Source: a virus | IMG/VR virus record: IMGVR_UViG_3300047560_002412 | Coordinates: 32,001 to 96,000 of that record | Reading direction: 5' to 3' (one strand) | Length of the DNA stretch: 64,000 bases | Shown here: piece by piece, positions 1-64,000 of the stretch | Numbering within the stretch: the stretch's first letter is position 1 | Layout of the letters: each line of letters opens with the position of its first letter | Notes under the pieces: generated by a model | The model's database searches: none | What the model was told of the DNA's origin: nothing | Seen by the model: the letters and a program-made list of their open reading frames with translations, nothing else | Translations under genes and position numbers: made by a program

Positions 1-125
1 TAACTGGTCTACCTGTTGATTTAAGTCTATCTCAAAGTGGTTCTACTCAACAATTTTATTCTATTAACTTTAATTGCGCAACATCAGGGGGCTGTGCAAA
101 AATCAGTGTAACGCAAGGGCAATAA
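1..125 (+). CDS. 3' end of a Ser/Gln/Gly-rich beta-strand protein (possibly curlin-like), partial
   Basis: Frame from nt 3 reads TGLPVDLSLSQSGSTQQFYSINFNCATSGGCAKISVTQGQ* with TAA at 123-125. Confidence 0.5.
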   Translation, partial: TGLPVDLSLSQSGSTQQFYSINFNCATSGGCAKISVTQGQ

Positions 126-132
126 ATAATAG

Positions 133-336
133 ATGCGTAAATTAACGTTGTTAATTTCATTTATTATTTCAGGATGTGCCACAAGCCCAACCCCTGTCTA
201 TTCACCGCCGCCTAATTGTATTAATGTTCCTGGAGAAGGATGTAAACAATTTAATGCTGGAAATAAAGGCGGAACAACATTAGGACACCACAATGATGAA
301 GATCTCCCTGCCAAAGCTGCCGCAGTTCCACGCTAA
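133..336 (+). CDS. small lipoprotein
   Basis: Basic N-terminus, hydrophobic stretch and lipobox ISGC; TAAATA motif just upstream. Confidence 0.55.
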   Translation: MRKLTLLISFIISGCATSPTPVYSPPPNCINVPGEGCKQFNAGNKGGTTLGHHNDEDLPAKAAAVPR

Positions 337-2371
337 AAAAATCTTAGTAAGTCCGTGGACAGCTTTACTGACATTGGCACTTATTTTAAGTATAAGAATA
401 GCTGATCCTGTCTTTATAGAAAGCGTAAGATTACGTTATTTTGATACTTTAATTACTAATCAATCTCCTACAAAAAATAATATCATCACCGTTAACATAG
501 ATGAAAATGCTCTAGACAAATATGGTCAATGGCCGTTTAAACGAGATGTTTATGCTCAGCTAATCGACGAGTTGTACAAAAGAAATGCAGGACTGGTGAT
601 ATTCAACGTATTAATGACTGAAAAAGATCGTCAAGGCGGTGATGCAAAATTAGCATCTATCCTTGAAAAATTTCCAGTGGTATTACCTAACATGCCAGCT
701 GATAGAATGAAAAACTCTCCTCGTCAGCCTGGTACTGCAATCATCGGCTCTGATTTTCAAGATATGATTATTCAATATCCTGGTATTATTGCAAATATTC
801 CTGAATTAGAAAGTCGTGCTGCTGGTGTTGGTATTGTTAATACACTTCCAGAGGTAGACGGAGTAAATCGACGAATGCCACTAGTAGTAAGTGTTGATGG
901 CAAAGTATATCCAAGTTTAGCAATGGAGGCGTTAAGAGTTGCCGCAGGTGATTCTACCACGCAAATTAAATTATTCGATGGTGGTGTTGAAAAAATGCGT
1001 ATTCCTAAATTTGGTCCTATTACTACAGACCAGTTAGGTCGTGTTTGGATTGATTGGAGCCAACAATCTACTGCATATTCTATGACAGAATTACCAAAAG
1101 ATTTTGGTGGCGCTGTTGTTATTGTTGGAGTTGCTGCTGCGGGTTTGGGTAATCCTGTACCAACTGCTGTTGGTAGTGTTTGGCCACACGAAGTACAGGC
1201 CGCAGTCTTAGGAACAATGTTTAATAACGTTGTTATTAAAAGACCTGACTATGCTGATGGGGTAGAGATTTTGACATTAGCATTGGCAGGAATATTATTA
1301 ATATTTTTAACAAGGTATGTATATGTCGGTCTGGCAACAACGATTATTCTTGTCGGCGGTAGTGCTGTTGGCAGTTGGATTGTGTTCAATAATTTTTTAT
1401 GGTTATTTGACGCTACTGCCCCTGGAGTTGGCCTACTTGTGGTCGCTCTGCATGCCTATGGTGTCAAGTTTGTAAGTGAGTTCTTACAGAAGCAGGCAAT
1501 TAAGAAACAATTTGCAGGCTACTGCTCTAAGGAAGTAGTAGAGATGCTACAAAAAGATCCAGACTTAATCAAGCGTGGTGTACGTAAAGACGTATCAGTT
1601 ATGTTTAGCGACTTACGTGGCTTTACTCCTATCGGTGAACACTATGGTGATGATGTTGCTGGACTTGGCAAGTACATGAACGGCTACATGGATGCTATCA
1701 GTCGTCCTATCATGGACAACAAGGGTATGGTTATTAAGTATGTAGGTGATGCAAGTATGCACATACATGGCGCACCCATTGAAGATCCTAACCATGCTCG
1801 CACTATTGTTGCTGTTGGCCTACAGATGTTAGACGCAGTAGATGCTTACACAAAAGAAATGGAAGCACAAGGCTTACCGCCAGCCGCAATGGGTTGGGGT
1901 TGTAACACGGGCATTGGCTTTATTGGTGAGATGGGGTCAACTGATAGACACAGCTATGACATTTTAGGCGACATGGTTAGTACCGCAGCACGTCTAGAAG
2001 CACGTTGTAAAGCCTATGGCGTGTTATGTATTATCGGTGCTGAAACATACAACAGAACTAAAGACGATTTCTTCTACTTGTGTATTGACAACCTACAACC
2101 TAAGGGCAAGTCAGTAGCAGACCTAATCTATACAGCACTACGTCCAAACGGTGCCGATTGGACGAAAGACTTAGTGCGCTATAACAATATGCAAGAGTTA
2201 TACAAACAGAAGAAGTTTGATGCCGCCGCAATTATTTGTGGTGAATTAAAAGGCACATTTGGCGGACAAATGGACAAGTATTACAAGATTTGGATTGAAC
2301 GTTGTGAGTTTATGAAACAACAAGACCTACCAGACAACTGGAATGGTGAGTTTATTGCCCACGAAAAATAA
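293..2371 (+). CDS. CHASE2-domain transmembrane class III adenylate/guanylate cyclase
   Basis: N-terminal TM, CHASE2 motifs (IDE..L...GQWP.KR, D.DG..RR), 3 TM helices, cyclase motifs FSDLRGFT, KYVGDA, YDILGDMVSTAARLE. Confidence 0.93.
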   Translation: MMKISLPKLPQFHAKKILVSPWTALLTLALILSIRIADPVFIESVRLRYFDTLITNQSPTKNNIITVNIDENALDKYGQWPFKRDVYAQLIDELYKRNAGLVIFNVLMTEKDRQGGDAKLASILEKFPVVLPNMPADRMKNSPRQPGTAIIGSDFQDMIIQYPGIIANIPELESRAAGVGIVNTLPEVDGVNRRMPLVVSVDGKVYPSLAMEALRVAAGDSTTQIKLFDGGVEKMRIPKFGPITTDQLGRVWIDWSQQSTAYSMTELPKDFGGAVVIVGVAAAGLGNPVPTAVGSVWPHEVQAAVLGTMFNNVVIKRPDYADGVEILTLALAGILLIFLTRYVYVGLATTIILVGGSAVGSWIVFNNFLWLFDATAPGVGLLVVALHAYGVKFVSEFLQKQAIKKQFAGYCSKEVVEMLQKDPDLIKRGVRKDVSVMFSDLRGFTPIGEHYGDDVAGLGKYMNGYMDAISRPIMDNKGMVIKYVGDASMHIHGAPIEDPNHARTIVAVGLQMLDAVDAYTKEMEAQGLPPAAMGWGCNTGIGFIGEMGSTDRHSYDILGDMVSTAARLEARCKAYGVLCIIGAETYNRTKDDFFYLCIDNLQPKGKSVADLIYTALRPNGADWTKDLVRYNNMQELYKQKKFDAAAIICGELKGTFGGQMDKYYKIWIERCEFMKQQDLPDNWNGEFIAHEK

Positions 2372-2529
2372 TGAACCCGTTTTATATACAAGAACAAATT
2401 ATGTGTTGGTGGTTTGACCAGATAGTGTTAGTTGGTGTTAAACTATACTATTGGCCTGCGTTTATGGCAGGCTCCGCCGATACAATATCAGACTTATTTA
2501 AACCTCAAACCTACAGCCTTTGCAGATAA
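2371..2529 (+). CDS. hypothetical 52-aa protein
   Basis: ATG overlaps the cyclase stop (TAATG); MNPFYIQEQIMCWW... Confidence 0.4.
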   Translation: MNPFYIQEQIMCWWFDQIVLVGVKLYYWPAFMAGSADTISDLFKPQTYSLCR

Positions 2530-2637
2530 TTAAGAAGCAGGTGTATCTAGCGGAGTTGCTGGCTGTGGTGCTGGTTGTGTTGGTAGCTTTGGATCTGCTG
2601 ATTTAGTTGGGGCTACTGGAATTGTTGTTCTACTCAT
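2530..2637 (-). CDS. 35-aa Pro/Thr-rich peptide
   Basis: MSRTTIPVAPTKSADPKLPTQPAPQPATPLDTPAS, starts 2 nt after the upstream stop. Confidence 0.45.
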   Translation of the reverse strand: MSRTTIPVAPTKSADPKLPTQPAPQPATPLDTPAS

Positions 2638-2639
2638 TT

Positions 2640-2993
2640 TTAACTTTCTCCTGCTGCGGCTGTTTTCTTTTCGTCATTGTCTAATTTAGTAGCTTGATCA
2701 AACTTTTGATTAGCTTCTTTTTCGACTTTCATCTGTTCCATAACACGATCTGACTCAATGATCTTGCCTCGCAAATGTAATACGGTATTTACCTTTTGAT
2801 TTAACCTAATTAAATCGTTGTCTAACATACGAATACGATCGATAAGGGCGATAAGAACGGTGTTAGCTTCACTAATAACCGGTTTAACTTCTTTAGTTGA
2901 CCATTCCCATACATACTTAATAATATAGCCCATGCCAACTGCCATAACAATTGGGAAACCATACTTATTGACTAATTCACCTAATTCACCCAT
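2640..2993 (-). CDS. small single-TM coiled-coil protein (GFPI motif, YvrJ/holin-like)
   Basis: YGFPIVMA TM then coiled coil; AGGAG RBS; paralogue of 3415-3708. Confidence 0.7.
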   Translation of the reverse strand: MGELGELVNKYGFPIVMAVGMGYIIKYVWEWSTKEVKPVISEANTVLIALIDRIRMLDNDLIRLNQKVNTVLHLRGKIIESDRVMEQMKVEKEANQKFDQATKLDNDEKKTAAAGES

Positions 2994-3002
2994 AATATCT
3001 CC

Positions 3003-3197
3003 TTAATCCCAATGACCCTTAGGCCTATTAACTTTAGTTGGGGTTTTGATTTCCCAATTATTAATTTTTGGTTTTTTATTTTTTGTTTTATAATAATCTT
3101 CTAGTTCTTTCAGGGTCCATAGAGCATAGACACTAACTCCTAATGATATAGTGGAAAACGCATATATTAAAAGAAGAAAGTCAAGTTCAATATACAC
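3003..3197 (-). CDS. small membrane protein
   Basis: One TM helix, basic tail, coupled to neighbours. Confidence 0.55.
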   Translation of the reverse strand: MYIELDFLLLIYAFSTISLGVSVYALWTLKELEDYYKTKNKKPKINNWEIKTPTKVNRPKGHWD

Positions 3198-3415
3198 TAT
3201 TTGGTATCCCCAAAATTAACACGATATCCTTTTACAAAAGCAACCATAGGTTCTACTTTTACCAACATAGCTTTTCCGTTTCTATTGGTAATCATAAAAT
3301 GATCTCCGTGTTTCCAACCTAGCTTATCTATATTCAATTCTTCGTCGAATATAATACCATTAGGACTTAAATCCCAATTATAATCTAGATAGAACATTTT
3401 AAAATTCCTTTTCAT
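3197..3415 (-). CDS. hypothetical protein (AbrB-like LGW..GD motif)
   Basis: IDKLGWKHGDHF; coupled stop/start. Confidence 0.6.
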   Translation of the reverse strand: MKRNFKMFYLDYNWDLSPNGIIFDEELNIDKLGWKHGDHFMITNRNGKAMLVKVEPMVAFVKGYRVNFGDTK

Positions 3416-3708
3416 TAATCTCGTCTAGCATCGTTCTTGCCATCTGCTCTAGCAATGCGATCTACGTCAGGACGTAGTCCTAGTGCGTTTGATACAATGG
3501 TATCAATACGTACAACATCGTGGTTCATAGTTTTAACTCGATTATCAAGAGCAACAATGATACCTGCCATTCCTTTTATGCTACCCAAAACGCCCTGTAG
3601 CAAAAGTTTAATGGTTAAGTATACAAAATACCCGCCTGCAAATGCCACAGCAATAGGGAAGCCCAAATCGCCTATAATTTTGAAAATTTCATTCATTGAT
3701 CGCTCCAA
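3415..3708 (-). CDS. small single-TM coiled-coil protein (GFPI motif)
   Basis: LGFPIAVA TM; ALDNRVKTMNHDVVRID aligns with ALIDRIRMLDNDLIRLN of 2640-2993. Confidence 0.7.
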   Translation of the reverse strand: MERSMNEIFKIIGDLGFPIAVAFAGGYFVYLTIKLLLQGVLGSIKGMAGIIVALDNRVKTMNHDVVRIDTIVSNALGLRPDVDRIARADGKNDARRD

Positions 3709-3743
3709 TGTTTAGTGTTATTGTTATATGTGTATTTAACCCG

Positions 3744-3772
3744 TTGACATAACTTTTAAGTGATGCTATAAT
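3744..3772 (+). promoter_or_regulatory. sigma70-type early promoter
   Basis: TTGACA-17-TATAAT. Confidence 0.85.
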
Positions 3773-3801
3773 ATGCACATATTTCTAATAAAGTGATTAA
3801 A

Positions 3802-4608
3802 ATGCGTATCCAAATTGTATCCGATTTGCACCTAGAGTTTTCAGATATTAATGTTCAAAATACCAACGATGCTGATGTGTTGATTTTGGGCGGAGATATC
3901 ATGGTGGCTTCGAAAGTTCATAAGCCCGAGAGCGAATACGGAGTTCGTTTTCGCAATTTCCTGAAGCGTGTTAGCTTCCAATTTCCTCACGTTGTTTACG
4001 TTATGGGTAATCACGAATTTTACAGCGATGGACGCTTCTTTGATTCTATTGATGACATGAGAGCTGCCTGTGGGGTACACGATAACGTGTATCTGCTAGA
4101 ACGAGATACTAAAATTATCAATGATGTTTTATTTGTTGGTGGAACTTTGTGGACTGACATGAACAAATTTGATCCGTTGACTCTTCATGCTGTTACTGAC
4201 ATGATGATGGACTATAGGGCCATTAACAATGACAAAGCTGGTTTCCGCAGACTTAAACCTGCAGATACCGTTGAACGTCATCGTGCTACTCGAGATTATA
4301 TTGTTCAAGTTGTTCAAGAAAATAAAGATAAGAAAATTGTTGTAGTGGGTCACCACTCTCCATCTTTTCAAAGTTGTCATGAACAATACAAACATGACTA
4401 TTTAATGAATGGTGCTTATCATAGTAGTCTAGAAAATATTATGTTGGATAATCCTCATATTAAATTGTGGACACATGGACATACACACCATCCATTTGAC
4501 TACGTCATTGGTGAAACTCGTGTTGTATGTAATCCTCGTGGTTACGAACAACCTTATGGTTATAGTGAATTTACTGGATGGGATCCAGAGAAAGTTGTTG
4601 AAATATAA
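3802..4608 (+). CDS. calcineurin-like metallophosphoesterase
   Basis: SDLH, GGD, GNHE, HH, HGHTH, NPRGY motifs. Confidence 0.92.
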   Translation: MRIQIVSDLHLEFSDINVQNTNDADVLILGGDIMVASKVHKPESEYGVRFRNFLKRVSFQFPHVVYVMGNHEFYSDGRFFDSIDDMRAACGVHDNVYLLERDTKIINDVLFVGGTLWTDMNKFDPLTLHAVTDMMMDYRAINNDKAGFRRLKPADTVERHRATRDYIVQVVQENKDKKIVVVGHHSPSFQSCHEQYKHDYLMNGAYHSSLENIMLDNPHIKLWTHGHTHHPFDYVIGETRVVCNPRGYEQPYGYSEFTGWDPEKVVEI

Positions 4609-4932
4609 ATGGATAAGCAAAAGTTTTTAGAAGATTTAAAAACAGGTGTTCGCCATGTTGTGATCAATACCTGCTACGGTGGCTTTGGTCTAAGTATTCG
4701 CGCTCGTAGTGAATACTGCAAGTTAGCAGGTATCCAAGAAAATGATTTTTATGATCGCAATGTTGCTCGTGATGATCCTTACTTAGTTAAGATTGTTAAA
4801 GAGTTAGGATCAGAAGCAAATGGATCTCATGCCAATCTCAAGATTGTTGAAATTCCCGGAGATGTTTCTTGGCACATCGGAGAATATGATGGCAACGAAT
4901 GGGTTGCCGAAGATCACCGGTCCTGGTCATGA
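4609..4932 (+). CDS. conserved phage protein
   Basis: VVIN.CYGGFGLS...R.DP.LV..V.ELG..A.G motif common in large phages. Confidence 0.75.
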   Translation: MDKQKFLEDLKTGVRHVVINTCYGGFGLSIRARSEYCKLAGIQENDFYDRNVARDDPYLVKIVKELGSEANGSHANLKIVEIPGDVSWHIGEYDGNEWVAEDHRSWS

Positions 4933-5201
4933 AAACAAAAATACATCATTGGCAATTTCACGATGGGGTTACTCCCATTAATCCTGGTAGCCCATTTGGA
5001 GAAATGGTTCCTCCACGTGGCTGGACCTGTTGGGTATATCCAGAAAATGATTATGAGTTTGAAGACTGGATGTCTAAGAACTGCCCTACTACAGATTGCA
5101 CTCATCGTTTTAACTCCGGTGATCCTATGTACACCGTTAATATTAGCGACGACAAAGAAGCAACTCTTTTTCATTTAAAGTATGGTGATGGGACTTGGTA
5201 A
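4929..5201 (+). CDS. small paralogous phage protein (F.LRW-type family)
   Basis: C-terminal ISDDKEATLFHLKYG. Confidence 0.7.
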   Translation: MKTKIHHWQFHDGVTPINPGSPFGEMVPPRGWTCWVYPENDYEFEDWMSKNCPTTDCTHRFNSGDPMYTVNISDDKEATLFHLKYGDGTW

Positions 5202-5451
5202 AGGTTTAAAGGTAGCAAGTGTGAACGAGATCTTAGCAACAAGAGCTCGTGCTACCTTTTCTTATCGTATAAACTTTGATAATATTAAAATAGGCAATGT
5301 TAAGCCTATGAATGAATGGTGTGAATCTAATTGTCGAGGACTATGGAGATCTGAGACATACCACGCCCTTTATTGGCAGTTTGAAGACGAACAAGATGCT
5401 ACAATGTTTATGCTTCGGTGGGCACAGGCGGAAGGAAACAAGATAAAATGA
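5182..5451 (+). CDS. small paralogous phage protein (F.LRW-type family)
   Basis: EWCESN...WQFEDEQDATMFMLRWA. Confidence 0.75.
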   Translation: MVMGLGKGLKVASVNEILATRARATFSYRINFDNIKIGNVKPMNEWCESNCRGLWRSETYHALYWQFEDEQDATMFMLRWAQAEGNKIK

Positions 5452-5648
5452 GAGTGCTAAACAAAAGTATTTGGCCTTTTCAAACTCGAGTAAAAGGCGA
5501 CCGCGATGACATTTATATTTGGTGTCAGCAAAAGTTGTATCACGGCGGCCATTATGAACCTAATTGGTACTACAATTCTGAAACCAATACTTGGTGCTTC
5601 AAAGACGGCAAAGAATTTACTATGTTTTGTTTAAAGTGGGCATCGTGA
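5448..5648 (+). CDS. small paralogous phage protein (F.LRW-type family)
   Basis: IWCQQK...WCFKDGKEFTMFCLKWA. Confidence 0.75.
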   Translation: MRVLNKSIWPFQTRVKGDRDDIYIWCQQKLYHGGHYEPNWYYNSETNTWCFKDGKEFTMFCLKWAS

Positions 5649-6040
5649 ACTTACAACCTTGGCAATCGGAATTATTAAAGAAAATGGCACAATATAAAGG
5701 ACGCGGTCTAATACAGATCACAGGACGGAATACAGGCAAGAGTGCCATTTCTGCCGCTGCTCTTCAGCGAATGATGAATGATATTCATAGTCGTCCTATA
5801 GAAGATATCATGCTGTCAGAAGGCAAAGTCTACGGTGCTCGTTATTATACAGCAGAGCCCATTGGAGGTAATTGGATAGAGATGGAAGCGTGGTGTTATC
5901 AAACATTTGGTGACGACACAAGTCCTATCTGGGGAGAAGATCGGGCCCCAGAACCTGCACAGCGTTGGTATAAAAACAATCGTAAGTTTTGGTTTAGAAG
6001 TGAGGCAGACAGAACTATGTTTGTATTAAAATGGCGGTAA
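5645..6040 (+). CDS. small paralogous phage protein (F.LRW-type family) with N-terminal extension
   Basis: AWCYQTFG...FWFRSEADRTMFVLKWR. Confidence 0.75.
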   Translation: MNLQPWQSELLKKMAQYKGRGLIQITGRNTGKSAISAAALQRMMNDIHSRPIEDIMLSEGKVYGARYYTAEPIGGNWIEMEAWCYQTFGDDTSPIWGEDRAPEPAQRWYKNNRKFWFRSEADRTMFVLKWR

Positions 6041-6420
6041 GAACTCTTAGACGTAAAGTCATTATACGCGAGTACGATTTCGAAAGAGTAAAGAGAGAAG
6101 CATTCGCTCCTACAGGTATACATACTCTTTACGATCGTGTCAGTTTCATGCCGCTAAATCAAGAAGCTATTGAAAAATTAAAAGTTGTAGACATTCTTAA
6201 GGGAAAAAATCATACTCCTATTCTAGAAACAAAATGGAATACAAAGATACCTGGGTTATTGTTACGAGATTTAAAAGATTATCTATACGATGAACGATAT
6301 GCTATGTGGAGAGTAACTATAGATCTTGATGGTTACTTATGTGTGCAGGCAAGAAAAAATACACCCCTAAGTAGAATAGGTTGGGGTGTGTTTGAAAAAG
6401 ACTTAATAAGTAGACTATGA
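6031..6420 (+). CDS. hypothetical protein
   Basis: 129-aa ORF in tightly packed operon. Confidence 0.6.
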   Translation: MAVRTLRRKVIIREYDFERVKREAFAPTGIHTLYDRVSFMPLNQEAIEKLKVVDILKGKNHTPILETKWNTKIPGLLLRDLKDYLYDERYAMWRVTIDLDGYLCVQARKNTPLSRIGWGVFEKDLISRL

Positions 6421-6674
6421 AGTTAGAAGACCAAATTATCGAAGAACTTGGGACACAGATGCAGAGTGAAATAGACTTTCACATCTTATCAGACATGTTA
6501 GTAGAATTAGGCTGGACTAGAGTGATTATATCTAGGTTTCAAGACAATCATCATGCGATAGATATAAGGATTTGGTGTGAAGAGCATATCAAGAATCCTT
6601 ACGAAAATCGTGGAACTAATTTTGTATTTGAAGACCAAGGCGATGCAGTTAACTTTACATTAAGGTGGATATAA
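6417..6674 (+). CDS. small paralogous phage protein (F.LRW-type family)
   Basis: IWCEEH...FVFEDQGDAVNFTLRWI. Confidence 0.75.
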   Translation: MKLEDQIIEELGTQMQSEIDFHILSDMLVELGWTRVIISRFQDNHHAIDIRIWCEEHIKNPYENRGTNFVFEDQGDAVNFTLRWI

Positions 6675-6961
6675 TGGAATACTTTTGGAGTGATGGTGGA
6701 AATAATCGCCCAGACTTTACCTATCGTTATACTATGAAAGAAGTAACCAGCGAAATGTATCGATGGTGTCAAAATTATCCTGCAAACGGTCCATTTGATC
6801 GATTCCATGTTATCCGTAACTATGGACAGCCTACAGATGCTGACAAGAAAGAAATTCCACTCATTCAATTTGAAAATAAAAAAGCTGCCTTTATGTTTAG
6901 TATTGCATTTAGCGAATATGTTTTAGAAGATAAAACTTATAGGTTTGCTCGTGAACCATGA
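6674..6961 (+). CDS. small paralogous phage protein (F.LRW-type family, divergent)
   Basis: RWCQNY...IQFENKKAAFMFSIAF. Confidence 0.7.
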   Translation: MEYFWSDGGNNRPDFTYRYTMKEVTSEMYRWCQNYPANGPFDRFHVIRNYGQPTDADKKEIPLIQFENKKAAFMFSIAFSEYVLEDKTYRFAREP

Positions 6962-7173
6962 TGATAACACAACGTATATTCAACGGACCAGACTGCTATC
7001 CTTGGATGCAGGTATTTGCGTTTTTGCCTGTTAAAACTATCAGTGGCAAATATGTGTGGCTTCGTAAAATTTACAAACAGCGTTGCTGGGTAGTGTGGGG
7101 CACAGGATTTCATATGGAGCCTCACGTAGAATACGCTGAACTTTTTGATATATTAAATTATGGGCAAAGTTAA
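6958..7173 (+). CDS. hypothetical phage protein
   Basis: W..FAFLPVKT..G..VWL motif; overlapping start/stop. Confidence 0.65.
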   Translation: MMITQRIFNGPDCYPWMQVFAFLPVKTISGKYVWLRKIYKQRCWVVWGTGFHMEPHVEYAELFDILNYGQS

Positions 7174-7561
7174 AAATTCTATAATATGGCCAGATGCGCC
7201 AGACCGATCATCAGCAGCAAACCAAGCATTAGCTGACGCATACTTTAAATATCATTCTCCCTACACTCACCGGCCGCCTAAACATAAGTACAACGTAATA
7301 GGAGATCGCGTGGAAGAATGTAAAGAAATTATTGTTCATCAATTCATGATGGGTGATGTAGAAGATCCCGACTTATATGCTGCCGAACCATTAATTAAAT
7401 GGCAAGAAAGTGAATCAGGAAAATGGATAATGAAAAATGCCGCAGACACCCCGACATGGTACAGAATGGCAGATCCAACAACCTACGGATACAAATATCA
7501 AATCCGAGCAAAACTAATGGGCCCTGCCCTAACAGAATGGTTTTTAAGGTACGGGAAATAA
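7160..7561 (+). CDS. hypothetical phage protein (divergent F.LRW-type)
   Basis: GDVEDPDLYAAEPL..WQ.SE.G.W; ends TEWFLRYG. Confidence 0.7.
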   Translation: MGKVKNSIIWPDAPDRSSAANQALADAYFKYHSPYTHRPPKHKYNVIGDRVEECKEIIVHQFMMGDVEDPDLYAAEPLIKWQESESGKWIMKNAADTPTWYRMADPTTYGYKYQIRAKLMGPALTEWFLRYGK

Positions 7562-7818
7562 TGGGCGCACCTGTAGCTAAAATAATGCCCAAACCAAAAG
7601 TGGTGGATAGCCACTTAACTCGAGATGAAAAATTAATGGGGTTGCTATCAACCTACTTTCCTGTTATAATTAAAAATGAAAATGATTATTCAGAAAAGTT
7701 AACTTGGTGTCTTGAACATTGCCAAAGTAAGTTTCGTGATATTAAAATGAGCGATGGACGAGTTTGGTATTTTCAAAACGATAAAGACGCTTCAATGTTT
7801 GCATTAAAATGGGCTTAA
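7561..7818 (+). CDS. small paralogous phage protein (F.LRW-type family)
   Basis: TWCLEH...WYFQNDKDASMFALKWA. Confidence 0.75.
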   Translation: MGAPVAKIMPKPKVVDSHLTRDEKLMGLLSTYFPVIIKNENDYSEKLTWCLEHCQSKFRDIKMSDGRVWYFQNDKDASMFALKWA

Positions 7819-8087
7819 CTCCAGTAACTGGTGGATGGGTGTACAACGTGGTTGGTACAAAACAACTATATTGGATTAATACAAAAAGACGATGCTCGTT
7901 GTCTGCGCGAGTTAAAGTAATCTCTGAAGACGGCGATAAATCTTTTACCACAGGGTTAACAGAAGAAGATATGGACCAAATACATCAATGGTGCCAATCT
8001 CATAATTGTGGTATTAGAACAAGTTTTGATACTTTCAAATTTAAAACCAAAAAAGAAATGACTATGTTTTTAATGAGGTGGGGATGA
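7809..8087 (+). CDS. small paralogous phage protein (F.LRW-type family)
   Basis: QWCQSH...FKFKTKKEMTMFLMRWG. Confidence 0.75.
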   Translation: MGLTPVTGGWVYNVVGTKQLYWINTKRRCSLSARVKVISEDGDKSFTTGLTEEDMDQIHQWCQSHNCGIRTSFDTFKFKTKKEMTMFLMRWG

Positions 8088-8299
8088 AAGTAGTTTATCT
8101 CACCGATGAAAAAATTCCGTATGAACATGCCGATTCATATTTTAAAGAAGCTGCTGATTGGGCAAGAAAACAATGCTCTAGTTTTGTAAATTATCATGTT
8201 CAGGATGTGTCAGATGTTTCTTACACCTGCGACCATGTTGCCCAATATCGATTTAACGATCCAAAAGACGCAGTATTATTCAATCTACGATGGAGTTAA
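8084..8299 (+). CDS. small paralogous phage protein (F.LRW-type family)
   Basis: DWARKQC...YRFNDPKDAVLFNLRWS. Confidence 0.75.
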   Translation: MKVVYLTDEKIPYEHADSYFKEAADWARKQCSSFVNYHVQDVSDVSYTCDHVAQYRFNDPKDAVLFNLRWS

Positions 8300-8300
8300 C

Positions 8301-8329
8301 TTGACTTTCTATCCTATCGATGTTATAAT
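8301..8329 (+). promoter_or_regulatory. sigma70-type early promoter
   Basis: TTGACT-17-TATAAT. Confidence 0.8.
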
Positions 8330-8361
8330 TAGATATCGTAAGAGATTATAGAAAGATTCAA

Positions 8362-8817
8362 ATGGCACGTAGTAGAGCAAAACTTACCGACAAGCAAGAA
8401 CGTATTCTAGTTCAAGCCCAGTTAATGGGTTTGACTCCTCGCGATATGCAACAGATTTCAAACCGATTGATTGCACTTCAAAAGGAAGCCGAGGAAATCA
8501 AAAAAATTGGCGAGACTATTCACGGTTATAGTTGGACCAAGACTGATAAAGGTACTTGGAATATTACTACTCCAGATGGATATCTTTGTGAGTTTTCAAA
8601 AGGCCTAAGAAGCAAACGTGATTATTGGAGACGTAGCTTAGAATACAATGTTAAAGTTACCAAACCCGGTACTGCCTTTAAAACTAGATACCTTAACAAA
8701 AAAAGTGTCAGTATACGTGACGATTGGACAGCTAGAATCTGTCCGGAAGGTAATAAAGAACTCTACGGTCTTATTTGCTGGACCCAGGGTTTAAAATGGG
8801 AAATTAAAAATCAATGA
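8362..8817 (+). CDS. hypothetical protein
   Basis: 151-aa ORF after promoter. Confidence 0.7.
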   Translation: MARSRAKLTDKQERILVQAQLMGLTPRDMQQISNRLIALQKEAEEIKKIGETIHGYSWTKTDKGTWNITTPDGYLCEFSKGLRSKRDYWRRSLEYNVKVTKPGTAFKTRYLNKKSVSIRDDWTARICPEGNKELYGLICWTQGLKWEIKNQ

Positions 8818-9071
8818 AAATTGAACAAGCAACTATTGTAGAATTTCTGCCTACTGAGATTTGGTACGAGAAGGATTTCTTTGGAACGGTACATGTCAAG
8901 ATGCAACATCAAGGCATGGACCCGTTCACTTTTATTCAAATGCATTATGACTATGCCTATACCAGCAACGGTCATCAACACGATATGGTTAAACGTATTG
9001 GGCAGTTATTAGGTGTAGAAGATATTCAACAACGCGAATGGGTTATGCCCGATGAATGGAAACAAAAATGA
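8814..9071 (+). CDS. hypothetical protein
   Basis: ATGA overlap. Confidence 0.65.
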   Translation: MKIEQATIVEFLPTEIWYEKDFFGTVHVKMQHQGMDPFTFIQMHYDYAYTSNGHQHDMVKRIGQLLGVEDIQQREWVMPDEWKQK

Positions 9072-9280
9072 ATGAACTCATTAGAAAGTTTGAAAGAGAA
9101 TCTCATATCGATGTGTATGGTCTTGGTAAAGATCGTATAAAATGGGAAGAAACTTTAGAAAAATTTGCCAAAATGATTATTTGCGAATGTGCAGATTTAT
9201 TTCCTATGACATTCACCGACGAGCAATATCAACGCAGAATTGATAAAACGATTAGAAAACACTTTGGAGTTGATCAATGA
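9068..9280 (+). CDS. conserved small phage protein
   Basis: MNE.I...EKFA..II.EC...I.KHFGV motif. Confidence 0.7.
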   Translation: MNELIRKFERESHIDVYGLGKDRIKWEETLEKFAKMIICECADLFPMTFTDEQYQRRIDKTIRKHFGVDQ

Positions 9281-9729
9281 ACGAGAATCAATACGAAGAA
9301 TTTGCTAAGAAGATGGAAACCGAGTATCCACGTATGTTTAGTGGACGCTACGGTGGGTTTGCTGTAGGCAAAGGTTGGTGGCCACTGCTTGAAAAACTAT
9401 GTGCTACAATTCAACGTCACACTGACTGGGCCAATGATACTCGTACTGCTTTGCTAATTGCAAATCCGTACAATCATAAAATTCCAGACGAGTGTCCCCA
9501 GGTTGTTGTAGAACAGGTTAAAGAAAAGTTTGGTACACTACGCTTCTACTATCAAGGTGGCGATGATTATATCAGAGGTGCTGTAAGTCTTGCAGAAAGT
9601 CTAACAGGGCATTTGTGCGAGGATTGTGGCGGATTCGGTGAAGTTAGACATGGCGGATGGATACGTGTACTCTGCGATGTACACGAAGCCGAACATCAAG
9701 CAAAAATGAAAGAAAGGTCTAGCACATGA
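9277..9729 (+). CDS. conserved phage protein with C-terminal Zn-ribbon
   Basis: GW..L, QVKEKFGTLRFY, CEDCG...GWI..LC..H. Confidence 0.8.
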   Translation: MNENQYEEFAKKMETEYPRMFSGRYGGFAVGKGWWPLLEKLCATIQRHTDWANDTRTALLIANPYNHKIPDECPQVVVEQVKEKFGTLRFYYQGGDDYIRGAVSLAESLTGHLCEDCGGFGEVRHGGWIRVLCDVHEAEHQAKMKERSST

Positions 9730-10019
9730 ATTCTCGTGAACAGGTTATTACATCGATGTGCTATACATTTAGACACGACTACGGTCTTGAGAAAGACATC
9801 GGCAATGGATTCATCTCTGAGCTTACAGCAGGAATGACCAAAGATGAACGTGAATTTTTGTTTCGACAAATGGCACAAATCTATGACAACGATATTGCTC
9901 CCGTTCTAGAAGACTATCGTAGATTAGTAGACGGTGAAGCTGTTGTAGTACCTAAGGATCGAGACCATGCAGAAGCATTGGTTCGTGTTGGCATGTTCTA
10001 CTTGGAGAATAATAAGTGA
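9726..10019 (+). CDS. hypothetical phage protein
   Basis: MCYTFRHDYGL motif; overlapping start. Confidence 0.7.
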   Translation: MNSREQVITSMCYTFRHDYGLEKDIGNGFISELTAGMTKDEREFLFRQMAQIYDNDIAPVLEDYRRLVDGEAVVVPKDRDHAEALVRVGMFYLENNK

Positions 10020-10417
10020 AAATTGGATTCAGTCTAGGTCGTTGTATTCGTGATATTGTTATGGGTAAGATCAGCGAAGACGAAGTTGCCTTTATTATCA
10101 CAGCAACCTGTATCCGTGAGCCAGCTCAGTTAGCCCCAGTTATAGCTGAGTACTCATTTCGAAGTGACTATCTTGCAGGACTAGATGAAGTAGAATGTCT
10201 TCGTGTTGCAAAGAGTCTTTGGGATAGCAACAAACTGATTCAGCCACGTCGCGAAGGCATCCATCGCCATAAGCAACCTGAGAATAGTGTTTGGGTTGAT
10301 ATATTTCCTACCGAACTATCAGAGAATGAATCAGTTAAGAAAGCCTGGGATGGTTACCGATTTATGCTACATATGACTGAGAACGTCGATACTGAAGCGT
10401 TGGAAACTTTTAAATGA
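10016..10417 (+). CDS. hypothetical phage protein
   Basis: MKIGFSLGRCIRDIV.G; GTGA overlap. Confidence 0.7.
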   Translation: MKIGFSLGRCIRDIVMGKISEDEVAFIITATCIREPAQLAPVIAEYSFRSDYLAGLDEVECLRVAKSLWDSNKLIQPRREGIHRHKQPENSVWVDIFPTELSENESVKKAWDGYRFMLHMTENVDTEALETFK

Positions 10418-10710
10418 TTTACTTTAACATCAATATCCGCAACCCTAAGTGGTGGGATCGTTTTCAAAATATCAAATGTTGGATGGGCGAAACTCCTATC
10501 CCGCATAAGTTTTGGGAAGCTCAGATCACAAAAGGTCCTGAGCTATTCCGTATCGAGTTTGAAGTAACGACACAGCAAGACCACGCAGGCTTTAATGTTG
10601 AGTTTGGACTGCTAGGTTATTGCCTACACTTTACCGTCTACGACAATCGTCACTGGAATCATGAGGAACATCGTTGGATGTTCTATACAGAAGAACACGG
10701 AATGCACTAA
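10414..10710 (+). CDS. hypothetical phage protein
   Basis: DHAG...YD.RHWN motif. Confidence 0.7.
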   Translation: MIYFNINIRNPKWWDRFQNIKCWMGETPIPHKFWEAQITKGPELFRIEFEVTTQQDHAGFNVEFGLLGYCLHFTVYDNRHWNHEEHRWMFYTEEHGMH

Positions 10711-11183
10711 TGAAAAAAATTTATTACGAAAAGAAAGGACGTAGATATGTCCCTGTCGCGGAATATGATAACGACTTTATGGATAGTTTTCCTCGCGGTA
10801 ATCATTTGGTTATGTGCTACCCAGGGGGTTCAAGTCGTCGGTTCAATATTGATCCGAACTATGCGGCTCTTATAGCCGCTGGCCGTGTTGCCGAAGATGC
10901 TATTAGCAAACATATTATGAATGTCAGTGCCCTTCGTGTTCCAGAAAAAAATAAACCGTTAACTGAAGAGCAAAATAAAGCATGGCAAGCATTTAATGAA
11001 GCAATGGGCAATAAGATGTACGCACTTGAATGGTGTAGTTATCGCGAAGCCGCAGAAGCAGGCGTAAAAGCAATGATGGCTGAGGCAGAAACTTTAATGT
11101 TAAACCCTGCTGTTCAAAAGGCATTTAATCATTTTATTTTGGTATGTGAATTAACTAAGGAGCATAGTTATGACTCAAATTGA
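10710..11183 (+). CDS. hypothetical phage protein
   Basis: MKKIYYEKKGRRYVPV; TAATG overlap. Confidence 0.7.
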   Translation: MKKIYYEKKGRRYVPVAEYDNDFMDSFPRGNHLVMCYPGGSSRRFNIDPNYAALIAAGRVAEDAISKHIMNVSALRVPEKNKPLTEEQNKAWQAFNEAMGNKMYALEWCSYREAAEAGVKAMMAEAETLMLNPAVQKAFNHFILVCELTKEHSYDSN

Positions 11184-11550
11184 AATTATTATTTTATTGT
11201 TGGCATTATTTGGAGTAAAACATTTTATCGTTGATTTTTTACTTCAAAGAAAATATCAATATTCAAATAAAGGAATCTACGGACATCCCGGTGGACTTCT
11301 ACATGCAGGATTGCATTCTATAGGAACCTTTTTTTGCTTGGCATTTTTCAACCCGTTTTTTGCTCTAATTTCAGCAATTTTTGACGGGGTAGTTCATTAT
11401 CATATTGATTGGGCTAAAACTAACATAAATGCTCGATTTGGCTGGGGACCAAACACCCACGAAGAATTTTGGTGGCTTTTAGGGCTAGATCAGTTCCTCC
11501 ATTACCTGACCTATATAGCTATTATTGGCTGGGCTGTAGGGGCTTTCTAA
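11170..11550 (+). CDS. DUF3307-like membrane protein
   Basis: KHF..DF.LQ, H...H, HY.IDW.K, DQ.LH. Confidence 0.8.
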   Translation: MTQIEIIILLLALFGVKHFIVDFLLQRKYQYSNKGIYGHPGGLLHAGLHSIGTFFCLAFFNPFFALISAIFDGVVHYHIDWAKTNINARFGWGPNTHEEFWWLLGLDQFLHYLTYIAIIGWAVGAF

Positions 11551-11593
11551 ATAAACAGATGCTATAATCATTACTGAGATAAGTAAGTTAAAG

Positions 11594-12169
11594 ATGGAGC
11601 ATCGTGTGAAAAAAATTGAGGATTTCAATGCTGAAGATCGGATTGACCTAAGATTACTTGAAAAAGGTACCTTTTACCTAAACGGTGAAATTAATGAAGA
11701 TTCCGTGGGGGAATGCATTAAATGGTTAATTTACGAAAATTTAGATTCGGCTAAAGATAAACTTTTAACTCTTTACATCAATAGCACAGGTGGGGATTTA
11801 TATCAAGCATTTGGCTTAATTGATGTAATGAAAGCTAGTCCGCATACAATTCGAATTATTGGGCTTGGTGCTGTTATGAGTGCCGCTTTTTTAATTTTTG
11901 CCAGCGGAACAAAAGGACACAGATATGCTGCCAAACATACAAGTTTCATGTGTCATCAATTTAGTGAAACTACAGAAGGCAAATATCACGATATCAAAGC
12001 ATCTATGAAAGAAAATGAAATCTGCAATGAAAGAATGATTGCCATTTTGAAAGAAGCAACTGGTCTCGCTCCGTCCAAAATTAAATCCAAACTACTACCT
12101 GCCAGTGATGTGTACTTGACAGCCGAAGAGGTTTTGCAGTATAATATAGCTGATAGCATATTAGTCTGA
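11594..12169 (+). CDS. clpP: ClpP-like serine protease subunit
   Basis: LYINSTGG, VMSAA (catalytic Ser), FMCHQ, YLTAEE...YNIAD. Confidence 0.85.
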   Translation: MEHRVKKIEDFNAEDRIDLRLLEKGTFYLNGEINEDSVGECIKWLIYENLDSAKDKLLTLYINSTGGDLYQAFGLIDVMKASPHTIRIIGLGAVMSAAFLIFASGTKGHRYAAKHTSFMCHQFSETTEGKYHDIKASMKENEICNERMIAILKEATGLAPSKIKSKLLPASDVYLTAEEVLQYNIADSILV

Positions 12170-12176
12170 AAGGAAA

Positions 12177-12410
12177 ATGATGGAAGTCGTTAGCATTAAT
12201 GTAAAGCAAGACGATCGCAGAAAAGAAGATATGTTAGAAGTACTTGACGTTCTTCGAGACAAAGTTGAATCTGGAGAAATCAAAGAGTTCGTTGCAGCCA
12301 GCATAGATCCAGATGGCGTTGCTAGGATACACGTAGCGGCTTTAGATCTTCCAGGCGGTATTGGATTGTTTGAAATTGGTAAGCACTTACTAATTCAACA
12401 ATCAGATTAA
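12177..12410 (+). CDS. hypothetical protein
   Basis: AAGGA RBS; 77 aa. Confidence 0.7.
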   Translation: MMEVVSINVKQDDRRKEDMLEVLDVLRDKVESGEIKEFVAASIDPDGVARIHVAALDLPGGIGLFEIGKHLLIQQSD

Positions 12411-12449
12411 AATGTTGCAAAAAAGCCACATTATAACCCGCTTTTTCTC

Positions 12450-12478
12450 TTGACATATAAATAAAAAGACAATATAAT
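12450..12478 (+). promoter_or_regulatory. sigma70 promoter with TATAAATA late motif in the spacer
   Basis: TTGACA-17-TATAAT; TATAAATA at 12456-12463. Confidence 0.8.
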
Positions 12479-12533
12479 AAGTTTATTGATTGTGCAGTTC
12501 TCTACTTAATTTTTCCAGGTTTACCAAAAGAGG

Positions 12534-12562
12534 TTGACAAGAAGGCTAAGTAGTTGTACAAT
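12534..12562 (+). promoter_or_regulatory. sigma70 promoter of the leader/attenuator
   Basis: TTGACA-17-TACAAT with TG upstream of -10. Confidence 0.8.
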
Positions 12563-12608
12563 TGATACATGCGTTAGAGATAATGCAAAAAAGGAAAAAC
12601 TGAAACAA

Positions 12609-12749
12609 ATGAAAACTACATCGTTACAAAGACAATTTAAACATATAGCCCAGATGGGAGGCTTTGCGCCCTCATATTGGTCAGTATGTGAGATTAGTCT
12701 ATCTAATGATCGTACACCAGGAACGGGGTCCGGGAGGACGCTAGTGTAA
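12609..12749 (+). CDS. putative attenuator leader peptide containing all 20 amino acids
   Basis: MKTTSLQRQFKHIAQMGGFAPSYWSVCEISLSNDRTPGTGSGRTLV; stop codon lies in the antiterminator 5' arm. Confidence 0.65.
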   Translation: MKTTSLQRQFKHIAQMGGFAPSYWSVCEISLSNDRTPGTGSGRTLV

Positions 12750-12812
12750 ACAAAATACACAGGCAAACTTCAAAGGACCCCAGGATTAAAAACCCTGGGG
12801 TTTTTGTTTTGT
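12725..12812 (+). terminator. mutually exclusive antiterminator/terminator (attenuator)
   Basis: GGGGTCC(12725-31):GGACCCC(12775-81) versus GACCCCAGG(12776-84):CCTGGGGTT(12794-802) followed by T-rich tract. Confidence 0.75.
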
Positions 12813-12824
12813 AGGATTTTAAAA

Positions 12825-12986
12825 ATGGAATTTGAAGATTTTAGAAAACAAAGAAATGCCAAGTTTTTAGCCGAACACGAACTTGACGATGATCAACTTG
12901 AAAAGTTGATAGAAGAAAAGTTTAATCGTGCTCGTGCTTATCACCAGGCATTAAACAAGCAAGAAGACGAAGTAACACTCGACTAA
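12825..12986 (+). CDS. small charged helical protein
   Basis: AGGA RBS, MEFEDFRKQRNAKFLAEH...; first gene after the attenuator. Confidence 0.6.
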   Translation: MEFEDFRKQRNAKFLAEHELDDDQLEKLIEEKFNRARAYHQALNKQEDEVTLD

Positions 12987-12990
12987 TTGC

Positions 12991-13170
12991 AAAGTGTTAA
13001 TAGGGAACGCGACCCTGCAGGGCACTCTAAACATCCTGCTACTAATGTGGGCGGCCTACCGGATGGTAAGTCTAGGGCGATAACCTAGATGCGTAAAAAG
13101 GTAGCGTAGTAAAGCAGATTGGCTCCTTCGGGAGGTCTGCCAGACGTCAGTCTGTTTTACTACACACTTT
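12991..13170 (+). ncRNA. unnamed structured RNA
   Basis: Closing stem AAAGTGT/ACACTTT, long hairpin 13106-13163 with cUUCGg tetraloop, further hairpins. Confidence 0.55.
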
Positions 13171-13225
13171 CTATTCGCTCCCTTGACGAGCGTCTAAAAT
13201 CATAGAGGAGAGTGTTACACATTTT

Positions 13226-13314
13226 GGATCGTATTCCCTACGGCGGTCTGTAAAACCGTTGCCATTAATATGTAGGGTGGCGGCAGTTAGGTTCGATTCC
13301 TTTACGGTCCACCA
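13226..13314 (+). tRNA. atypical tRNA-Tyr(GUA) lacking a D-arm
   Basis: 8-bp acceptor GGATCGTA/TACGGTCC, loop CTGTAAA, long variable region, T-loop TTCGATT, ACCA. Confidence 0.65.
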
Positions 13315-13321
13315 AAAATGT

Positions 13322-13350
13322 TTGACAAATTTATCTGTAGATGATATAAT
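13322..13350 (+). promoter_or_regulatory. sigma70 promoter inside tRNA array
   Basis: TTGACA-17-TATAAT. Confidence 0.85.
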
Positions 13351-13370
13351 AAGTTTGTTGAATAAGATTT

Positions 13371-13454
13371 GCCCGAGTGGAGAAATGGTATACTCAGGAG
13401 ACTTAAAATCTCCCGTCGAAAGGCATGCCGGTTCGAGTCCGGCCTCGGGTACCA
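13371..13454 (+). tRNA. tRNA-Leu(UAA)
   Basis: Cloverleaf, GGAGA-CTTAAAA-TCTCC, CCA. Confidence 0.93.
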
Positions 13455-13459
13455 AATTT

Positions 13460-13534
13460 GGTTTCAAGGTGTTCATGGACGCACACTGGCTTGTCACGCC
13501 AGAGGACGGGGATCGTTACCCCGTGAGACCGCCA
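13460..13534 (+). tRNA. tRNA-Asp(GUC)
   Basis: CTGGC-TTGTCAC-GCCAG, CCA; variant T-loop. Confidence 0.9.
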
Positions 13535-13608
13535 AGTTGTGTTGCAACTAATCTTAGGGATTGAATGTTAGCCTAAGTTAAAATAACAAAAATCATTCAC
13601 AGAATTAT

Positions 13609-13683
13609 TCCAGGGTAGCACAGCGGTAGTGCAGTTGGCTGTTAACCAATTGGTCATAGGTTCGATCCCTATCCCTGGAGCCA
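13609..13683 (+). tRNA. tRNA-Asn(GUU)
   Basis: GTTGG-CTGTTAA-CCAAT, CCA. Confidence 0.93.
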
Positions 13684-13693
13684 ATTATAAATT

Positions 13694-14257
13694 ATGGATA
13701 CATTTAGAACACTTCGCATATACGGATTTAAGCAACCAGGTACAGAATACATCGTTAAAGTAAATGGTGTTGTAACTGAATTAGGGTCTGATGATCTTTT
13801 TTCTTTTATTACTAATACTAAATTACATGGTAGCAATAACATTGTAATAAATGTATTAGCTGGAAAACTTACAATTACACATTGTTATGCCACATATCCT
13901 GCATTGTTTAATAACATTGAAGGAACAGCAACAATGGTGCAACCAATTGCAGATCCAATTGCTGTAATAGAAAATGGACAGATTTTTTCAGTACCATTTC
14001 CTATTGTAGTATCAGAAGGTGAAACATTTGATTATGAACATTTAATGTTTAATGGTCCTTCAAGATTTAAAATTGCCGTACAAGGATTAGGAATTAATCC
14101 AGGTATAAACGTGTTTATTGGCAATGCTATGAAAAATGAATTTACTCAAGGAATCACTGATATTCAAGTTGAATACGACTATGAACGATTCCCCAATGAA
14201 ATAAATTCTGAAGAAGATTTAAACAATTTAAAATTAAAAGTTTTAATGGCTCGGTAG
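13694..14257 (+). CDS. hypothetical beta-rich protein within tRNA array
   Basis: 187-aa AT-rich ORF; stop TAG lies inside tRNA-Trp. Confidence 0.65.
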   Translation: MDTFRTLRIYGFKQPGTEYIVKVNGVVTELGSDDLFSFITNTKLHGSNNIVINVLAGKLTITHCYATYPALFNNIEGTATMVQPIADPIAVIENGQIFSVPFPIVVSEGETFDYEHLMFNGPSRFKIAVQGLGINPGINVFIGNAMKNEFTQGITDIQVEYDYERFPNEINSEEDLNNLKLKVLMAR

Positions 14258-14324
14258 TTCAGTCTGGCAGAACGTTGGTCTCCAAAACCAAATGTCGGTG
14301 GTTCAAATCCATCCCGGGTCGCCA
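14248..14324 (+). tRNA. tRNA-Trp(CCA)
   Basis: TTGGT-CTCCAAA-ACCAA; D-stem GTTC/GAAC; CCA. Confidence 0.93.
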
Positions 14325-14330
14325 ATCAAT

Positions 14331-14406
14331 GCTCGGTTCGTCTATCGGTCTAGGACACCGCCCTTTCACGGCGGGAAGAGGGGTTCGATTCCCCTACCGA
14401 GTACCA
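14331..14406 (+). tRNA. tRNA-Glu(UUC)
   Basis: CCGCC-CTTTCAC-GGCGG, CCA. Confidence 0.93.
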
Positions 14407-14415
14407 AAGTTCTAT

Positions 14416-14490
14416 GCACGAGTGGCGGAACGGTGACGCAACGGATTGCAAATCCGCACCATGCAGGTTCGAATCCTGTCTCGTGCTCCA
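14416..14490 (+). tRNA. tRNA-Cys(GCA)
   Basis: CGGA-TTGCAAA-TCCG, U73, CCA. Confidence 0.92.
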
Positions 14491-14492
14491 AT

Positions 14493-14572
14493 GCCCCTGT
14501 GGCCAAATAGGTAAAGGCGGCTCTCTCAAAAGGAGTGACTATCTCTCGGTTCGAGTCCGAGCAGGGGTACCA
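14493..14572 (+). tRNA. tRNA-Leu(CAA), short variable arm
   Basis: GCTCT-CTCAAAA-GGAGT, CCA. Confidence 0.88.
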
Positions 14573-14673
14573 TCAAACGTAGATGTTAATGAACATGCCT
14601 TTTGGATATCTTTGACGAGAGTTCCAGGCATGCTGAAGATATGAATATTTCATATTGTATTTAAAAAAATTAT

Positions 14674-14763
14674 GGAAGTGTGGCAGAGTCCGGTTTATTG
14701 CACCTGTCTTGAAAACAGACGATCAGAAATGGTCCGTGAGTTCGAATCTCACCGCTTCCGCCA
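14674..14763 (+). tRNA. tRNA-Ser(UGA)
   Basis: CTGT-CTTGAAA-ACAG, long variable arm, GCCA. Confidence 0.93.
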
Positions 14764-14769
14764 AGTTAT

Positions 14770-14845
14770 GCAGTAATGGAGGGGTAGGCGCCCTGTGCGC
14801 CGCATTCTAGATTCCCGCAAAGGTTCGAGTCCTTTGGCTGCACCA
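14770..14845 (+). ncRNA. tRNA-like RNA without canonical D or anticodon arms
   Basis: T-arm AAAGG-TTCGAGT-CCTTT, short acceptor GCAGT/GCTGC, ACCA end. Confidence 0.6.
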
Positions 14846-14849
14846 ATTT

Positions 14850-14925
14850 GCCTCTCTAGCTCAATCGGGAGAGCACCGTCTTGATAAGGCGGGGGTACCT
14901 GGATCGAAACCAGGGAGAGGCACCA
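14850..14925 (+). tRNA. tRNA-Ile(GAU)
   Basis: CCGTC-TTGATAA-GGCGG, CCA. Confidence 0.92.
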
Positions 14926-14940
14926 AACAAGGAGAACATT

Positions 14941-15003
14941 ATGGCAATACTTGTTGTGTTAGTTATAATGTTCGTTTTGTATCAAGTGTTAAAAAAATAT
15001 TAA
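14941..15003 (+). CDS. 20-aa hydrophobic peptide
   Basis: AAGGAG RBS; MAILVVLVIMFVLYQVLKKY. Confidence 0.55.
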   Translation: MAILVVLVIMFVLYQVLKKY

Positions 15004-15013
15004 GGAGAATGAC

Positions 15014-15034
15014 ATGAAACGTGGTAAACGTTAG
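15014..15034 (+). CDS. minigene MKRGKR followed by hairpin
   Basis: TAAGGAG RBS; TAG then hairpin 15035-15070. Confidence 0.45.
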   Translation: MKRGKR

Positions 15035-15096
15035 TGTCACCCTAGATCCCGTATTGGTCTAGGGTTGGCACATTAAATCAATTTAATTACGACTAA

Positions 15097-15172
15097 CCCT
15101 ATCTAGCGTTAATGGTAGCGCACTTGACTCTTAATCAATGAGGTGTCAGTTCGAATCTGACGGTAGGGACCA
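15097..15172 (+). tRNA. tRNA-Lys(CUU)
   Basis: TTGA-CTCTTAA-TCAA, CCA. Confidence 0.9.
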
Positions 15173-15176
15173 ATAT

Positions 15177-15253
15177 GGGAGTATAGCTCAACTGGCTAGA
15201 GCAACCGGCTTTTAACCGGTAGGTTCAGGGTTCAAGTCCCTGTGCTCCTACCA
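15177..15253 (+). tRNA. tRNA-Lys(UUU)
   Basis: ACCGG-CTTTTAA-CCGGT, CCA. Confidence 0.93.
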
Positions 15254-15344
15254 TTACTATAAGAGAGAACATTACAATGTTGGGTTCGATTCCCCGCCAC
15301 TGATCAGGTTGGATGGTGTCCTAATGTTCTCCCTTATGGTAATG
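15252..15344 (+). ncRNA. 23-bp stem-closed RNA with internal T-loop hairpin
   Basis: 15252-15274 pairs with 15322-15344 (one mismatch); GGG-TTCGATT-CCC inside. Confidence 0.55.
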
Positions 15345-15412
15345 TAGCATAACGGTAGTGCAGCACCTTCATACGGTGTCCAGTGAAAGTTCGACTCTTT
15401 CCATTACCACCA
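15338..15412 (+). tRNA. tRNA(CAU), elongator Met or Ile2
   Basis: GCACC-TTCATAC-GGTGT, CCA. Confidence 0.9.
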
Positions 15413-15414
15413 AG

Positions 15415-15567
15415 TTTCTGAGATAGACGTAGAGTTTGAGTCCTGCCTAACCTAGCGCAGTTTTGGTCGGCTGCGTGACACCACAGACGGTTATTGGTGG
15501 TCCTAAGACTTGCTCTATCGAGACAATCCAGTGAGTCCTCCCAGGAGGATAGTTGGGCTCTCAGAAA
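15415..15567 (+). ncRNA. unnamed structured RNA
   Basis: Closing stem TTTCTGAGA/TCTCAGAAA with internal hairpins (CGCAG/CTGCG, ACCAC/GTGGT, TCCTCC/GGAGGA). Confidence 0.5.
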
Positions 15568-15577
15568 ACCTATATTT

Positions 15578-15652
15578 GGGGGCAGCAGAGGGCTGCGGGG
15601 AATCCTTGCAAGATTCTTGACTAGAACGGTTCGATACCGTCGGCCTCCACCA
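15578..15652 (+). tRNA. tRNA-Ala(UGC) with minimal D-loop
   Basis: GAATC-CTTGCAA-GATTC, G3:U70, D-arm GCAG-AGGG-CTGC, CCA. Confidence 0.8.
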
Positions 15653-15658
15653 AATTTC

Positions 15659-15733
15659 GCCCTTGTATCCTTAGTGGTAGAGGTCCTGTTTTGTAAGCAG
15701 GGTGTGGTGGTTCGATTCCATCCTGGGGCACCA
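15659..15733 (+). tRNA. tRNA-Thr(UGU)
   Basis: CCTGT-TTTGTAA-GCAGG, CCA. Confidence 0.9.
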
Positions 15734-15736
15734 AGT

Positions 15737-15936
15737 TTTGTTGTAGTGTTAGTAAGTGAAAGTCACTTTTGTTAGTAGCTGGCCAGCCAAAGCAAAAGTA
15801 AACAGAGGGGGGCGCAATACCCTAGCAAAAAATACGTAACTCTGGGCAAGTAACTGCAATAGCGTACCGAGTCCTTCCAGCTGGCTTGATTAGAGGTGAA
15901 TGGTTCCTATAACGATGGTGGAACTACTACAACAAA
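15737..15936 (+). ncRNA. unnamed structured RNA, possible pseudoknot
   Basis: Closing stem TTTGTTGTAGT/ACTACAACAAA; loop AGCTGG complementary to distal CCAGCT. Confidence 0.55.
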
Positions 15937-15947
15937 TTTATTTCTGT

Positions 15948-16021
15948 TGGCGTGTGGTGTAATGGTAACACAACGGACTTTGACTCCGTCGTTCCAGGTT
16001 CGAGCCCTGGCATGCCTGCCA
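15948..16021 (+). tRNA. tRNA-Gln(UUG)
   Basis: ACGGA-CTTTGAC-TCCGT, CCA. Confidence 0.92.
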
Positions 16022-16027
16022 AGTTTT

Positions 16028-16126
16028 GCCTCTGTAGCTTAATGGTAAAGAAGCGAGCTTATACCTCGCCAAAGCACAGGCCAGATAAGCCTGAGTGTGC
16101 AGGTTCGAGTCCTGCCAGAGGCACCA
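16028..16126 (+). tRNA. tRNA with UAU anticodon and very long variable arm
   Basis: GCGAG-CTTATAC-CTCGC; ~29-nt extra arm; 99 nt; ACCA. Confidence 0.8.
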
Positions 16127-16133
16127 TTATTAT

Positions 16134-16210
16134 CGGTCCTTAACTCAGTTGGACAGAGTGCCTGTCTTCGAAACAGGAAGTCGTGGGTTCGAATCCTGCA
16201 GGGCCGGCCA
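16134..16210 (+). tRNA. tRNA-Arg(UCG)
   Basis: CCTGT-CTTCGAA-ACAGG, CCA. Confidence 0.92.
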
Positions 16211-16231
16211 AATTTTTTTATGGAGATTGTT

Positions 16232-16438
16232 ATGAAAGCAACTATGCTAAAAAATCGTTTTAATAATGAGCATTTTGTCTGTGACGATATCCGTGTGACT
16301 GAAACAATCGAAGGTGTCGAGTACATTATTGTACATCGACCCAATGAGCATCGCCCGTTTAAAATGCGTCGCGATGCATTAGAGAAAATTAATATCCCGG
16401 TAGCTCATTTGGAACAGAGTATCACGCTACGAACGTGA
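16232..16438 (+). CDS. small phage protein overlapping tRNA-Arg(ACG)
   Basis: GGAG RBS; MKATMLKNRFNNEHFVCDD... Confidence 0.65.
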   Translation: MKATMLKNRFNNEHFVCDDIRVTETIEGVEYIIVHRPNEHRPFKMRRDALEKINIPVAHLEQSITLRT

Positions 16439-16471
16439 GGGTAGTAGGTTCGAATCCTACCCGGGATGCCA
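16394..16471 (+). tRNA. tRNA-Arg(ACG)
   Basis: TCACG-CTACGAA-CGTGA, CCA. Confidence 0.92.
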
Positions 16472-16482
16472 AACAAAACATT

Positions 16483-16556
16483 CTGGGTGTAGGATAATGG
16501 TAGTCGACGAAGCTTGGATCTTCGAGGCGCTGGTTCGATTCCAGCCACCCAGACCA
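16483..16556 (+). tRNA. tRNA-Pro(UGG), variant loop
   Basis: CGAAG-CTTGGAT-CTTCG, CCA. Confidence 0.88.
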
Positions 16557-16562
16557 GATTAC

Positions 16563-16637
16563 ATAGCGTTCGACTTTTGGTGAGGTCAGTAGGCTTTCAA
16601 CCTACGTAGGCGGGTTCGATCCCCGTACGCTATACCA
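16563..16637 (+). tRNA. tRNA-Glu(UUC), second copy
   Basis: GTAGG-CTTTCAA-CCTAC, CCA. Confidence 0.88.
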
Positions 16638-16642
16638 ACTAT

Positions 16643-16718
16643 GGTGAGGATAGTGTACCGGTGCGCACACCTGTCTGTGAAACAGGTAGATAGGGTTCAA
16701 CTCCCGTCCATCACCCCA
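16643..16718 (+). tRNA. tRNA-His(GUG)
   Basis: G-1, CCTGT-CTGTGAA-ACAGG, C73, CCA. Confidence 0.9.
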
Positions 16719-16719
16719 A

Positions 16720-16794
16720 GGATCTTTAGCTCAGTGGTAGAGTAGCAGCTCGACACGCTGTTGGTCGTAGGTTCAAGTCCTGCAAGATCCACCA
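16720..16794 (+). tRNA. tRNA-Val(GAC)
   Basis: GCAGC-TCGACAC-GCTGT (C33), CCA. Confidence 0.88.
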
Positions 16795-16799
16795 AATAT

Positions 16800-16875
16800 G
16801 CCGCTTTAGCTGATGTGGTCATAGCACCGGTTTGAAGCACCGAGGAATGAGGTTCGATCCCTCAAGGCGGCACCA
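16800..16875 (+). tRNA. tRNA-Phe(GAA)
   Basis: CGGT-TTGAAGC-ACCG, CCA. Confidence 0.88.
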
Positions 16876-16879
16876 GTTT

Positions 16880-16979
16880 AAGCATCAACCGAAAGGTCGG
16901 CGATAAGAACAAGGTGTGAACATAGTTGCATCTTTGTTGGTCGGTAGATTGGAACGACTCACTCTTTTTACTGATGCTT
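16880..16979 (+). ncRNA. unnamed structured RNA
   Basis: Closing stem AAGCATCA/TGATGCTT; ACC-GAAA-GGT tetraloop hairpin. Confidence 0.45.
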
Positions 16980-17003
16980 TTTTAGTTTGTTAACCAAAAT
17001 ATG

Positions 17004-17033
17004 TTGACAAAGCATACAGATAGAATATATAAT
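17004..17033 (+). promoter_or_regulatory. sigma70 promoter for tRNA-Leu/giant ncRNA unit
   Basis: TTGACA-18-TATAAT. Confidence 0.75.
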
Positions 17034-17089
17034 AGTCACATATGCTTGTTAATAGCATTTAGTTCATTAAAAATTAAATTTAAGATTTT

Positions 17090-17173
17090 GCCCTGGTGGT
17101 GGAATGGTAGACACGCTGGTCTTAGAAGCCAGTGTCGCGAGGCGTGAGAGTTCGAGTCTCTCCTGGGGCACCA
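17090..17173 (+). tRNA. tRNA-Leu(UAG)
   Basis: CTGGT-CTTAGAA-GCCAG, variable arm, CCA. Confidence 0.93.
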
Positions 17174-17338
17174 TTAAAAAATAGCATTAGCGGGTATCGC
17201 TTGTGGACGCACAGGCTCATGAGGAATAGGGCCATCTTACTCCTCTGAAAAAACCGTGAACAATGGCTTATGAGGAGAATCGAACTCCACTCAGAAATAC
17301 GTTTCATCCCATAGGGTGTAATGTTATTTTTTAATGGT
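17170..17338 (+). ncRNA. unnamed RNA closed by a 20-bp stem
   Basis: 17170-17189 pairs with 17319-17338. Confidence 0.55.
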
Positions 17339-17347
17339 AAAAATTTA

Positions 17348-18232
17348 AGGGCAGTTTATTGTCCTGTAGGCGGCTTGCCGTCTACAAAGAATAAGTGAGG
17401 TGACTCACCCAAAGCTAGAATGCCTACATACTAGCGCCAGCAATGGTTCATGTAAACAAGCCTGCTCACTACCGCGAGGTAGCGTTCACTGATAAGACCG
17501 GTGGATGTAACAGCAAAGCTGATGTAGTGGAAAGAACGTTTGCTTACAAGCCCGTAAGGGGAACTTGAGTGAATGGAAAGTAACAGGTGGTGCTGACTTC
17601 ACTACAAAACCAATCAGTCAACTGGTATGAGAAAGGGTAGTGTATTGGTCCGAAGGGTCGCTCCTAAGGGCTCGTATGCAATGTTAATGGAAGGTGGAAC
17701 ACGTTGCGAAACGTTGTTACATCGGTCGTGAAACATCACTGAGTAGCTCGCGAGGCAAAAGGTATGTGGTGAGTTGTATTTTGTATTCCAAAAGAGTATG
17801 AAGCAACTGAGGCAGCTCATCGCGGTAGGTTCAATGTAGATCAATGGTAGATCGTCTGTCTTTTAAACAGAATGCTGTGGGTTCAAATCCCATCATTAAC
17901 AAAAATGCAAAGACTGCCTCGGTTATGTGTGAAAAGTATCTAACGCTCGGGGCGCAAGCCAACTGAGTCTGATAAAGCTCGCAAGGTGATATCAGTTTAT
18001 ACTGGAAGTTTCGTAGTTCGCAAGACTTAATGGCTCGCAAGGTCAACGGAATAGATGGTGTAGAGTAGCATATAACGACAAGCCTAATGCCTGGCTTTAA
18101 AAACGGCGATACTGCAAGTAGACTAGGTTACATGGTAACATGAACTTAGTGGATGTCTAGAGAACGTATACTCGCAAGGTGTACGGTAATGCTAGAGGTA
18201 CTTGTGGGAGAGATGTAATCTCAGTCCTCCAC
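17348..18232 (+). ncRNA. giant structured ncRNA, GOLLD-like
   Basis: ~885 nt without credible sense ORF, many GNRA-capped hairpins (GCGA, GTAA, GCAA), inside a phage tRNA array; ends approximate. Confidence 0.75.
17829..17901 (+). tRNA. tRNA-Lys(UUU)-like cloverleaf embedded in the giant ncRNA, no CCA
   Basis: D-arm GATC/GATC, TCTGT-CTTTTAA-ACAGA, T-arm GTGGG-TTCAAAT-CCCAT. Confidence 0.75.
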
Positions 18233-18320
18233 TATTCTAAAACACATTAACTTAAAACATAGTTTCGAGTATGGGAAATGCCGCCCAATGAGATGATGGT
18301 ATAGTGTGTTTCAGAATAGT
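18231..18320 (+). ncRNA. stem-closed small RNA
   Basis: ACTATTCT/AGAATAGT and AAACACATTA/TAGTGTGTTT stems. Confidence 0.45.
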
Positions 18321-18324
18321 TTTT

Positions 18325-18400
18325 GCATCCTTAGCTCAGCGGTAGCAGCGGCGTCTTTACACGGCGTAGGTCGTAGGTTCAATCCCTACAGGATGCACCA
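18325..18400 (+). tRNA. tRNA-Val(UAC)
   Basis: GCGTC-TTTACAC-GGCGT, CCA. Confidence 0.92.
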
Positions 18401-18405
18401 ATTAT

Positions 18406-18500
18406 GGAGTGTTGGCCGAGTTGGTCGAAGGCACCTTCCTGCTAAGAAGGCATTCGGGCAAAAACCTGGATCATTGGTTCGAATCCAATACACTCCGCCA
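18406..18500 (+). tRNA. tRNA-Ser(GCU)
   Basis: CCTTC-CTGCTAA-GAAGG, long arm, GCCA. Confidence 0.93.
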
Positions 18501-18523
18501 AATTTATTAAAAAGGAAAAAATA

Positions 18524-18712
18524 ATGCTAAAACCAGGTCCGAGTTACAAAATGAGTAAGCAGGGTAAAAGAACATTAGCGCAATATCTTGATTCACATAA
18601 GCGTGGCGAAGTTAAGCGTAGTATTATCCAAGCAGAACTTGCTGCATTGATTCAACCAAAACGTGAAAGAAATCGCAGAGAAGGACAAAACGACAATGGT
18701 AGCAAGGAATGA
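18524..18712 (+). CDS. small basic phage protein
   Basis: AAGGA RBS; MLKPGPSYKMSKQGKRTLA. Confidence 0.7.
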   Translation: MLKPGPSYKMSKQGKRTLAQYLDSHKRGEVKRSIIQAELAALIQPKRERNRREGQNDNGSKE

Positions 18713-18980
18713 TATTACAGGTGATGCTATCCAAACTAGGACATCATCTAAAGCATATAACGATAATTACGACGCAATTTTTAGGAAAAATAAAGTGACT
18801 CCAAAAGTAGAAGATATGAAGAAAGGAACTTGTGGTTGCGGACGTTCGCCCACAGGTGATTGCATTGGATGGCATGGATTGTCAGAAGATGCATATAAAA
18901 AAGCACTTGAAGATTATCGTATTGCTGAAGTATCAAAGTTAGTTGCTGAAGAAACACTTCAAGCAACAGACAATAAGTAA
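18696..18980 (+). CDS. small protein with CDGSH-like Fe-S/Zn motif
   Basis: ARNDITGD N-terminal module; CGCGRSPTGDCIGWH. Confidence 0.7.
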   Translation: MVARNDITGDAIQTRTSSKAYNDNYDAIFRKNKVTPKVEDMKKGTCGCGRSPTGDCIGWHGLSEDAYKKALEDYRIAEVSKLVAEETLQATDNK

Positions 18981-18985
18981 TATTT

Positions 18986-19061
18986 GGGGGTTTAGCTCAT
19001 CTGGGAGAGCATTAGCTTTGCAAGCTAAGGGTGATCGGTTCGAGTCCGATAACCTCCACCA
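18986..19061 (+). tRNA. tRNA-Ala(UGC)
   Basis: TTAGC-TTTGCAA-GCTAA, G3:U70, CCA. Confidence 0.93.
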
Positions 19062-19079
19062 AGAGATATATAGTAGTAC

Positions 19080-19155
<76 letters not shown>

Positions 19156-19160
19156 ATTAT

Positions 19161-19236
19161 GGCCAGGTGGCAGAGCGACTTATGCGCTAGATTGCAAATC
19201 TGGATTAGGTAGGTGGAAATCCTACCCTGGCCTCCA
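19161..19236 (+). tRNA. tRNA-Cys(GCA), second copy with variant T-loop
   Basis: CTAGA-TTGCAAA-TCTGG, TCCA. Confidence 0.85.
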
Positions 19237-19245
19237 GTTTTACCA

Positions 19246-19281
19246 AAAAGACTTGACCTTAGGTCTTTTTTGTTTTATACT
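19246..19281 (+). terminator. terminator hairpin overlapping a sigma70 promoter
   Basis: AAAAGAC..GTCTTTTTT; TTGACC(19253)-17-TATACT. Confidence 0.65.
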
Positions 19282-19287
19282 AGTTTT

Positions 19288-19551
19288 GTTGTGTAGCAAT
19301 ACACAACCGGCGAGGTAGAAGGTAGATGAGGATAGACATTTCATTGGCTTACAACGCTAATGAATCTTATCAATGGCAAAACGTCTTGAAAACGTTTCGT
19401 GCTTGAGTGAACCGATATCCACATACCTGTCATTTGCTGATCGGAAATATTCAGGCCTCTGTAGCCTGTTTATTGAATGTTGTCAAGGAGATGCTTTATA
19501 GCTATCCGTTTGCATATTGTCCGGTCTATTACTTGACCTTTTACTGACCCG
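19288..19551 (+). ncRNA. structured RNA or long 5' leader upstream of coiled-coil gene
   Basis: GCAA hairpin, long-range GTAGAAGGT/ACCTTTTAC and ATAGAC/GTCTAT stems enclosing several hairpins. Confidence 0.55.
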
Positions 19552-19578
19552 TTATTTTAAATTAAAAGAGAGACACAA

Positions 19579-20151
19579 ATGAACATTACACTACGCAAAG
19601 CAAACACAATTCAGAACAGCATCAATGATGCAATCAAGGGTATTAAGATTGAGACATCTATTAATATCAACGAATTTCAGGATGTTGAAGTAGAAATCAA
19701 AAAAGCCAATGAAGGATTGTTTTTTGCTGACACTCGTCGTCAAAAGTTAACTTTGGCTCTCTACAACATTCGAGGTCTTGTTGCACAGGCAAACGCAAGT
19801 GCCGGCATTGACCTGGCGCTAACAAAAGCTGCCTTCATTGACAAAAGAATTGCACAGCTAGAAACATTAGCTCAACTTGAAGAACATACTTCCGTTGAAG
19901 TTTTAAAAGGCAAACTTCGTAAAATTGCCGAAGACAAGGGCGAAAGCCGTAGCCGTATTTACGGTTACAATGATTATGTTACTACTACCGTAGTATCTAA
20001 AGAACAGGTTAATCAGGCTAAGAGTGAAATTCAAACTCTTAAAAAACAAAAACAGAAACTCAATGATGAGGTTCTTGAATTAAACATCAAAACAGAAATT
20101 CCTTTAACTGACGATGTTGTTGAAACATTAAAGGCAGAAGGTATTATCTAA
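19579..20151 (+). CDS. helical coiled-coil protein, reminiscent of DIP1984-like family
   Basis: ITLRKA..IQ N-terminus and KQKLNDEVLELNIKTEI C-terminus. Confidence 0.7.
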   Translation: MNITLRKANTIQNSINDAIKGIKIETSININEFQDVEVEIKKANEGLFFADTRRQKLTLALYNIRGLVAQANASAGIDLALTKAAFIDKRIAQLETLAQLEEHTSVEVLKGKLRKIAEDKGESRSRIYGYNDYVTTTVVSKEQVNQAKSEIQTLKKQKQKLNDEVLELNIKTEIPLTDDVVETLKAEGII

Positions 20152-20158
20152 GACCTAT

Positions 20159-20233
20159 CGCGGGTTGGAGAAGTGGTATCTCGGGAGTCTCATAAGCTCC
20201 AGATCCCTGGTTCAATTCCAGGACCCGCAACCA
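20159..20233 (+). tRNA. tRNA-fMet(CAU)-type
   Basis: C1:A72 mismatch, CTCATAA loop, CCA. Confidence 0.88.
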
Positions 20234-20238
20234 ATTTT

Positions 20239-20315
20239 CGGTGTGTAGCTCAGCCTGGTAGAGCTCCTGGTTTGGGACCAGGTGGTCGCATGTTCGAATC
20301 GTGTCACACCGACCA
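20239..20315 (+). tRNA. tRNA-Pro(UGG)
   Basis: CCTGG-TTTGGGA-CCAGG, CCA. Confidence 0.93.
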
Positions 20316-20347
20316 AGTACGATAAGATACGTTCAATAAATAGAAAT

Positions 20348-21505
20348 ATGAATATTGGCGGACTTGATCAATTTAAAGATAATTCTATTAACGGTATTAT
20401 CGACGAAATAAAAAAGATAAATGGTTTATTATTAGATGCAACAATAAGCCTTTGTCAACATTGTCATTACCATGTTCCAGCATATAGATACGAATTAAAC
20501 AATAAAGTCTATATTTGCAAACATTGTATAACACATGGTTTTAGTCATCATCTAATTGAAAATGATGCTGAATTTTATCACGGGTTGATAAAGAACATGG
20601 ATACCATGTGGAATTTTGATAACTATATTCTTACTGAAGTTACAGATAGATGTAATTTAGAATGTCCGCATTGTTATCATTTACCTGATAATAAAATTAA
20701 AGATGTTCCGTTAGAAGATCTTATAACTCGATTTAAAGAATATCCAGACAGCATTTATCATATAATCTTGGCTGGTGCCGAATCGAGTTTAAGGAAAGAC
20801 ATAAAAGATTTAGTTATCGAAGTTAGTAAATTAGGAAAACTTCCTCAAATTTTAACTAATGGTGTTAAATTTTCCGATATTGATTTTGTAAAAAATCTTG
20901 CTTCAGCAAATGTTGATATGACGGTTACCATAGGTTTAAATCATCCTAGCTATATTGGAAATTCTAAGGTACGTGAAAAACAAATTCAAGGAATCCTAAA
21001 TGTAAACGAATACATCAATGGATTATCGTATGTTGGTTACACTATGGTTGGAATGGATGAATTAGATTTTATTCTAACTGAAATTACTAGCACTAATTGG
21101 TGTCAACATTCAAGGATTAGAGCAGGTAGTGAAATAGGTAGAAATGCCACAGACGAACAAATTTTTGTCAGTGACATTTTTAAAGCAACAAAATTGTGGG
21201 CAGAAAGAAACGGAAAATCTTTTGAAGTTGTAGATGCTGATAATAACATATATCATGTTGTTGTAAAAATAGACAACAAGTATATAAGAATTATTCAATG
21301 GTGTGACGAAACAAATATTGATTTAGAAGAATTAAGAACTGGTCCTTGGTGTGATTTTGTCTACGACGGAATAACAAATTTTTTACATCAAGTTATAAGA
21401 AGAGATGTTTGGAAAAATAAAGGTTTAATTTTACCGGATACTCCTCCAATAAGATACCAGGTTGGGCATCATAAAGATATAGATCCAGTTTTTCTCAAGC
21501 ACTAA
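20348..21505 (+). CDS. radical SAM enzyme with N-terminal Cys/His motif
   Basis: CNLECPHC; SLCQHC...KHC..HG; LTNG. Confidence 0.88.
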   Translation: MNIGGLDQFKDNSINGIIDEIKKINGLLLDATISLCQHCHYHVPAYRYELNNKVYICKHCITHGFSHHLIENDAEFYHGLIKNMDTMWNFDNYILTEVTDRCNLECPHCYHLPDNKIKDVPLEDLITRFKEYPDSIYHIILAGAESSLRKDIKDLVIEVSKLGKLPQILTNGVKFSDIDFVKNLASANVDMTVTIGLNHPSYIGNSKVREKQIQGILNVNEYINGLSYVGYTMVGMDELDFILTEITSTNWCQHSRIRAGSEIGRNATDEQIFVSDIFKATKLWAERNGKSFEVVDADNNIYHVVVKIDNKYIRIIQWCDETNIDLEELRTGPWCDFVYDGITNFLHQVIRRDVWKNKGLILPDTPPIRYQVGHHKDIDPVFLKH

Positions 21506-21532
21506 AGAAGTTGCTGTAAATATAGTTTTAAT

Positions 21533-21606
21533 GCGGGGTTCGTATAGTGGTAATACCTCAGCCTTCCAAGCTGATGCGGAGAGTTCGATTCTCTTACCCC
21601 GCTCCA
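21533..21606 (+). tRNA. tRNA-Gly(UCC)
   Basis: TCAGC-CTTCCAA-GCTGA, TCCA. Confidence 0.93.
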
Positions 21607-21610
21607 TAAT

Positions 21611-22183
21611 ATGCAAATAGTAGACCAAAACGATCTAGTTAAAAAATTTAATTTTAGTTCTATAATAAATCAGAAGGATAATGATACCGCCATAGGCATT
21701 ATTACTGATATTATCGCTTCTGGTAATTACTTTACTAATTCACCAAAGTATCAAACTAAAGAAAACATATTTTCACGTCCAGAAGAAGTATGGTTAAAAT
21801 ACCGTATGAGCTTCTTAATGAGCGTGTTTATGTATTTAGGTCGAGAAGTTAGAGTCGGTAACATGATGGCATGGAGTTTTATGACAAATCTTGAGGGTGC
21901 CGAAGATCGCGAAAAACTTTGGCACCATCATTGGCATCCAACTAAACCCGATGCCAAAATGTTAAGCGGAATATTTTATCTACATATTCCCGATGATGTC
22001 AAGGACCGAGATACATGCGGTACTGAAATGGCTCCGAGTGGAATTCATAGTGATGAAAAATATTTTATCACTCCAACAGAGTTTAGTTGGATAGTATATC
22101 CTAGTCAAGTATATCATAGGCCAGGAATCGTACAAAGTAATCAATATAGATATATTCTAGCAGTAGACGTAGAATATTATTAA
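21611..22183 (+). CDS. 2OG-Fe(II) oxygenase-like protein
   Basis: WHHH, SGIFYL, GTE, YPS..YH, R..LA. Confidence 0.75.
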   Translation: MQIVDQNDLVKKFNFSSIINQKDNDTAIGIITDIIASGNYFTNSPKYQTKENIFSRPEEVWLKYRMSFLMSVFMYLGREVRVGNMMAWSFMTNLEGAEDREKLWHHHWHPTKPDAKMLSGIFYLHIPDDVKDRDTCGTEMAPSGIHSDEKYFITPTEFSWIVYPSQVYHRPGIVQSNQYRYILAVDVEYY

Positions 22184-22184
22184 T

Positions 22185-22260
<76 letters not shown>

Positions 22261-22264
22261 AATT

Positions 22265-22339
22265 CTGGCTATAGTATAATGGAGAATACAACTCTCTTCT
22301 AAAGAGTGAATGTGGGTTCGATTCCTGCTAGCCGGGCCA
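22265..22339 (+). tRNA. tRNA-Arg(UCU)
   Basis: ACTCT-CTTCTAA-AGAGT, GCCA. Confidence 0.9.
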
Positions 22340-22343
22340 AATC

Positions 22344-22417
22344 GCTCCTATAGTTAAATGGCAGAACACATCCTTGGTAAGGATGCGATACAAGTTCGAT
22401 TCTTGTTAGGAGCACCA
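22344..22417 (+). tRNA. tRNA-Thr(GGU)
   Basis: CATCC-TTGGTAA-GGATG, CCA. Confidence 0.92.
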
Positions 22418-22418
22418 C

Positions 22419-22447
22419 TTGACACAGACACAAAAAGGCTATATAAT
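22419..22447 (+). promoter_or_regulatory. sigma70 promoter (leaderless transcript likely)
   Basis: TTGACA-17-TATAAT, ATG 7 nt downstream. Confidence 0.8.
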
Positions 22448-22453
22448 ATAATA

Positions 22454-22678
22454 ATGTATAAAGTAGAATGGAAGGACACAGCGGGTAGAGGCTGTGAGGA
22501 AGCAGTAAAAGATCTATCGGAAGCATTGGCTTTCGCAACAGAATTAGGAATACCAGTTACCATAAATGGTGGCGGTATAGTGTTAGTAGGAACATTTGGT
22601 TCTGCTGGCATTGAAAATGGACTATTACCAAACGGAGAAAAGTACAGCTGGTACAAACGCAGATATGTCAAAGAATGA
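22454..22678 (+). CDS. conserved small phage protein
   Basis: VG.FG...I.NG.LPNGE.Y.W.KRR. Confidence 0.7.
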   Translation: MYKVEWKDTAGRGCEEAVKDLSEALAFATELGIPVTINGGGIVLVGTFGSAGIENGLLPNGEKYSWYKRRYVKE

Positions 22679-22883
22679 TTTAATTGAATTAACGGGCAAA
22701 ATTGAAGAAGTTCTTCCCGGAAGTATGTTTAGGGTAAAACTTGATAATATGCCAAATATTATTACCTGCTATACCGGCGGAAAACTTAAACAGCACAAGA
22801 TTAAAATTATTCTAGGCGACAAGGTTAAAGTTGAAGTCAGTGCATATGACCTAACCAAAGGTCGTGTAACTTATCGTTTATAA
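22665..22883 (+). CDS. infA: translation initiation factor IF-1
   Basis: MSKNDLIELTGKIEEVLP...FRVKLDN...I.IILGDKV.VEVS.YDLTKGRVTYR. Confidence 0.95.
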   Translation: MSKNDLIELTGKIEEVLPGSMFRVKLDNMPNIITCYTGGKLKQHKIKIILGDKVKVEVSAYDLTKGRVTYRL

Positions 22884-22893
22884 GGAGAATATT

Positions 22894-23607
22894 ATGAAAC
22901 GAGTTATTGAAATCCGTGCCGCAGAAGGTGGCGAAGACAGCAAGTTATTTGTCAGTGATCTTGCGTCTGCATATTCCAAATTAGGAAACAAACTGGGTTG
23001 AACTACCCGCCTGATAGATGTTCGTCCTGGCGAGTGTAGTTTACTAGTTGAGGGCAAAGATCTATCCGGCTTATACAATGAGCCCGGAGGTCATCGAATC
23101 CAGCGAGTTCCGCCAACGGAACGCAAGGGCCGAGTTCATACCAGCACCGTTACCGTCGCGGTCATAGACAGCGAGGATGCCTGGACAGCACCAACTATTG
23201 CTCAATCTGATTTAAAAATTGATTGGTATAGTGGTACTGGTGCTGGCGGACAATATCGGAACAAGCATCAAAATAGCTGCCGTATCACACACCTTCCTAC
23301 AGGTATCACAGCCAAAGCAGAATGTCGTAGCCGCCAAAATAGTTTGGATCAAGCCATGACTGCTATTCAAAATCAACTTGACAAAACCGCTAAAAGATCA
23401 TATAATAATAACATAGCGAACGATAGAAAGCGTCAAGTAGGATCAGGGATGCGAGGAGACAAAATTCGCACTTACAGATTCCAAGACGATTCTGTACAAG
23501 ATCACGTAACGGGCAAACGAGCAACCTGCTCACAGATTTTGAAAGGCAATTTAGATCTGTTATGGCAAAAGAAATTCCAGAACATCGAGACCAACTTGGC
23601 CGAGTAA
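22894..23607 (+). CDS. class-I peptide chain release factor homologue (RF1/PrfH-like, no domain 1) with in-frame TGA at codon 36
   Basis: TAAGGAG RBS; EIRAAEGGEDS, GGHRIQRVPPTERKGRVHTSTVTVAV, GAGGQ, RITHLPTGI, RGDKIRTY in one frame across TGA 22999-23001. Confidence 0.9.
23378..23406 (+). promoter_or_regulatory. sigma70 promoter internal to release-factor gene
   Basis: TTGACA-17-TATAAT. Confidence 0.75.
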
Positions 23608-23816
23608 TCAATATGGGCGACTGCGTTGCCTATCCACAGAGCAATAGTTTGGTTATAGGTGTTGTTCGTAAGATTAATCCAAAGATGATCGGTGTTCGCA
23701 GAATTGGTAAAAATGGTTGGGGCTCAGAGAAAAACAAATATCCTGTGGATTGCGTTAAACTCGACGGTCCCGAAGTTACTATGTTCATTATCAAGAATGC
23801 AGGTGAAGTAAAATGA
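23562..23816 (+). CDS. small SH3/KOW-like phage protein
   Basis: DQLGRVI..GDCVAY. Confidence 0.7.
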   Translation: MAKEIPEHRDQLGRVINMGDCVAYPQSNSLVIGVVRKINPKMIGVRRIGKNGWGSEKNKYPVDCVKLDGPEVTMFIIKNAGEVK

Positions 23817-23916
23817 GCGACGATAAAGTATTCTTTGGAACCATCCTAGCGATGTTTGCCTTAATGACTGGCAATCCGTTCATTGCTCTTTGTATTTTCA
23901 TTCTAGCGATAATGTA

Positions 23917-24126
23917 ATGAACGAACCATTATATTTGCCCTGTGGCGGAACAGCATACTTTGATCATTCTAGCGGTATTAGTTATCGCTGTGAGTGCGGT
24001 GCAGTTGTAGGCAGTATTGGTCAACCGCGTGAATGTGTTGAAGAAGCAAAAAAATATGAAGTCTGGCAACAGCTAGGTGGTAAAGGTTGGAACTATCAGA
24101 AAGGAGAACCCTATGCCCTGTCGTGA
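23917..24126 (+). CDS. small Cys-containing phage protein
   Basis: LPCGG...YRCECGAVVGSIGQP.EC. Confidence 0.7.
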   Translation: MNEPLYLPCGGTAYFDHSSGISYRCECGAVVGSIGQPRECVEEAKKYEVWQQLGGKGWNYQKGEPYALS

Positions 24127-24568
24127 TTATGAAAGTGATAATGGTTATAGTCGTGCTGAAGAATATAAAAAGCAATGTGATAAACTTGCTCGTATCGCTT
24201 GTGCGGCCATGGAAGAACTTGTTCGACAAGGCAAAGAGGATTTCCTTGTTCTTAAAAATCCAGAAGTTGCAGAATGGTGGGTAGCTCACGTTAAAGCCGA
24301 TCGTGCCGAAAAGGCCCGTGTTGCCGAAAAGGAACGTCAAGAACGTGTAAAAGCAGAAGCTCTTTCTCGTCTAACAGATGAAGAAAAGGAATTGCTGGGC
24401 TTGAAAAAATCGGCGGCCAAGAAGCACAAGAAGTTTCCATTGAGCAAAGAACTTGTTGAAATAGATTATGACATTGAATCTTTTAAAGAAGAATTAGACG
24501 AGTACCAAAAAATTTCTGAAGCCGATATTGAAAACTTGCACAACCTATTAAGGAAGCATAATATATGA
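24113..24568 (+). CDS. hypothetical phage protein
   Basis: AAGGAG RBS; MPCRDY...WW..H...D...AL..LT.EE..LLG. Confidence 0.75.
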   Translation: MPCRDYESDNGYSRAEEYKKQCDKLARIACAAMEELVRQGKEDFLVLKNPEVAEWWVAHVKADRAEKARVAEKERQERVKAEALSRLTDEEKELLGLKKSAAKKHKKFPLSKELVEIDYDIESFKEELDEYQKISEADIENLHNLLRKHNI

Positions 24569-25131
24569 ATCCCTGGATCCAAAATGTAGCACTTAGCGAC
24601 ATCCGCAAGGGGTTTCACATTGATGCGGGTCCAAATTCTATGTTGATCCAAATCTGTGATCCTCCTGGAGATTTTCCTACTCCGCTACACCAGTTCAAAG
24701 AAGTTCATCAATTCCAGTTTTTGGACGTTGAAGAAAAGGACGAAGTGATGGACGAGGAAATGCGTTGCTCACAAGAGCAGGCCAACGAGCTTGTTCGCCT
24801 GTTGCAACACGCATTGGAAAATCGTATGAACGTTGTTGTTCACTGCCACGCAGGCGTTTGCCGTAGCGGTGCTGTTTGCGAAGTTGGTGTTATGTTGGGC
24901 TTCCGTGATACTGAAGCATTTCGTAGCCCCAACCTGCTGGTCAAGCATCGTATGATGAAGGCCCTGGGTTGGACCTATGATGAGAATGAGCCGCACACTA
25001 TTAACGGTGTAACTCTACCTTCGGGCATCGTAGTTCCACCTAAGGCCATAGATTGGACCAACGACAACGAAAAGGTTTTTACATTGGCAGCTGAACGTCG
25101 ATTGCGTAGAGAACAAGGAGATGAGATATGA
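24565..25131 (+). CDS. tyrosine/dual-specificity phosphatase-like protein
   Basis: VVHCHAGVCRSGAV (CX5R). Confidence 0.88.
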   Translation: MNPWIQNVALSDIRKGFHIDAGPNSMLIQICDPPGDFPTPLHQFKEVHQFQFLDVEEKDEVMDEEMRCSQEQANELVRLLQHALENRMNVVVHCHAGVCRSGAVCEVGVMLGFRDTEAFRSPNLLVKHRMMKALGWTYDENEPHTINGVTLPSGIVVPPKAIDWTNDNEKVFTLAAERRLRREQGDEI

Positions 25132-25319
25132 TTTTGCTTCGTAAAGATATTGAAAAGATTTTAGGAATTTTAGATAAATTTCCTGAGGTCCAAGGTTTTG
25201 AATTAAATCAAGAACGATCGAGCGGAATTGGTAGTATTACCACAATGTCCTTCGCACACGAACACAACGGTGTAAAGGGCTGTCTTGAAGTAGAAATTTC
25301 CGGTGTGGAGGATTGGTAA
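25128..25319 (+). CDS. hypothetical protein
   Basis: SSGIG motif; GGAG RBS. Confidence 0.65.
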   Translation: MILLRKDIEKILGILDKFPEVQGFELNQERSSGIGSITTMSFAHEHNGVKGCLEVEISGVEDW

Positions 25320-25618
25320 TGGGTGATTATTCAGATGTTCCTACACACACTAAAGAAGCTCTAGAAAATTATTGGACTCATGGTTATGCTCCTGGCGGTT
25401 TCTTAAGCAGTCTACTTTGTGGGGATGTTTATTATGCTATCCGAAGAGCAGATCCTTGGAACAAAGCCGCACTAGGGCATGTTGTAGAATACATTATACA
25501 CAAGTCACCGCCAGGCAGTTATGGTAGTGAAGATCTATACCAAGATTGGATTAATCGAGGTGTGGCTTTTAAACAACACGAAAAAAATCGTGTACTTGAC
25601 TATTTGAGCAGAGAATAG
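25319..25618 (+). CDS. conserved phage protein
   Basis: HG..PGGFL..LL..D...A..RAD..N. Confidence 0.7.
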   Translation: MGDYSDVPTHTKEALENYWTHGYAPGGFLSSLLCGDVYYAIRRADPWNKAALGHVVEYIIHKSPPGSYGSEDLYQDWINRGVAFKQHEKNRVLDYLSRE

Positions 25619-25624
25619 TATAAT
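25596..25624 (+). promoter_or_regulatory. sigma70 promoter
   Basis: TTGACT-17-TATAAT. Confidence 0.75.
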
Positions 25625-25649
25625 ATGACTTCAATGAAAGGAGGGCAAA

Positions 25650-25883
25650 GTGAAGCTAATAAAATTAGATCGCAGACACAATCTGTATCACAAAGGCTAT
25701 CGCTATGCCTTTCTTGTGAACCGTTGGGACAGAGATTCTCATAAGGTTGAGCAGGCTGTGAAATCGTTAGAAGGCTGGCGTTGGGATTCTACCTTTTGGG
25801 GTAAACCTAAAGATGGCTCTAGACCTTACTACGTTGGAATGAAAAATGAATCAACAGCCACAATGGTTATGTTGAAACTTTAA
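25650..25883 (+). CDS. small phage protein (distant F.LRW-type)
   Basis: GGAGG RBS; MKLIKLDRR...KNESTATMVMLKL. Confidence 0.7.
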   Translation: MKLIKLDRRHNLYHKGYRYAFLVNRWDRDSHKVEQAVKSLEGWRWDSTFWGKPKDGSRPYYVGMKNESTATMVMLKL

Positions 25884-25897
25884 GAAAGGAGGGCACA

Positions 25898-26503
25898 ATG
25901 CCTAGTGTATTTTTAGTCAGCGACACGCACTTTGGTCACGCAGGTGTGTGCCGTTTTATGAGAGCCGATGGTGTAACAAAATTACGCCCTTGGGATGATC
26001 CGGAAGAAATGGATGAAGCTATGGTCAAGGCTTGGAACGAACGTGTCAGGCCTACTGACAAAGTTTATCACTTAGGAGATGCTGTTATTAATCGAAAGGC
26101 GTTAGGAACATTAAGGCGCTTAAACGGTGATAAAGTATTAATACGTGGAAACCACGATATCTTTAGAGACGACGAATATCGTATGTACTTTAGAGAATTA
26201 CGTGCATATCACGTTATGAACGGAATGATCTTGAGTCACATTCCAGTCCATCCAGAAAGTTTGGGCAGGTTTGGTGTTAACATTCACGGACACTTACACG
26301 CAAATCGTGTTAAGAAAATGCGTGGATTTGATGTGCGTACAGGAGAAATCTTGTACAGCGATGAAATTGATCCGCGGTATCATAACGTCTGCGTAGAAAC
26401 ATTGCCTGATTTTGCTCCAATGTTGTTTGAAGATGTTATCAAGCGCATTGAAGCAGAAGGCGGAAGTGTTGGATTTAGGAACGGAAACGGCCCGACAATG
26501 TGA
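25898..26503 (+). CDS. calcineurin-like phosphoesterase
   Basis: SDTHFGH, HLGD, GNHD, H.P, NIHGHLH. Confidence 0.92.
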   Translation: MPSVFLVSDTHFGHAGVCRFMRADGVTKLRPWDDPEEMDEAMVKAWNERVRPTDKVYHLGDAVINRKALGTLRRLNGDKVLIRGNHDIFRDDEYRMYFRELRAYHVMNGMILSHIPVHPESLGRFGVNIHGHLHANRVKKMRGFDVRTGEILYSDEIDPRYHNVCVETLPDFAPMLFEDVIKRIEAEGGSVGFRNGNGPTM

Positions 26504-26519
26504 CATTAACTACGTAGTT

Positions 26520-26548
26520 AATAGGACTCTTCGGAGTCCTATTTTTTT
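26520..26548 (+). terminator. rho-independent terminator
   Basis: AATAGGACTC-TTCG-GAGTCCTATT followed by T run. Confidence 0.9.
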
Positions 26549-26593
26549 GACTGGCATAAATATATGAGCTACTAAAATCCAGGAGTTTTTATA

Positions 26594-28108
26594 ATGCCTT
26601 TACAGATTAGAAGAGGGAATACCGCACAACGCCAGAATATTGTTCCCCAGGCTGGAGAGCTAGTTTACGATACCGATTTAGGTACAATTTATGTCGGAGA
26701 CGGTGAAACAGCTGGTGGTATTGCATCAGTTAATATCACACCTCGCGACGTAAGAGACCAAGCCGCAGGAATTTTTACAAGTGGGTCACATACAGGAATC
26801 TCGTTTACATATAACGGATCAGAAGGAACAATTGATGCAGTCGTAGACCCAGACTTATCTAATTATCAAGGTGTAATTAGAGCATCAGCATTCAATGGAA
26901 GTTTAGTTGCTGACGATAGCTCTTTACTAGTTGATGCACTACACGGATATATCAATTTAAATGGAACCGTTAAAAGTAACGTTGTTCCAGATTCCGATTC
27001 AGCATATGATATCGGTACATCAGGTTTAAGATTTAAAGACCTATATCTTTCAGGGTCTAGTTTACATTTAGGTAGTGCTACAATTACATCTGTTGGAAGT
27101 GCCGTTAATCTTCCAGCTGGATCAACCGTCGGCGGAGTTTCTATAGGATCGGGCGGAACAGGTGACGGTGTTGTATCTGGAATGAATTACAATATTAATA
27201 TTGTAGGTGATGATAGCACTTTAATTGTTAATGCAACAACAAAATCTGTATCAGCAGCAGGTGGTTTTACAGGAAATTTAACTGGTAATGTAACTGGAGA
27301 TCATACTGGATATGTTTACGGTGACGTTGAAGGAAATTTAACCGGTAATGTAACAGGTAATGTTCTTGGTGATACAACAGGCGACCATAAAGGAAACATT
27401 TTAGCTAATGATCTTACATCGGCTTATGATGCAGATACAAAAGCCTTTACAGGAAGTTTAACTGGTAATGTAACAGGTAATATCAACGGTGATGTAAGAA
27501 CAGCTACTATTAATGTAGCTGGAGCATATCTGACAATTGAAAATTCTACTAATACCTCTATTTCAACAATAAGAAGAAATATTCCAGAACCAGGAAATCA
27601 TACAGATGTTAACGCTATTACTGATGGTGTATATTCAACGGGTACGTCTTATTATATTTCTAGAGGAACACTAGGAACTCCAGCAGCAGTACACACCGCT
27701 GACAGACTTGTAGCAGACATTTATTTTGCACACGACGGCACAACGTATGTTCCGTCTTGTATTATGGGTATGGGTGTTGATCCATTTGCTTCTGTCACAA
27801 CAGGTGCTGTACCGGGTGGTATTAGCTTTACAGCTATTAGTGACGGAAACATTACACATTTAACCAAGACATTCTTAATGGATTCTAGAGGTTATATTGG
27901 AATCAATAACGGATTTAATCAACCGGGGGCAACATTAGATATTAATGGATTTGCTAAACTTGCTGTGCTGACCGCTGCACCAGCATCGCCTGCAGAAGGC
28001 ATGATTGCTATTGCAGACGGAACTACATGGGATCCTATGTCAACAGGTAAGAAAGTTGTGGTTGCATATCTAGGTGGTGGTTGGAGACAAATGGCTACTG
28101 CGCCTTAA
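26594..28108 (+). CDS. virion structural/tail-fibre-like protein (Mtd N-terminal-type motif)
   Basis: LQIRRGN.......P..GELVYDTD...YVGDG; TGN(L/V)TG repeats; TAAATA late motif upstream. Confidence 0.8.
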   Translation: MPLQIRRGNTAQRQNIVPQAGELVYDTDLGTIYVGDGETAGGIASVNITPRDVRDQAAGIFTSGSHTGISFTYNGSEGTIDAVVDPDLSNYQGVIRASAFNGSLVADDSSLLVDALHGYINLNGTVKSNVVPDSDSAYDIGTSGLRFKDLYLSGSSLHLGSATITSVGSAVNLPAGSTVGGVSIGSGGTGDGVVSGMNYNINIVGDDSTLIVNATTKSVSAAGGFTGNLTGNVTGDHTGYVYGDVEGNLTGNVTGNVLGDTTGDHKGNILANDLTSAYDADTKAFTGSLTGNVTGNINGDVRTATINVAGAYLTIENSTNTSISTIRRNIPEPGNHTDVNAITDGVYSTGTSYYISRGTLGTPAAVHTADRLVADIYFAHDGTTYVPSCIMGMGVDPFASVTTGAVPGGISFTAISDGNITHLTKTFLMDSRGYIGINNGFNQPGATLDINGFAKLAVLTAAPASPAEGMIAIADGTTWDPMSTGKKVVVAYLGGGWRQMATAP

Positions 28109-28124
28109 TTATTTTTACAATAAT

Positions 28125-28151
28125 AAAAAAGGAGCTTTGGGCTCCTTTTTT
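28125..28151. terminator. bidirectional terminator
   Basis: AAAAAAGGAGC-TTTGG-GCTCCTTTTTT between convergent genes. Confidence 0.85.
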
Positions 28152-28746
28152 ATTCTACATAACTAAATTCTAAAACAAAAACTATTCTTGGATTTTCACT
28201 ATGGTGTTCTGAAACGGTGTGCCAGGCCCTAGTTTCATGAAACAAAAGATCTCCTTCTTTGACATTTTGCCAGGAAATATTTTCTGGTTTTATTTCGTGA
28301 TTTCTAGCATGTGCCCAACCATCTTTAACTAATCCAAAATCTGCACTCCCAGGAGGAGCAAGTGGATAGAATACTGCCATTGCATGTGAATCAGGGTCAT
28401 GGTCGTGTACATTGCCAGAGCACCCTTTAAAAATTTTATTAGTCCATGCTCTATAATAAACAACGCCTGTGGCATTAGGATGACCAAAATAATCTGCAAC
28501 CTGCAGGGCCTGTTTTTCAAACCATTCTTTAAATAATTCTATTCCACTAACATCTTTAAATAAAAAATAATCTTTAAGTCTGAACGTACTAATGCCTACA
28601 CCATTTTGATCTTCTAAACAAGGGCATAGATTTGGATCTGAAAATAATTTATCAAGGCCTGATGTTATTGCATCCCCTTTATAAATGTTTTCATCATCGC
28701 AATGCGTTCTTGCTATTTTGTAATCAAATACTTGATATTTTTCCAT
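28150..28746 (-). CDS. 2OG-Fe(II) oxygenase-like protein
   Basis: W.N, HDH, AVFY, EGDLLFH...WH.V, R.V. Confidence 0.8.
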   Translation of the reverse strand: MEKYQVFDYKIARTHCDDENIYKGDAITSGLDKLFSDPNLCPCLEDQNGVGISTFRLKDYFLFKDVSGIELFKEWFEKQALQVADYFGHPNATGVVYYRAWTNKIFKGCSGNVHDHDPDSHAMAVFYPLAPPGSADFGLVKDGWAHARNHEIKPENISWQNVKEGDLLFHETRAWHTVSEHHSENPRIVFVLEFSYVE

Positions 28747-29309
28747 TATTGCCACCTAGGGTATTTGTTTATTTCTTCATAAAATTTATTAGGATATAGT
28801 TCCCATACCGTTTGATCTGTTCCACGATAGTGTAATTCTTTAGAACGTTTCATAACACCCTGGTGTTCTAATGCAGGGCCAAATATATTGTGTACTCTAC
28901 GCTGTGTACCTACTTTACTTTCATTAGAAGTAATGTATAAATTTGCCCAAGGTGGGCACCAGTTTATACAGGCGGGAATTAAAAATTGTGCCGTGGGGTT
29001 TTGATGTTTTGTAATAACTGAAATAGTACGTAAAGCATTTCCATATGCACCATCTAACTCATCTGTAAACACACAAGTACGAACAGCAATGCGATATGCG
29101 TCCTCTCCCATCTCAGGAAAAGAATGTGCGCCTACAGAGCCTACGGCCTTATTGTTGTAGTAAAGAATCCACACGCACCATTCTTTCTCTTTTGCTAAAC
29201 TATCTACCAACATCTTTTGGCTAGCATTATTTTCAAATCCTTTTGCAGCCGCAGTAGCATAAAATTCTGACAAGTCTAATTCAGGCGACCATGGTACTAC
29301 TTTATACAT
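28746..29309 (-). CDS. GNAT-like protein
   Basis: WILYYNNKAVGSVG...YRI..R pattern. Confidence 0.55.
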   Translation of the reverse strand: MYKVVPWSPELDLSEFYATAAAKGFENNASQKMLVDSLAKEKEWCVWILYYNNKAVGSVGAHSFPEMGEDAYRIAVRTCVFTDELDGAYGNALRTISVITKHQNPTAQFLIPACINWCPPWANLYITSNESKVGTQRRVHNIFGPALEHQGVMKRSKELHYRGTDQTVWELYPNKFYEEINKYPRWQ

Positions 29310-29983
29310 TTTGCTTTCTCAATAAAATCACTAGGATAATTAGTTCTAAAACTTTCCCAACATAGTTCAGTCATAGTATCAAAACTTTGAGGAGTGTTCC
29401 AGTCAATACCTAAATTTGTTATATGCTTACGCATTTCATCCTGGCGTGTAGAATATATGTGACTTTCTACATCTGCAATACTAAAATTAGGTTCAAACTC
29501 TTTATAAGCAAAAAAATAATTAATGCTTTTTAATTTTCCATTAACTATAAAATAGCTGCTAGGATGCATACTATATTTGTAGATCCCCAGTTTCCTGTGC
29601 GCTGAAATAATATTAAGCATTTGGTCTTGCCAGTCAGGCAAAACTTTATCAAAATTTTCTTGATTACAACCAGCTTGTTCCCAAAAGTCTGGGCCGTCAA
29701 TTTCTAAATATAGTTTACGTTTTTCTAAATCAATATTAATAATTTTAGGAACTAGGTCTGGATAGGAATTGCGCATCTGAGTTAGAAAATTTACTTCTCG
29801 TAACCATTTTTGTTCCATAAGAGAAGGATCAACAATTTGATTTTGACCTTTATGATATCCTGTATCATTGTAATACCACTGGACAAAAACTTTTTTGTCC
29901 TTTGATATAAGGCTAGTGTATATAAGATTATTCCTACAAAGGCCGTGCCCAGGAACATTGTTATAATAATATTCGTAGTTCAT
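29297..29983 (-). CDS. kinase-like (phosphotransferase fold) protein
   Basis: REV.FL....P..VP.I; G.YK.S.HPSS..I..G.LKSINYF. Confidence 0.6.
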   Translation of the reverse strand: MNYEYYYNNVPGHGLCRNNLIYTSLISKDKKVFVQWYYNDTGYHKGQNQIVDPSLMEQKWLREVNFLTQMRNSYPDLVPKIINIDLEKRKLYLEIDGPDFWEQAGCNQENFDKVLPDWQDQMLNIISAHRKLGIYKYSMHPSSYFIVNGKLKSINYFFAYKEFEPNFSIADVESHIYSTRQDEMRKHITNLGIDWNTPQSFDTMTELCWESFRTNYPSDFIEKAKCIK

Positions 29984-30483
29984 TAATCAAAAAATTCAGT
30001 GACCTGTAATACTAATCTCGGAGTGTATCCGATGTTGGATGATCCGTGATATGCTGCTTGGTCAACATATGCAAATACATCACCTGCTTTATAATCGGTA
30101 ATTAACTCGTTATTAACGATAAACACATGTCCAGGTTCATAGTCCGTCCAGGGCATCCAATACCGTACTACATTCTTTTCAACGTCAGGATCTTGGTGCA
30201 TATTCATATACTGAGACGGCAACATTTTTACCATCCACCAATAATATTCTTTACTTGTTAACCACGGTGGCACAATATCAAAAGGAACATCTGTATGTTT
30301 GAAGTACCAAAAATGCACAGCATTCATATCATATCCACATTCTGCAGCTCTTTTATAAACTCGTGTATGATATTCATCTACCGGACATGATGGGGGGCGA
30401 GCTTGACCTTGATTATTTTTAAAATATTCTAGCCATTCTGGTTGTATCCAATCTTTAAAATTACCAACAAATCTCAAATTCAT
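29983..30483 (-). CDS. 2OG-Fe(II) oxygenase-like (double-stranded beta-helix)
   Basis: MHQD, GHVF, H.SSNIG..PR..LQ. Confidence 0.75.
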   Translation of the reverse strand: MNLRFVGNFKDWIQPEWLEYFKNNQGQARPPSCPVDEYHTRVYKRAAECGYDMNAVHFWYFKHTDVPFDIVPPWLTSKEYYWWMVKMLPSQYMNMHQDPDVEKNVVRYWMPWTDYEPGHVFIVNNELITDYKAGDVFAYVDQAAYHGSSNIGYTPRLVLQVTEFFD

Positions 30484-30540
30484 ATAATATCCCCTGCTTC
30501 AGATATTTAGTTGGTGGTTAGTTGGTACAATAAATATTTC

Positions 30541-31344
30541 ATGATCAAAGGCATTAACAATCAACCTTATTTTAATCTAGAACAATATCTAGACATGGAT
30601 ACGTTTGATCAACTTCAACCAGAAATTTTAAGAGGCTTTGCTGAGGCAAGAGAATATGCTAAAGAAGGAACCTGGATGGCTCCCGGATTTACCTTTGAGA
30701 ATATGAGTTATCCTATTCACTGGAAGCCGGTATATCAGGCCATTCAAGAATTTTTAGCCCTGCCGGACAATGATCCTATCAAGCTAGGAGGCATTGACCT
30801 TTATCGAGATTTTGAAAATTTTGAAATACGAAATAAATTTACACGTTATGTTAAAATGGCTATGGGTGCTTATGATCCATACATTTATTATTTCCTGTGG
30901 GCACAAGGCGATTGGAACGACCGTACCGCTCCAAGAGCAATGACTCCCGAATCAAAATATTTTCCTAATGTAGTTAAGTGGGTTGAAAAAACTATAGAGG
31001 ATGGAATTTTTGAATATATCGGTCGTGTTATATTCTTTCATTGCGAAGCAGATGGAATTCCGTTTGAGCATCGAGACTTAGATGCTAAGAACGGTGTTAA
31101 TGTTGTTAAGCCACATCGCAACGAATTTATACACATTCGCCCTAATACAAAGAAAGCGTTCTACATCTGGGACCCAGAGAAGAAAAACAAAGTGTACCTA
31201 AACACTCGTGCTGCTTGGTGGAATGATGTAGACTGGCACGGCGGTGAACGTATTATGGAACAAAGCTACAGCCTACGTATTGATGGTAAGTTTACAGAAG
31301 ACTTCCGTAAGAAGTTAGGTATTGATCATTTAGACACATACTAA
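30541..31344 (+). CDS. 2OG-Fe(II) oxygenase-like protein
   Basis: EHRD, DWHGG, SLRIDG. Confidence 0.65.
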   Translation: MIKGINNQPYFNLEQYLDMDTFDQLQPEILRGFAEAREYAKEGTWMAPGFTFENMSYPIHWKPVYQAIQEFLALPDNDPIKLGGIDLYRDFENFEIRNKFTRYVKMAMGAYDPYIYYFLWAQGDWNDRTAPRAMTPESKYFPNVVKWVEKTIEDGIFEYIGRVIFFHCEADGIPFEHRDLDAKNGVNVVKPHRNEFIHIRPNTKKAFYIWDPEKKNKVYLNTRAAWWNDVDWHGGERIMEQSYSLRIDGKFTEDFRKKLGIDHLDTY

Positions 31345-31901
31345 TTGTGCGGATTCATTTTTCTAGCATAATCCATAATTTCTGGTGTTTTCTTTAAAAT
31401 AAATTCAACGCTAAAAATCTTTGGTATTGCTAACCAAGTATCGATAATCTGTAGTATTTCTGAAAAGGATGCTTTATATTTGTCATCAACAAATATAGGC
31501 CAAGAAGAATTTTCACAAAACGCTAATTTAAGATAGAAAATATTTGCAAATAACGGATTGTCTTCTAAGGCAATTTCTTTACAACGCTCTTGAAGATTAT
31601 GTTTATTTGTTCCGTAGTCTTTCCATATCTTTGCCCAATCGGCTGCAACAGATCCTATAACAATCATTGTTTTTACTTTATCATGTAAAGCATTAAGAAG
31701 ATCTAATTGAGCAGTTCCATCGTAGGCACAATTTACAAATATATCGCAACCAATAGAATCATTAATTACACGCTCTTGATCCGATACAATATTGTAACCG
31801 TTTGACCTTGACATTCCTGTAACTTCCCATCCTTTAGACAGGAAATGTTCATATATAATTTTTCCAATCCCACTAGTGTGACCAGTTACTATACATTTCA
31901 T
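31341..31901 (-). CDS. short-chain dehydrogenase/reductase
   Basis: VTGHTSGIG, VNCA, IGS, YGTNK. Confidence 0.85.
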   Translation of the reverse strand: MKCIVTGHTSGIGKIIYEHFLSKGWEVTGMSRSNGYNIVSDQERVINDSIGCDIFVNCAYDGTAQLDLLNALHDKVKTMIVIGSVAADWAKIWKDYGTNKHNLQERCKEIALEDNPLFANIFYLKLAFCENSSWPIFVDDKYKASFSEILQIIDTWLAIPKIFSVEFILKKTPEIMDYARKMNPHN

Positions 31902-32455
31902 CTTGCAGGTCCAAAAAAATGAAACATATATTTTTCTGTCATTCCGCAGTTTAATCCACCGTGCCACATTGTTCTACTTGGCCACTGATATACTGAACCT
32001 TGTTCTTGATTGCAATATGCAGCATCTTCAGTCATAAAAACATGACCCGGTTGTGATTTCATAATAAAACAACAATATCTGACCATGTTAGGTATTTGAT
32101 CAAATTCGTTTTCGTGGCTGCTGGTATCCCAATGCCAATGTGCCATGTTGCCGGGAGTGATTCTTGCTATCCATGCCGCAATTGCATCTGCTTTAACAAA
32201 GTCACAGAATTTAGAAACAACTTCGTTGTCAAATTGTTGTCCAGGAAAAAACATATCCCATCTATTTGTGCCACCTTCTTCTACGGTCTTAACTCCGGCA
32301 TTTTTCCACTTGGTCATCAGGTCTTCCATGCCAACAATTTCTAAAGGGTCAAGAACAGAATTATTAGGACCAGTATGTGCAGGTTCTGATTTTTTTAAAT
32401 CTTCAATGACGCTGTTCCAATCGATTAAATTGCCAGTGTTTCCTATATACTTCAT
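31898..32455 (-). CDS. 2OG-Fe(II) oxygenase-like protein (paralogue)
   Basis: PG..AHWHWD, GHVF, WHGGLNCG. Confidence 0.78.
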   Translation of the reverse strand: MKYIGNTGNLIDWNSVIEDLKKSEPAHTGPNNSVLDPLEIVGMEDLMTKWKNAGVKTVEEGGTNRWDMFFPGQQFDNEVVSKFCDFVKADAIAAWIARITPGNMAHWHWDTSSHENEFDQIPNMVRYCCFIMKSQPGHVFMTEDAAYCNQEQGSVYQWPSRTMWHGGLNCGMTEKYMFHFFGPAR

Positions 32456-33003
32456 CGCTTGACTCCAAAAAAGTTAAACAGATATTTTGGTGTCATTCCG
32501 CAATTGATACCACCGTGCCAACTTGTACGATCCGGCCATTGCCACACACTACCCTGTTCTTGAAAATATAAACATTCATCCTCGACCATAATAACATGTC
32601 CTACTTGAGGTTTACTTATATTACAGCTTATCCTTACCATGTTTGGCATTGCAGAATATTCTTTTTCGTTATCATTTGCATCCCAATGCCAAGGTGTTAA
32701 ACAACCAGGGTTTACTCTGCTGATCCAGCAGCTTATAGGGTTAACATTAACATAGTCGGAAAACAAATCAACAATGGATTGATTAAAATTTGTATGTGGG
32801 AAAAACATATCCCATCCTGCATTACCACCATCTTTAATTAATACAAAACCAGCGTCATTCCATTTTTTAGAAACATCACTAATACCCACAATGTCGTCAT
32901 CACCAGAATGTCGAGGACCCACATATCCCGGAGTTTGATCCGAAAGAGAATCTACAATAGATTGCCAATCAATGAGATTTCCAGTGTTTCCTATATATTT
33001 CAT
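32452..33003 (-). CDS. 2OG-Fe(II) oxygenase-like protein (paralogue)
   Basis: PG..TPWHWD, GHVI, WHGGINCG. Confidence 0.78.
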   Translation of the reverse strand: MKYIGNTGNLIDWQSIVDSLSDQTPGYVGPRHSGDDDIVGISDVSKKWNDAGFVLIKDGGNAGWDMFFPHTNFNQSIVDLFSDYVNVNPISCWISRVNPGCLTPWHWDANDNEKEYSAMPNMVRISCNISKPQVGHVIMVEDECLYFQEQGSVWQWPDRTSWHGGINCGMTPKYLFNFFGVKR

Positions 33004-33512
33004 TTGTATCCTAAAAAATGATATAGATAATGGTCTTCAAACCCGCAGTTACTTGATCCATGCCAAGACATAACTTCCGGCCATTCTACTACGGTACCTT
33101 GAGGTACCATATAAAAAGATTCTTTATCAATTAATAAAATTTGTCCATGTGCAGGAGTACCAATATGACAGGTAAATCTTTTTAGGGTTCCTAATTTTAA
33201 ATATTCTTCCATGCTATCATCGATGTCCTGATGCCACGGTGCATTTTTTCCCGGGCGAACTTTACTAATCCATGATCGAACTTCTGTAAGTCCTACTTGT
33301 TTAGAAAACTCATCACTTATATTTTGATCAAAATGTTTACCGGGATAATAATTAATCCATTCAACTTTTTGTGGAGTATATCCAGCTTCGGTCCACATGG
33401 TAATTATTTCATTAAATCTACCATCTGTATTTTGATAAAAAGTTCCACCCATTGATCGAACTTCGCCGTCCTGTGTTTTTATACCGTCTAGCACTTGATT
33501 CCAATTTATCAT
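33000..33512 (-). CDS. 2OG-Fe(II) oxygenase-like protein (paralogue)
   Basis: PG..APWHQD, WHGSSNCG. Confidence 0.78.
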   Translation of the reverse strand: MINWNQVLDGIKTQDGEVRSMGGTFYQNTDGRFNEIITMWTEAGYTPQKVEWINYYPGKHFDQNISDEFSKQVGLTEVRSWISKVRPGKNAPWHQDIDDSMEEYLKLGTLKRFTCHIGTPAHGQILLIDKESFYMVPQGTVVEWPEVMSWHGSSNCGFEDHYLYHFLGYK

Positions 33513-35536
33513 TAGTGTTCCTTTTTATTACCTTGAATTATTTTCTTTGTTTCAAACGTTCTATTTTTAATATATGTACCATCAGCTACCCGTATAGTAT
33601 CCATATTTCGAATCATATTAATATATTGATCGGTCCATTTAATTTTTGTATTTGGAATTGTTTTTAAAAGAATACTTCCTTCGATAGGTGGATCTTCTTT
33701 AGATTTTCTTTCCTCATATAAATCCCAACGATATTTTGTTTCCCACTCGACTTCCTCTGCTGGGTCTTCTCTAAAAGTACTATTCTCAACATAAGTTAAT
33801 AAATCGTCTAAGGGTTCATCTATATGTTCTGCTAATTGTTCTCTCAGACTTTTAAATATTTCTTTTCTGGATGAAACCCAACAATATATCAAACCTTCAT
33901 TAATAGAAAAATCACCTCTCACAGGACCAACATTAAACTCTCGCCAAGGTAAATTTTCTCGAGTACCATTAATAATGCTCTCCATATAACCATTTACTGG
34001 AGTTTTAAATTTTTCACAATTCCACATTGCTGTGTGAATTATTTTATATGAATATCGAGGTAGTATACCTTTCTGATAATTTAAATAATCAACTAACGGT
34101 TTAACAAGAAGATTATTAATTAATGGAATTTTCATATCGTTCATTAAGAACATTTCTTTCCACTCTTCTTCTGTGTACGAATAACACGAAACCGGTATGT
34201 ACATAGCATATTGTTTTTTAGGAAATTGTTTTTTAAAATTTACTATGTACTTTGAATCACTATATTGCTTAAGAAGATCCATAGTTTCCATATTAATACC
34301 CGCAAGTTTCATTTGAAATTTTTCAAGATATGCAGGGTCTGCTATAGGAGCATCTGGAAGAACATATAATGGTACATGGTGTGACACGGTTTTAATTTTA
34401 TTAAACACCGCATCTTCAATTTCCATTTCTTCATAAAATACAGGAATGGTGCTTCCTGGTAAACCAATAATTAATTCAATTAATGTTTCAGCATCGTACT
34501 TTTCAATAAAATATTTTGCCAACTCAACATTTTCTTCTGCAGGAATATCAAAACGTTCTACATTTTTTAATACTTGAGGATCTATACTCTGTAAACTTAC
34601 TTGATAAAATTGTAATACTCCGGATTCAAATAATGGTTCTAATACCGCTTTTTTCTTTTCGACACTAGATTTAGCCAAGCCCATGATCCCAACAAATTTA
34701 ACATGTTCTTTCATTGCTGCTATCATGTGTGCTATCTCAACATCTTGTTTTAATATTCCATAATTTGCATCTGTTATGAATACTGATCCTACGCCTAAAT
34801 CTTTAAAATATGAAAAGTCATTTCTAATATTTTCTAAATCTTTGACAATAACTTTTGTTGATGTTCCTCCACCCCATTCACAATACGAACAACTATAAGG
34901 ACATCCTCTATTTGTTTCATACAATGTAACTAAAACTCTATCATGTGATTTAGCATATTCTGACCATGCGTAACAAATGTCTAAATTCTTTTCAATCAAT
35001 CCCCACGGATAGCTAAAATCTTTTTTATTTCCTAACGGACCTTTTCCTTTTCTATGGTAACTATTCCTAACGTTATTCCAATTTAAATCACCTTCAATTA
35101 CACTATCTAACATATCAGTAATAAAAAATTCACCATATTCTACTGCTTGACAGGTTGCATCAAAATACGGATGATCCTTAAACCAAAAAATTGGATCTGT
35201 ATAAGTAGTTCCTTGATTTGGGCCGCCTAGAACAATCAACGCATTTGGATGTGCTTCTCTAACGGCAAGAGCAATTATTTTAATAATATCCCAACTCCAC
35301 ATATAACTGCTAAACATGTATACGTCTGCGTTGGCATTAATGGCTTCTTCAACTACATCATCTAACGTTTGACCAGTGTAATCCATCACGGGAGGAATCC
35401 ATTCCCACTTATCAGAATGTTTTCCGTGGTCTTCGTAATATCTTTTAAATTCTAACCAAACAAGAGGTAAGAAAAGATAGATGTGCTGCTGAACATCCCA
35501 TCTAAAGAACCATATTTTTTTCTTAGACTCTGTCAT
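33512..35536 (-). CDS. B12-binding-domain radical SAM enzyme
   Basis: SSYMWS, IVLGGP, YGE, ETNRGCPYSCSYCEW, DANYG, ELIIGLPG. Confidence 0.9.
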   Translation of the reverse strand: MTESKKKIWFFRWDVQQHIYLFLPLVWLEFKRYYEDHGKHSDKWEWIPPVMDYTGQTLDDVVEEAINANADVYMFSSYMWSWDIIKIIALAVREAHPNALIVLGGPNQGTTYTDPIFWFKDHPYFDATCQAVEYGEFFITDMLDSVIEGDLNWNNVRNSYHRKGKGPLGNKKDFSYPWGLIEKNLDICYAWSEYAKSHDRVLVTLYETNRGCPYSCSYCEWGGGTSTKVIVKDLENIRNDFSYFKDLGVGSVFITDANYGILKQDVEIAHMIAAMKEHVKFVGIMGLAKSSVEKKKAVLEPLFESGVLQFYQVSLQSIDPQVLKNVERFDIPAEENVELAKYFIEKYDAETLIELIIGLPGSTIPVFYEEMEIEDAVFNKIKTVSHHVPLYVLPDAPIADPAYLEKFQMKLAGINMETMDLLKQYSDSKYIVNFKKQFPKKQYAMYIPVSCYSYTEEEWKEMFLMNDMKIPLINNLLVKPLVDYLNYQKGILPRYSYKIIHTAMWNCEKFKTPVNGYMESIINGTRENLPWREFNVGPVRGDFSINEGLIYCWVSSRKEIFKSLREQLAEHIDEPLDDLLTYVENSTFREDPAEEVEWETKYRWDLYEERKSKEDPPIEGSILLKTIPNTKIKWTDQYINMIRNMDTIRVADGTYIKNRTFETKKIIQGNKKEH

Positions 35537-36188
35537 AAATTTTATTATAAATTTTTTCTAAATTTTCCGGCCATTTGCTATAAGTTAATAATCCAGATTT
35601 AAAAATAGTTTCGATATTTAACATACCGTTTTCTTGTGCCTTTGTAAATCTATCAGTATCTAACCCAATCAATCCTAATAATTGGTTATAATCGAGATAC
35701 GGATAATCTCTTTCAATTGTAGCATAAAAATCTATTGTTCTCATATTTCCATTATCATCGTAATAATGACTATGCGGATATATTGTTGCTTTTAAATAAC
35801 CTAAGCTGAACTGATCAAGAATTATATTTTCTAAATTTGAATACCAATTAATATTAAGATCGTGGTCTCTATAAACAGAATCATTGCAGGTTTTACCATA
35901 CCATTTAATAAAAATTTTCTTATCTATTATATCAATAACTTCTGGTGCGTATGGACGATCTTTAAATATTTCTAAATATTTTATTTCTCGATTAAAGGCA
36001 AATTCAACATGGTCAGCTGTATAAGAAAGACGTTGTTGATTGAGTTGATAATCACACGGAAAACAAAAATTCATACAGAAAACATCACCTTGAGGACTTA
36101 CTCTCGGTTCATAACACATTTGGGTAGTTGTAGGACGAAGTTCTGTTTCGTGTGTCTTGTAATAAAGATTCCAATCTTCAATGTTCAT
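35523..36188 (-). CDS. kinase-like protein (paralogue of 29297-29983)
   Basis: FNREIKYL...PYAPE; GYLK...YPHS...IDFY. Confidence 0.6.
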   Translation of the reverse strand: MNIEDWNLYYKTHETELRPTTTQMCYEPRVSPQGDVFCMNFCFPCDYQLNQQRLSYTADHVEFAFNREIKYLEIFKDRPYAPEVIDIIDKKIFIKWYGKTCNDSVYRDHDLNINWYSNLENIILDQFSLGYLKATIYPHSHYYDDNGNMRTIDFYATIERDYPYLDYNQLLGLIGLDTDRFTKAQENGMLNIETIFKSGLLTYSKWPENLEKIYNKIYDRV

Positions 36189-36240
36189 CTTTGTTCTCGC
36201 ATAGGATATTTATAGGCTAATTAATAGCATAGAACAAGTC

Positions 36241-37632
36241 ATGAAAGATAAAATACAAACATATATTAAAATAGTAGAAGAAAAAACAGGCTCTCCTACT
36301 TTTTGTGCATTACCATGGATACACTTAGCTACTCGCCCAAACGGCGATGCTCGACTATGTTGTGTTACAAATGCATCCGGTGCTCGCACAGGAGACCACG
36401 AAGTTGGGCTAGTTAAAAAAGAAAACGGACAACCTGCAAACTTTGGTAAAGATACTCTATTATCTGCATTCAATAACGAATACATGAAAAGTGTTCGTAA
36501 AACTATGATAGAGGGAAAAATTCCTGCTAGTTGTACCAAATGTTTTGAAGAAGAAAATAACGGAGTTGTTAGCAAACGTCTTTGGGAATTATATGAGTGG
36601 AATCGAGACGGGTTGGATTTTCAACAATTAATTAAAGATACTTCCGAAGACGGATCAGTACCTCCGATTATTAGATACATGGATCTTAGACTAGGACACA
36701 CTTGTAATTTAAAATGTGTTATGTGCAGTCCACATGATAGTAGTCGCTGGTTACAGGACTATGATAAAGTCATGGATGGATTAAAAAGTAAGGTTGTTAA
36801 ATTTCAATTAAATTTTGAAAAAACAGAATTCAATAATACATGGTATGAAAAGCCGGAATTCTGGGAAGAAGTGTTTGAACAAATCCCTAATATTACACAA
36901 CTTTATTTTGCGGGCGGAGAACCCTTAATGATTAAGGAACATCGAAGGTTCCTTGATGAGATTATTAAACGCGGCTACGCTAAAAACATTAGTCTACGTT
37001 ATAACAGCAATGGTATATTTGTTAATGAAGATATAATTAATGTCTGGAGTCAATTCAAACAGGTTCGATATGCATTCAGTATAGACGCCTACGGTGATCG
37101 AAATCATTATATTAGATTTCCTGCAGATTGGAGTGATATAGAACGTAGTTTAAGATTAATGGATGATGCTCCAGATCACATACATTGCGCCATTGCCTGT
37201 GCTGTACAAGCATTAAACATCAAACATATTGTTGACTTTGCTAAATGGAAATTGAGTCAAGGGTTTAAAAAGATTAATAAGTTTACACTAGACGAATATC
37301 AAACAGGCGGCGGAATTATTAATCTTCATTTGTTATACATTCCTACTTTCCTAAGTGCTAGAATTTTACCTAAAGAAGATAAAGAGCAAGTTAGAAAACA
37401 ATTTGAAGATTTTAAACAATGGCTATGGGAAAATTATACTCAAGATGATAATTTTTGGAATACTAATCCCTATGGATGGAAGAGATGGGAAGCTATTTTA
37501 AAATTTGTAGAAGCAGAGGATCATACACATCTGCTCCCCGATTTTATAGATTATATCAATAACCTAGACCAAGTGCGAAACACTAAATTTTCTATTATTT
37601 TTCCTGAGCTCTCGCATTTATTTGTCGAATAA
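36241..37632 (+). CDS. radical SAM enzyme with N-terminal Twitch/SPASM-like domain
   Basis: FCALPW...LCC...C..C; CNLKCVMC; FAGGEP. Confidence 0.9.
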   Translation: MKDKIQTYIKIVEEKTGSPTFCALPWIHLATRPNGDARLCCVTNASGARTGDHEVGLVKKENGQPANFGKDTLLSAFNNEYMKSVRKTMIEGKIPASCTKCFEEENNGVVSKRLWELYEWNRDGLDFQQLIKDTSEDGSVPPIIRYMDLRLGHTCNLKCVMCSPHDSSRWLQDYDKVMDGLKSKVVKFQLNFEKTEFNNTWYEKPEFWEEVFEQIPNITQLYFAGGEPLMIKEHRRFLDEIIKRGYAKNISLRYNSNGIFVNEDIINVWSQFKQVRYAFSIDAYGDRNHYIRFPADWSDIERSLRLMDDAPDHIHCAIACAVQALNIKHIVDFAKWKLSQGFKKINKFTLDEYQTGGGIINLHLLYIPTFLSARILPKEDKEQVRKQFEDFKQWLWENYTQDDNFWNTNPYGWKRWEAILKFVEAEDHTHLLPDFIDYINNLDQVRNTKFSIIFPELSHLFVE

Positions 37633-38356
37633 TTTCATCAGCAAATTTTCTATGCCAACTAATTGATGGACTTACTCCGTCTCTAGCAATATCTGTTTGA
37701 TCATCAATAGCGTTGCAATACATTTGCCATGGAACGGTAAAGGTATCAATGTTATGCATCTGACAAACTAATTCCACCATATGTTTATTTTTATCTCTGT
37801 TGTACTTACAACTGGTATTGTCTATGCCCATAAAGTAACCTTTATATGGCGGATCAGAATATGCTGTAACACTTTCGTGAAAGTTATCTAAAAATACTTC
37901 GCGCCTTACATCTTGTGGCCACATAATAATAGCACTAAGTTTTTTACATCTAGGTAAAAAATAAGGTATTGTACAGGCTACCATTCTTGCAATAGTATCA
38001 GGAGATGCTTTGGCAATGGCTAAATTTAAAATTCTAACATTTGGTATTTCTCTTTCAACTACTCTAAGAAAAACATCATCCTCGGGTATGGCAACACCTG
38101 CTGTAGAACTATGTCCGAATCCTAAAAACAATTCATCGTACTGATGATACGAGTCTTCAAATTCTTTTTCTCTATAACCTAGACTATTGATCACATACTC
38201 AACATCGTCCGTATTATATTTTGCATTTTCGGGTTTATCGGGACTCTGTGGAAACAGATCATTCCCCCATTTAAAACTAGATCCTGCTACCTTTTTCATA
38301 GGACTTGCTGCTACCCATGATGGCGGAATGTGTGGATAGAAATATTTGTTAGACAT
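37595..38356 (-). CDS. SGNH-hydrolase-like protein
   Basis: NSLGYR, GHSSTAG, NLA....S, ARDG.SP. Confidence 0.6.
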   Translation of the reverse strand: MSNKYFYPHIPPSWVAASPMKKVAGSSFKWGNDLFPQSPDKPENAKYNTDDVEYVINSLGYREKEFEDSYHQYDELFLGFGHSSTAGVAIPEDDVFLRVVEREIPNVRILNLAIAKASPDTIARMVACTIPYFLPRCKKLSAIIMWPQDVRREVFLDNFHESVTAYSDPPYKGYFMGIDNTSCKYNRDKNKHMVELVCQMHNIDTFTVPWQMYCNAIDDQTDIARDGVSPSISWHRKFADEIIRQINARAQEK

Positions 38357-39245
38357 GTTTTTCCTTTGTTAAAGGTATGTCGGCAGCACAGGTACAATAA
38401 TCACGAGTACATATAACGGGATCGTTGGGAACAACAAACGTACCGTGGTATATGTTGCCCAAGCTACCTCCTACTCTACAAGTAGCACGATGTACTTCTC
38501 CGTCCCAATTAATCATTAGGCTTTCGATACCTGCGCTGCACGACCATCCTTTAAATTGATTCATATGTTTCTTGATAACATCATTAGCATGTATTATTTG
38601 ACTATCATCTATTCTACAATTTGGTTTTGCTGTAGCATCTTGTTTTAAAATCCATTCAAGGTCTTTACCGTCATACTTTAGATCATCAAATACATTGTGG
38701 TCTCCTTCAGTCCAACGTATTCTGCGTACAGCAAATTTAATACCAATGTCGCTAAATGCTTTAACAACATTTCTGACATGATCCATTTTATTATGATGTG
38801 CCATTATATTAACAAAAAATTCACGTTCTGTAGAATCGTAATATTTTAGAATCGTATCAACTATTCTGGTCCATTCATGTTCAAAGTGTAAACTAAAAAC
38901 AATGTGATTCCAAAACATTTCGTTTTGTAAATACCATTGATAACCGCGTGTACCGTTGGTTGTTACATTTACCCAAAAGATGTTTTTACGTTTTAGATAT
39001 TCTAAAAAATCTTCAATATCTGGATGCACACAGGGTTCGCCGCCAGTGAGACTAATACGCAAAGGTTTACCCAATTCGCATAACTTATCAACGGTTGCTT
39101 CTAAAATGTTTATATCTGTATGAGGGCTAAAGTTGTCATGAATAGCCGACGGGCAATACGAACAATCGTAATTGCATCTTTTACCAAGATTCCATTCTAT
39201 TTTAATTTGATCCTGATGTGGCCAGGCCGAGGTTATTTTTTGCAT
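38349..39245 (-). CDS. radical SAM enzyme with C-terminal Cys cluster
   Basis: CNYDCSYC; TGGEP; GW.C.AG; C....C.C.AD. Confidence 0.9.
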   Translation of the reverse strand: MQKITSAWPHQDQIKIEWNLGKRCNYDCSYCPSAIHDNFSPHTDINILEATVDKLCELGKPLRISLTGGEPCVHPDIEDFLEYLKRKNIFWVNVTTNGTRGYQWYLQNEMFWNHIVFSLHFEHEWTRIVDTILKYYDSTEREFFVNIMAHHNKMDHVRNVVKAFSDIGIKFAVRRIRWTEGDHNVFDDLKYDGKDLEWILKQDATAKPNCRIDDSQIIHANDVIKKHMNQFKGWSCSAGIESLMINWDGEVHRATCRVGGSLGNIYHGTFVVPNDPVICTRDYCTCAADIPLTKEKHV

Positions 39246-39276
39246 ATATAATTAATTATCGTTATAAGATATCCCC

Positions 39277-40206
39277 ATGAAAAAATTAATCAAAATACAA
39301 CCAGTCAATACAAATAATTTAAGAATTGACTACATCATGACAACTCAATGTCCTTATAGTTGTCGTTATTGTACACCTACGCTCTATGCAGGTAAACATA
39401 AAAAAATCAATGCAGAAACTATTAGTTTATTTTTGGATAAATTTAAAGATCGAAAGGTTATTATGAATTTAACTGGCGGTGAGTGTACAACTCATCCTCA
39501 GTTTGAAGAAATTATTAAAATGCTCTACGATAAAAAAATTAACACCATTGTTGATACTAACGGAATTAGAACAAAACGTTGGTGGAAAGAGTATGCTCAC
39601 ATGGTAGCCAATTGGTGCATAAGTTTACATCCTAGTCAACTAGAAGAACTAGACATAGAAAAAATTAAAATTGCTGCCGAAGCATCGTTTGTAGTTGTTT
39701 ATGTATTAATGGATCCTCTATACCTAGATAAAGCACTTGACTGGTATGACCAACTGAGCAAGGTAGAAAATATTAGACTTAATGCTTTTAGAGTTTTAGG
39801 AGTAGATTATACCGAAGAACAAGAAGAAATTTTAAAAAGCATGGAAGGGAAATGGAATTTCACTCCTGAAAGACAGGCGGAATTAGAAAAAACACATAGC
39901 TGGATGATGGATATGGGAAGTATGGGAAAATATGATGACGGTACAGAATCATTAATTGACTTCGCAGAAATACTCAGAAACGATCAACACAATTTTAAAG
40001 GATGGCTATGTAAGGCAGGAAACGAATCTATTGGAATATACGATGACGGTACAGCTATGTGGGCAAGGTGTCGTGTAAGGAAATATGATAACTTCATGGA
40101 CCTTGATCCAGAAGAATTAAAAATTCCAATGATCTGTCCGTTAGATAGATGTAATTGTGGTACAGATATTCGTATGTCTAAACAAAGCCCAGACTACATA
40201 GAATAA
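39277..40206 (+). CDS. radical SAM enzyme (paralogue of 38349-39245)
   Basis: CPYSCRYC; TGGE; GW.C.AG; C....C.C.TD. Confidence 0.9.
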   Translation: MKKLIKIQPVNTNNLRIDYIMTTQCPYSCRYCTPTLYAGKHKKINAETISLFLDKFKDRKVIMNLTGGECTTHPQFEEIIKMLYDKKINTIVDTNGIRTKRWWKEYAHMVANWCISLHPSQLEELDIEKIKIAAEASFVVVYVLMDPLYLDKALDWYDQLSKVENIRLNAFRVLGVDYTEEQEEILKSMEGKWNFTPERQAELEKTHSWMMDMGSMGKYDDGTESLIDFAEILRNDQHNFKGWLCKAGNESIGIYDDGTAMWARCRVRKYDNFMDLDPEELKIPMICPLDRCNCGTDIRMSKQSPDYIE

Positions 40207-41469
40207 TCAAATATATTTTTTAAATTCGGGAGTCACATCTGTAAAAGATTGATTCCTTGTTTCATCTAATCGTTGATTAAATTCTATACAATCTTTCCAA
40301 GAATGGCTTTCATCTTTGGCTATTAGGAAATTTTGAACACCTTCAATTTGTTTAATAGTAAGGTCTAATAACATTGGATGTTGTTTAACTAGTTTATAAT
40401 TGAGTATTTTACTTTTTACTGCTTCTAATCTATGATATGCAAGAGTTTTTAATTCAGCCGGCAATACTTGGATAGATAATACATCTGGATATTTTACCAT
40501 ATTGGTATAAAATACAATTCCTAAATCATTTAAAAAATATTCTATCATTTTATCTAAAATTAACACGTTGCTAACCTGCACAGCAACAGCCCCAACGATG
40601 CGACTAATATTAGGAATAGTTTGTATTTGTTTTATATTATCGATCAGTGTGTTCCAATTGGCATTACCTCTAACATATTCATAACTAGGTCCTATACCGT
40701 CAATACTTACATTTACAGCAACAGATTTAAACTTAGGCCAGTATTCCCAAATAGTTCTATTACCCTTGCCTAACATACTCAAGTTTGTTGCGTACTTAAT
40801 TTCAATCTGATGACCATATGGTGCAAGCATATCTAATATGCGATAATGCTGAGGATCCATTAAAGGTTCGCCACCAGCAAACTCTACACGTCTAAAGTGT
40901 GGCAAGTTCTTTTCTAAACTAGCCCACCAATTTGGATTATCTTCAAACTTGTCTAATAAAGGTTTGCGCTCTAGATTGTGATCCTCTACTAAATCAAAAA
41001 TAACCTTTCCTGTATCTTTGTAATACTTTTTTATTACATTCCAATCGTTCCAACTTGTGCTATCTCCTGGGTGACACATGCGGCACTTAAGATTACACAA
41101 ATTGTTTAATTTTAGTTCCATTGTAGGTATTTCAAAGGGCATTGTATAATCGTCATTTAAGCGTTTTAAGGCATTGGGGTACAAGTTGACCCTAGCTTCA
41201 GGAATTACACCGCTTATATGACGTTGTCGCAAGGATTCGACGCCCTGATCTTCTAGGCTAAAACACGGTTCGCATTCTGGAGGACGTATGTTAGTAAGTA
41301 CTGACTTACGAATCCGTTTCATTTCGTCATTATTCCAAACTTCTTCCAAAGTCTGTTTTTGAATAAAACCTATTGGATGACTTCTACAACATACTTGAAT
41401 AGCTCCATCCTCTCTGGTAGCAAGGCCAGTAAATGGATGCATACAAAATGTTTTACTTGTTTCGTTCAA
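40207..41469 (-). CDS. radical SAM enzyme with Twitch-like N-terminus (start uncertain)
   Basis: FCMHPF...VCC...C..C; CNLKCRMC; FAGGEP. Confidence 0.88.
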   Translation of the reverse strand: MNETSKTFCMHPFTGLATREDGAIQVCCRSHPIGFIQKQTLEEVWNNDEMKRIRKSVLTNIRPPECEPCFSLEDQGVESLRQRHISGVIPEARVNLYPNALKRLNDDYTMPFEIPTMELKLNNLCNLKCRMCHPGDSTSWNDWNVIKKYYKDTGKVIFDLVEDHNLERKPLLDKFEDNPNWWASLEKNLPHFRRVEFAGGEPLMDPQHYRILDMLAPYGHQIEIKYATNLSMLGKGNRTIWEYWPKFKSVAVNVSIDGIGPSYEYVRGNANWNTLIDNIKQIQTIPNISRIVGAVAVQVSNVLILDKMIEYFLNDLGIVFYTNMVKYPDVLSIQVLPAELKTLAYHRLEAVKSKILNYKLVKQHPMLLDLTIKQIEGVQNFLIAKDESHSWKDCIEFNQRLDETRNQSFTDVTPEFKKYI

Positions 41470-42187
41470 TTGCCCAGGCCCTTTCTTTACACCAGAAACA
41501 TTCTCCGCAGGTTGGAATTGTCTGTCCTGGTGTATATGTTGTATAGTCGATACCGTCAAACTCTCCCTCACAGCTTCGTGTAATGTTTAACAGGTCTTCA
41601 AGATCTAATCTTTTGTATTGTTTAATAACCCAATCCTTCTCTACGAAACGGAAAGGATGTACGGCCCAACGCCCCATATGCTGCATCAGAACCAAATGTT
41701 TATTATTCTCAGTGGGCTCAATATCACGTTCATGCATTCCGTTAAATTGTGCAAGTCTTGGATTATGAGTTACCGCATTATAGTATGCAGGTATATTATG
41801 TTTATGACAAATAAATTCAGCGTAAGCACGTTGTTGAATATTGTCGCCACTTACGTTCTTGCCATACTCATCTGTTAAAGTTGGTCCTATGTTTCCGTAT
41901 TCTATTTCAGGTGCTATAAAATTAGTGTGACGAATAAACTTCTTATGATAGTGTCGTTGAAACAACCAGTTATAAACTCTATCAGCATCGTGTTGTTGCC
42001 ATGGGCGTGTTTTCCACATACGCACATGATTGATAATGTGGATGGTAACATTGTCATCGGCATATGAACATAACAAGTGTGCTAGTAATGCAGAGTCTGC
42101 ACCGCCGCTTACACTAATAGCAATGCTTGGCCATTTAAAATCAAATGGCAATTCGACGTTGTCTACATTTAATGTATCAAGCTGCAT
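41453..42187 (-). CDS. PP-loop ATPase, QueC-like
   Basis: SVSGGADS; TRSC...CGECFWC.ER. Confidence 0.8.
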   Translation of the reverse strand: MQLDTLNVDNVELPFDFKWPSIAISVSGGADSALLAHLLCSYADDNVTIHIINHVRMWKTRPWQQHDADRVYNWLFQRHYHKKFIRHTNFIAPEIEYGNIGPTLTDEYGKNVSGDNIQQRAYAEFICHKHNIPAYYNAVTHNPRLAQFNGMHERDIEPTENNKHLVLMQHMGRWAVHPFRFVEKDWVIKQYKRLDLEDLLNITRSCEGEFDGIDYTTYTPGQTIPTCGECFWCKERAWAIERNK

Positions 42188-43031
42188 TTTCTAAATACCT
42201 TATTAATGGACTAACTCCCACAGGTTGATTATTTTTTAAAGCCAGATAAATTGAATTAGTTTGTGTTAAATTAAAATCTTTACACACTTTATAATATTTG
42301 TCTCCGTGCGTATTCCACAAATAATCTGATTCTAAATTGCGAACAAAATGCAAACCTATCATAGCTAAAGCACGATTGTTCATATGAAAATCATTCATAA
42401 TACTAACACTATCTGCTTTATCATCTCTAGACCATCTTAAACCTATTCTGTTCCACCCTAAACCAAGACCTTTACTAAGGCTGATGCCAACGGATCTAAT
42501 AACTTCATTACTAAAATCAAAATTAATATCGCGGCAGCAACTGATCCAAGCACCGTCAATATGTACTTCAATGTTCTTAATTTTGCATTCATGCAAAACT
42601 TCCTCCATGTCTTGATGTGGTGCACCAACGCTAGGAAACGGCATTGCTATAATTAAAGGAATATCTGGAATTAGCGAGCCCACATCTTTAACATACGCTA
42701 ATCCTAATCTTTCGTGGTATCTGTAATCTCCACGAAGTACTTGTACCGGACCTTTCATATATTGATTGTCTATAAATTGTGTACAACCAATGATAATATT
42801 TTTGTAATTAAATGCATCTAAACCTATTAATGTGTTTAGTCTAGATTTAAGCAACCAATTTTCACATTCGGTTTTAAAATTTTCATAGACTTTATCAGTA
42901 ATGTCTTTTTCCAATTTACCATTCAATACTTCTGTGATTAAATTTTCAATTTTATTATCCGACAGAGGTTGCGGTCTTTCAACTTCTAACCATTTTTCAT
43001 CATATGTTGGTGCTATTTTTATTCTGTCCAC
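42177..43031 (-). CDS. PLP-dependent fold-type-I enzyme-like
   Basis: VHIDGAW, SLSKG...RIG. Confidence 0.7.
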   Translation of the reverse strand: MDRIKIAPTYDEKWLEVERPQPLSDNKIENLITEVLNGKLEKDITDKVYENFKTECENWLLKSRLNTLIGLDAFNYKNIIIGCTQFIDNQYMKGPVQVLRGDYRYHERLGLAYVKDVGSLIPDIPLIIAMPFPSVGAPHQDMEEVLHECKIKNIEVHIDGAWISCCRDINFDFSNEVIRSVGISLSKGLGLGWNRIGLRWSRDDKADSVSIMNDFHMNNRALAMIGLHFVRNLESDYLWNTHGDKYYKVCKDFNLTQTNSIYLALKNNQPVGVSPLIRYLENAA

Positions 43032-43070
43032 AAGATATTTAACCTAGTAATAGTAGCACATAAATATTTC

Positions 43071-43739
43071 ATGCTGACTAAAACGAATATTAAATTAGAC
43101 ATTGCCCCAATTATAGAACAAGTTTCTTCATTAGATTTTGAAAAAAGTCTAACCCTAAACTATACAACTGGCAAACTCCTCAACGGTCCTTATACAACCA
43201 AACCAGAGTATGTAGGAACCCCATTAGGTGATGCATTAGAATCGATTGGAAATTTAGGAGAAGCACGATTACTCAAATTAAATTCTGCAGAGTCTTATAC
43301 CGCTCATGCAGATCCCGATGATCGCATTCATGTGGCCATAACAACTAATCCTCATTCGTATCTAATTAACTTAACTGATAATCAACTTTATCATTTACCG
43401 GTAAATGGAGAAGTATGGCATATGGATACTAGTAAAATGCATGTGGCAGCAAACTTTGGGGCAAGGCCTCGAATACATTTAAACATCAGGGTAGCATTAC
43501 CTAAATTTAAAGCGCCAGGATATTCTTTAAAAATTGAAGGTGGAGACTATGATTGGAAACAAGAGTCCTATACTACTCTAATGGCGTTCTTCAATCGAGC
43601 TATTAAATCAAATTATATAACTGGTTTTGAAAAAGTTAACGAAAAAGAAGTATTATTAAATTGTAATCCGCCTATCCTCGATGCTAAAATTAATGAATTG
43701 AAAGATAAAGGTTTTGTAGTATCTCTTACTCCAGTATGA
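43071..43739 (+). CDS. aspartyl/asparaginyl beta-hydroxylase-like oxygenase
   Basis: ARL..L....Y.AHAD..DR.H..I.TN; MDT...H.A.N.G...R.H. Confidence 0.75.
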   Translation: MLTKTNIKLDIAPIIEQVSSLDFEKSLTLNYTTGKLLNGPYTTKPEYVGTPLGDALESIGNLGEARLLKLNSAESYTAHADPDDRIHVAITTNPHSYLINLTDNQLYHLPVNGEVWHMDTSKMHVAANFGARPRIHLNIRVALPKFKAPGYSLKIEGGDYDWKQESYTTLMAFFNRAIKSNYITGFEKVNEKEVLLNCNPPILDAKINELKDKGFVVSLTPV

Positions 43740-44782
43740 CATTCTATCCTGACCCAATAAAAATCTTAGATATAGAACCAAGTTCGTATTGTAATGCTAA
43801 ATGTCCTCATTGTATGAGGGAAAGTCAGAACGGAGATTATAGTTTTTTCAAACAGGTAAACTTACATGAAAGTTTCTTCAATGTATTTTTTCCTACCGAA
43901 GTTGCAGCTCAATTAAAAATTGCATCGTTCAGCGGTAATATTGGTGAGCCTGCAATGAATAAGGATCTATTAAACATACTTCGTTGGTTTCGTAAACAAA
44001 ATCCAAATGTATTCTTAGAAGTTTATACTAATGGTAGCGTTCAGCAACCGCAATGGTGGATAGAACTTGGCAATATTATCGGCAATAATGGTAACGTTAT
44101 ATTTGCTATTGATGGTTTGAAAGATACTAATCATATCTATCGAGTAAACGTTAAATGGAATAAATTGATTCAAAATGTAAAGGCATACATCAGTACAGGA
44201 GCAACAAGCACTTGGCAGTTTATTCCATTTAAACACAATCAGCATCAGGTTGAAGAAGCTGAACAAATGAGTAAAGACCTAGGATTTAGTCATTTTAAAA
44301 TTAAAATTTCTCATAGAGAATTATTAAATCAACCACAAAATCAAATTAATGCTGTTGAGCCTACTGACGATCCAAGATTTGTACACCAAGGACAAAAATT
44401 AGATTTTCTAAACATGAAGAAAACCGAAGATTATCTTGATTCTGTAGATATTAAATGCTACGCAATTGAAGAAAGAAATTTATATATTTCTGCGGAAGGT
44501 TTAGTTTTTCCTTGTTGTCACACAGCAAGTATATTTTTATTAGATGATAATTTACTTCCCGAAGGGTATGATTGGATTAAGAATGCTAAAAAGGATTTTG
44601 ACAAAGACGAAATTAGTCTTTATAAAAACAAATTAGAAAATATCTTATCATCTAATACATTTAATAAAATAAAAGAATCGTGGTCTCTTAAAATGTCTAG
44701 CGGTAGGAATCCACTATGCGCTGCTGTTTGCGGTAAATGTTCTAATAAAGGTAGTCTTATAGAAGGTCTACTGGGCCTTTAA
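43736..44782 (+). CDS. radical SAM enzyme with SPASM/Twitch domain
   Basis: CNAKCPHC; GNIGEP; FPCC; C...CG. Confidence 0.9.
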   Translation: MTFYPDPIKILDIEPSSYCNAKCPHCMRESQNGDYSFFKQVNLHESFFNVFFPTEVAAQLKIASFSGNIGEPAMNKDLLNILRWFRKQNPNVFLEVYTNGSVQQPQWWIELGNIIGNNGNVIFAIDGLKDTNHIYRVNVKWNKLIQNVKAYISTGATSTWQFIPFKHNQHQVEEAEQMSKDLGFSHFKIKISHRELLNQPQNQINAVEPTDDPRFVHQGQKLDFLNMKKTEDYLDSVDIKCYAIEERNLYISAEGLVFPCCHTASIFLLDDNLLPEGYDWIKNAKKDFDKDEISLYKNKLENILSSNTFNKIKESWSLKMSSGRNPLCAAVCGKCSNKGSLIEGLLGL

Positions 44783-45859
44783 TTCAGTTTTACTAATAAA
44801 TTGATCTTGGGGAGTAGAAAATAATTCTGGTTGTACTCCGCAGGTTCTTACACAGGTAATCAATTTATTCTCATTCCAATAGTAATCCCAAACTGATTGA
44901 TATTCTGTCGAATCAATTATATCTTTTAAAGATTTTTTATCAACATTTAAGTTATCAATTCCGCCCAAACTTTCTACAAGTTGTTCGTATTGATGAAACA
45001 TTTCGTTTCTTACTGCTCTTAATTCAGATAATTCATCGGGTGCTTGGTATGGAATCATTGACAACCAGCAACACGGAAAGACATGTCCTTGAGCATTTAT
45101 ATATACTTCTTTCATTTTAACAGCATAACATTTAATTTCTGTTCTCTTTACAATGTCTTTATATTGATCAATTACTTTTTTGTCAATAAATTTAATTTCT
45201 GAGTACTGACTAGGTTCTAGATAATATATAGTTTCTTTATTTTTATTGTAAACAGGAAACTTAGCATCTAATAAAAATCGAGAACTATCTTTCATAGTAA
45301 AATCTTCAAACCCTAATTCATAAGCTCGGTTTTTAGCTTCACTAACTTGATGTTCATTATGTTTAAATCTTATGAATGCCCATTCGGCCCGACCACCTGC
45401 CAAAATAAATGCTCTAGCATTCTCTATAATTTTTTCATAATCGGTACCAATTCTATAAATTGCCTGCGTATCTTCTAATCCGTCTATGGCAAATATTACT
45501 TTATGATTCTTGGGCAACGCAATGGCTAACTTGGCCCACCATGATTTACTACGAAGGCTTCCATTTGTATGGATTCGTAATTCTATTTCTGAGTTCATCT
45601 GTCTTGTATAATCAACCATTTCTAACAAATGATTGTTAAGAAGAGGATCTCCGTAGTTTCCGCAAAAATATATTGCTGAAATTTGAGTTAGAACTTCTTT
45701 ATTGATAATTGACTTGTATCGATCTAGAGTCCAGGATTCGGTTTTGATAAGAGGATTTTCAATTCCTCCGTGAATATTCCGAGTACACATAGGACAACTA
45801 GCCTGGCAGTTATTTGATATTTCTAAATGAAGCTGTCTTAGGTCACTAAACTTAAACAT
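44768..45859 (-). CDS. radical SAM enzyme (paralogue of 43736-44782)
   Basis: CQASCPMC; GNYGDP; FPCC; C...CG. Confidence 0.9.
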   Translation of the reverse strand: MFKFSDLRQLHLEISNNCQASCPMCTRNIHGGIENPLIKTESWTLDRYKSIINKEVLTQISAIYFCGNYGDPLLNNHLLEMVDYTRQMNSEIELRIHTNGSLRSKSWWAKLAIALPKNHKVIFAIDGLEDTQAIYRIGTDYEKIIENARAFILAGGRAEWAFIRFKHNEHQVSEAKNRAYELGFEDFTMKDSSRFLLDAKFPVYNKNKETIYYLEPSQYSEIKFIDKKVIDQYKDIVKRTEIKCYAVKMKEVYINAQGHVFPCCWLSMIPYQAPDELSELRAVRNEMFHQYEQLVESLGGIDNLNVDKKSLKDIIDSTEYQSVWDYYWNENKLITCVRTCGVQPELFSTPQDQFISKTELKAQ

Positions 45860-46461
45860 TATTTTTTACCGATAATCATGAATCTTTTATACAATGGTAA
45901 GTCTAGCTCACCTGCATATAAAATTTTTTCTAATCCACATTGTTGTTTAAATTCATTTAGATCTTTAGCAATGCGTACATGCTCTGGAATGTCGTAGTTA
46001 TTACTTTGTAGAACAAACAAACTATTGTGTGGCATACCACTCAACCACAATTCATATTGATCTTGTGAGATGTGTTCAAAACTTGTATTAATAATAATAT
46101 CAGCATCACTTCTGATACTACACATATCACCGGTCACTGCACGGAACCTACCAGCCTCAAGTTCCATTTGATTCATTAGGTTTGCTATAGGTTCGCAGGT
46201 CGGATCAATGTCAATACTTCTAATGTTATTAACAAACAACTCGCTTTGGAATATAAGACTCGATAATGTTCCTACCCAGCCGCCATGAATGTCTACACTT
46301 GGCCAAGTTTTAAAATTACCGCGTTGTTTAATTAATTCTTTTATAAGCCATTCTTTACTACTCATCTGGCCTTTCCAGAAAGCATCTAAGGTTCGCATGG
46401 GGTCTTTGCTTTCACGGATGGCACACATCCAATAGTGTAAATGTTCTAGGTCTATTTGCAT
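45859..46461 (-). CDS. class I SAM-dependent methyltransferase-like
   Basis: HGGWVG, SIDID, INTSFEH, LQSNNY. Confidence 0.75.
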   Translation of the reverse strand: MQIDLEHLHYWMCAIRESKDPMRTLDAFWKGQMSSKEWLIKELIKQRGNFKTWPSVDIHGGWVGTLSSLIFQSELFVNNIRSIDIDPTCEPIANLMNQMELEAGRFRAVTGDMCSIRSDADIIINTSFEHISQDQYELWLSGMPHNSLFVLQSNNYDIPEHVRIAKDLNEFKQQCGLEKILYAGELDLPLYKRFMIIGKK

Positions 46462-47432
46462 TTTGGTATCTTTGAATCTGCCGAGCTTACGCAGGCCGGA
46501 GTAATACAACGACGTGGTTCTTTAAATAATTTAAAATTGTTTAATGTTCCTAGTGGTTCATCGTGACAACTATAAGATCTTTTAACTTCATCACTACGAA
46601 TTATAACACTTTGATAGCCGCTATTACAAGACCATCCTTCAAACTTATTAAATCCAAAGGCATTAAACCGTTCTGCCTGGTCAAATAAGTATTCTTTTCC
46701 TTCAGAATCATACAATGCTATTTGATAGACATCAGCATTTCCTGATTTTTGTGGGAATCCTGTTTGCATTAAATGAATCATTTCTTCTGTATATCCATCA
46801 ACTACAAAACTTGCAGTTGGATCGCTCTGTGGTTTTAGAGTAACGTTAATTCCCCTCGAATGTAGTCTTTCACACCTTTCATATAATTCAAAAAAGTTTT
46901 CAGGAACCATAACTTGATTGACGGTAACATGAACTAATTCATACATGAGCTGTAGACATTTGTCACTAAACTCCTGTTCTTTAGCAAATTCTGAATGATA
47001 ACTTGCTGTTATACTTCGCCGTTGAAGCATTTCGGTATTTGAACACCAAGTCTTCCACCATTTACTACCGGGACTTAAATTGGTAGTCATGTGTATGCTT
47101 TGGTAAGGTGTTTGGGGACCGTCATCAATATGTTTAACTAGGTCTAATAATTGTTTATAGGCAGTAGGTTCCCCTCCGCTAAAAGACCAATGAAACTTAT
47201 TAAAACCATTTTCCCTAGCTTGATTTTTAATTTCGTCTATGGCTTTGGTATAAACGGAAAACTCTTGATAATCTTGCTTATCCGATCTAGCATATGGCCA
47301 GCAGTAACTACATTTGTAATTACAAAATCGTCCTAAGATCCAACTAACAGAAAACAAATTGTCAGACAACATAGTTCGTTGTCCAAATCTTGTTATATTT
47401 TGAAATGGTATTTCTTGAAAATTGATATTCAT
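46452..47432 (-). CDS. radical SAM enzyme
   Basis: CNYKCSYC; FSGGEP; GW.C.SG; C...ACVSSAD. Confidence 0.9.
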   Translation of the reverse strand: MNINFQEIPFQNITRFGQRTMLSDNLFSVSWILGRFCNYKCSYCWPYARSDKQDYQEFSVYTKAIDEIKNQARENGFNKFHWSFSGGEPTAYKQLLDLVKHIDDGPQTPYQSIHMTTNLSPGSKWWKTWCSNTEMLQRRSITASYHSEFAKEQEFSDKCLQLMYELVHVTVNQVMVPENFFELYERCERLHSRGINVTLKPQSDPTASFVVDGYTEEMIHLMQTGFPQKSGNADVYQIALYDSEGKEYLFDQAERFNAFGFNKFEGWSCNSGYQSVIIRSDEVKRSYSCHDEPLGTLNNFKLFKEPRRCITPACVSSADSKIPKCK

Positions 47433-47495
47433 AAACTGAACATATTTAAGCCACAATCAGTTGTTCTAGAGGGATTGCGAGTATATAATAAGTAT

Positions 47496-47609
47496 GTGGT
47501 CGTGAGTGGAATATGGCAGACCTCCCGCCAAACCTATAGTTTGGAAAGGGGCCGGAACGATGGGCATAGCCCGCAGTTCTTGTAGGTTCGAAACCTACCG
47601 ACCACACCA
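47496..47609 (+). ncRNA. 114-nt tRNA-Leu-like RNA with elongated anticodon and variable arms
   Basis: Acceptor GTGGTCG/CGACCAC, A73, CCA, T-arm GTAGG-TTCGAAA-CCTAC, Leu-type D-loop; promoter TTGTTC-17-TATAAT at 47461-47489. Confidence 0.75.
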
Positions 47610-47632
47610 ATTATCATAAGGAAAAATATAAT

Positions 47633-47827
47633 ATGTCAAATACCGTAGAACAATTAAAATCAGCTTTCGAAACATTCCTAGCAGAAGATGCAAAGTTTAC
47701 ATCGGGTAATGGGGCAGCAGGTACAAGAGCACGTAAAGCTCTACAAGAAGTTGCTAAGTTAGTTAAAGCTCGTCGCAGTGAGATCACCGATGAGAAAAAT
47801 GCTCGCAAAGAAGCAAAAGGAAAATAA
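47633..47827 (+). CDS. histone H1-like (Hc1-family) small basic protein
   Basis: KF..GN.AAGTRARKAL.E..KL.K..R.EI. Confidence 0.8.
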   Translation: MSNTVEQLKSAFETFLAEDAKFTSGNGAAGTRARKALQEVAKLVKARRSEITDEKNARKEAKGK

Positions 47828-47828
47828 A

Positions 47829-48365
47829 ATGTTAACCAATGAACAACTTGAAGCAATTAAATCAGATGAAATAGCAAGTATTTCTGATGATGTTGTTTTA
47901 GGCATTGGTGCTGTCGGAGCCGCTCAATCGATGACCGATTTATCTTATAGCGGCATCGACACTATAACGATTTCTTCTCTAGATTCGTTAACGACAACCC
48001 CAATTACCACGATAACTCTACCAAGTACAACCTCTGGAACATCTTACACTACTTCTACTGGTTCATGGACGTCATCTCCTTGTTATACAATTAATACCGG
48101 ATCAACGTGCTATGGAACTTTAAACGTATCTCCTCCTAGAGTTAACTTTGACGGTAACGGTATTCAACTAGATAAAGAAGCTGATATTAAACTTGGTGAC
48201 ATTAGTTTAAAAGAGTTTCTTAAAAAAATGGAAGAAAGGTTATCAATACTTGTACCTGATCCAAAAAAACTTGAAAAATTTCAAGCCCTTCAAAAGGCCT
48301 ATGAACATTATAAAACATTAGAAAGTTTATGTTTTAATGAACCAGAGGAAGAAGAACAAAAGTGA
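47829..48365 (+). CDS. hypothetical phage protein with Thr/Ser-rich segment
   Basis: ADIK.G..SL...L..MEERL.IL.PD. Confidence 0.7.
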   Translation: MLTNEQLEAIKSDEIASISDDVVLGIGAVGAAQSMTDLSYSGIDTITISSLDSLTTTPITTITLPSTTSGTSYTTSTGSWTSSPCYTINTGSTCYGTLNVSPPRVNFDGNGIQLDKEADIKLGDISLKEFLKKMEERLSILVPDPKKLEKFQALQKAYEHYKTLESLCFNEPEEEEQK

Positions 48366-48901
48366 TAAAGGTATTAGATGATGTTATTCCAGAACATCTT
48401 CAAGACTATTACGAGTTGAGCATTTTAGGTATTAGTGGGGACAAAATGATGCACCCTATTATAGATCTAAAATGTAAATATGAACTCACAGCACGAGAGG
48501 AATCTATAACTCCGTTAAGTTTTGTTCATGTTCTTAAATCATCTAATACATTATCTTCTCACTTACCAAATTTTGGTTTGATCCCTCAATTAGTATTTGC
48601 AAAAGAAAATATTCAATTTAAAGATATATTAGTTGGCAGAATTTTTGTATTAATGCCATATAATACTGATAAAGAATATTATGATGCACATGTTGACCTT
48701 CCTTATCCTCATTTAGTTGTATTGTATTATGTTAATGACAGCGATGGTGACACCGTATTCTTTGACGATCATGACAATATTATTAAACGAGTAACACCAA
48801 AAAAAGGAAGAGTTGTTTTATTTGACGGCACACTTCGACACGGAGGAGGAATTCCTAAACATGGTCCTCGATGTGCTGTTAATTTTGATTTAGCGATTTA
48901 A
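48362..48901 (+). CDS. 2OG-Fe(II) oxygenase
   Basis: HVD, LYYVNDSDGDT, PKKGR..LFDG...H, R...N. Confidence 0.85.
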   Translation: MIKVLDDVIPEHLQDYYELSILGISGDKMMHPIIDLKCKYELTAREESITPLSFVHVLKSSNTLSSHLPNFGLIPQLVFAKENIQFKDILVGRIFVLMPYNTDKEYYDAHVDLPYPHLVVLYYVNDSDGDTVFFDDHDNIIKRVTPKKGRVVLFDGTLRHGGGIPKHGPRCAVNFDLAI

Positions 48902-48912
48902 AGGAAATATAA

Positions 48913-49584
48913 ATGGATGTCAAGCTCGTCTCCTATTCACAACCAACAACCGATTTTGCCGACGCAGGAATTACAGATGCGCAAGAGCTCATCGCCTACT
49001 GCGCCCGAGTCTCAAACCCGAGTAACCAGCTCAACACTGACACAAGCGAAAAACTTATCAAGTATCTCGTTAAACACGCACACTGGAGTCCTCTCGAAAT
49101 GGTTTCAGCTTGCATGGAAATTACGACAACACGAGATATTGCAAGGCAAATCTTACGACACAGAAGTTTTAGTTTCCAGGAGTTCAGCCAACGTTACGCT
49201 GACCCAACAAAGGATCTCAACTTTGTACTTAGAGAAGCACGACTCCAAGACACCACAAATCGACAAAATAGTATAGAAACCGATGACAAACGTTTGCAAC
49301 GAGAGTGGGAGATTCGACAAAATAATGTCATTACAGAAGCAAGATTAGCATATCAATGGGCTATTGACAACGGTATTGCCAAGGAACAAGCTCGTGCTGT
49401 ATTGCCTGAGGGCTTGATTGAAAGCCGTTTGTACATGAATGGAACGTTACGTTCGTGGATTCATTTTATAGAACTGCGTTCAGGCAATGGTACACAAAAA
49501 GAACATCAGGAAGTTGCGTTGGCTTGTGCAAAAGCTATTGCTGCTATCTTCCCAATGAGCGAGAGTTTGGTTCAAAATGTCTAA
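48913..49584 (+). CDS. thyX: flavin-dependent thymidylate synthase
   Basis: HWSPLE, RQILRHRSFSFQEFSQRY, EQARAVLP, LRS....Q.EH. Confidence 0.95.
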   Translation: MDVKLVSYSQPTTDFADAGITDAQELIAYCARVSNPSNQLNTDTSEKLIKYLVKHAHWSPLEMVSACMEITTTRDIARQILRHRSFSFQEFSQRYADPTKDLNFVLREARLQDTTNRQNSIETDDKRLQREWEIRQNNVITEARLAYQWAIDNGIAKEQARAVLPEGLIESRLYMNGTLRSWIHFIELRSGNGTQKEHQEVALACAKAIAAIFPMSESLVQNV

Positions 49585-49960
49585 AGAATTAGATAAATTC
49601 TGCGAGAACTACGAAGTTCGTGTTCTCAATGATCAAAAGAGGAGGGTAAGATACCGTCCTCCTCAGTTCTTTACAGACCCTACACGGGCTGATATCATTA
49701 GAAACGATTTTATAGAACACGAGTCTGAACGTGTGTTTACCGTTGAGATCCCAGAAGGTAGGCTACGTGCTTTGGTAGAATTGGAAAATCGTTTCTTCAA
49801 ATGGCACCATCACACACAAAGTGAAGTTGATATCTTCCAAATGCTGATGGAAAAGGAACGTGAAGAATCTTTTATGCGACAGACTAACCCTGCTGTTCAA
49901 AAAGCCTACGAGCAATATAGCATTATGTTAAATCTAGCAGGTTATCAGAGAAAAATATGA
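49577..49960 (+). CDS. hypothetical phage protein
   Basis: C-terminal NPAVQKAYEQY..ML.L. Confidence 0.7.
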   Translation: MSKELDKFCENYEVRVLNDQKRRVRYRPPQFFTDPTRADIIRNDFIEHESERVFTVEIPEGRLRALVELENRFFKWHHHTQSEVDIFQMLMEKEREESFMRQTNPAVQKAYEQYSIMLNLAGYQRKI

Positions 49961-50142
49961 CGGAAACACGTAAACGTACATTGGCAAGGGCTGTGTCTTA
50001 TAGAATTATTGCAACTATAATTACAGCATTTTGGACAGGTATTAGTGCGGCGATTGCCATTCATATTATCTTAACTGGTGTCCATTATGTAATGGAAAGA
50101 ATTTGGTTAAAGATAAAATGGGGTAAAATCGAATCATCTTGA
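49957..50142 (+). CDS. DUF2061-like membrane protein
   Basis: ET..RTL.RA.SYR...ERIW..IKWG. Confidence 0.75.
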   Translation: MTETRKRTLARAVSYRIIATIITAFWTGISAAIAIHIILTGVHYVMERIWLKIKWGKIESS

Positions 50143-50167
50143 CAGGTTTTTTAATTTCTTGTATAAT
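50139..50167 (+). promoter_or_regulatory. sigma70 promoter
   Basis: TTGACA-17-TATAAT. Confidence 0.8.
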
Positions 50168-50204
50168 TAAAGTGTTCGACTATTAAGTCTTGAGAGATTA
50201 TATT

Positions 50205-51020
50205 ATGAGAAACTATTGGACCTGTTCAAAATTCGCCGACTGGCTAAGAGGTTCTGCTAAACCAAACGCAGAAACTTCTAAAGGCTGGGCGCAGTGGAAA
50301 CGTGCTTCGAAAGAAAAGCATCCTTTCCGTTATTGGCTAGCGGAAGAAGGTCTTGATTACATCCAGGATGTTTGGATGTGGATACCTGATAGGATCAACG
50401 ATGTTCGATATTATATTAACAATCGCTTTATTACTCGTACTCATTGTCTTTCTGCTCACCCTCGCGATATCAAGCGTGGCACTTGGTGCGATGTTGGGAA
50501 TCGATTCCTGCCATGTCTTTTTAACGAACTTGTTGAATTCGTTGAAATCGAACTAGCATGGAACTACTGCGTTTGGGATGATGAAGCTCGTAAAAAATAC
50601 AAGTATCCTTGGTGGCGTCGTTGGTACCGTAATTGGCGTTCAGAAGAAGCTGCTATGGCCTATATCGCTTGGGCCAAAACGTTGACCAATGCAGATTTTT
50701 TGGACGAAGATAAAAAGCACGAAGCAGTTCCTACACATCAAGCAGAAGCTGCTAAAGAAATGGAAATACTCTACAAGTGGTGGAAGTACGAACGCCCTGC
50801 TCGTCCTGATCCCTACGATGTTAGTGGCTGGCACGATATCTGTGAACGTCGTCGTGTGAAATATCCAGACGAGATTCTTCCAGAAGACGAAACAAAGAAA
50901 GAAAAAGCAGAATCTAAAAAATCTCTTGACATGTTACACAAATTAGAGTTACAATATGAACAAGAGGACGAGGCAATGATGATTCGTTTAATTAAAATTC
51001 GTCAATCACTTTGGACATAA
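50205..51020 (+). CDS. conserved Trp-rich phage protein
   Basis: LY.WW...RP.R.DP; RLIKIR..LWT. Confidence 0.75.
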   Translation: MRNYWTCSKFADWLRGSAKPNAETSKGWAQWKRASKEKHPFRYWLAEEGLDYIQDVWMWIPDRINDVRYYINNRFITRTHCLSAHPRDIKRGTWCDVGNRFLPCLFNELVEFVEIELAWNYCVWDDEARKKYKYPWWRRWYRNWRSEEAAMAYIAWAKTLTNADFLDEDKKHEAVPTHQAEAAKEMEILYKWWKYERPARPDPYDVSGWHDICERRRVKYPDEILPEDETKKEKAESKKSLDMLHKLELQYEQEDEAMMIRLIKIRQSLWT

Positions 51021-51021
51021 T

Positions 51022-51183
51022 ATGAAAACTTCTGCGTTTAGAACCTGGGTTCGAGATTTGTGGTATGCAAATTGCGAAGAACATTTTGAAGTAAACGAAC
51101 CTAAATATACGCATGAAGAATATTTTCAGAAATTCAAATGGTGGTTAAAACGAGAATACCGTCATCAAACAAGGAAAACATGA
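51022..51183 (+). CDS. small phage protein
   Basis: MKTSAFRTWVRDLW..NCEEH...KWWLKREY. Confidence 0.6.
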   Translation: MKTSAFRTWVRDLWYANCEEHFEVNEPKYTHEEYFQKFKWWLKREYRHQTRKT

Positions 51184-51401
51184 CAAGAAAATCTAAGCAC
51201 GAAGAGCTTTACAGCAAATATATGGCATTTAACAATATTATGTTAGAAGATTATAAGCCGGCAGAGATTGCTGCCATTATGGCTGTACAGGCTTTTAGTT
51301 TTTATAAAACAATCATGGACGAAGACGATTATCTTAAAATCATCGATACCATATACGAAAATAGACATAACGTCAAAACATTCGATCAAGGAACACTTTA
51401 A
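51180..51401 (+). CDS. hypothetical protein
   Basis: AAGGA RBS, ATGA overlap. Confidence 0.65.
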   Translation: MTRKSKHEELYSKYMAFNNIMLEDYKPAEIAAIMAVQAFSFYKTIMDEDDYLKIIDTIYENRHNVKTFDQGTL

Positions 51402-51874
51402 TGAAATCACAAACACCTGCTGAAGGAATTATGCTTACCCACGAATGGGGTAATAGCAAGATGTATAAAATTGTTTGCGGATGCGGTCAACCAAATCACG
51501 AACACGATCTTGATATTGAAGCAGATGAAACAGGTGTTAATGTAAATGTCTATACAACTATCAAAACAAATTATTGGGACGAAACCGTAAAAAATCGATA
51601 CGATATTGATAATGTTTGGTTGCAAGAGTTTGATTGGGCATGGAAAAGTCTGGTTAATGGGATTGTTCGAAAAGTAAAATTAACTTGGGAATTGTGGTCT
51701 ACTGGTGCAGTGACCGCACAAACTACTATTGCTATGACTGAGCAACAGGCTTTTAATTATGCAGAAACTTTAAAATCTGCTGTTAAAGATGTTAAAGATT
51801 TTCGTAATCAACAACAAGCAAAAAAAGAAAACACAGCAACAATTAAACAGGCAAACGAAGGGGATTGTGTATAA
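51401..51874 (+). CDS. hypothetical phage protein
   Basis: CGCG...H motif. Confidence 0.7.
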   Translation: MKSQTPAEGIMLTHEWGNSKMYKIVCGCGQPNHEHDLDIEADETGVNVNVYTTIKTNYWDETVKNRYDIDNVWLQEFDWAWKSLVNGIVRKVKLTWELWSTGAVTAQTTIAMTEQQAFNYAETLKSAVKDVKDFRNQQQAKKENTATIKQANEGDCV

Positions 51875-52797
51875 TGGCTACTAAAAAACAAAAAGAAGAA
51901 TTAATCGAGATTCTTAAATTTACTCCCCGCACATATAGACTTGAACTAGGTGCATATGGTGGGGAATGCTATTTTGGAAAAGTAGATCGTAAAATTTATG
52001 ATTTCTTTAAAGAACATAAAATTGATCTAGACGAATATGCCAGTGACTGGGATGACGAGAAGTGGACTTTTGTCCCAGACGATCTTCGACCGTTTCCTCC
52101 CGGTGCACCGTATGATGGTCATAACTCTATTCAATGTAGTGGCGCTACATTAGACAATGGCAATTACTTAACTATCTACGACGAAAACAATGACGAAGTG
52201 TTTCAATGCACACTTGATCCGGAAGATCTAGACAATCATGGTATTGAAGTAAACTGCTGGGAAGAAGAATATATTGATGACTATGACGAAGGTACGATTG
52301 TCTTTTGGGGTGGTCAAGGTGAAAAGGGTCTATTGTTTGGAGCGGAAATTGAACTTAAACAACCATTTGATCCTAAAAAAATAAAACTTAATTATAGCAA
52401 TGCCGACGGATGGTGTATTGTTAACGGTGTTGAATATAATGAAGAAGAATTAGATAATAATGATTATTCTACCACAGGCAAATGGGGAGAAAACAAATGG
52501 ATCATTGTTGGCGATACAGAAGAAGTCTACGAAGGTGTTAGCCGCGAGGATGTTGATCCCGATGAAGAAGAACAAGAAACTACCGAATGGCCTGTAGCTG
52601 AAGAACCTGCAAAAACAGATTGGTTTGACAAAGATGTTAAGCCAGAATATAAAGGCGAATACGAAGTTTGTATAGATGCTCCGTGGCCGTTAGGCGGCCC
52701 GGGGATGGCAGAATGGACTGGAAGAACTTGGAAACAAGACGATAAAAAAGTTAAAATTACTCAATGGCGCGGACTAACAGAAAACCCTGAGGCATAA
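51874..52797 (+). CDS. acidic hypothetical phage protein
   Basis: GAYGGE, EKG, C-terminal T.WF...KP...G.Y...WRGL module. Confidence 0.75.
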   Translation: MATKKQKEELIEILKFTPRTYRLELGAYGGECYFGKVDRKIYDFFKEHKIDLDEYASDWDDEKWTFVPDDLRPFPPGAPYDGHNSIQCSGATLDNGNYLTIYDENNDEVFQCTLDPEDLDNHGIEVNCWEEEYIDDYDEGTIVFWGGQGEKGLLFGAEIELKQPFDPKKIKLNYSNADGWCIVNGVEYNEEELDNNDYSTTGKWGENKWIIVGDTEEVYEGVSREDVDPDEEEQETTEWPVAEEPAKTDWFDKDVKPEYKGEYEVCIDAPWPLGGPGMAEWTGRTWKQDDKKVKITQWRGLTENPEA

Positions 52798-52798
52798 T

Positions 52799-53329
52799 AT
52801 GGCACATTATACTATTACTCCACTTGAAAAGAAAAGTATCTATATTGTTTATGAAATGTATCGTGAAAACGATGATGGCTCTATCAGTTGGTTTAATGTA
52901 GAAGACCACTATCGTTGGGGCAAAGGATTTATTGCTGAAGATATGGAATGTAATCTATCAGCTGCTGATAGTCCTACCCAATATTGCAAAGCAGACGATG
53001 GTGAATATGATGGATGTGATCTTGAAGATCAGGTTGCCTGCTGGTTTGAATTTAGCGACGATATCACTGAAGAAGAACAAGAAGAAATTAAAAAGAATTA
53101 TTTAGAAGGTAACGATGACGGCATGTGTGGGGCAGGCTGGTTATTTGATGCTGAACATAACTGGCAAGAAGAAGATACATATGTTGTTGTGTTAGGCCCG
53201 TATAAGGTAGAATTTTGTGAACCAGATGGAACCGTTATTCGTGAAGTAAAATTGCGTACTCAAGAAGAATGTAATAAACTTTATGAAGAAACTGGACAAT
53301 ATGTATCAAAAGATATTGAATTAAAATGA
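52799..53329 (+). CDS. acidic hypothetical phage protein
   Basis: 176-aa ORF in operon. Confidence 0.7.
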   Translation: MAHYTITPLEKKSIYIVYEMYRENDDGSISWFNVEDHYRWGKGFIAEDMECNLSAADSPTQYCKADDGEYDGCDLEDQVACWFEFSDDITEEEQEEIKKNYLEGNDDGMCGAGWLFDAEHNWQEEDTYVVVLGPYKVEFCEPDGTVIREVKLRTQEECNKLYEETGQYVSKDIELK

Positions 53330-53883
53330 AACAAGTTTCAAAAAGCCCTGAACGCATGACTTTTCAAAAAGAAGGATATGTAAAACGTCAGATCGAAAAG
53401 GGAGAACCCATCAATGAGAATTATTTGAAAATGTTTGAGAATCACCTCAATGAACACGATCAAAGGTTTGACGATCCCGAAAGATGTGTTAATGATATGG
53501 AATACGATCTCTTAACTGCTGATTGGATTTTATCTAAAGTAAGATCTAGTGACACTTATGCTCAAAATTTATATGCGGCAATGTGTAACAACGGTTTCAT
53601 TAAATTGGAAGTTATTCCTGTATTAAAACAAGAAGAATGGGGTTGCTCTTGGCGTTATGCCGGAGGTATTATTGCAGATATGCAACAAAAAGGTGATTAT
53701 ATCGATTGGTACTGCTCTGGTATTCGAGGCGGCCTATCATATGACGACGATATCCAAAATGGATATTTTCCTGAAGGATTTATTACCGACGAGATCCGGA
53801 ATGATCTTCAACGTCTTGGCTGGGCAGTAGCGCCTGGTGGAGATTGGGAAAATTTTAACACCAAAGGAGAAAAGGTAAAATAA
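53326..53883 (+). CDS. conserved phage protein
   Basis: YAQNLYAAMCNN; SWRYAGGIIAD; GDYIDWYCSG. Confidence 0.78.
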   Translation: MKQVSKSPERMTFQKEGYVKRQIEKGEPINENYLKMFENHLNEHDQRFDDPERCVNDMEYDLLTADWILSKVRSSDTYAQNLYAAMCNNGFIKLEVIPVLKQEEWGCSWRYAGGIIADMQQKGDYIDWYCSGIRGGLSYDDDIQNGYFPEGFITDEIRNDLQRLGWAVAPGGDWENFNTKGEKVK

Positions 53884-53884
53884 A

Positions 53885-54076
53885 ATGACCTGGGAACTTT
53901 ACGAGGTCTGGTCTGTTGATGCTGACGGACACGAAGAACTGATAGACACCACCAAAAGCCTTAAAGAGGCACGAGAAATGGCTGAAACAGCATTAGCTGA
54001 TTTTCCGTCTGCAATTATATATAAAGAAACAGAAGACGGCGATATAATTGAAATTGAACGGTTGACTTCTGAATAA
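53885..54076 (+). CDS. small acidic protein
   Basis: 63-aa ORF. Confidence 0.65.
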   Translation: MTWELYEVWSVDADGHEELIDTTKSLKEAREMAETALADFPSAIIYKETEDGDIIEIERLTSE

Positions 54077-54090
54077 AATGGTGCTATAAT
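54062..54090 (+). promoter_or_regulatory. sigma70 promoter
   Basis: TTGACT-17-TATAAT. Confidence 0.8.
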
Positions 54091-54121
54091 ATATGTATTG
54101 TTTAATTAAGGAGTGAATCAA

Positions 54122-55294
54122 ATGGCAACTAAACTCAAAAAAGCAGCGATCGCTATTCGTCAAAATAAAGGCCGTGATCTAAGTCCAAAATGGGACGAAC
54201 ACGAATCTATGACTGCTGACCAGTTTAGTAAGCATTTCCGTGATTCAATGACTTGGTATCGTTTAGAATCTTCTGGTAAGGAACTTAAACCCAAAGTTAT
54301 TAACTGGATGGGTGCTAACGGTTATCCTAAAGATGTCATTAAAGCATTTAAAGATACTAAAGACAATCGTTGTTCTATTACCGTTGGTGCTATTGCCGCT
54401 AACTTGCTCAAAGGCATGCCTGCTCATCGTGCAGACTTTAACGAAGGTCGCAACACAGCAGAATGGTTAAGTAAAGCCATTGCCAAAATTATTGACGAAG
54501 GCAAAGACGACGAACAAGAGCCCGAAGAAGGCCAAGAGGTCAAACCTGTCGTTGCAGGTCCTAGTATTCAAGAACGTGTTCGAGATGCCGCTTATGCAAT
54601 GACTGAAGAAATTGAAGATGCTATTGAATCGTTTTCTGCAGACCCAGATGCTTTTGATCCTAAGGCATTTAAGATTTTGAATCTATTGCGTGGTCGTCAA
54701 GTTAAAGCGGCTCATGCCCGTATTATTAAAAACTTTTATCAGCGTCAACATGACGAATTTGTTGAAGCCGCAACTACTAAAGACGAGCAATTAAAAGAAG
54801 GATATAGTCATCTTTCTAAAGCAAACTTAAAAAAGATTACTACGTTCTACTCTGAAATTCTTTCTGCTTGCGACATGCTAGCACAAGAAGCTAAGGTCAA
54901 TAAGAAGCCTCGTGCTAAGAAACCTACCGACAAAGCTAAACTTGTTGCTAAGATGAAATATCTCAAACAAGACGATAAACTCAAACTAGTTTCTATCAAT
55001 CCTATTGATATTATCGGTTCTAAAGAGCTCTGGGTCTTTAATACAAAGAGTCGAAAACTTGGAAAATATGTTGCCGGTGAATTTAGCGAACTTGGAGTAA
55101 AAGGTACTTCAATTACAGGTTTTGACGAGCATAAGAGTATTCAAAAGACCTTGCGTAAACCAGAAGAGCAACTTAAAGAATTTAAAGCGGCGGGCAAGGT
55201 TGCGTTGCGTAAATTCTTGGACGATATTAAAGCAGTAGATATTAAACTTAACGGACGAATCAACGAAGAAGTTATTCTTCTTAGGTTGGTCTAA
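54122..55294 (+). CDS. conserved large-phage protein
   Basis: AAGGAG RBS; LVSINP..IIG..ELWVFNTK.RKL; KTLRKPEEQL; NGRINE. Confidence 0.8.
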   Translation: MATKLKKAAIAIRQNKGRDLSPKWDEHESMTADQFSKHFRDSMTWYRLESSGKELKPKVINWMGANGYPKDVIKAFKDTKDNRCSITVGAIAANLLKGMPAHRADFNEGRNTAEWLSKAIAKIIDEGKDDEQEPEEGQEVKPVVAGPSIQERVRDAAYAMTEEIEDAIESFSADPDAFDPKAFKILNLLRGRQVKAAHARIIKNFYQRQHDEFVEAATTKDEQLKEGYSHLSKANLKKITTFYSEILSACDMLAQEAKVNKKPRAKKPTDKAKLVAKMKYLKQDDKLKLVSINPIDIIGSKELWVFNTKSRKLGKYVAGEFSELGVKGTSITGFDEHKSIQKTLRKPEEQLKEFKAAGKVALRKFLDDIKAVDIKLNGRINEEVILLRLV

Positions 55295-55705
55295 TTAAGT
55301 AAAATACGGAACATATCTTTGTGTTCCGTTTATAGTAATCTGCATATACCCCGTTGGAACCACAGCGTTCGACGGGGTTCCTGTTGATGTAGACACCGCA
55401 GAAACAGCAAATACTCCGGCAGTTAAAGTATCTGTACTAGGGTTATAATATAAGTTAACATCAGTTCTAGGTGTAAAAGATCCAGTAGCTGAGTTAGAAA
55501 ATATTAGATAGTTTGAAGCGTTTGTAGAATTATCAGCGGTTATTGCAAGTGCCGCGGCAATTTCAAAAGAGTCATTTGTATCGTTGGGCGTTAGTGTAAT
55601 ATTTCCGCCCGCAGAAATAGTAAGTGTATCTCCTACTTGTTCTGCCCTAATAGTTGTTGCTCCAATTGTAATATTTCTAAACGCATCTGTGGTTGCGACT
55701 GGCAT
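55295..55705 (-). CDS. small virion-type beta-rich protein
   Basis: DAFR.I....A.Q..DTLT..AG.NI; YYNPST; I.INGT.RY.PY. Confidence 0.7.
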   Translation of the reverse strand: MPVATTDAFRNITIGATTIRAEQVGDTLTISAGGNITLTPNDTNDSFEIAAALAITADNSTNASNYLIFSNSATGSFTPRTDVNLYYNPSTDTLTAGVFAVSAVSTSTGTPSNAVVPTGYMQITINGTQRYVPYFT

Positions 55706-55760
55706 AAAAACTCCTCTTTTGGATATTTATCGCAAAACAACTATTGATAAATATCTTACT

Positions 55761-56903
55761 ATGAGCAAAAACAACATCGATCAAGCCTTAACTTACCTAG
55801 CAAGCAGCATTCAATCCCTAGTTGAAAATGCTGACAAACCCGGTATTAATCTTGCTACTTTTCATAAAGACCTTCCAAAAAGAAGTCTTAGCGGTGATCA
55901 CATTTCTGGTGGAAAAATCTTAGGATTTGCAAGTGCCGGAATCAACGACAAAGCCACAGCTGAACAAATTATTATCGAAGACAATAACGTTTATATTTCA
56001 AAAATAAAAACTGGACAAGTTTTAGGTGATCTATCTGTTGAAAAATCTGTGATTGCAGAAAATATTAATGTCTTAGGAACACTAAAAGCTCAAGTCATTG
56101 AAGTGAATGAATTAAAAGCTGATCTAAGATTTGAGAGATCAAGCTCGTTAGAGTTTAAAAAAACAGAACAAGAAGGTATTTTTGGTAAAGGCATTCTTTG
56201 GATTGGCGAAGGTAACGCTAAACAATTTGTGTACAACGGCAATCCAGATAGATTGTTTTCGTCTGAAAATCTTTATTTAGGAAAAGATAAACATATAGGT
56301 ATTGACAATATACCTGTTCTTTCTTCAACCGCTCTCGGAAACACCGTTACTAAAAGTAACTTAAGAGAAGTAGGTAGACTTAAAGGATTATTAGTTGACG
56401 GTGACGTTGTTATTGATCAATATGTATTCTATAATTCTACCGCTAGTCGACTTGGAGTAGGTATTGAATTACCCAATGCTGGTTTCTCTGTTGCTGAAGA
56501 CGGCATCGAAGTTATGGTTGGTAGTAGGGAACAGACCAGAGGAATCATTGGTACATACGCCAGTAAACAATTTGATATTGTAACGGATAATATATCACGC
56601 ATTAGTGTTTCAGCAGGTGGAGATATATTATTAGGAAATACTACAGAACAACCTATTCAAGTTTCAGTACATGGTAAAGTTGCCATTAGAGTTAAAAATC
56701 CAGATCCAGAAGTTGATCTGCATGTTGGCGGAGCTGTTAGATTCCACGGACACATTCATCAATACGCCGATTCGGCACCAACATCAGGAAACTTTAAACC
56801 AGGAGATGTTGTCTGGAATACCAACCCACAAACACATGCAGGATGGATCTGCGTTAGAGCAGGAAATCCAGGCGAATGGAAAAAGTTTGGTAAATTAGAG
56901 TAA
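55761..56903 (+). CDS. beta-rich fibre-like structural protein (paralogue 1)
   Basis: KSNLR.VG.L..L.VDG, RLG.G...PN; GDVVWN..P...GWICV..G.PG.W. Confidence 0.7.
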   Translation: MSKNNIDQALTYLASSIQSLVENADKPGINLATFHKDLPKRSLSGDHISGGKILGFASAGINDKATAEQIIIEDNNVYISKIKTGQVLGDLSVEKSVIAENINVLGTLKAQVIEVNELKADLRFERSSSLEFKKTEQEGIFGKGILWIGEGNAKQFVYNGNPDRLFSSENLYLGKDKHIGIDNIPVLSSTALGNTVTKSNLREVGRLKGLLVDGDVVIDQYVFYNSTASRLGVGIELPNAGFSVAEDGIEVMVGSREQTRGIIGTYASKQFDIVTDNISRISVSAGGDILLGNTTEQPIQVSVHGKVAIRVKNPDPEVDLHVGGAVRFHGHIHQYADSAPTSGNFKPGDVVWNTNPQTHAGWICVRAGNPGEWKKFGKLE

Positions 56904-56912
56904 GAGAAAAAT

Positions 56913-57767
56913 ATGTCAGACAAAATTAATCTTGCGTTAGATACAATTACAAAAGCGTTGAAAGATCTTGCTGAAGGACGAGAAGGGTCTATTAGTAATC
57001 CTACATTTGTTGAATTTAAATCAAACGACACCGGTCTTTATGGCAAAGGTTTCATTTGGTCGGGAGAAGGCAATTCTAAACAAATTGTATTCAATGGAAA
57101 TCCTGATAGATTTTTTATTTCCGAAAACATTGAATTAGGAAAAGACAAATCTGTATTGATAGATAATTCCCCTGTGTTATCAGCACACGAATTAGGGAAC
57201 AGCGTAATTAAAAGTAATTTAAGACAACTTGGTAGATTAAAAGGTTTATTAGTAGATGGTGATGTAGTTATTGATCAATATGTATTTTATAAATCTGCAA
57301 GCAGCAGAATTGGTGTTGGTATAGAAATGCCTAACTCTGCACTAAGCGTTGCTGAAGAAGGATTAGAAATTGTCATTGGGGCCGAAAATTCTAAAGGTAA
57401 AATTGGAACATTTGCCAGCAATGATTTAAACATAGTAACTGATAACACTCCTAGAATAACAATTGAAGCAGGCGGAAATATTAAATTTGGTAATAAAGCA
57501 GAAGGACCAATTCAAGTTTCAGTACATGGTAAAGTTTCTGTTGGTGTTCAGACTATGGACTCGCGGGCTGATCTTCATGTTAAAGGTCCTATTAAATTCA
57601 ACGACAAGTTACATCAATATAAATCAAGTCCTCCTGAATTTGGTTCTCATGAAAGAGGAGACATTGTTTGGAATTCAGAACCTGAAAAAGGAAAATCTGT
57701 TGGCTGGATATGTGTTCGATCAGGCGAGCCCGGAGAATGGTTACCCTTTGGCGAAATTAAAGGATAA
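56913..57767 (+). CDS. beta-rich fibre-like structural protein (paralogue 2)
   Basis: Collinear with C-terminal two-thirds of 55761-56903. Confidence 0.7.
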   Translation: MSDKINLALDTITKALKDLAEGREGSISNPTFVEFKSNDTGLYGKGFIWSGEGNSKQIVFNGNPDRFFISENIELGKDKSVLIDNSPVLSAHELGNSVIKSNLRQLGRLKGLLVDGDVVIDQYVFYKSASSRIGVGIEMPNSALSVAEEGLEIVIGAENSKGKIGTFASNDLNIVTDNTPRITIEAGGNIKFGNKAEGPIQVSVHGKVSVGVQTMDSRADLHVKGPIKFNDKLHQYKSSPPEFGSHERGDIVWNSEPEKGKSVGWICVRSGEPGEWLPFGEIKG

Positions 57768-58336
57768 TGAATTCATTAGTAATCGGTAACGGTGAAAGTA
57801 GAAAAAACGTAGACCTTTCACAATTTATAGATTATACACTAGTAGGATGTAACGCAATACATAGAGATATGTGTGTAGACCATCTTATATGCTGCGACAT
57901 GAGAATGGTGCGAGAAGCATTAAAAAATCCCAATAACAAAAAAACAATTATATACACTAGAAAGGAATGGCTGTCCTTTTTTCCTAATGTTAAAGAACTT
58001 CCTGACTTGCCTTATACTGGTTCTTTAAGAATAGATAATCCCTTTCATTGGAATAGCGGTCCTTACGCTCTATTAATTGCAGCAACCATGGCAGATAACA
58101 TTACATTAGTGGGTTTTGATCTATGGGGTAACAATAATAAAGTTAATAATATCTATAAAAACACATCAAACTATTCATCATCAACATCAAATGCTGTAGA
58201 TCCAAATTATTGGATATATCAAATTAAAAAAATATTTGAATTTTTTCCTAATAAAAATTTTACAATTTTAAATAATCCTAATTGGGATTTTCCTAAAGAT
58301 TGGCAAAAAAATAATGTATCGTTCCTTGCGTTATAA
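57767..58336 (+). CDS. Maf/sialyltransferase-like (DUF115-type) protein
   Basis: VIGNGESR, GCNA, NSG..A, I.LVGFD. Confidence 0.65.
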   Translation: MNSLVIGNGESRKNVDLSQFIDYTLVGCNAIHRDMCVDHLICCDMRMVREALKNPNNKKTIIYTRKEWLSFFPNVKELPDLPYTGSLRIDNPFHWNSGPYALLIAATMADNITLVGFDLWGNNNKVNNIYKNTSNYSSSTSNAVDPNYWIYQIKKIFEFFPNKNFTILNNPNWDFPKDWQKNNVSFLAL

Positions 58337-58362
58337 ATAACTTTATAGTACAATAAGTCTAT

Positions 58363-58403
58363 AGAGGACTTGGCGTCATCCCTCTCAAAATACTCTGCTG
58401 CCA
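58363..58403 (+). promoter_or_regulatory. preQ1-I-like pseudoknot riboswitch candidate in queD leader
   Basis: P1 AGAGG/CCTCT; loop TGGCG pairs with TGCCA; promoter TTGCGT-17-TACAAT at 58326-58354. Confidence 0.5.
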
Positions 58404-58437
58404 TCAAACTCGCTCAACTTTATAAAGGAGACAAGAG

Positions 58438-58971
58438 ATGGCGAAATTTTATTCAACAAAAACATACGGTAACGACCGCGGCTTATCATGCTGTTTTAGA
58501 CAATGGCGTGCCACCCACAGCCACTGCTCAACATTACACGGATACTCAATTGGAATCAAATTAATTTTTGAAGCTGATACATTAGACGATAAAAATTGGG
58601 CTATGGATTTCGGTGGACTTAAAGAATTCAAAGCATGGGCAGATCATATGTTCGATCACACTTTGGTAATCGCCGAAGACGACCCAATGTTAGATCGTTT
58701 TAAAACAATGTCTGGTTGGAGTTCAAATCCAGAACACGACAATAATCCGGAACGTGTACAAGTTGAACCGTACCGCCGTAGCGGTGTTTGTGATTTGCGT
58801 ATTGTACCTGCGGTAGGCTGTGAAATGTTTGCCAAGATGTGCTACGACAAGATGGCTGAACTATTAGCATCAGGTAACCTAAGATATCCAATCAATCCAA
58901 GTGTAAGAGTTAAATCAGTAGAAGTATTCGAACACGGTGCGAACTCTGCAATCTACGAGGGCGATGCGTAA
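58438..58971 (+). CDS. queD: 6-carboxytetrahydropterin synthase (QueD/PTPS)
   Basis: HC..LHGY, DFG.LK, FDH, E..A, V.V.E...N.A.Y. Confidence 0.88.
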   Translation: MAKFYSTKTYGNDRGLSCCFRQWRATHSHCSTLHGYSIGIKLIFEADTLDDKNWAMDFGGLKEFKAWADHMFDHTLVIAEDDPMLDRFKTMSGWSSNPEHDNNPERVQVEPYRRSGVCDLRIVPAVGCEMFAKMCYDKMAELLASGNLRYPINPSVRVKSVEVFEHGANSAIYEGDA

Positions 58972-59122
58972 AGTATGGCGAATCTGGGCTAAGGCCCTTG
59001 GAGAGAAAGCAGGGGCTACCAAGCAGGAAGCTGATATGGTAGCCCTTGTTCGAACTGCCATTATTCTTTGTTATATAATTACAAATCTTTTTATTGTGGC
59101 AGGCGTTATACGACATTGGTGA
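58964..59122 (+). CDS. small membrane phage protein
   Basis: WR.WAKALGEK...EAD.VA..RT...IVAGVIRHW. Confidence 0.75.
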   Translation: MRKVWRIWAKALGEKAGATKQEADMVALVRTAIILCYIITNLFIVAGVIRHW

Positions 59123-59126
59123 TTTA

Positions 59127-59822
59127 ATGATTAGTGTATTGTGTGTTCGATTTGGAAATAAGTATGGACCAGAATATGTGGAAAGACTACGCAATATGGT
59201 CGCTCGACATCTTACCGTGCCTTACGAATTTATATGCTTAACAGATGATCAACACCCTATAGAAGGTGTGAGAAGCATTATCTTAGCTGATCAAGGCTAT
59301 ACTAAAAAGTGGTGGCATAAAGTTCATATGTTTGATCCTGGACTTGGATTAAATGGAAGAATTTTGTATCTTGATTTAGATGTTGTTATAGTTAATAACA
59401 TTGATAAACTTGTCAAAGATTATACTAAAAATGAATTCCTAGGCATTAGAGATTTTAATAGAAAGTTTAATCCTGCTTGGAAAATTTTAAACAGCTCTGT
59501 AATGAGTTGGGTAGCAGGGCAGCATCCAGATATCTATACCGTTTTTAAAAATAACATGAATAAGGCACAGCAACTACACGGAGATCAAGATTGGATATTC
59601 CAAGTAGCCAAAGGTAGGATAATATTTTGGCCAGATCAATATATCATGAGTTATAAATGGGAAATTAGAGATAGAACAGAAATTTCTTTTGGAACCATGC
59701 CAAGAAAATTTAAAACAATTAAAAATCCAACCATTCCGATTGATTGTTCAATTTTGGTATTTCACGGAGATCCAAATCCACACGATGTTGAAGATCCTAT
59801 TATTGTTGACAACTGGCAATAA
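59127..59822 (+). CDS. GT-A glycosyltransferase-like protein
   Basis: G.KY..EYV, WW.K, YLDLDVV, NSS, GDQ, FHG.P.P. Confidence 0.8.
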   Translation: MISVLCVRFGNKYGPEYVERLRNMVARHLTVPYEFICLTDDQHPIEGVRSIILADQGYTKKWWHKVHMFDPGLGLNGRILYLDLDVVIVNNIDKLVKDYTKNEFLGIRDFNRKFNPAWKILNSSVMSWVAGQHPDIYTVFKNNMNKAQQLHGDQDWIFQVAKGRIIFWPDQYIMSYKWEIRDRTEISFGTMPRKFKTIKNPTIPIDCSILVFHGDPNPHDVEDPIIVDNWQ

Positions 59823-59834
59823 AGATTGTATAAT
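59806..59834 (+). promoter_or_regulatory. sigma70 promoter (leaderless uvsE likely)
   Basis: TTGACA-17-TATAAT, ATG 7 nt downstream. Confidence 0.8.
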
Positions 59835-59840
59835 AGTAGT

Positions 59841-60866
59841 ATGAATAAACGTATTGGCTTTGCCTGCAAATGGATCGACCGTCCTGATCAAGTAGACGGC
59901 ATTAAACCTAAAGACGAGTGTAAAATCTACAACACTGGTGCTACAACCGTAGCCTGGTTAAATAGACAGACACGAGATGTTGCTGAACAAAAGCTCTGGG
60001 ACCTAATGGTGCAGAACATTGAAGCCACTCGTAAACTTGTTGAAAGGGTAGGTACACTTGATGAAAATCTTAGAATGGTACGACTCAGTAGCGATATTCT
60101 TCCTGTATACACTGAGCCAAGTTGGGGCGGGTATTGGAGGAATTCCGACGTACGAGCCTATTGCGAAAAAGGATTTAGAACCATCGGAGATATTAGTCGT
60201 CAGACTGGTGTTCGGCTTAGTATGCATCCTGGTCAGTTTTGCGTGTTGGCGTCTGAGTCAGATGATATTGTAAATCGTTCAATTGAAGAGTTCGAATATC
60301 ATGTGGATATGGCTCGCTGGATGGGATTTGGCCAAACGTTTCAAGACTTTAAAATCAATGTTCATATCGCTGGAAGAAGAGGCCCAATGGGAATACGTGC
60401 TGTATTGGGCAGGCTAACACCCGAAGCACGTAACACACTCACAATCGAAAATGAAGAAATTACACACAATCTGGACACCTGTTTGGAACTTGCTGATATC
60501 GTTCCAATTGTACTTGACATACACCATCACTGGATTAACTCGGGGGAATATATTGATCCTAACGAAGACCGTGTTAAACGGGTTATTGATAGTTGGCGCG
60601 GTGTGCGTCCTACTTGCCATTACTCTGTTTCTCGCGAAGACGTACTCGTTGGTCATTCCAATGGATTACGTCCCGATCTTCCGACCCTCTTAGAATCTGG
60701 ACACAAAAAAGCAAAGCTCAGAGCACATTCAAACTTCTATTGGAATACAGATGTTAATGAATGGGCACTGAGCTTTAGAGATCATTTCGACATTATGTGC
60801 GAATCAAAGGCTAAGAATTTAGCCAGCTTTGATCTCTACCAACAGGCTTTAAACTGCGGGCTTTGA
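59841..60866 (+). CDS. uvsE: UV-damage endonuclease
   Basis: IGFAC, RLSSD, RLSMHPGQF, INVH, IEN, LDIHHH, HYS, AHS, E.K.K. Confidence 0.92.
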   Translation: MNKRIGFACKWIDRPDQVDGIKPKDECKIYNTGATTVAWLNRQTRDVAEQKLWDLMVQNIEATRKLVERVGTLDENLRMVRLSSDILPVYTEPSWGGYWRNSDVRAYCEKGFRTIGDISRQTGVRLSMHPGQFCVLASESDDIVNRSIEEFEYHVDMARWMGFGQTFQDFKINVHIAGRRGPMGIRAVLGRLTPEARNTLTIENEEITHNLDTCLELADIVPIVLDIHHHWINSGEYIDPNEDRVKRVIDSWRGVRPTCHYSVSREDVLVGHSNGLRPDLPTLLESGHKKAKLRAHSNFYWNTDVNEWALSFRDHFDIMCESKAKNLASFDLYQQALNCGL

Positions 60867-61130
60867 TTTAGGCTTACGTCCGCCTTTCTTTGCACCTTCC
60901 TTTTTAGGAGCCGCTGGCTTCTTTTTAGCAGGTGCTTTCTTTTTAGGTTCTTGTTGTTTAGCCTGTAAAACTTCTACTTGAAGTTCTGACGGGCTTTTCA
61001 ATTCACCTTCAAATTTAGCAGCACTTACTTCTACTTCTGCCGGGGCTTTTGGCGCTTCTACTTTATATGGCGCTTCAGCTGGTTGTTCAGCATCTTTGCG
61101 ACCAAAAAGTTTTGCTAATAGTTTTAACAT
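60849..61130 (-). CDS. Lys/Ala/Pro-rich small protein
   Basis: AGGAG RBS; APYKVE motif, histone-like tail. Confidence 0.7.
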   Translation of the reverse strand: MLKLLAKLFGRKDAEQPAEAPYKVEAPKAPAEVEVSAAKFEGELKSPSELQVEVLQAKQQEPKKKAPAKKKPAAPKKEGAKKGGRKPKSKPAV

Positions 61131-61205
61131 AGTTAAATCTCCTTGTTTGTTATTTACATTCGTTGGCGGAATTAAATACTCTTATATGAGTTTAAGGACA
61201 AGATT

Positions 61206-62240
61206 ATGAAAATTTCAAAGATTCCAGGTTTGGGCAGATTTGGTGTGTTTATCGACGATATAGATTTTTATTCAATGACTGAGGAAGAATGGATAGAAAT
61301 TGGTCAGCTTCATTTAAAATCTTTGGTTACAATTTTTCGAAATGTAAATTTAGATCAAAAACTTTACGAAAAATTAATCACTAAACATGGAACCGTAGTT
61401 TATCTAGCATTTTATAGAATGATTAAAAAATATCAAACATGGGACGTTCCTAGTTTGATTGCGAACGATGTTGTTAATGGAATTCCTGTTGACCCCGATG
61501 ATAAAAAATGGGCTGCGACGGTATTAAGGATCATGAGCGACCAAGATGGAATGTCTCAAATTGTTAGTGGGAAGAAAAACGAAAAAGGAGAACCTCTTGG
61601 AATGTTTGCTGAAGGAGAGCTGTTATGGCACAGCAACGAATCTGGGAATTTATGTTTTGCTCCGGGAGTAGCATTATTAGGTGTTGAAGGAACTATTGGT
61701 AGTGCTACTGGATTCTTAACAACTGCAGATTGGTACGAAGAACAAACAGAAAGTTTTAGAAGTGAACTTGACGAAATGATTATTGAACATAAATTTACTC
61801 CTGGAAGAATTAATCCAGGACTTCGACAAGACCAAGATGACTTGATGTATAAAAATATGTGTCCTATTCCAAATGAACTTCCTTTGGTTATGCAAAATCC
61901 AATAGGTATCAAAGGACTTCATTATAGTGTTAACACTATTGAAAAAATTAAAGGAATGACTCAAGAAGAATCTCAATCTGTATTTGATTATATTAATAAA
62001 ACCTTATTTGTTGACAAATACATTTACGACCATTGGTATCAACAAGATAACGATTTATCTTTATTTGATAATTCAATTACCTTACATAGAAGATTAGGCG
62101 GTATAGCAAGTAGAACATGTTATCGTATTCAATATCAATATAACAAACTTGTACCGGACGGCAATCCTTATCTTCAAGAACCATTTATTAGTATGTATAA
62201 TCAAGAAATGGGAGACATTAAGAAAATTTTTGGAATGTAA
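61206..62240 (+). CDS. TauD/TfdA-family dioxygenase
   Basis: WHSN, T.F, Y.H.Y..D..LFDN..TLHRR. Confidence 0.85.
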   Translation: MKISKIPGLGRFGVFIDDIDFYSMTEEEWIEIGQLHLKSLVTIFRNVNLDQKLYEKLITKHGTVVYLAFYRMIKKYQTWDVPSLIANDVVNGIPVDPDDKKWAATVLRIMSDQDGMSQIVSGKKNEKGEPLGMFAEGELLWHSNESGNLCFAPGVALLGVEGTIGSATGFLTTADWYEEQTESFRSELDEMIIEHKFTPGRINPGLRQDQDDLMYKNMCPIPNELPLVMQNPIGIKGLHYSVNTIEKIKGMTQEESQSVFDYINKTLFVDKYIYDHWYQQDNDLSLFDNSITLHRRLGGIASRTCYRIQYQYNKLVPDGNPYLQEPFISMYNQEMGDIKKIFGM

Positions 62241-63850
62241 TGAAACAACTTAATGTATTGTTTTATCATCCTAACGATCTGTTGTGTTCTCCAATTCAAC
62301 CATTAAGTTTAGGAATTTCATCTTTATATCTAAAAACATATATTGATATAAACAGAACTAACATATCTAATAATTTAAATTGGATAAAACCCGAACAACG
62401 GCAATTATCAGACGACGCTCTTTTAAAACTTTGTAAAGAAAAATCAATTGATATTTTATGCACTGGTCATTATATCTGGAACAATACATTTTTACTAAAT
62501 CAAATAAAAAATATACAAAATAAAAAAACTTTTATAATTGTCGCCGGTGGGCCAAGCATTGACGTAAATGTTAACAAAAACTTTTTTGTTGAAAATCCTG
62601 GAATAGACTATGCTGTATACGGAGCAGGCGAAGTTGCATTTGCGGACCTGGTTGAAAGTATTTTAACAGAAACAAAATTGTTATCATTTAATACTTCTAA
62701 TCTAGGATGGTTTGATAAAGAAAAACAAAAACAAATCGTAGCAGATTTCAAATATGTTCCTGAAATAAAAGTAAGTCCGTATTGTCATAATAAAAAATTA
62801 CTACAAGAAATAGTTCAATACGAATTTGACAATAATTTTGACATATCTTTACCCTACGAGCTAACACGAGGGTGTCCTTATTCTTGTACATTTTGTGATT
62901 GGAACGGTGGTCTTTCTACTAAAGTCTCAAGAAGAAAATTTACCTACCAAGATGAAATTGATTTATTTCAAGAACTAGGAATTAAAAACATATTTTTAGC
63001 AGATGCAAATGTAGGACAATATGATGAAGATGTAGACATGGTTGCTTATTTTGCAAAGAAAAATATAGAAGAAAATGCTAATTTTAAAGTGTTTGGAAAT
63101 CTAAGTAAATTAAGAATAGAAAATAATAAAAAAATTTATAATCTATTATTAGAATCAGATTTAGTTGATCAAACCACAGGCTACGAACTTATATTTTCTA
63201 TCCAAGATATAGACGAACAAGTGCTTAAAAATATTGATAGACCTGACGTTGGTTGGGAAATTCAAAAAGATATCATTTTAAATCTTTTAGAAAAATATCC
63301 TTTAATTAATCCGCAAATACAACTTATACAAGGACTTCCGGGGCAAACCGTTGATTCTTGGAAACGTACACTATCTATTATTTCTCAAATTCCGTGTTTG
63401 CCTTATCCCTTTTTTAGCGAATTACTGCCGGCCAGTCCAGCAGCAGTTGATCCCGATTATCAAGAAAAATTTAAATTTGTATATAGTAATAGCGAAAGAT
63501 TCAGCAATACAGGCTTCTTTAGAGGGAATTTTCCTGCATCGTGTGTAAGTTTTACACAAAGAGATTTTGTAAAAATGACATTAATAACTATGATTTATAC
63601 AACATTATGCCTTATTAAAACACCAAATAAAGATGTTTTAGTTGATAAATTTTTAGAATCTAATGGCTGTAGAATGTTAGAAGAAAATTTATATAATAAC
63701 TGGACTCAGCATGACAAATTCTTTTATACTATAAACTACGATGGGGAATCAGAAATAGTTTCTGCCTGTCAATTTTATTCGTACCCATTGCTTAACACTA
63801 GAACATTTAACGAATTTCTTAAAACTTACTCACAGGAAGTTCAACACTAG
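62240..63850 (+). CDS. B12-binding-domain radical SAM enzyme
   Basis: YIWN, VAGGP, GAGE, TRGCPYSCTFCDW, DANVG, GLPGQT. Confidence 0.9.
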   Translation: MKQLNVLFYHPNDLLCSPIQPLSLGISSLYLKTYIDINRTNISNNLNWIKPEQRQLSDDALLKLCKEKSIDILCTGHYIWNNTFLLNQIKNIQNKKTFIIVAGGPSIDVNVNKNFFVENPGIDYAVYGAGEVAFADLVESILTETKLLSFNTSNLGWFDKEKQKQIVADFKYVPEIKVSPYCHNKKLLQEIVQYEFDNNFDISLPYELTRGCPYSCTFCDWNGGLSTKVSRRKFTYQDEIDLFQELGIKNIFLADANVGQYDEDVDMVAYFAKKNIEENANFKVFGNLSKLRIENNKKIYNLLLESDLVDQTTGYELIFSIQDIDEQVLKNIDRPDVGWEIQKDIILNLLEKYPLINPQIQLIQGLPGQTVDSWKRTLSIISQIPCLPYPFFSELLPASPAAVDPDYQEKFKFVYSNSERFSNTGFFRGNFPASCVSFTQRDFVKMTLITMIYTTLCLIKTPNKDVLVDKFLESNGCRMLEENLYNNWTQHDKFFYTINYDGESEIVSACQFYSYPLLNTRTFNEFLKTYSQEVQH

Positions 63851-64000
63851 CTGGTAAATCCCAGATCTTTTTCTGTTCAACGCCCTTTCTTTGGGCAAAT
63901 CTTTTAGCATCGCATTTTGAACATACATGAAAAAAATTGTTGCTTAATCTTTTTCTATCAATTTTTCTAATATCTCTTTCAAATTTTTCATCACAATTAT
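63819..64000 (-). CDS. 3' end of a Cys-containing phage protein, partial
   Basis: ...NCDEKFERDIRKIDRKRLSNNFFHVCSKCDAKRFAQRKGVEQKKIWDLPAS...*. Confidence 0.6.
   Translation of the reverse strand, partial: NCDEKFERDIRKIDRKRLSNNFFHVCSKCDAKRFAQRKGVEQKKIWDLPASVELPVSKF

What the first reader, a model, noticed from the sequence alone, without database searches (positions are those of the whole stretch)
12534..12812. Attenuator whose leader peptide samples all 20 amino acids: candidate general tRNA-pool sensor ahead of the phage tRNA/ncRNA region
Seen: sigma70 promoter (12534-12562), then a 46-codon ORF (12609-12749) that contains every one of the 20 amino acids within its first 34 residues. It uses 36 distinct codons in 46 (30 distinct in the first 35), including GC-ending codons unusual for this AT-rich genome (TCG, GCG, GCC, CCC, CAG, GAG, ACG). 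The ORF end forms the 5' arm of a long hairpin (GGGGTCC 12725-31 with GGACCCC 12775-81; GGAG with CTTC; GTGTA with TACAC, spanning the stop codon). That hairpin is mutually exclusive with a terminator (GACCCCAGG 12776-84 with CCTGGGGTT 12794-802, then T-rich tract). Established: this is trp/thr/his-type ribosome-mediated attenuation geometry, but those leaders are enriched for one or two amino acids. Inference: a ribosome reaching the stop blocks the antiterminator and transcription ends, whereas loss of almost any charged tRNA (starvation or host anticodon nuclease) stalls it upstream and turns on the downstream ORF, ncRNA and tRNAs. Caveats: the SD is weakly spaced, and an internal promoter at 13322 can drive most tRNAs independently.
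Basis: partly seen in the sequence, partly recalled or inferred. Interest (0 to 1): 0.92.

Follow-up and report, generated by a model that had tools for sequence, protein, structure and literature searches.

The report
All-amino-acid leader gating phage tRNAs
A short translated leader that keeps one or more of each of the 20 amino acids sits in front of a terminator/antiterminator RNA switch at the head of the tRNA gene array of a large family of uncultured freshwater jumbo phages, and probably lets the phage raise tRNA-region transcription whenever translation falters.

Summary
The element is also conserved. About 120 related phage loci and 128 protein-cluster representatives carry a 41-55-codon ORF. 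Its stop codon lies at the apex of a hairpin, and the base of that hairpin (GGGGUCC/GGACCCC) competes with an intrinsic terminator. Both helices show compensatory changes.

The ORF looks translated:
- It is open in every locus, while both other frames are closed.
- The stop is kept in frame across two reading registers.
- Third codon positions vary most.
- Six loci place the promoter so that transcription would start at the AUG.

Same-strand tRNA genes follow in 77 of 78 loci with enough flank.

The all-20 property is not an accident of one sequence:
- 62 of 66 close homologues are complete. Tree simulations give about 24.
- 92 of 128 distant representatives are complete. A profile null gives about 26.
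- Neighbouring small-protein families have 0 complete members.

My reading is a ribosome-mediated transcription attenuator whose leader samples all amino acids. That is a new variant of a known mechanism. Nothing has been tested experimentally.

Caveats: an oddly spaced SD-like motif, a core peptide conserved more than completeness alone requires, internal promoters downstream, and Glu at the edge of the sensing zone.

The scan had noted this same stretch before (e1-6163227).

The parts
12450..12478 (+). Upstream tandem sigma70-type promoter (TTGACA-17-TATAAT, 12 of 12)
   Evidence: Most homologues have a second near-consensus promoter 70-160 nt before the ATG.
12534..12562 (+). Proximal sigma70-type promoter (TTGACA-17-TACAAT, 11 of 12). 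Expected transcription start is about 12569.
   Evidence: A promoter with at least 10 of 12 matches lies just upstream of the leader in 70 of 70 unique homologous fragments.
12570..12587 (+). Stem-loop at the 5' end of the transcript
   Evidence: Fold. Different stem sequences in homologues keep the pairing (GTTAGG/CCTAAC, CGCTG/CAGCG), read from alignment A3. It is absent in the 6 leaderless variants.
12609..12749 (+). Leader ORF: 46 codons, all 20 amino acids by residue 34, TAA stop
   Evidence: The ORF is intact in all homologous loci. The other two frames are closed in 66 of 66. Fitch changes by codon position are 170/161/216.
12648..12681 (+). Small conserved hairpin inside the ORF, over codons 14-25. 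Possibly a pause or synchronising hairpin; that role is inferred.
   Evidence: RNAalifold consensus, alignment columns 113-127 with 133-146. Only one-sided changes are seen.
12725..12781 (+). Antiterminator hairpin. Base helix GGGGUCC/GGACCCC, middle helix GGAG/CUUC, apical helix enclosing the stop codon at 12747-49.
   Evidence: The base helix is paired in 462 of 462 cells, and 3 of 7 pairs show double changes. The interior is more stable than shuffles in 45 of 52 distinct versions.
12776..12811 (+). Intrinsic terminator: stem 12776-84 with 12794-802, 9-nt loop, U tract 12801-11. It shares 12776-81 with the antiterminator.
   Evidence: Sequence. RNAalifold finds 12 pairs, 4 with compensatory changes. 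Other stem variants.
12825..12986 (+). 53-codon ORF, the first cargo after the terminator. Present in many homologues but not all.
   Evidence: No family match in PHROGs, NCBIfam or Pfam.
12987..13224 (+). Conserved unnamed structured RNA between the terminator and the first tRNA
   Evidence: 89% identical in L020 and found by blastn in many loci. No Rfam family.
13225..13311 (+). tRNA-Tyr(GUA), atypical. It is the first tRNA of the array and lies upstream of the internal promoter.
   Evidence: Weak Rfam tRNA-clan hit. ARAGORN calls tRNA-Tyr(gta) at the matching place in homologues, and it is the first tRNA in 25 of 45 loci.
13322..13350 (+). Internal perfect sigma70-type promoter that can drive the remaining tRNAs independently
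   Evidence: Conserved in L002.

Best explanation
This is a ribosome-mediated transcription attenuator at the head of the phage tRNA array.

**Proposed sequence of events**
1. Two strong host-type promoters fire into a leader of about 240 nt.
2. As the RNA emerges, the antiterminator hairpin (12725-12781) forms before the 3' arm of the terminator exists. An untranslated or slowly translated leader therefore lets RNA polymerase read through into the small ORF, the unnamed structured RNA, tRNA-Tyr and the rest of the array.
3. A ribosome that translates the leader on time runs into the 5' arm and stops at the UAA in the hairpin apex. That frees GGACCCC to pair with CCUGGGG, and transcription ends at the U tract.
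4. The leader carries about one codon for each rare amino acid, and in most homologues all 20 appear before the 5' arm begins. A severe shortage of almost any charged tRNA, or a general translation block, would hold the ribosome upstream and switch the tRNA region on.

**Shown here:** conservation and covariation of both helices, conservation of the reading frame, selection for the complete amino-acid set, and the link to tRNA arrays.

**Inferred:** that ribosome position controls termination, the direction of the switch, and the natural signal (starvation, host tRNA-cleaving defence, or translation shut-off).
For: **Architecture**
- The base helix of the antiterminator pairs in 462 of 462 cells across 66 distinct sequences. 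Double changes are G-C to A-U (14), G-C to U-A (2) and C-G to U-A (1). No shuffle of 500 reached this.
- The terminator has 12 pairs, 4 with compensatory changes. Further stem variants appear in a second subfamily.
- The hairpin interior differs in sequence between lineages yet folds better than dinucleotide shuffles in 45 of 52 distinct versions (median z -3.1).
- The stop codon lies 21-30 nt inside the hairpin in 66 of 66.
- In the window the two states are nearly isoenergetic, -74.0 against -73.6 kcal/mol. The antiterminator is the fold at transcript lengths ending at 12785-12792. Masking a ribosome footprint at the stop gives the terminator fold. Masking one at codon 30 gives the antiterminator fold.

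**Translation**
- The ORF is intact in 86 of 86 true homologous loci of the first two scans. In the third scan (43 loci) an ORF was delimited in 40; the other 3 are cut by a contig end.
- Both alternative frames are closed in 66 of 66.
- The 5' arm is read in two registers (Gly-Ser or Arg-Val). The distance from arm to stop changes with the register, so the apical TAA stays in frame.
- Third-position excess: 170/161/216 changes. pN/pS is 0.66 before the arm and 1.07 in the tail.
- 6 of 70 unique fragments place the -10 box 6-8 nt before the ATG, so transcription would start at the AUG.

**Completeness**
- 62 of 66 tips have all 20 amino acids. Simulations on the same tree, with the same per-column change counts and state sets, give a mean of 24. 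The maximum was 59 in 8000 runs at full change counts.
- With only 30% of the inferred changes, 4 of 3000 runs still reached 62.
- 92 of 128 cluster representatives are complete (median pairwise identity 40%). The profile null gives 25.8 +/- 4.6, with a maximum of 42 in 2000 runs.
- 77 of 87 unique peptides from all loci are complete, against a permutation null of 30.
- The neighbouring 53-aa and 77-aa families from the same loci have 0 complete members.
- 59 of 66 are already complete before the 5' arm starts.

**Context**
- Same-strand tRNA genes follow in 45 of 46 loci and 32 of 32 loci that have at least 700 nt of flank.
- No promoter-like site lies between the terminator and 13322 in the window.
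Against: - There is no experimental or read-level evidence that translation affects termination.
- The SD-like AAGGA sits 12-14 nt from the ATG in 43 of 56 leaders that have such a motif. The phage's long ORFs peak at 6-8 nt, so initiation may be weak or unconventional.
- The central peptide (IAQxGGFMPSYWS...NDRTPE) is conserved more than completeness alone requires. Several multi-copy residues (Gly-Gly, Ala, Arg) and several synonymous sites (GAT, ACA, GCC, GGC) hardly vary. This points to extra constraints from RNA structure or a peptide-specific role.
- With a 12-nt safety margin between the A-site codon and the 5' arm, only 21 of 66 leaders are complete. Glu is then missing in 35. With 9 nt it is 54 of 66.
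- One codon per amino acid should respond poorly to mild starvation.
- Internal promoters such as 13322 can express most tRNAs without readthrough. A promoter-like site lies between the terminator and the first called tRNA in 20 of 45 loci.
- One lineage (L137, protein P0100) has lost the hairpin and terminator by deletion, so the element is dispensable there.
- The permutation null is not perfectly calibrated. A control family reached z = 4.8 on mean residue diversity, against 11.8 for the leader.
Confidence: 0.6

Rival explanations
1. It is an ordinary small protein gene with its own terminator. The 46-residue peptide has a function of its own, for example host takeover or anti-defence. The stop-spanning hairpin only stabilises the 3' end. 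The full amino-acid set would reflect unknown constraints on the peptide.
For: The central peptide is conserved, and third-position changes dominate at Gln17, Ser24, Ser27, Arg38 and Glu42 of the alignment. The ORF is called as a protein in 132 clusters. Strong promoters and a strong terminator would make it a self-contained unit.
Against: - The tail is under no peptide constraint (pN/pS 1.07) and is read in two frames, while its RNA pairing is kept.
- Selection keeps the outermost antiterminator pair, which lies inside the terminator stem. A simple 3' hairpin would not need that.
- Cys, His, Tyr, Phe, Asn and Lys move to different positions but are not lost. That is hard to square with a folded or binding peptide.
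- No family match in Pfam, NCBIfam or PHROGs.
- The fixed position at the head of tRNA arrays would go unexplained.
Confidence: 0.15
2. It is a programmed ribosome-arrest leader. The conserved nascent chain (F...W...DRTPE) would stall the ribosome in response to one specific ligand or factor, as in TnaC or SecM. The all-20 composition would be secondary.
For: Trp, Asp and Arg are invariant, and Pro and Glu nearly so. The F-to-W spacing of 5 and the W-to-P distance of 10-14 residues resemble known arrest peptides. That resemblance is recalled from memory, not tested.
Against: - The W-to-DRTP distance varies by up to 4 residues among homologues, which is unfavourable for precise contacts in the exit tunnel.
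- A ribosome arrested with Pro37 in the P site would cover the 5' arm and give termination, the same outcome as completed translation (geometry). Arrest at that site would therefore not switch anything.
- GATCG is invariant at the nucleotide level, including a synonymous site. Part of this conservation is therefore in the RNA.
- It does not explain the selection for completeness.
Confidence: 0.1
3. It is a structured non-coding RNA of about 240 nt, and the open frame is incidental.
For: The fold is strongly non-random (z -4.99). Nucleotides are conserved at many synonymous sites. The SD-like spacing is poor. Structured RNAs lie nearby: GOLLD and the unnamed RNA at 12987.
Against: - The frame is open in every homologue, while both other frames are closed in 66 of 66.
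- Indels upstream of the arm are multiples of three, or are offset by a matching change in the arm-to-stop distance.
- The ATG is invariant, and in 6 loci it is placed at the expected transcription start.
- Third positions vary most.
- Selection for an amino-acid property makes no sense without translation.
Confidence: 0.05

Closest known systems
Leader-peptide attenuators of amino-acid operons (trp, his, thr, leu, ilv, pheA of enterobacteria). Described from recalled textbook knowledge.
   Same: A promoter-proximal short ORF, an intrinsic terminator, a competing antiterminator that forms first, and a ribosome whose position decides which hairpin forms. The distance from the leader stop to the termination point is about 60 nt here and, as recalled, about 70 nt in trp.
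   Different: - There are no runs of codons for one or two amino acids. Instead all 20 are present, the rare ones about once each.
- The stop codon lies inside the antiterminator apex, not before it.
- No convincing 1:2 'protector' helix. Only an invariant 4-5 bp GAUCG/GGGUC option was seen, so the default without translation is probably readthrough.
- The cargo is tRNA and ncRNA genes of a phage, not biosynthetic enzymes.
bmrB leader of Bacillus subtilis bmrCD (PMC4191407, abstract read)
   Same: The abstract describes a small translated ORF with alternative stem-loops and an intrinsic terminator. Transcription of the downstream genes responds to general interference with protein synthesis and needs translation of the leader.
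   Different: bmrB is bacterial, responds to antibiotics and controls a transporter. That abstract reports no amino-acid completeness. No sequence similarity was looked for beyond the family libraries (no hit).
toiL uORF of E. coli topAI-yjhQ (PMC12121999, abstract read)
   Same: A 'multipurpose' uORF where stalling at different positions, caused by different translation stresses, remodels a downstream RNA structure.
   Different: According to the abstract, toiL acts through occlusion of a ribosome-binding site and Rho-dependent termination. The element here has an intrinsic terminator directly competing with a hairpin.
T-box riboswitches (recalled)
   Same: A terminator/antiterminator decision that reports tRNA charging.
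   Different: T-boxes bind one specific uncharged tRNA directly and have no leader peptide. No Rfam family, T-box included, matches 12570-12812, apart from a sub-threshold S15-leader hit at 12773-12890 (23 bits against a cutoff of 39.5).

Membership tests
Ribosome-mediated (leader-peptide) transcription attenuators | Short translated ORF between the promoter and the regulated genes | tested here: met
   The ORF is conserved in all homologous loci, the other frames are closed in 66 of 66, third positions vary most, and the ATG is invariant. Translation itself was not observed.
Ribosome-mediated (leader-peptide) transcription attenuators | Intrinsic terminator downstream of the leader and upstream of the cargo | tested here: met
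   9-bp GC-rich stem plus U tract. 12 pairs, 4 with compensatory changes.
Ribosome-mediated (leader-peptide) transcription attenuators | Antiterminator helix that cannot form together with the terminator | tested here: met
   It shares 12776-81 with the terminator. 100% of 462 cells are paired and 3 of 7 pairs show double changes. The two states are isoenergetic.
Ribosome-mediated (leader-peptide) transcription attenuators | ORF placed so that a translating ribosome disrupts the antiterminator and a ribosome stalled upstream does not | tested here: met
   The stop lies 21-30 nt inside the hairpin in 66 of 66. Folds with masked ribosome footprints behave as expected. This is geometry only.
Ribosome-mediated (leader-peptide) transcription attenuators | Regulatory codons enriched for the amino acid(s) related to the operon | tested here: not met
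   No enrichment. There are 36 distinct codons in 46, and mean copy number is 1.1-1.4 for Cys, Trp, Tyr, His, Phe and Asp. This is the feature that makes it a variant.
Ribosome-mediated (leader-peptide) transcription attenuators | Protector (1:2) pairing that enforces termination when the leader is not translated | tested here: inconclusive
   Only an invariant, weak GAUCG/GGGUC pairing was proposed by RNAalifold. Folds of the growing transcript favour the antiterminator.
Ribosome-mediated (leader-peptide) transcription attenuators | Termination efficiency depends on translation of the leader | not testable with these tools
   Needs reporters, Term-seq or a coupled in-vitro system. Metatranscriptome contigs cannot show ends.
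Nascent-peptide arrest leaders (TnaC/SecM type) | Fixed-distance arrest motif in the nascent chain, with the stall at a defined codon | tested here: inconclusive
   W, D and R are invariant, but the spacing varies by up to 4 residues. No match in the family libraries.
T-box riboswitch | Match to the Rfam T-box model (stem I with specifier loop, and the T-box sequence) | tested here: not met
   No Rfam hit to T-box at E up to 1 over 11000-24000.

The most novel reading that the evidence does not exclude
The leader is a pan-amino-acid 'translation probe'. Each of the 20 amino acids is kept in the sensing part of the peptide so that loss of any single charged tRNA stalls the pioneer ribosome, lets the antiterminator form, and boosts transcription into the phage's own tRNA array. 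One possible cause of such loss is a host tRNA-cleaving defence system. The result would be a self-correcting counter-defence circuit: once the phage tRNAs restore decoding, termination returns.
Probability: 0.45. Interest if true: 0.93.

Novelty: new variant of a known kind. Interest (0 to 1): 0.87.

Why it matters
Why phages carry tRNA genes, and how those genes are controlled, is a long-standing question. Recent papers present phage tRNAs as replacements for host tRNAs destroyed by defence systems. I saw these only as search listings and abstract openings: PMC10264068, PMC11555353, PMC12409363, PMC12673091.

A conserved switch at the head of tRNA arrays would give a concrete, testable control point. 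Its leader peptide is under selection to contain every amino acid. That would extend leader-peptide attenuation from 'one operon, one amino acid' to a general readout of decoding capacity.

My searches of the held library found no report of an all-20 leader or of a leader peptide controlling phage tRNA genes. The library does not hold most subscription journals.

The promoters and terminator are of the ordinary bacterial type, so the prediction can be tested in a standard laboratory host or in a reconstituted transcription-translation system.

Tried and rejected
**Searches of cultured phages**
- blastn of 12400-13350 found no match.
- tblastn of the peptide at E up to 10 found no match.
- The family is known here only from uncultured viral and metagenome contigs.

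**Other searches that found nothing useful**
- Rfam at E up to 1 gave nothing on the leader.
- PHROGs, NCBIfam and Pfam gave no family for the leader, the 53-aa ORF or the 77-aa ORF.
- The window's own genome holds only the one copy.
- The ClpP-like neighbour is not tied to the element. More distant ClpP loci (L003, L005-L007, L009, L010) have no tRNAs nearby. In one contig the leader lies about 30 kb from ClpP (L003 against L118).

**A count I dropped**
- I first counted singleton losses compensated on the same branch (15 of 18). Simulations give similar numbers, so I dropped that measure. I used complete tips and uncompensated losses instead.

**Metatranscriptomes**
- 24 runs held 6-15% of the words of 12100-13700.
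- Contigs of four river RNA runs come from relatives. They cover the terminator, the ncRNA and tRNAs.
- Some of them join the terminator T tract directly to the ncRNA: joints 12809 to 12990 or 13000 in X1-X4.
- Contigs cannot show ends or strand, and DNA carry-over is possible. I treat this as no more than a hint of readthrough transcripts.
- The lack of cover over 12532-12747 is not evidence, because relatives diverge there.

**Rows dropped before counts**
- L100 and L101 are unrelated hits inside a long ORF.
- From the representatives I dropped P0093 (599 aa, unrelated repeat protein), P0104 (127-aa fusion), P0087 and P0101 (partial), and P0002-P0004 (from the earlier search).
- P0127 was mis-trimmed to 34 aa and counts against completeness.
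- L113, L122 and L142 are cut by contig ends.
- L137, the deletion variant, was left out of the pooled peptide test.

**Not seen**
- Supplementary files of papers were not consulted.
Full report
**What is in the window.**
The window is part of a 128.7-kb viral contig estimated at 35% complete, so this is a jumbo phage. After a ClpP-like gene (11594-12169) and a 77-codon ORF, the order is as follows:
- Two near-perfect sigma70-type promoters at 12450 and 12534.
- A 5' stem-loop.
- A 46-codon ORF at 12609-12749.
- A three-tier hairpin (12725-12781) whose apex holds the TAA.
- An intrinsic terminator (12776-12811) that shares six bases with the 3' arm of the hairpin.
- A 53-codon ORF.
- A conserved unnamed RNA.
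- An atypical tRNA-Tyr.
- A perfect internal promoter at 13322.
- 34 further tRNAs and a GOLLD RNA.

The ORF has 36 distinct codons of 46, 30 of the first 35, and all 20 amino acids by residue 34. Against this phage's own long ORFs these values fall in the top 0.08%, 0.3% and 0.1% of windows. One such ORF could still be a lucky find. Two of 271 random small ORFs in the genome are also complete.

**Relatives.**
Cultured phages hold nothing similar. The protein collections and contig scans gave a large family:
- 4 close peptides.
- 23 viral and 65 metagenome loci, of which 2 are false hits.
- 43 more viral loci of a second subfamily.
- 132 clusters at 50% identity in the representative library.

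In every true locus of the first two scans the ORF is intact, at 44-51 codons. In the third scan, 40 of 43 loci gave a delimited ORF and 3 are cut by contig ends.

Every one of the 70 unique fragments has a promoter with at least 10 of 12 matches just upstream. Six place the -10 box 6-8 nt before the ATG, which would make the mRNA leaderless. Same-strand tRNA genes follow in 45 of 46 and in 32 of 32 loci that have at least 700 nt of flank. The median distance is about 500 nt, and tRNA-Tyr is most often first. The gene between the terminator and the tRNAs varies or is absent. The constant partners of the element are therefore the promoters and the tRNA array.

**The RNA switch is conserved.**
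- On 66 distinct sequences the seven base pairs GGGGUCC/GGACCCC are formed in all 462 cells. Three pairs show double changes (G-C to A-U in 14 sequences, G-C to U-A in 2, C-G to U-A in 1). No shuffle of 500 and no slid register matches this.
- The most frequent double change is the outermost pair. Its 3' base lies inside the terminator stem. When that C becomes U, the terminator keeps a U-G or U-A pair and the 5' arm changes G to A. Both competing helices are therefore maintained at the shared position.
- The terminator has 4 of 12 pairs with compensatory changes. The second subfamily has quite different extended stems.
- The interior of the hairpin differs between lineages in sequence (for example GUGUA/UACAC, GAGUU/AACUC, GGUUACU/AGUAACU). 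It still folds better than dinucleotide shuffles in 45 of 52 distinct versions.
- The hairpin (-18 to -30 kcal/mol) is more stable than the terminator (-14 to -18) in all 66.
- In the window the complete transcript has the two states at -74.0 and -73.6 kcal/mol. The antiterminator is the fold while the 3' arm of the terminator is still unmade. A ribosome footprint at the stop gives the terminator fold, and one at codon 30 gives the antiterminator fold.

**The ORF is very probably translated.**
- The other two frames contain stops in all 66 sequences.
- Indels upstream of the arm come in threes.
- The 5' arm is read in two registers in different lineages. The arm-to-stop distance changes with the register (22, 25 or 28 nt against 21, 24 or 30 nt), so the apical TAA is always in frame.
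- Third codon positions change most (170/161/216). pN/pS is 0.66 before the arm and 1.07 in the tail, where only RNA pairing is kept.
- Against this, the SD-like AAGGA is 12-14 nt from the ATG, where the phage's long ORFs have 6-8 nt. However, half of those long ORFs have no SD-like motif at all.

**The complete amino-acid set is under selection.**
- *Counts.* Of 65 unique ORFs in the first set, 61 have all 20 amino acids and 4 have 19. Of the 66 aligned tips, 62 are complete.
- *Turnover.* Rare residues change position without being lost.
  - Cys sits at position 10, 26/27 or in the tail.
  - His sits at 7 or 12.
  - Tyr23 is replaced only where Tyr33 exists.
  - Phe19 is replaced where Phe25 exists.
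  - Met16/Ala20 swaps with Ala16/Met20.
- *Tree simulation.* I simulated independent-site evolution on the family tree from a complete root. The simulations used the observed number of changes and the observed residue set of every column.
  - They give 24 complete tips on average. None of 8000 runs at full change counts reached 62. With only 30% of the changes, 4 of 3000 did.
  - The null loses mainly Cys, His, Tyr, Val, Asn, Glu, Lys and Phe. The real family lacks only Cys once and Val three times.
- *Distant set.* In the 128 cluster representatives (median identity 40%), 92 are complete and 31 have 19. A profile null gives 25.8 +/- 4.6.
- *Negative controls.* The 53-aa and 77-aa families from the same loci have no complete member. 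They deviate from the same null by z = 4.8 and 0.7 on mean residue diversity, against 11.8 for the leader.
- *Where the set is reached.* Completeness is reached before the 5' arm begins in 59 of 66. With a 9-nt margin it is 54 of 66, and with 12 nt it is 21 of 66. The difference arises because the only Glu usually follows DRTP directly.

**How it most likely works.**
The parts fit ribosome-mediated attenuation. The antiterminator forms first unless a ribosome has entered its 5' arm. A ribosome that reaches the apical stop frees GGACCCC for the terminator. Efficient translation therefore ends transcription. A stalled or absent ribosome allows readthrough into the small ORF, the unnamed RNA, tRNA-Tyr and the array beyond.

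One codon for each rare amino acid is a poor sensor of mild starvation. It should still respond to near-total loss of any one charged tRNA, or to a global translation block. That suits a phage whose array encodes tRNAs for all 20 amino acids. It also fits recent work that presents phage tRNAs as answers to host tRNA-cleaving defences (listings and abstract openings only).

Shown here:
- both structures and their covariation;
- the conserved reading frame;
- the selection for completeness;
- the synteny with tRNA arrays.

Inferred:
- the dependence of termination on ribosome position;
- the direction of the switch;
- the natural signal.

**What does not fit neatly.**
- The central peptide and several synonymous sites are conserved beyond what completeness needs. 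Part of this is a small conserved hairpin inside the ORF and the invariant GAUCG. A peptide-specific role cannot be excluded.
- Internal promoters can drive most tRNAs independently.
- One lineage has deleted the hairpin and terminator (L137).
- RNA-library contigs from relatives bridge the terminator into the ncRNA in four river runs, but contigs prove little.

**Comparison with what is known.**
It works like the classical amino-acid operon attenuators (recalled). It also works like general translation-stress leaders such as bmrB (PMC4191407, abstract) and toiL (PMC12121999, abstract). It meets the structural criteria of a leader-peptide attenuator but fails the criterion of enriched regulatory codons. 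Its cargo is tRNA and ncRNA genes of a phage. It is not a T-box and matches no other Rfam family. Full-text searches for an all-20 leader and for a leader peptide with phage tRNA genes found nothing relevant.

**Verdict.**
- The mechanism is plausible but untested.
- I rate it a new variant of a known kind, with high interest.

Noticed in passing
window 17766-18227: GOLLD RNA (Rfam RF02032, 221.5 bits, full length) lies inside the tRNA array. A tRNA-Lys(UUU) called at 17830-17901 lies within it.
   Followed up: partly
window 12987-13224: An unnamed RNA of about 240 nt lies between the attenuator and tRNA-Tyr. It is 89% identical in L020, is found by blastn in many homologous loci, and follows the terminator directly in some (L023, L045, L090, L095). 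It has no Rfam family.
   Followed up: partly
window 13225-13311: An atypical tRNA-Tyr(GUA) that ARAGORN missed here and that gives only a weak Rfam tRNA-clan hit. ARAGORN calls tRNA-Tyr(gta) at the matching position in homologues, and it is the first tRNA after the attenuator in 25 of 45 loci.
   Followed up: partly
window 16028-16123: Rfam finds a 96-nt tRNA (59.7 bits) that ARAGORN did not list.
   Followed up: no
L019, L052, L055, L065, L069, L070 (about 2450-2500 in each locus): In six homologues the consensus -10 box ends 6-8 nt before the leader ATG. The transcript would then start at the AUG (leaderless) and lack the 5' stem-loop.
   Followed up: partly
L137:1501-1660 (and protein P0100): A natural variant in which the hairpin and terminator are deleted. 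The leader ORF runs on to 52-54 codons, yet tRNAs still follow. This may be a constitutively read-through lineage.
   Followed up: no
window 12116-12145, 12450-12478, 12534-12562, 13322-13350: Four promoters with 11 or 12 of 12 sigma70 consensus matches lie within 1.3 kb. Tandem consensus promoters are also the rule in homologues.
   Followed up: partly
L003 and L118 (same viral contig): In one related phage the ClpP-like gene and the leader/tRNA array lie about 30 kb apart. The ClpP synteny seen in the window is therefore not obligatory.
   Followed up: no
window 12748-13700 in runs X1-X4: River metatranscriptome contigs from relatives cover the terminator, the ncRNA and several tRNAs. Some of them join the terminator directly to the ncRNA.
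   Followed up: partly

Follow-up and report, generated by a model that had tools for sequence, protein, structure and literature searches.

A full-length GOLLD RNA gene of a large freshwater phage with a tRNA-Lys(UUU)-shaped module in its linker

A stretch of about 885 bases from a freshwater phage had been read in an earlier note as a giant non-coding RNA of the GOLLD type with a complete tRNA-Lys(UUU) cloverleaf embedded in it, which raised two questions: whether it is indeed a GOLLD gene, and whether the embedded tRNA is a precursor cut out for lysine codons or a tethered part of the larger RNA. The sequence belongs to a 128.7-kb IMG/VR virus record, a fragment of a freshwater phage with a CheckV completeness of 35%, of which one stretch of 64 kb (the window) was analysed.

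Identity and genomic setting of the GOLLD element

The Rfam covariance model of GOLLD (RF02032) matched the plus strand of the window at 17766-18227 with 221.5 bits against a gathering score of 150 (E 2.2e-61), and the match spanned the entire model (positions 1-416 of 416), which bears out the proposed identity. It was the single GOLLD match in the whole 128.7-kb virus record. The 35 Rfam matches within the 64-kb window comprised this one and 34 tRNAs, and neither ROOL nor any other large-RNA family reached the Rfam gathering score there, so that the check with GOLLD and ROOL models suggested in the earlier note came out in favor of GOLLD. ROOL is described as sharing the setting near phage tRNA islands and as assembling from RNA alone into a cage in which a variable linker is unresolved, but it differs from GOLLD in both sequence and fold. 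Eight relatives aligned with the element all exceeded the Rfam GOLLD cut-off (8 of 8; 187-225 bits), and the alignment placed the homology limits at about 17342-17349 and about 18232, in agreement with the boundaries of 17348 and 18232 claimed before. The region from about 17345 to 18232 (+) is a single gene, from which a large freshwater phage would produce a full-length GOLLD RNA. It measures 885 bases including a 72-base insert, or about 800 bases without the insert, and consists of a less conserved 5' domain, a variable linker and a conserved 3' domain; the full-model match, this architecture and the location in a phage tRNA island are shared with other GOLLDs of RF02032.

The longest sense ORF inside the element encodes 41 aa, consistent with the claim that no credible sense ORF is present (the longest antisense ORFs have 76 and 71 aa), and the GNRA motifs were found in place: CCGCGAGG at 17472, CCCGTAAGGG at 17551, CTCGCGAGG at 17747, and CTCGCAAGG three times as claimed, at 17978, 18034 and 18171. 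The element is also richer in G+C than its flanks (0.453 vs 0.39 and 0.33 in two adjacent spacers, with 0.375 for the 64-kb window), if modestly, because the neighboring 500 bases hold tRNA genes at 0.41-0.42. The element sequence is called new, since blastn ('distant') with 17300-18260 gave zero matches in 50,697 phage records; zero matches were likewise obtained by tblastn of the phage database with a 674-aa ORF at 33512-35536.

The gene sits inside an array of 34 tRNA genes called by ARAGORN at 13371-22417, one strand throughout, in which a free regular tRNA-Lys(UUU) is already present at 15177-15253. A sigma-70-consensus promoter-like site (17004..17033, +; TTGACA, an 18-base spacer and TATAAT, with 12 of 12 hexamer matches) precedes tRNA-Leu(tag) at 17090-17173 and is possibly an operon promoter for this tRNA, the GOLLD gene and the downstream tRNAs; since the scan of the region returned 5 promoter-like sites where shuffled sequences would give 3.4, it is regarded as a consensus match only. 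A possible extended -10-like element (17335..17344, +), recognized by visual reading of the alignment and sequence, adjoins the first conserved GOLLD bases on their upstream side; the relatives have TAnnnT-like boxes at the matching place, and the promoter scan gave no call at these positions. Directly 3' of the GOLLD gene and just ahead of tRNA-Val, a companion long hairpin (18233..18322, +; MFE -26.6 kcal/mol) has a 17-pair basal helix kept in seven aligned sequences, with compensatory change in 4 pairs. It lies outside the Rfam GOLLD model, has nearly zero cover in the RNA libraries and may serve in processing or termination. The CCA-adding enzyme domain PF01743 and the RNA repair domains PF09414 and PF09511 were not found in the 128.7-kb record, a result uninformative either way, given the 35% completeness of the record and a PF09511 search that matched 0 of 14 control genomes.

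Covarying fold and RNA-library cover

The element and its eight relatives from viral contigs (nine sequences) were aligned by MAFFT over the whole length of about 885 nt, and a consensus fold was obtained by RNAalifold from the same alignment. Among its 235 pairs, 95.7% of the cells were paired, compared with 35-41% when the partners were slid by 1-3 columns. Changes on both sides occurred in 145 of the 235 pairs against 31-38 in the slid controls, and none of 500 shuffles reached the observed covariation values. Both halves of the element covary.

The 5' domain (17345..17765, +) lies outside the Rfam model and is composed of many hairpins, several with GNRA-type loops; it aligns with all eight relatives, and its helices 2-20 show two-sided pair changes. 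The hairpin that opens the conserved 3' region (17766..17826, +; Rfam model positions 1-62), provisionally labelled 'P14' by us, has a CAAAAG loop and an inner stem (helix 21; 17773-17788 with 17794-17807) in which 7 of 14 pairs changed on both sides. A linker-closing helix (helix 22) is formed by 17808..17816 (+) with 17912..17921 (+); its 9 pairs were paired in 100% of the cells, 5 of them with two-sided change, and it forms a knot with the outer stem of the hairpin before it. The tRNA-Lys(UUU)-shaped module occupies 17829..17901 (+), inserted into the variable linker that joins the two domains, and is followed by the 3' domain at 17902..18232 (+; Rfam model positions about 110-416), with covarying helices 27-39 and a terminal hairpin (18208-18214 with 18224-18230) whose loop GUAAUCUCA is invariant.

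In four metatranscriptome runs from four studies, the contig cover was 0-76 in the left-flank bins (17014-17355), from hundreds to 52,590 inside 17356-18153, and then 0-129 at 18154-18210, 0-27 at 18211-18267 and 0-15 beyond; bins 17014-17070 and 18268-18324 had zero cover, and the contigs leave holes. Two contigs start at 17354. Many contigs stem from relatives, being only 90-95% alike to the window. The grounds named earlier for giving up the GOLLD reading did not apply: a model match, covariation among homologues and RNA-library contigs over the element were all found.

The embedded tRNA-Lys(UUU)-shaped module

The cloverleaf described in the earlier note, a tRNA-Lys(UUU) without CCA inside the element, was recovered both by the Rfam tRNA model (17830-17901, 62.4 bits, well within the 33.6-71.9 bits of the other tRNAs of the phage) and by ARAGORN, which called tRNA-Lys(ttt) at the identical place, within the variable linker of the Rfam GOLLD model. 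The D arm (17839-17853), the anticodon arm (17855-17871, loop CUUUUAA) and the T arm (17877-17893) all covary among the relatives (helices 24-26), and the anticodon loop is canonical, with 7 bases, U33 and A37. In the ARAGORN register, 5 of the 7 acceptor pairs are formed; when begun at 17829, it would by our own reading form 7 pairs with one bulged C, and in this register the bulged acceptor claimed earlier holds. CCA is encoded by 33 of the 34 ARAGORN tRNAs in the window, the embedded module being the sole exception, and full 7-pair acceptors in a simple register are found in 29 of the 34, the module being among the other five. The cloverleaf and UUU anticodon of a decoding tRNA are present, while the regular 7-pair acceptor and the encoded CCA are absent.

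Related modules were collected by a second scan, which required a T-arm motif and hence reports kinds of modules, not their frequency. It gave 91 loci; together with the window, iterative nhmmer failed to confirm 41 of 92 as GOLLD, and these were left out of the tallies (15 of the left-out loci had an ARAGORN tRNA at the motif), leaving 51 confirmed loci. In these, CCA was encoded in 2 of 41 embedded tRNAs vs 547 of 657 free tRNAs, and all seven acceptor pairs were formed in 2 of 41 vs 473 of 657, by a crude counting in which about 100 of the 657 free tRNAs scored 1-4 pairs, probably from mis-set ends, and tRNA-His and initiator tRNAs scored low in the simple register for known reasons. All seven full-length relatives with a module had 1-3 acceptor mismatches. 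Locus L004, with a Lys(UUU) module and a perfect 7-pair acceptor, passed nhmmer and was the only one of 16 loci tested that gave no GOLLD match at the Rfam cut-off; it was dropped as an independent GOLLD lineage on this account.

The conservation of the cloverleaf, the loss of the acceptor end and CCA, and an anticodon that is labile but biased (see below) together lead us to argue for a tethered tRNA mimic: probably, the full-length GOLLD gene carries in its linker a caged, tethered tRNA look-alike and not a precursor cut out for lysine codons. Cleavage at the embedded tRNA, which the earlier note had considered, can be compared with the RNA libraries. Two exact contigs from two libraries span the module, one of 605 bases (17620-18224) and one of 123 bases (17803-17925), and cross both tRNA junctions unbroken, such contigs being silent on RNA ends, strand and partial cleavage. 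RNase P/Z processing is disfavored, because CCA is missing, the acceptor is imperfect and exact contigs cross both junctions. RNase P accepts substrates with an imperfect acceptor, and a missing CCA can be supplied by host enzymes, so release as a tRNA may still take place.

tRNA-shaped elements are known RNase P signals, and this general knowledge would fit a module serving as a processing handle, at which RNase P (and RNase Z) cuts the GOLLD RNA into 5' and 3' halves that stay together through the linker-closing helix and cage contacts. The covarying helix 22 indeed bridges the linker, and in the solved GOLLD structure each domain folds on its own, but the unbroken exact contigs, the degenerate acceptor tops across the clade and the absence of the module from most of the 84 linkers mapped among the matches listed make such a handle very unlikely.

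GOLLD linkers that hold a tRNA have been published before, and the window element adds a further member. In Mycolicibacterium, a tRNA-shaped insert is found at the same place of the linker, with a tRNA-Phe in J13/15 pointing inward, and for the pseudo-tRNA of the M. aubagnense GOLLD, Northern blotting is reported to have shown no separate product (PMC6582537; PMC12990946). According to the same sources, these GOLLDs lie in a large, horizontally moving tRNA cluster, a setting resembling the tRNA cluster around the window element, and they carry tRNA-Phe or a pseudo-tRNA on a bacterial chromosome, whereas the window has Lys(UUU) on a phage contig. For the Mycolicibacterium tRNA-Phe, 'inhibited storage' is proposed in a 2026 review. 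By extension, the cage in the phage could shield a real tRNA-Lys from RNase P/Z until its opening, after which the tRNA would be released, furnished with CCA and used. The good tRNA model score, the canonical anticodon loop and the perfect acceptor of the Lys(UUU) module in L004 are in line with such a stored precursor. We nevertheless hold it for improbable, given that L004 falls below the Rfam GOLLD cut-off, that the module has 5 of 7 acceptor pairs and lacks the CCA encoded in 33 other tRNAs of the window, that a normal tRNA-Lys(UUU) already exists in the phage, that both junctions are spanned by exact RNA contigs, that identical module bodies bear different anticodons, with 'Ser' anticodons on short-arm bodies, and that no free product is reported for M. 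aubagnense.

Linker modules of related GOLLDs and possible roles within the cage

A first scan of viral contigs, with a pattern derived from the 3' domain of the window element itself, gave at least 119 loci. Among the matches listed, ARAGORN found a tRNA in the linker of 9 of 120 sequences, which, owing to the origin of the pattern, is not a family-wide frequency, and nhmmer left 10 of the 120 unconfirmed. Linkers could be mapped by nhmmer anchors in 84 of the 120 sequences among the matches listed; about 60 of them were AU-rich spacers of 45-73 bases without tRNA shape and 13 were long and AU-rich, the linker lengths in the family ranging, again among the matches listed, from 45 to 123 bases. 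A close relative, L007, has no tRNA module; since it is missing there and in most mapped linkers, the module is dispensable for the core function of the GOLLD family.

Three joints in RNA contigs skip the tRNA interval with near exactness (17831 to 17899 or 17902, and 17833 to 17901), possibly originating from a relative with another module, from a module-less relative or from something else, such as an excised form. These joints, the module-less relatives, the good tRNA score (62.4 bits) and the canonical loop are points that speak against a look-alike.

Within the clade, the anticodon is decoupled from the module body. Base 34 is the single difference between the modules of L110 (UUU) and L022 (GUU), and those of L116 (UGG) and L182 (UGA) are identical except for the anticodon; 'Ser' anticodons occur on bodies with short arms. 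Loops of 8 bases are seen in some modules, most keeping a 7-base loop with U33 and A37-A38. Among the 47 labelled linker modules (in 7 rows that ARAGORN had left uncalled, the label comes from our reading of the anticodon arm), GUU (11), UUU (7) and UCU (5) were the commonest, and UGG, UCC, UGA, UUG, CAU and UUA were also seen; readers of ANN codons made up 31 of the 47 modules, compared with 220 of the 657 free tRNAs that these loci contain. A backbone tree was built with 50 rows, leaving out L182, whose 3' part is shorter than 250 bases, and with L191, L181 and L029 unlabelled; 16 of its 44 forks were unsupported. On this tree the module anticodon changed at least 23 times over 47 tips, and UUU and GUU recur, since each needs 6 presence/absence changes. 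In two pairs of loci the modules were more alike than the backbones (95% vs 72% and 95% vs 82%). The linker anticodon of this clade is labile, with a bias towards Asn, Lys and Arg(UCU), and its variation between close relatives sets the clade apart from the Mycolicibacterium GOLLDs.

Such lability could also be explained by a passenger, i.e., a tRNA gene captured in a permissive linker and serving as a compact spacer fold or strut, with no specific partner and a freely drifting anticodon. The predominance of AU-rich linkers (about 60 spacers and 13 long ones of the 84 mapped among the matches listed), the loss of the module in L007, the 23 or more anticodon changes and the fact that, by our own reading, most anticodons are one or two base changes away from UUU would all be expected from it. 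Against it stand the covariation of the D, anticodon and T arms, the retention of the 7-base loop, U33 and A37-A38 in most modules, the two pairs in which the module is closer than the backbone, and the excess of GUU and UCU over the A/U-only neighbors expected under AT-rich drift; we therefore consider the passenger unlikely.

If the tethered look-alike is preferred, its surroundings can be sketched by analogy with the solved GOLLDs, which, as named in a 2026 review, include env-38 (a 14-mer) and the Streptococcus agalactiae GOLLD (a 12-mer at full length, mainly a 10-mer for the 3' domain alone). Closed cages of 10 to 14 copies are known from cryo-EM of other members. The RNA of the window element would likewise self-assemble into a hollow cage of 12 to 14 copies; as the linkers face the interior in the solved structures, about a dozen tRNA-shaped modules would hang inside, each with the base of its linker clamped by the 9-pair helix 17808-17816/17912-17921. 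Judging from what is conserved, the module may be retained because of its L-shaped body and its anticodon arm, and its most likely partner would be a tRNA-recognizing protein, for example a modification enzyme or an anticodon nuclease.

A narrower proposal, close to one made in the earlier note and hence not independent of it, is a caged decoy or bait: Lys/Asn-type anticodon arms would lure anticodon nucleases (PrrC, PARIS AriB), or be cut instead of their target tRNAs, and so protect translation during infection. It specifies a function within the tethered look-alike explanation and is not an exclusive alternative to it. The anticodon spectrum of the related linkers is compatible with this idea, through the commonest GUU, UUU and UCU, the share of ANN-codon readers and the recurrence of UUU and GUU on the backbone tree. 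PrrC cleaves tRNA-Lys(UUU) (PMC10264068), AriB cleaves tRNA-Lys(UUU), Thr(UGU) and Asn(GUU), in vitro without requiring base modification (PMC12409363), and tRNA-Lys/Thr/Asn variants of phage T5 neutralize PARIS (PMC12409363, PMC11464382). The T5 tRNAs and the linker modules are both phage-encoded, and Lys UUU, Asn GUU and some Thr identities dominate among the modules, but the T5 tRNAs are described as free, functional, cleavage-resistant replacements, whereas the GOLLD module is covalently tethered, with a weak acceptor and no CCA. Moreover, the counts rest on related rows and not on independent events, in a tree with 16 of 44 forks unsupported, many further anticodons occur, and a linker facing the cage interior, as in the published structures, would limit access of proteins. 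At position 39, moreover, the AriB motif carries U and the window module A; the AriB-resistant T5 variant bears a U39-to-A change (PMC12409363). On balance, the decoy is a possibility of low probability that we hold only tentatively.

GOLLD RNAs are among the largest non-coding RNAs of bacteria and phages, and structures of their RNA-only cages have been published since 2024. With this locus the family gains a well-supported member that is encoded by a jumbo-type phage of fresh water and is backed by RNA data from the environment, and its clade permits comparison of the linker module across dozens of relatives. It is a doubtful extension that the cage acts as a phage counter-defense device, in which a dozen tethered, uncharged anticodon arms of the Lys/Asn/Arg type would soak up or mislead host anticodon nucleases similar to PrrC and PARIS. 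If true, the rapid switching between UUU, GUU and UCU on nearly identical bodies would be an arms-race signature, and counter-defense would be the first function for GOLLD RNAs.

Family identity and genomic setting of the element

When the whole window was scanned with the Rfam covariance models, 35 hits reached the gathering score: one to GOLLD (RF02032) and 34 to tRNAs. The GOLLD match, located at 17766–18227 (+) within the tRNA array, covered the full model (1–416) with 221.5 bits (E 2.2e-61) against a gathering score of 150 bits, which confirmed the GOLLD identity that an earlier note had read from the sequence alone. It was the single GOLLD match in the 128.7-kb IMG/VR virus record, rated 35% complete by CheckV (the window being its bases 32001–96000). 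The other features on which that note had based its call were recovered as well: the G+C content was 0.453 in the element vs 0.375 in the window, the longest sense ORF inside had 41 aa, and every quoted hairpin motif was found at its position. The call on the element was correct.

No match to the element region or to a 674-aa ORF (33512–35536) was obtained among 50,697 phage records. The Pfam domains found nearby fit a large phage: a CHASE2-adenylate/guanylate cyclase (293–2371), a radical SAM protein encoded within the tRNA array (20282–21505) and bearing an HMPTM-type zinc ribbon, ClpP, and an Mtd_N (major tropism determinant) domain protein (26594–28108), which hints at a target of a diversity-generating retroelement. 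Two tRNAs of the window were called by one tool each: a 96-base tRNA at 16028–16123 (59.7 bits in Rfam, no ARAGORN call), which by reading has an encoded CCA, an Ile(UAU)-type anticodon loop and, 5' of its T arm, an additional arm of some 30 bases, and a tRNA-Asp(gtc) at 13460–13534, called by ARAGORN and below the tRNA gathering score of Rfam.

Covariation, boundaries and RNA-library cover

A first scan with a pattern derived from conserved 3'-domain motifs fetched at least 119 viral-contig loci. Among the loci listed, five aligned with the window over about 860–940 bases at 73–78% identity and three more partly (blastn); all eight aligned relatives exceeded the Rfam GOLLD cut-off with 187–225 bits. 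In a MAFFT alignment of nine sequences the homology spanned about 17342 to 18232, and RNAalifold predicted 235 pairs. In the same alignment 95.7% of the cells were paired vs 35–41% with partners slid by 1–3 columns, and 145 pairs were changed on both sides vs 31–38 in the slid controls, with 0 of 500 shuffles reaching the observed values, so that covariation among homologues was evident. Because both halves covaried, the 5' part (17345–17765), which lies outside the Rfam model, was assigned to the same RNA as the 3' part. The base of the variable linker was closed by a 9-pair helix (17808–17816/17912–17921) with 100% of the cells paired and both-side changes in five pairs.

A perfect sigma-70 consensus was present at 17004–17033, upstream of tRNA-Leu, and a candidate -10-like box could be read directly 5' of the first conserved bases. 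The 174-base spacer from tRNA-Leu(tag) to GOLLD (17174–17347) had a strong fold (MFE -50.3 kcal/mol), a T-arm-like motif seen by eye on the minus strand and low-depth contigs in one riverine RNA run; neither a tRNA nor an RNA family was called in it by any tool used. A long hairpin (18233–18322, MFE -26.6 kcal/mol) separated the GOLLD 3' end from tRNA-Val; its 17-pair base was kept in seven aligned relatives, with four compensatory pairs and a variable apical part, and the RNA-library cover ended about there. Possibly, this GOLLD clade carries it as a companion element for processing (RNase III-type) or termination.

Parts of 17000–18500 were present in 24 public runs, six of them recorded as RNA. 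Contigs from four metatranscriptomes (four studies), which show neither RNA ends nor strand nor level, were placed on the element at 90% likeness. The summed word depth was 0–76 in the left flank bins (17014–17355), hundreds to 52,590 across 17356–18153, 0–129 at 18154–18210, 0–27 at 18211–18267 and 0–15 beyond. Cover of the flanking tRNA genes was very low, an argument against DNA carry-over. Two contigs began at 17354 after what we take to be an adapter tail. Many contigs were only 90–95% alike and, therefore, derived from relatives. The tRNA-shaped insert in the linker (the module) was crossed by a 605-base contig with zero differences (17620–18224) and by a 123-base exact contig (17803–17925); splitting of GOLLD at the module by RNase P is considered very improbable. 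Three contig joints in the RNA runs X21 and X24 skipped 67–70 bases, nearly exactly the module interval 17831–17902; their source may be relatives whose module differs or is missing.

The tRNA-shaped module and other GOLLD linkers

Inside the GOLLD match, where the model has an unpaired variable linker, the segment 17830–17901 scored 62.4 bits with the Rfam tRNA model and was called tRNA-Lys(ttt) by ARAGORN, in agreement with the embedded tRNA-Lys(UUU) described previously. Its D (17839–17853), anticodon (17855–17871) and T (17877–17893) arms, all on the plus strand, covaried among relatives. The irregular acceptor and missing CCA of the earlier description were also found, with 5/7 pairs in ARAGORN's register and no CCA following; a CCA was encoded by 33/33 other ARAGORN tRNAs of the window, and a regular, CCA-bearing tRNA-Lys(UUU) is present in the phage as well, at 15177–15253. 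Each of seven full-length relatives with the module had 1–3 acceptor mismatches. Judged by its sequence, the module acceptor does not appear to behave like that of a working tRNA.

Linkers were mapped in 84 of 120 loci of the first-scan set. Among the loci listed, about 60 were AU-rich spacers of 45–73 bases, 13 were long and AU-rich, and 10 were tRNA-shaped, comprising eight of the window's clade, L004 and L099. The L099 module (4068–4127) has D and T arms and an anticodon arm (CUU, Lys) but lacks acceptor strands, and only positions 7–64 of the Rfam tRNA model were matched. The eighth aligned relative, L007, had a 48-base linker without the module. The Rfam cut-off was passed by 15 of 16 loci tested, the exception being L004. 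A second scan yielded 91 loci in which, as required, a T-arm motif lay one linker length from the 3'-domain motifs. Of the 92 sequences that these made together with the window, 51 were confirmed by iterative nhmmer using the 3' domain, and the 41 others were left out. In a crude register over the 51 confirmed loci, a CCA was encoded by 2/41 embedded vs 547/657 free tRNAs of the same loci, and 7/7 acceptor pairs were formed in 2/41 vs 473/657. A tmRNA occurred near GOLLD in three viral contigs (L130:12697–13051, permuted type; L124:2211–2651; L131:2657–3013).

A tRNA in a GOLLD linker was reportedly seen by Weinberg in 2009. Kretsch et al. (bioRxiv 2024) describe GOLLD as a 14-copy cage with the variable linker inside, where phage tRNAs sometimes occur. 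In a 2026 review (PMC12990946), J13/15 of a Mycolicibacterium GOLLD is noted to hold a tRNA-Phe, for which 'inhibited storage' is proposed, and Behra et al. (2019, PMC6582537) report an internal pseudo-tRNA in M. aubagnense GOLLD whose own product was not detectable. Since all three describe such inserts, the linker tRNA is a published feature. Tallies of linker anticodons or acceptor defects were not found in the literature searched, supplements and Morgado 2020 being outside the search. Storage of a tRNA in the cage and its later release is thought improbable for this module.

Anticodons and a possible role of the module

The 47 labelled modules (seven labels assigned by our own reading) carried GUU (11), UUU (7), UCU (5), an 8-base-loop 'tg' form (5) and 14 further anticodon kinds, each once or twice. 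On a backbone tree made without the module, in which 16/44 forks were unsupported, the labels required 23 changes vs 29–36 in shuffles (floor 17), with six presence changes each for UUU and GUU. The modules of L110 and L022 differed solely at base 34, those of L116 and L182 had the same body with UGG vs UGA as the sole difference, and 'Ser' anticodons were borne by short-arm bodies; module body and anticodon are decoupled. In two locus pairs the likeness of the modules was 95%, against only 72% and 82% for the backbones, a hint that the module is under stronger constraint or is exchanged between GOLLDs. In the near-identical GOLLDs L159 and L187 the module loop read as a UUA anticodon, expected to pair with the stop codon UAA.

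By our own count, ANN codons were read by 31/47 modules vs 220/657 free tRNAs, an excess that is a lead and not a test, because the rows are related. A caged decoy luring anticodon nucleases would suit both the Asn/Lys/Arg-UCU/Thr bias and the known targets of PARIS AriB (PMC12409363) and PrrC (PMC10264068), although the window module has A39, as does the AriB-resistant T5 variant (PMC12409363). Moreover, the module rows are related to each other and the GOLLD linker faces the cage interior, and the decoy is, therefore, seen as a minor possibility. That the module is a neutral passenger in the linker is also regarded as unlikely.

We consider it probable that the element is one stable RNA that retains its module, hung inside the cage as a mimic and not as a precursor; the cage, as known from other GOLLDs, would hold the module inward as a tRNA mimic. 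The element is a further member of the known GOLLD family, and its linker tRNA is a known optional feature.

Follow-up and report, generated by a model that had tools for sequence, protein, structure and literature searches.

Introduction

How can a phage that keeps the standard genetic code express a release-factor gene whose frame is interrupted by TGA at codon 36? The question is raised by a window of 64,000 nucleotides (positions 32,001 to 96,000 of the IMG/VR record IMGVR_UViG_3300047560_002412), which derives from a large freshwater phage with the standard code and a rich set of tRNA genes. A preliminary description had read the locus as a switch, in which Trp is inserted at the stop and the factor appears only when termination by host RF2 is weak. 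We consider it reasonably likely that programmed UGA readthrough gates the synthesis of an RF1-type factor lacking domain 1, thereby tying its production to weak RF2 action.

An early in-frame UGA in a class-I release-factor gene is familiar from prfB, which encodes RF2 and whose expression competes with RF2 termination (PMC12421855). For prfA, the available sections of the survey by Prince et al. report no programmed recoding in more than 12,000 bacterial genomes (PMC12421855). Before prfB was sequenced, zero-frame readthrough had been hypothesised as a control of RF2, with an early in-frame UGA that is decoded slowly when RF2 is short and is then passed by near-cognate readthrough (Atkins et al. 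2016, PMC5009743). In the accessible sections of that article, the layout is described as absent from every RF2 gene and an RF1 counterpart as unknown. Release factors, tRNAs, tmRNA and initiation factors are encoded by large phages (Al-Shayeb et al., PMC7162821), but an internal stop in the RF1 gene of a phage was not described in any text that our full-text searches returned.

Results

Organization of the gene and its surroundings

The release-factor gene lies on the plus strand at 22894-23607, with its ATG at 22894 and its TAA stop at 23605-23607, and encodes 237 residues when TGA is read as Trp. A Shine-Dalgarno sequence (AAGGAG, 22882-22887, plus strand), read directly from the window, overlaps the TAA (22881-22883) of the upstream gene, and most relatives likewise have aaggag or aagga 5' of the release-factor ATG. 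Codons 1-35 (22894-22998) correspond to the beginning of RF1 domain 2 with its EGGED helix tip, as located by profile and structure alignment. The in-frame TGA (22999-23001), which is the recoding site, occupies the position of a conserved RF1 Trp and is separated by a 7-nt spacer (ACTACCC, 23002-23008) with suppressed synonymous variation from a hairpin within the coding sequence (23009-23070; arms 23009-23027 and 23052-23070, with a small inner helix of 23030-31 with 23047-48). Codons 37-237 and the TAA (23002-23607) cover the rest of RF1 domains 2-4, with the PPT tripeptide at 23110-23118 and GGQ at 23245-23253. The context of codon 36 is GGT TGA ACT and frame 0 is kept onward (NKLG-stop-TTRL); a +1 frameshift of the prfB type was rejected for this gene, whose TGA does not lie in a CUU UGA C. 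The ribosome-binding site, the start, the single frame through the TGA, the RVPPTE, GGQ and IRTY motifs and the stop were all found as the preliminary description had placed them, and its remark that the ORF track misses most of the gene holds, with only the 87-aa tail (23344-23607) present in the ORF list of the window.

Directly upstream, the plus-strand ORF 22596-22883 encodes the IF-1 homologue claimed as the neighbour (Pfam eIF-1a, E 7.7e-18; phrog_30201), whose true start probably lies inside this ORF. Further upstream, ARAGORN identified an array of 34 tRNA genes (13371-22417) on the same plus strand as the gene, which ends 477 nt before it and contains no UCA anticodon. The array includes a tRNA-Trp(CCA) at 14248-14324 (plus strand), a near-cognate reader of UGA with A24 in a U11-A24 pair. 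Relatives likewise carry the release-factor gene inside or next to tRNA arrays.

The release-factor gene is abundant in databases. Among the 120 database matches listed, 47 are N-terminally truncated proteins of 181-203 aa; the other 73, mostly on contigs shorter than 3 kb, are annotated with a length of 222-237 aa and W at position 36. Because gene callers give truncated or W-containing proteins, the recoding is invisible in protein databases. Contigs from RNA libraries, which are uninformative as to transcription, strand or readthrough, overlap parts of the gene, one of them from 2 nt before the TGA.

The product is related to RF1 and lacks domain 1

With TGA translated as Trp, the product matches Pfam PCRF (E 1.5e-21) and RF-1 (E 3e-18). 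It scores 197-200 bits against the NCBIfam prfA models (TIGR00019 / NF001859), clearly higher than the 118 bits against the prfB profile. The prfA match is limited to model positions 107-340 of 347, thus domain 1 is absent, and its loss accounts for a score below the cut-offs of the full-length prfA equivalogs (400-423 bits). Solved RF1 chains align with the product from their residue 87 or 112 onward, and an AlphaFold (AF2) model built from 21 family members (pLDDT 82.8) resembles ribosome-bound RF1 with a TM score of 0.77-0.79. In the alignment with solved RF1s, residue 36 coincides with a Trp in both the T. maritima (kGW) and the E. coli (rrW) factor, in agreement with the G-W that had been expected near this codon.

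The RVPPTE (residues 71-76) and GGQ (residues 118-120) motifs are invariant in 21 aligned family members. Compared with solved RF1s, the Pro and Thr of PxT, the preceding Gln, the following HTS and the GGQ are all RF1-type, and we take the decoding residues among them (PxT, Gln, HTS) to set the stop-codon specificity of RF1. Judged by this homology, the gene product is an RF1-type class-I release factor without domain 1 and with its stop-codon-reading motifs intact.

The likeness to PrfH that had been pointed out extends to the missing domain 1 and not to family membership, since the PrfH profile (TIGR03072) yields 37.3 bits against a cut-off of 166.65 and covers only residues 100-196. The product shares with PrfH and ArfB the absence of domain 1 and the presence of a GGQ domain; unlike them, it retains the RF1 codon-reading domain with PxT, which to our knowledge is lacking in these rescue factors. 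The suggestion of a PrfH-type ribosome-rescue factor is thus not borne out, and the protein is better described as an RF1 derivative that keeps its stop-codon-reading motifs.

These same residues bear on whether the factor might end its own synthesis at the UGA, as RF2 does in prfB, by reading UGA despite its PxT. The middle residue of its tripeptide is Pro (PPT), unlike the Ala of E. coli RF1 (PAT) and the Val of T. maritima RF1 (PVT), and both recoding devices found in the gene family (see below) use UGA almost exclusively, as such autoregulation would have it. However, every residue aligned to the RF1 decoding elements is RF1-type and the profile scores favour prfA over prfB, which makes true autoregulation very unlikely.

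The TGA is conserved and flanked by sequence under purifying selection

A first scan of viral contigs yielded 33 loci of 59-89% identity, and codon 36 is TGA in 32 of the 32 sequences covering it, the window included. In metagenomes, 112 loci were examined, 11 of which end before codon 36; the 101 loci holding the codon (86 distinct) all have TGA, as do all 80 loci of a second viral scan, which added 71 new distinct sequences. In total, TGA is found in the window and in 181/181 related loci covering the codon (157 distinct), and TGG in none. The preliminary description had anticipated a conserved TGA alternating with TGG in homologues; the conservation was found and the alternation was not. 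As TGA is kept by all diverged relatives, the protein is probably made only upon readthrough.

The Gly codon before the TGA is variable (GGC, GGT or GGA), and the pairwise synonymous difference is approximately 0.7, near saturation. The base after the stop (+4) is A in 122, G in 25 and C in 10 of the 157 distinct sequences, and never T; +4U lowers readthrough in bacteria (PMC5289835). The next two codons are also biased, with ACT in 79 of 85 Thr codons at position 37 and ACC in 91 of 98 Thr codons at position 38. Across 83 sequences (3403 pairs), dN/dS amounts to 0.093 before the stop (codons 1-35) and to 0.109 after it (codons 37-92), indicating purifying selection on both sides of the stop, where a comparison of this kind had been proposed. 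Contigs from the probable source run and from an independent DNA run show no other letter at 22999-23001 among the rows listed. The conserved TGA, the dN/dS of about 0.1 on both sides and the agreement of the contigs therefore exclude a sequencing error, a private mutation and a pseudogene with relaxed selection downstream, which had been named as the findings that would overturn the proposal.

Two further routes past the stop were rejected. Translational bypass from the GGY codon to a downstream Gly codon is discounted because the RF1 homology is unbroken over codons 37-46. Termination followed by reinitiation is discounted because the 114 codons that follow the TGA contain no in-frame ATG, GTG or TTG and no overlapping start is conserved. 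Readthrough of the codon 36 UGA presumably takes place, and Trp would be the residue inserted there, as expected from homology.

The phage and its relatives use the standard code

The contig that contains the window is a 128.7 kb phage sequence with a CheckV completeness of 35%. Under code 11, its ORFs of at least 100 aa cover 84% of the contig (n=158) and end with TAA in 91, TGA in 53 and TAG in 14 cases. The complete relative G001 (364,247 bp, terminal repeats) behaves similarly, with 85% coverage by ORFs of at least 100 aa (n=459; TAA 226, TGA 195, TAG 38). A scan of the own contig for stops with open frame on both sides singled out the release-factor gene as the only one with a long start-free downstream part, which spans 201 codons with the first start after 114, and in G001 the sole convincing split gene is again the release-factor gene. 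Other candidate split genes of G000 and G001, interrupted in frame by TAG or TGA, gave low-complexity, antisense-like translations and were dropped.

ARAGORN identified a tmRNA and 35 tRNA genes in the own contig; for the complete relatives G001 and G002, the regions that bear tRNA genes gave 46 and 49 tRNAs, respectively. No UCA anticodon occurs among these 35, 46 and 49 tRNAs, and each of the three sets contains tRNA-Trp(CCA) and an isolated tRNA(CUA). Neither SelB, TrpRS nor a second gene with the RF-1 domain was found in the three phage genomes searched (own contig, G001 and G002).

A phage recoded for TGA (code 4) was rejected on the basis of the 53/158 and 195/459 ORFs ending in TGA and of the release-factor gene being the only one split. 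The earlier claim that the code is not globally changed was thus confirmed, and the stop usage and the lone split gene argue strongly for programmed recoding that is confined to this gene in a genome with the standard code. The outputs of gene callers, which split the gene or give W at position 36, are what an assembly artefact, a pseudogene or a genome-wide TGA=Trp code would also produce. Against these stand the 157 distinct sequences with TGA from many assemblies, the matching rows listed from the independent DNA run, the low dN/dS on either side, and the third or more of ordinary ORFs that TGA terminates in genomes with no other split gene, so that any of them is practically excluded.

A conserved hairpin begins seven nucleotides after the stop

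The fold of 22990-23070 has a minimum energy of -32.1 kcal/mol (z -4.39). In an alignment of 22 sequences, RNAalifold placed a hairpin at 23009-23070, beginning 7 nt after the stop. Its positions are paired in 88.6% of cells in these 22 sequences and in 85.3% in 79 sequences, compared with 24-50% for slid-partner controls, and 10 and 13 pairs, respectively, are changed on both sides. In some lineages the basal stem is rebuilt with other letters and other amino acids, e.g. GTGTAATAAA with TTTATTACAC. With the most diverged members included, RNAalifold gave no consensus structure for the 79 sequences; the hairpin is supported instead by the pair counts against slid controls and by the folding energies of single sequences. 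Among 148 distinct sequences scanned in 66-nt windows, the mean energy reaches a sharp minimum at nt 115-180 of the coding sequence (-24.1 kcal/mol, against approximately -9 to -19 kcal/mol elsewhere), and this is the most stable window in 87 of the 148.

Codon usage carries the same imprint. The relative synonymous-codon entropy is 0.36 for codons 37-45 and 55-59, compared with 0.81 for other codons (Mann-Whitney p = 4e-8, signal against all other codons), and it is 0.81 in the loop codons 46-54. The hairpin is not uniform within the family: the most diverged members break parts of its stem, and the AT-rich homologues of huge phages fold weakly (z -0.1 to -2.0).

The preliminary description had drawn a different stem-loop directly 3' of the TGA. 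Its pairings exist in the window, but across 22 relatives the outer helix (ACTAC/GTAGT) pairs in 63.6% of cells, and the inner helix (CGCC/GGCG) pairs in 96.6% and is almost invariant. The covariation that it called for is found in the longer hairpin at 23009-23070 and not in those pairings. We know of no established bacterial case of hairpin-stimulated readthrough; the position and conservation of this element nevertheless suggest that it may stimulate readthrough of the codon 36 UGA.

A UGA closely followed by a conserved hairpin is also the layout of a bacterial SECIS, which raises the reading that selenocysteine is inserted at codon 36. In a SelB-binding SECIS the apical part is conserved rather than the basal stem; here the basal stem is conserved and the apical part varies. 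The codon 36 site is a Trp in RF1s, and no Cys occurs there in the domain-1-less relatives with a sense codon or in the aligned solved RF1s. Furthermore, SelB is missing from the three phage genomes searched, ARAGORN called tRNA-Sec neither in the own contig nor in the regions of the two relatives that bear tRNA genes, and sister lineages have a frameshift at the same site. Selenocysteine insertion is thus extremely improbable.

Variation of tRNA-Trp among the phages

The tRNA-Trp encoded in the array offers another possible input. In E. coli tRNA-Trp, the Hirsh suppressor of UGA carries the change G24A, which enables UGA reading (PMC13092985). A phage tRNA-Trp(CCA) with A24 might therefore read the UGA, such that the factor appears only after the upstream tRNA array has been expressed and responds to the level of phage tRNA, not of host RF2. 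The position of the gene, 477 nt downstream of a same-strand array that includes tRNA-Trp, fits this idea, as do its retention in tRNA arrays among relatives and the A24 found in the tRNA-Trp of the window phage and in both G002 copies. However, A24 had to be abandoned as a general feature of these phages, since the only tRNA-Trp of G001, in which the TGA is still present, has G24, as has the copy beside the frameshift-type gene of the Thiobacillus scaffold described below. A 4-bp anticodon stem of the UGA-reading form was likewise rejected, all stems being 5 bp. We regard a timer set by phage tRNA as rather unlikely; it would be compatible with competition by RF2.

Sister lineages carry a prfB-like frameshift cassette at the same site

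Related genes outside the family of the window show how the stop is passed elsewhere. In a 40.9-kb scaffold of Thiobacillus denitrificans DSM 12475, beside 20 tRNA genes, the gene lies in two frames, and in a Hydrogenophilales MAG it is likewise split over two frames. The junctions read CGGGGUCAU CUU UGA C or CGGGGGCAC CUU UGA C, which looks like the prfB cassette. A set of 20 sister loci was assembled from 18 viral loci, found with the C-terminal part of the frameshift-type gene as query, and these two. Among them, a +1 shift is required at CTT TGA C/G in 14 and at CTT TAG C in 1, and a zero-frame TGA is present in 5. As in prfB, the frameshift sites often follow a GGAGGGG or CGGGGG element. 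The CUU of most frameshift-type genes falls at the position of the codon 36 TGA of the window, and at a second site ten codons downstream (codon 46/47) readthrough and frameshift versions both occur. One frameshift-type relative (L375) has UAG at its slip site, and specificity for RF2 is therefore not a constant property of the gate.

A tree built by a quick method from the C-terminal parts (55 rows, SH-aLRT support, midpoint root) places the family of the window in one clade with support 99, and the other phage clade mixes readthrough and frameshift types. The presence of a prfB-type cassette at the same site of the gene in sister lineages gives independent support to the idea of RF2 as the input, and the common theme would appear to be an RF2-specific UGA early in a phage RF1-type gene that is passed by whichever recoding device is available.

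More distant relatives extend the pattern. On a 245-kb contig of a Rhodospirillales MAG, a 50%-identical gene likewise has its codon 36 equivalent as TGA, followed by a strong fold (z -3.8). The published genomes of two huge phages, LR756501 (735 kb) and LR745206 (634 kb), contain domain-1-less RF1-like genes with two in-frame TGAs each, located where relatives have Trp, and the 49-kb surroundings of these genes look like standard code. In the stretches of LR756501 that hold Rfam tRNA matches, two tRNA-Trp(CCA) and two tRNA(CUA) were identified and no UCA anticodon was found (59 tRNAs by ARAGORN, 66 matches by Rfam). A blastn search of window positions 22500-23900 against phage records gave no match, and viral scans with the domain-1-less representatives P0128 and P0132 returned only short matches to the GGQ domain.

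The frameshift-type genes also bear on a simpler reading, in which the UGA does no more than hold the output of a factor harmful in excess at a low, constant level, and nothing is sensed. A strong Shine-Dalgarno sequence followed by an early stop would yield a small fixed fraction, and overexpression of RF1 in B. subtilis causes a modest loss of fitness (PMC12421855, in its available sections). However, a weak start site would be equally effective and easier to evolve, the stop, its context and the hairpin persist across saturated synonymous divergence, and the sister lineages have instead the prfB cassette, a known RF2-responsive device. Such a fixed attenuator is therefore unlikely.

Discussion

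Readthrough gated by RF2 is the mechanism we favour for this family, and it may be pictured as follows. Ribosomes would start at the strong Shine-Dalgarno sequence and ATG, and the majority would stop at the UGA of codon 36 and release a 35-residue peptide. The remaining fraction would read the UGA, most likely as Trp, by means of near-cognate tRNA-Trp(CCA) of the host or the phage, and would complete the 237-residue factor. Readthrough would be favoured by the non-U base after the stop, the constrained 7-nt spacer and the conserved 62-nt hairpin, which would sit at the mRNA entrance while the UGA occupies the A site. UGA is read by RF2 alone, so more of the phage RF1-type factor should be made whenever RF2 action is weak in relation to tRNA-Trp, and the level of RF2 would be the sensed variable. 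The circuit would thus be a cross-regulatory version of prfB control. It speaks against this reading that an RF1-type factor cannot replace RF2 at UGA, so that sensing RF2 brings no obvious benefit.

The resemblance to prfB lies in the class of the factor and the early in-frame UGA, at which synthesis would compete with RF2 termination. In contrast to the +1 frameshift of prfB, the frame of the window gene is unchanged. The gene lacks a CUU U slip site and requires no SD-like element, and the 3' hairpin would, as we propose, be its stimulator. The RF1-type product should not read UGA, so control would be exerted by another factor, unlike in prfB. The layout is that of the readthrough control once hypothesised for RF2, here in a phage RF1-type gene and with UGA instead of the factor's own UAG.

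Readthrough and frameshift past internal stops have been described, and read as autoregulatory, for the class-I release-factor gene of Mimivirus and Megavirus, where both events occur in one gene of amoeba viruses that encodes a factor of the eukaryotic/archaeal eRF1 type (Jeudy et al., PMC3521657, in the sections available). The family of the window differs in its bacterial RF1-type factor, its occurrence in phages and its single UGA. In TGA-recoded Jade phages, RF1 lies within a 'code change module' (Borges et al., preprint). The window phage is not recoded, and the accessible parts of these published accounts present the release-factor genes of huge and recoded phages as standard-code genes and make no mention of an internal stop.

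Leaky decoding of UGA by tRNA-Trp in a standard-code host is put to use by another phage. In Q-beta, the coat protein is extended at its natural stop through reading of UGA by tRNA-Trp, which gives the minor structural protein A1. The stop of the window gene is instead internal, falls on a conserved Trp and gates a whole functional protein.

As a broader proposal, which we hold to be possible but doubtful, large phages of several lineages gate their own RF1-type factor on the failure of host RF2 through interchangeable devices at the same two codon positions, either readthrough of UGA in frame 0, coupled with a 3' hairpin, or a +1 frameshift like that of prfB, and thereby possess a cross-regulatory sensor of host termination capacity. 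Together with the conserved amber-suppressor-like tRNA(CUA), the factor could reset the balance of termination and readthrough at UAG and UAA during infection while the code remains unchanged.

The family of the window would be the first natural case of zero-frame readthrough control in a bacterial-type release-factor gene, and in phages. The interchange of readthrough and +1 frameshifting at one codon of one gene offers a natural experiment on how the two are interconverted. The proposed device also suggests that phages may monitor the termination capacity of their hosts.

Gene neighbourhood of the release factor

An IF-1 homologue (window 22596-22883, + strand) adjoins the release-factor gene (window 22894-23607, + strand) upstream, and the same two genes are adjacent in the phage of locus L031 in the reversed order, with the IF-1 homologue downstream (L031:3673 onward). 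An 84-aa ORF of the family phrog_2251, of unknown function (window 23562-23816), begins in a different frame within the release-factor gene and overlaps its final 46 nt.

The remainder of the window carries nine radical SAM genes within 64 kb (20282-21502, 33515-35536, 36241-37629, 38352-39245, 39277-40203, 40210-41571, 44771-45859, 46455-47456, and 62240-63847), an unusual density. One of the nine has a SPASM domain, and another an HMPTM-type zinc ribbon. The phage also encodes a 692-aa protein combining a CHASE2 sensor domain with an adenylate/guanylate cyclase domain (293-2368). The major tropism determinant's N-terminal domain (Mtd_N) occurs in a 504-aa protein (26594-28105) that might be targeted by a diversity-generating retroelement.

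Co-encoded tRNA(CUA) and other RNA genes

Outside the window, the contig of the same phage (G000) carries a tRNA gene with anticodon CUA, of the amber-suppressor type and labeled Pyl by ARAGORN (G000:C1:7387-7461), which is isolated and lies apart from the tRNA array. Counterparts lie at L088:509-583 and L091:492-566 (minus strand), and two copies occur in the 735-kb phage LR756501 (stretch L368). The tRNA is conserved in two complete relatives, where its acceptor stem is identical. The RF1-type factor should counteract this co-encoded tRNA(CUA). Neither the 128 kb of G000 nor the 364 kb of G001, a complete relative, yielded a convincing gene interrupted by an in-frame TAG.

ARAGORN also identified a phage-encoded tmRNA outside the window (G000:C1:10638-11029), with the tag peptide ANDTRFALAA. 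An odd tRNA-like gene with a four-base anticodon (tttc) was called in G001 (L087, complement 5533-5607), and further odd tRNA-like calls, one (ttac) and two (ta), were made in LR756501 (stretches L366 and L367).

Frameshift-type relatives

Among the frameshift-type relatives, one viral contig (L375) has CTT TAG C in place of CTT TGA C at the frameshift site. UAG is one of the stops that an RF1-type factor itself should read, and the L375 copy would therefore be autoregulatory.

A domain-1-less RF1-type gene whose full frame requires a prfB-like +1 frameshift is also found on L299, a 40.9-kb scaffold from the assembly of the cultured bacterium Thiobacillus denitrificans DSM 12475. The scaffold bears 20 tRNA genes within 4.6 kb, and the tRNA-Trp immediately upstream has a mismatch within its anticodon stem. 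L299 is possibly a phage or prophage, and it could offer an entry point for experiments.
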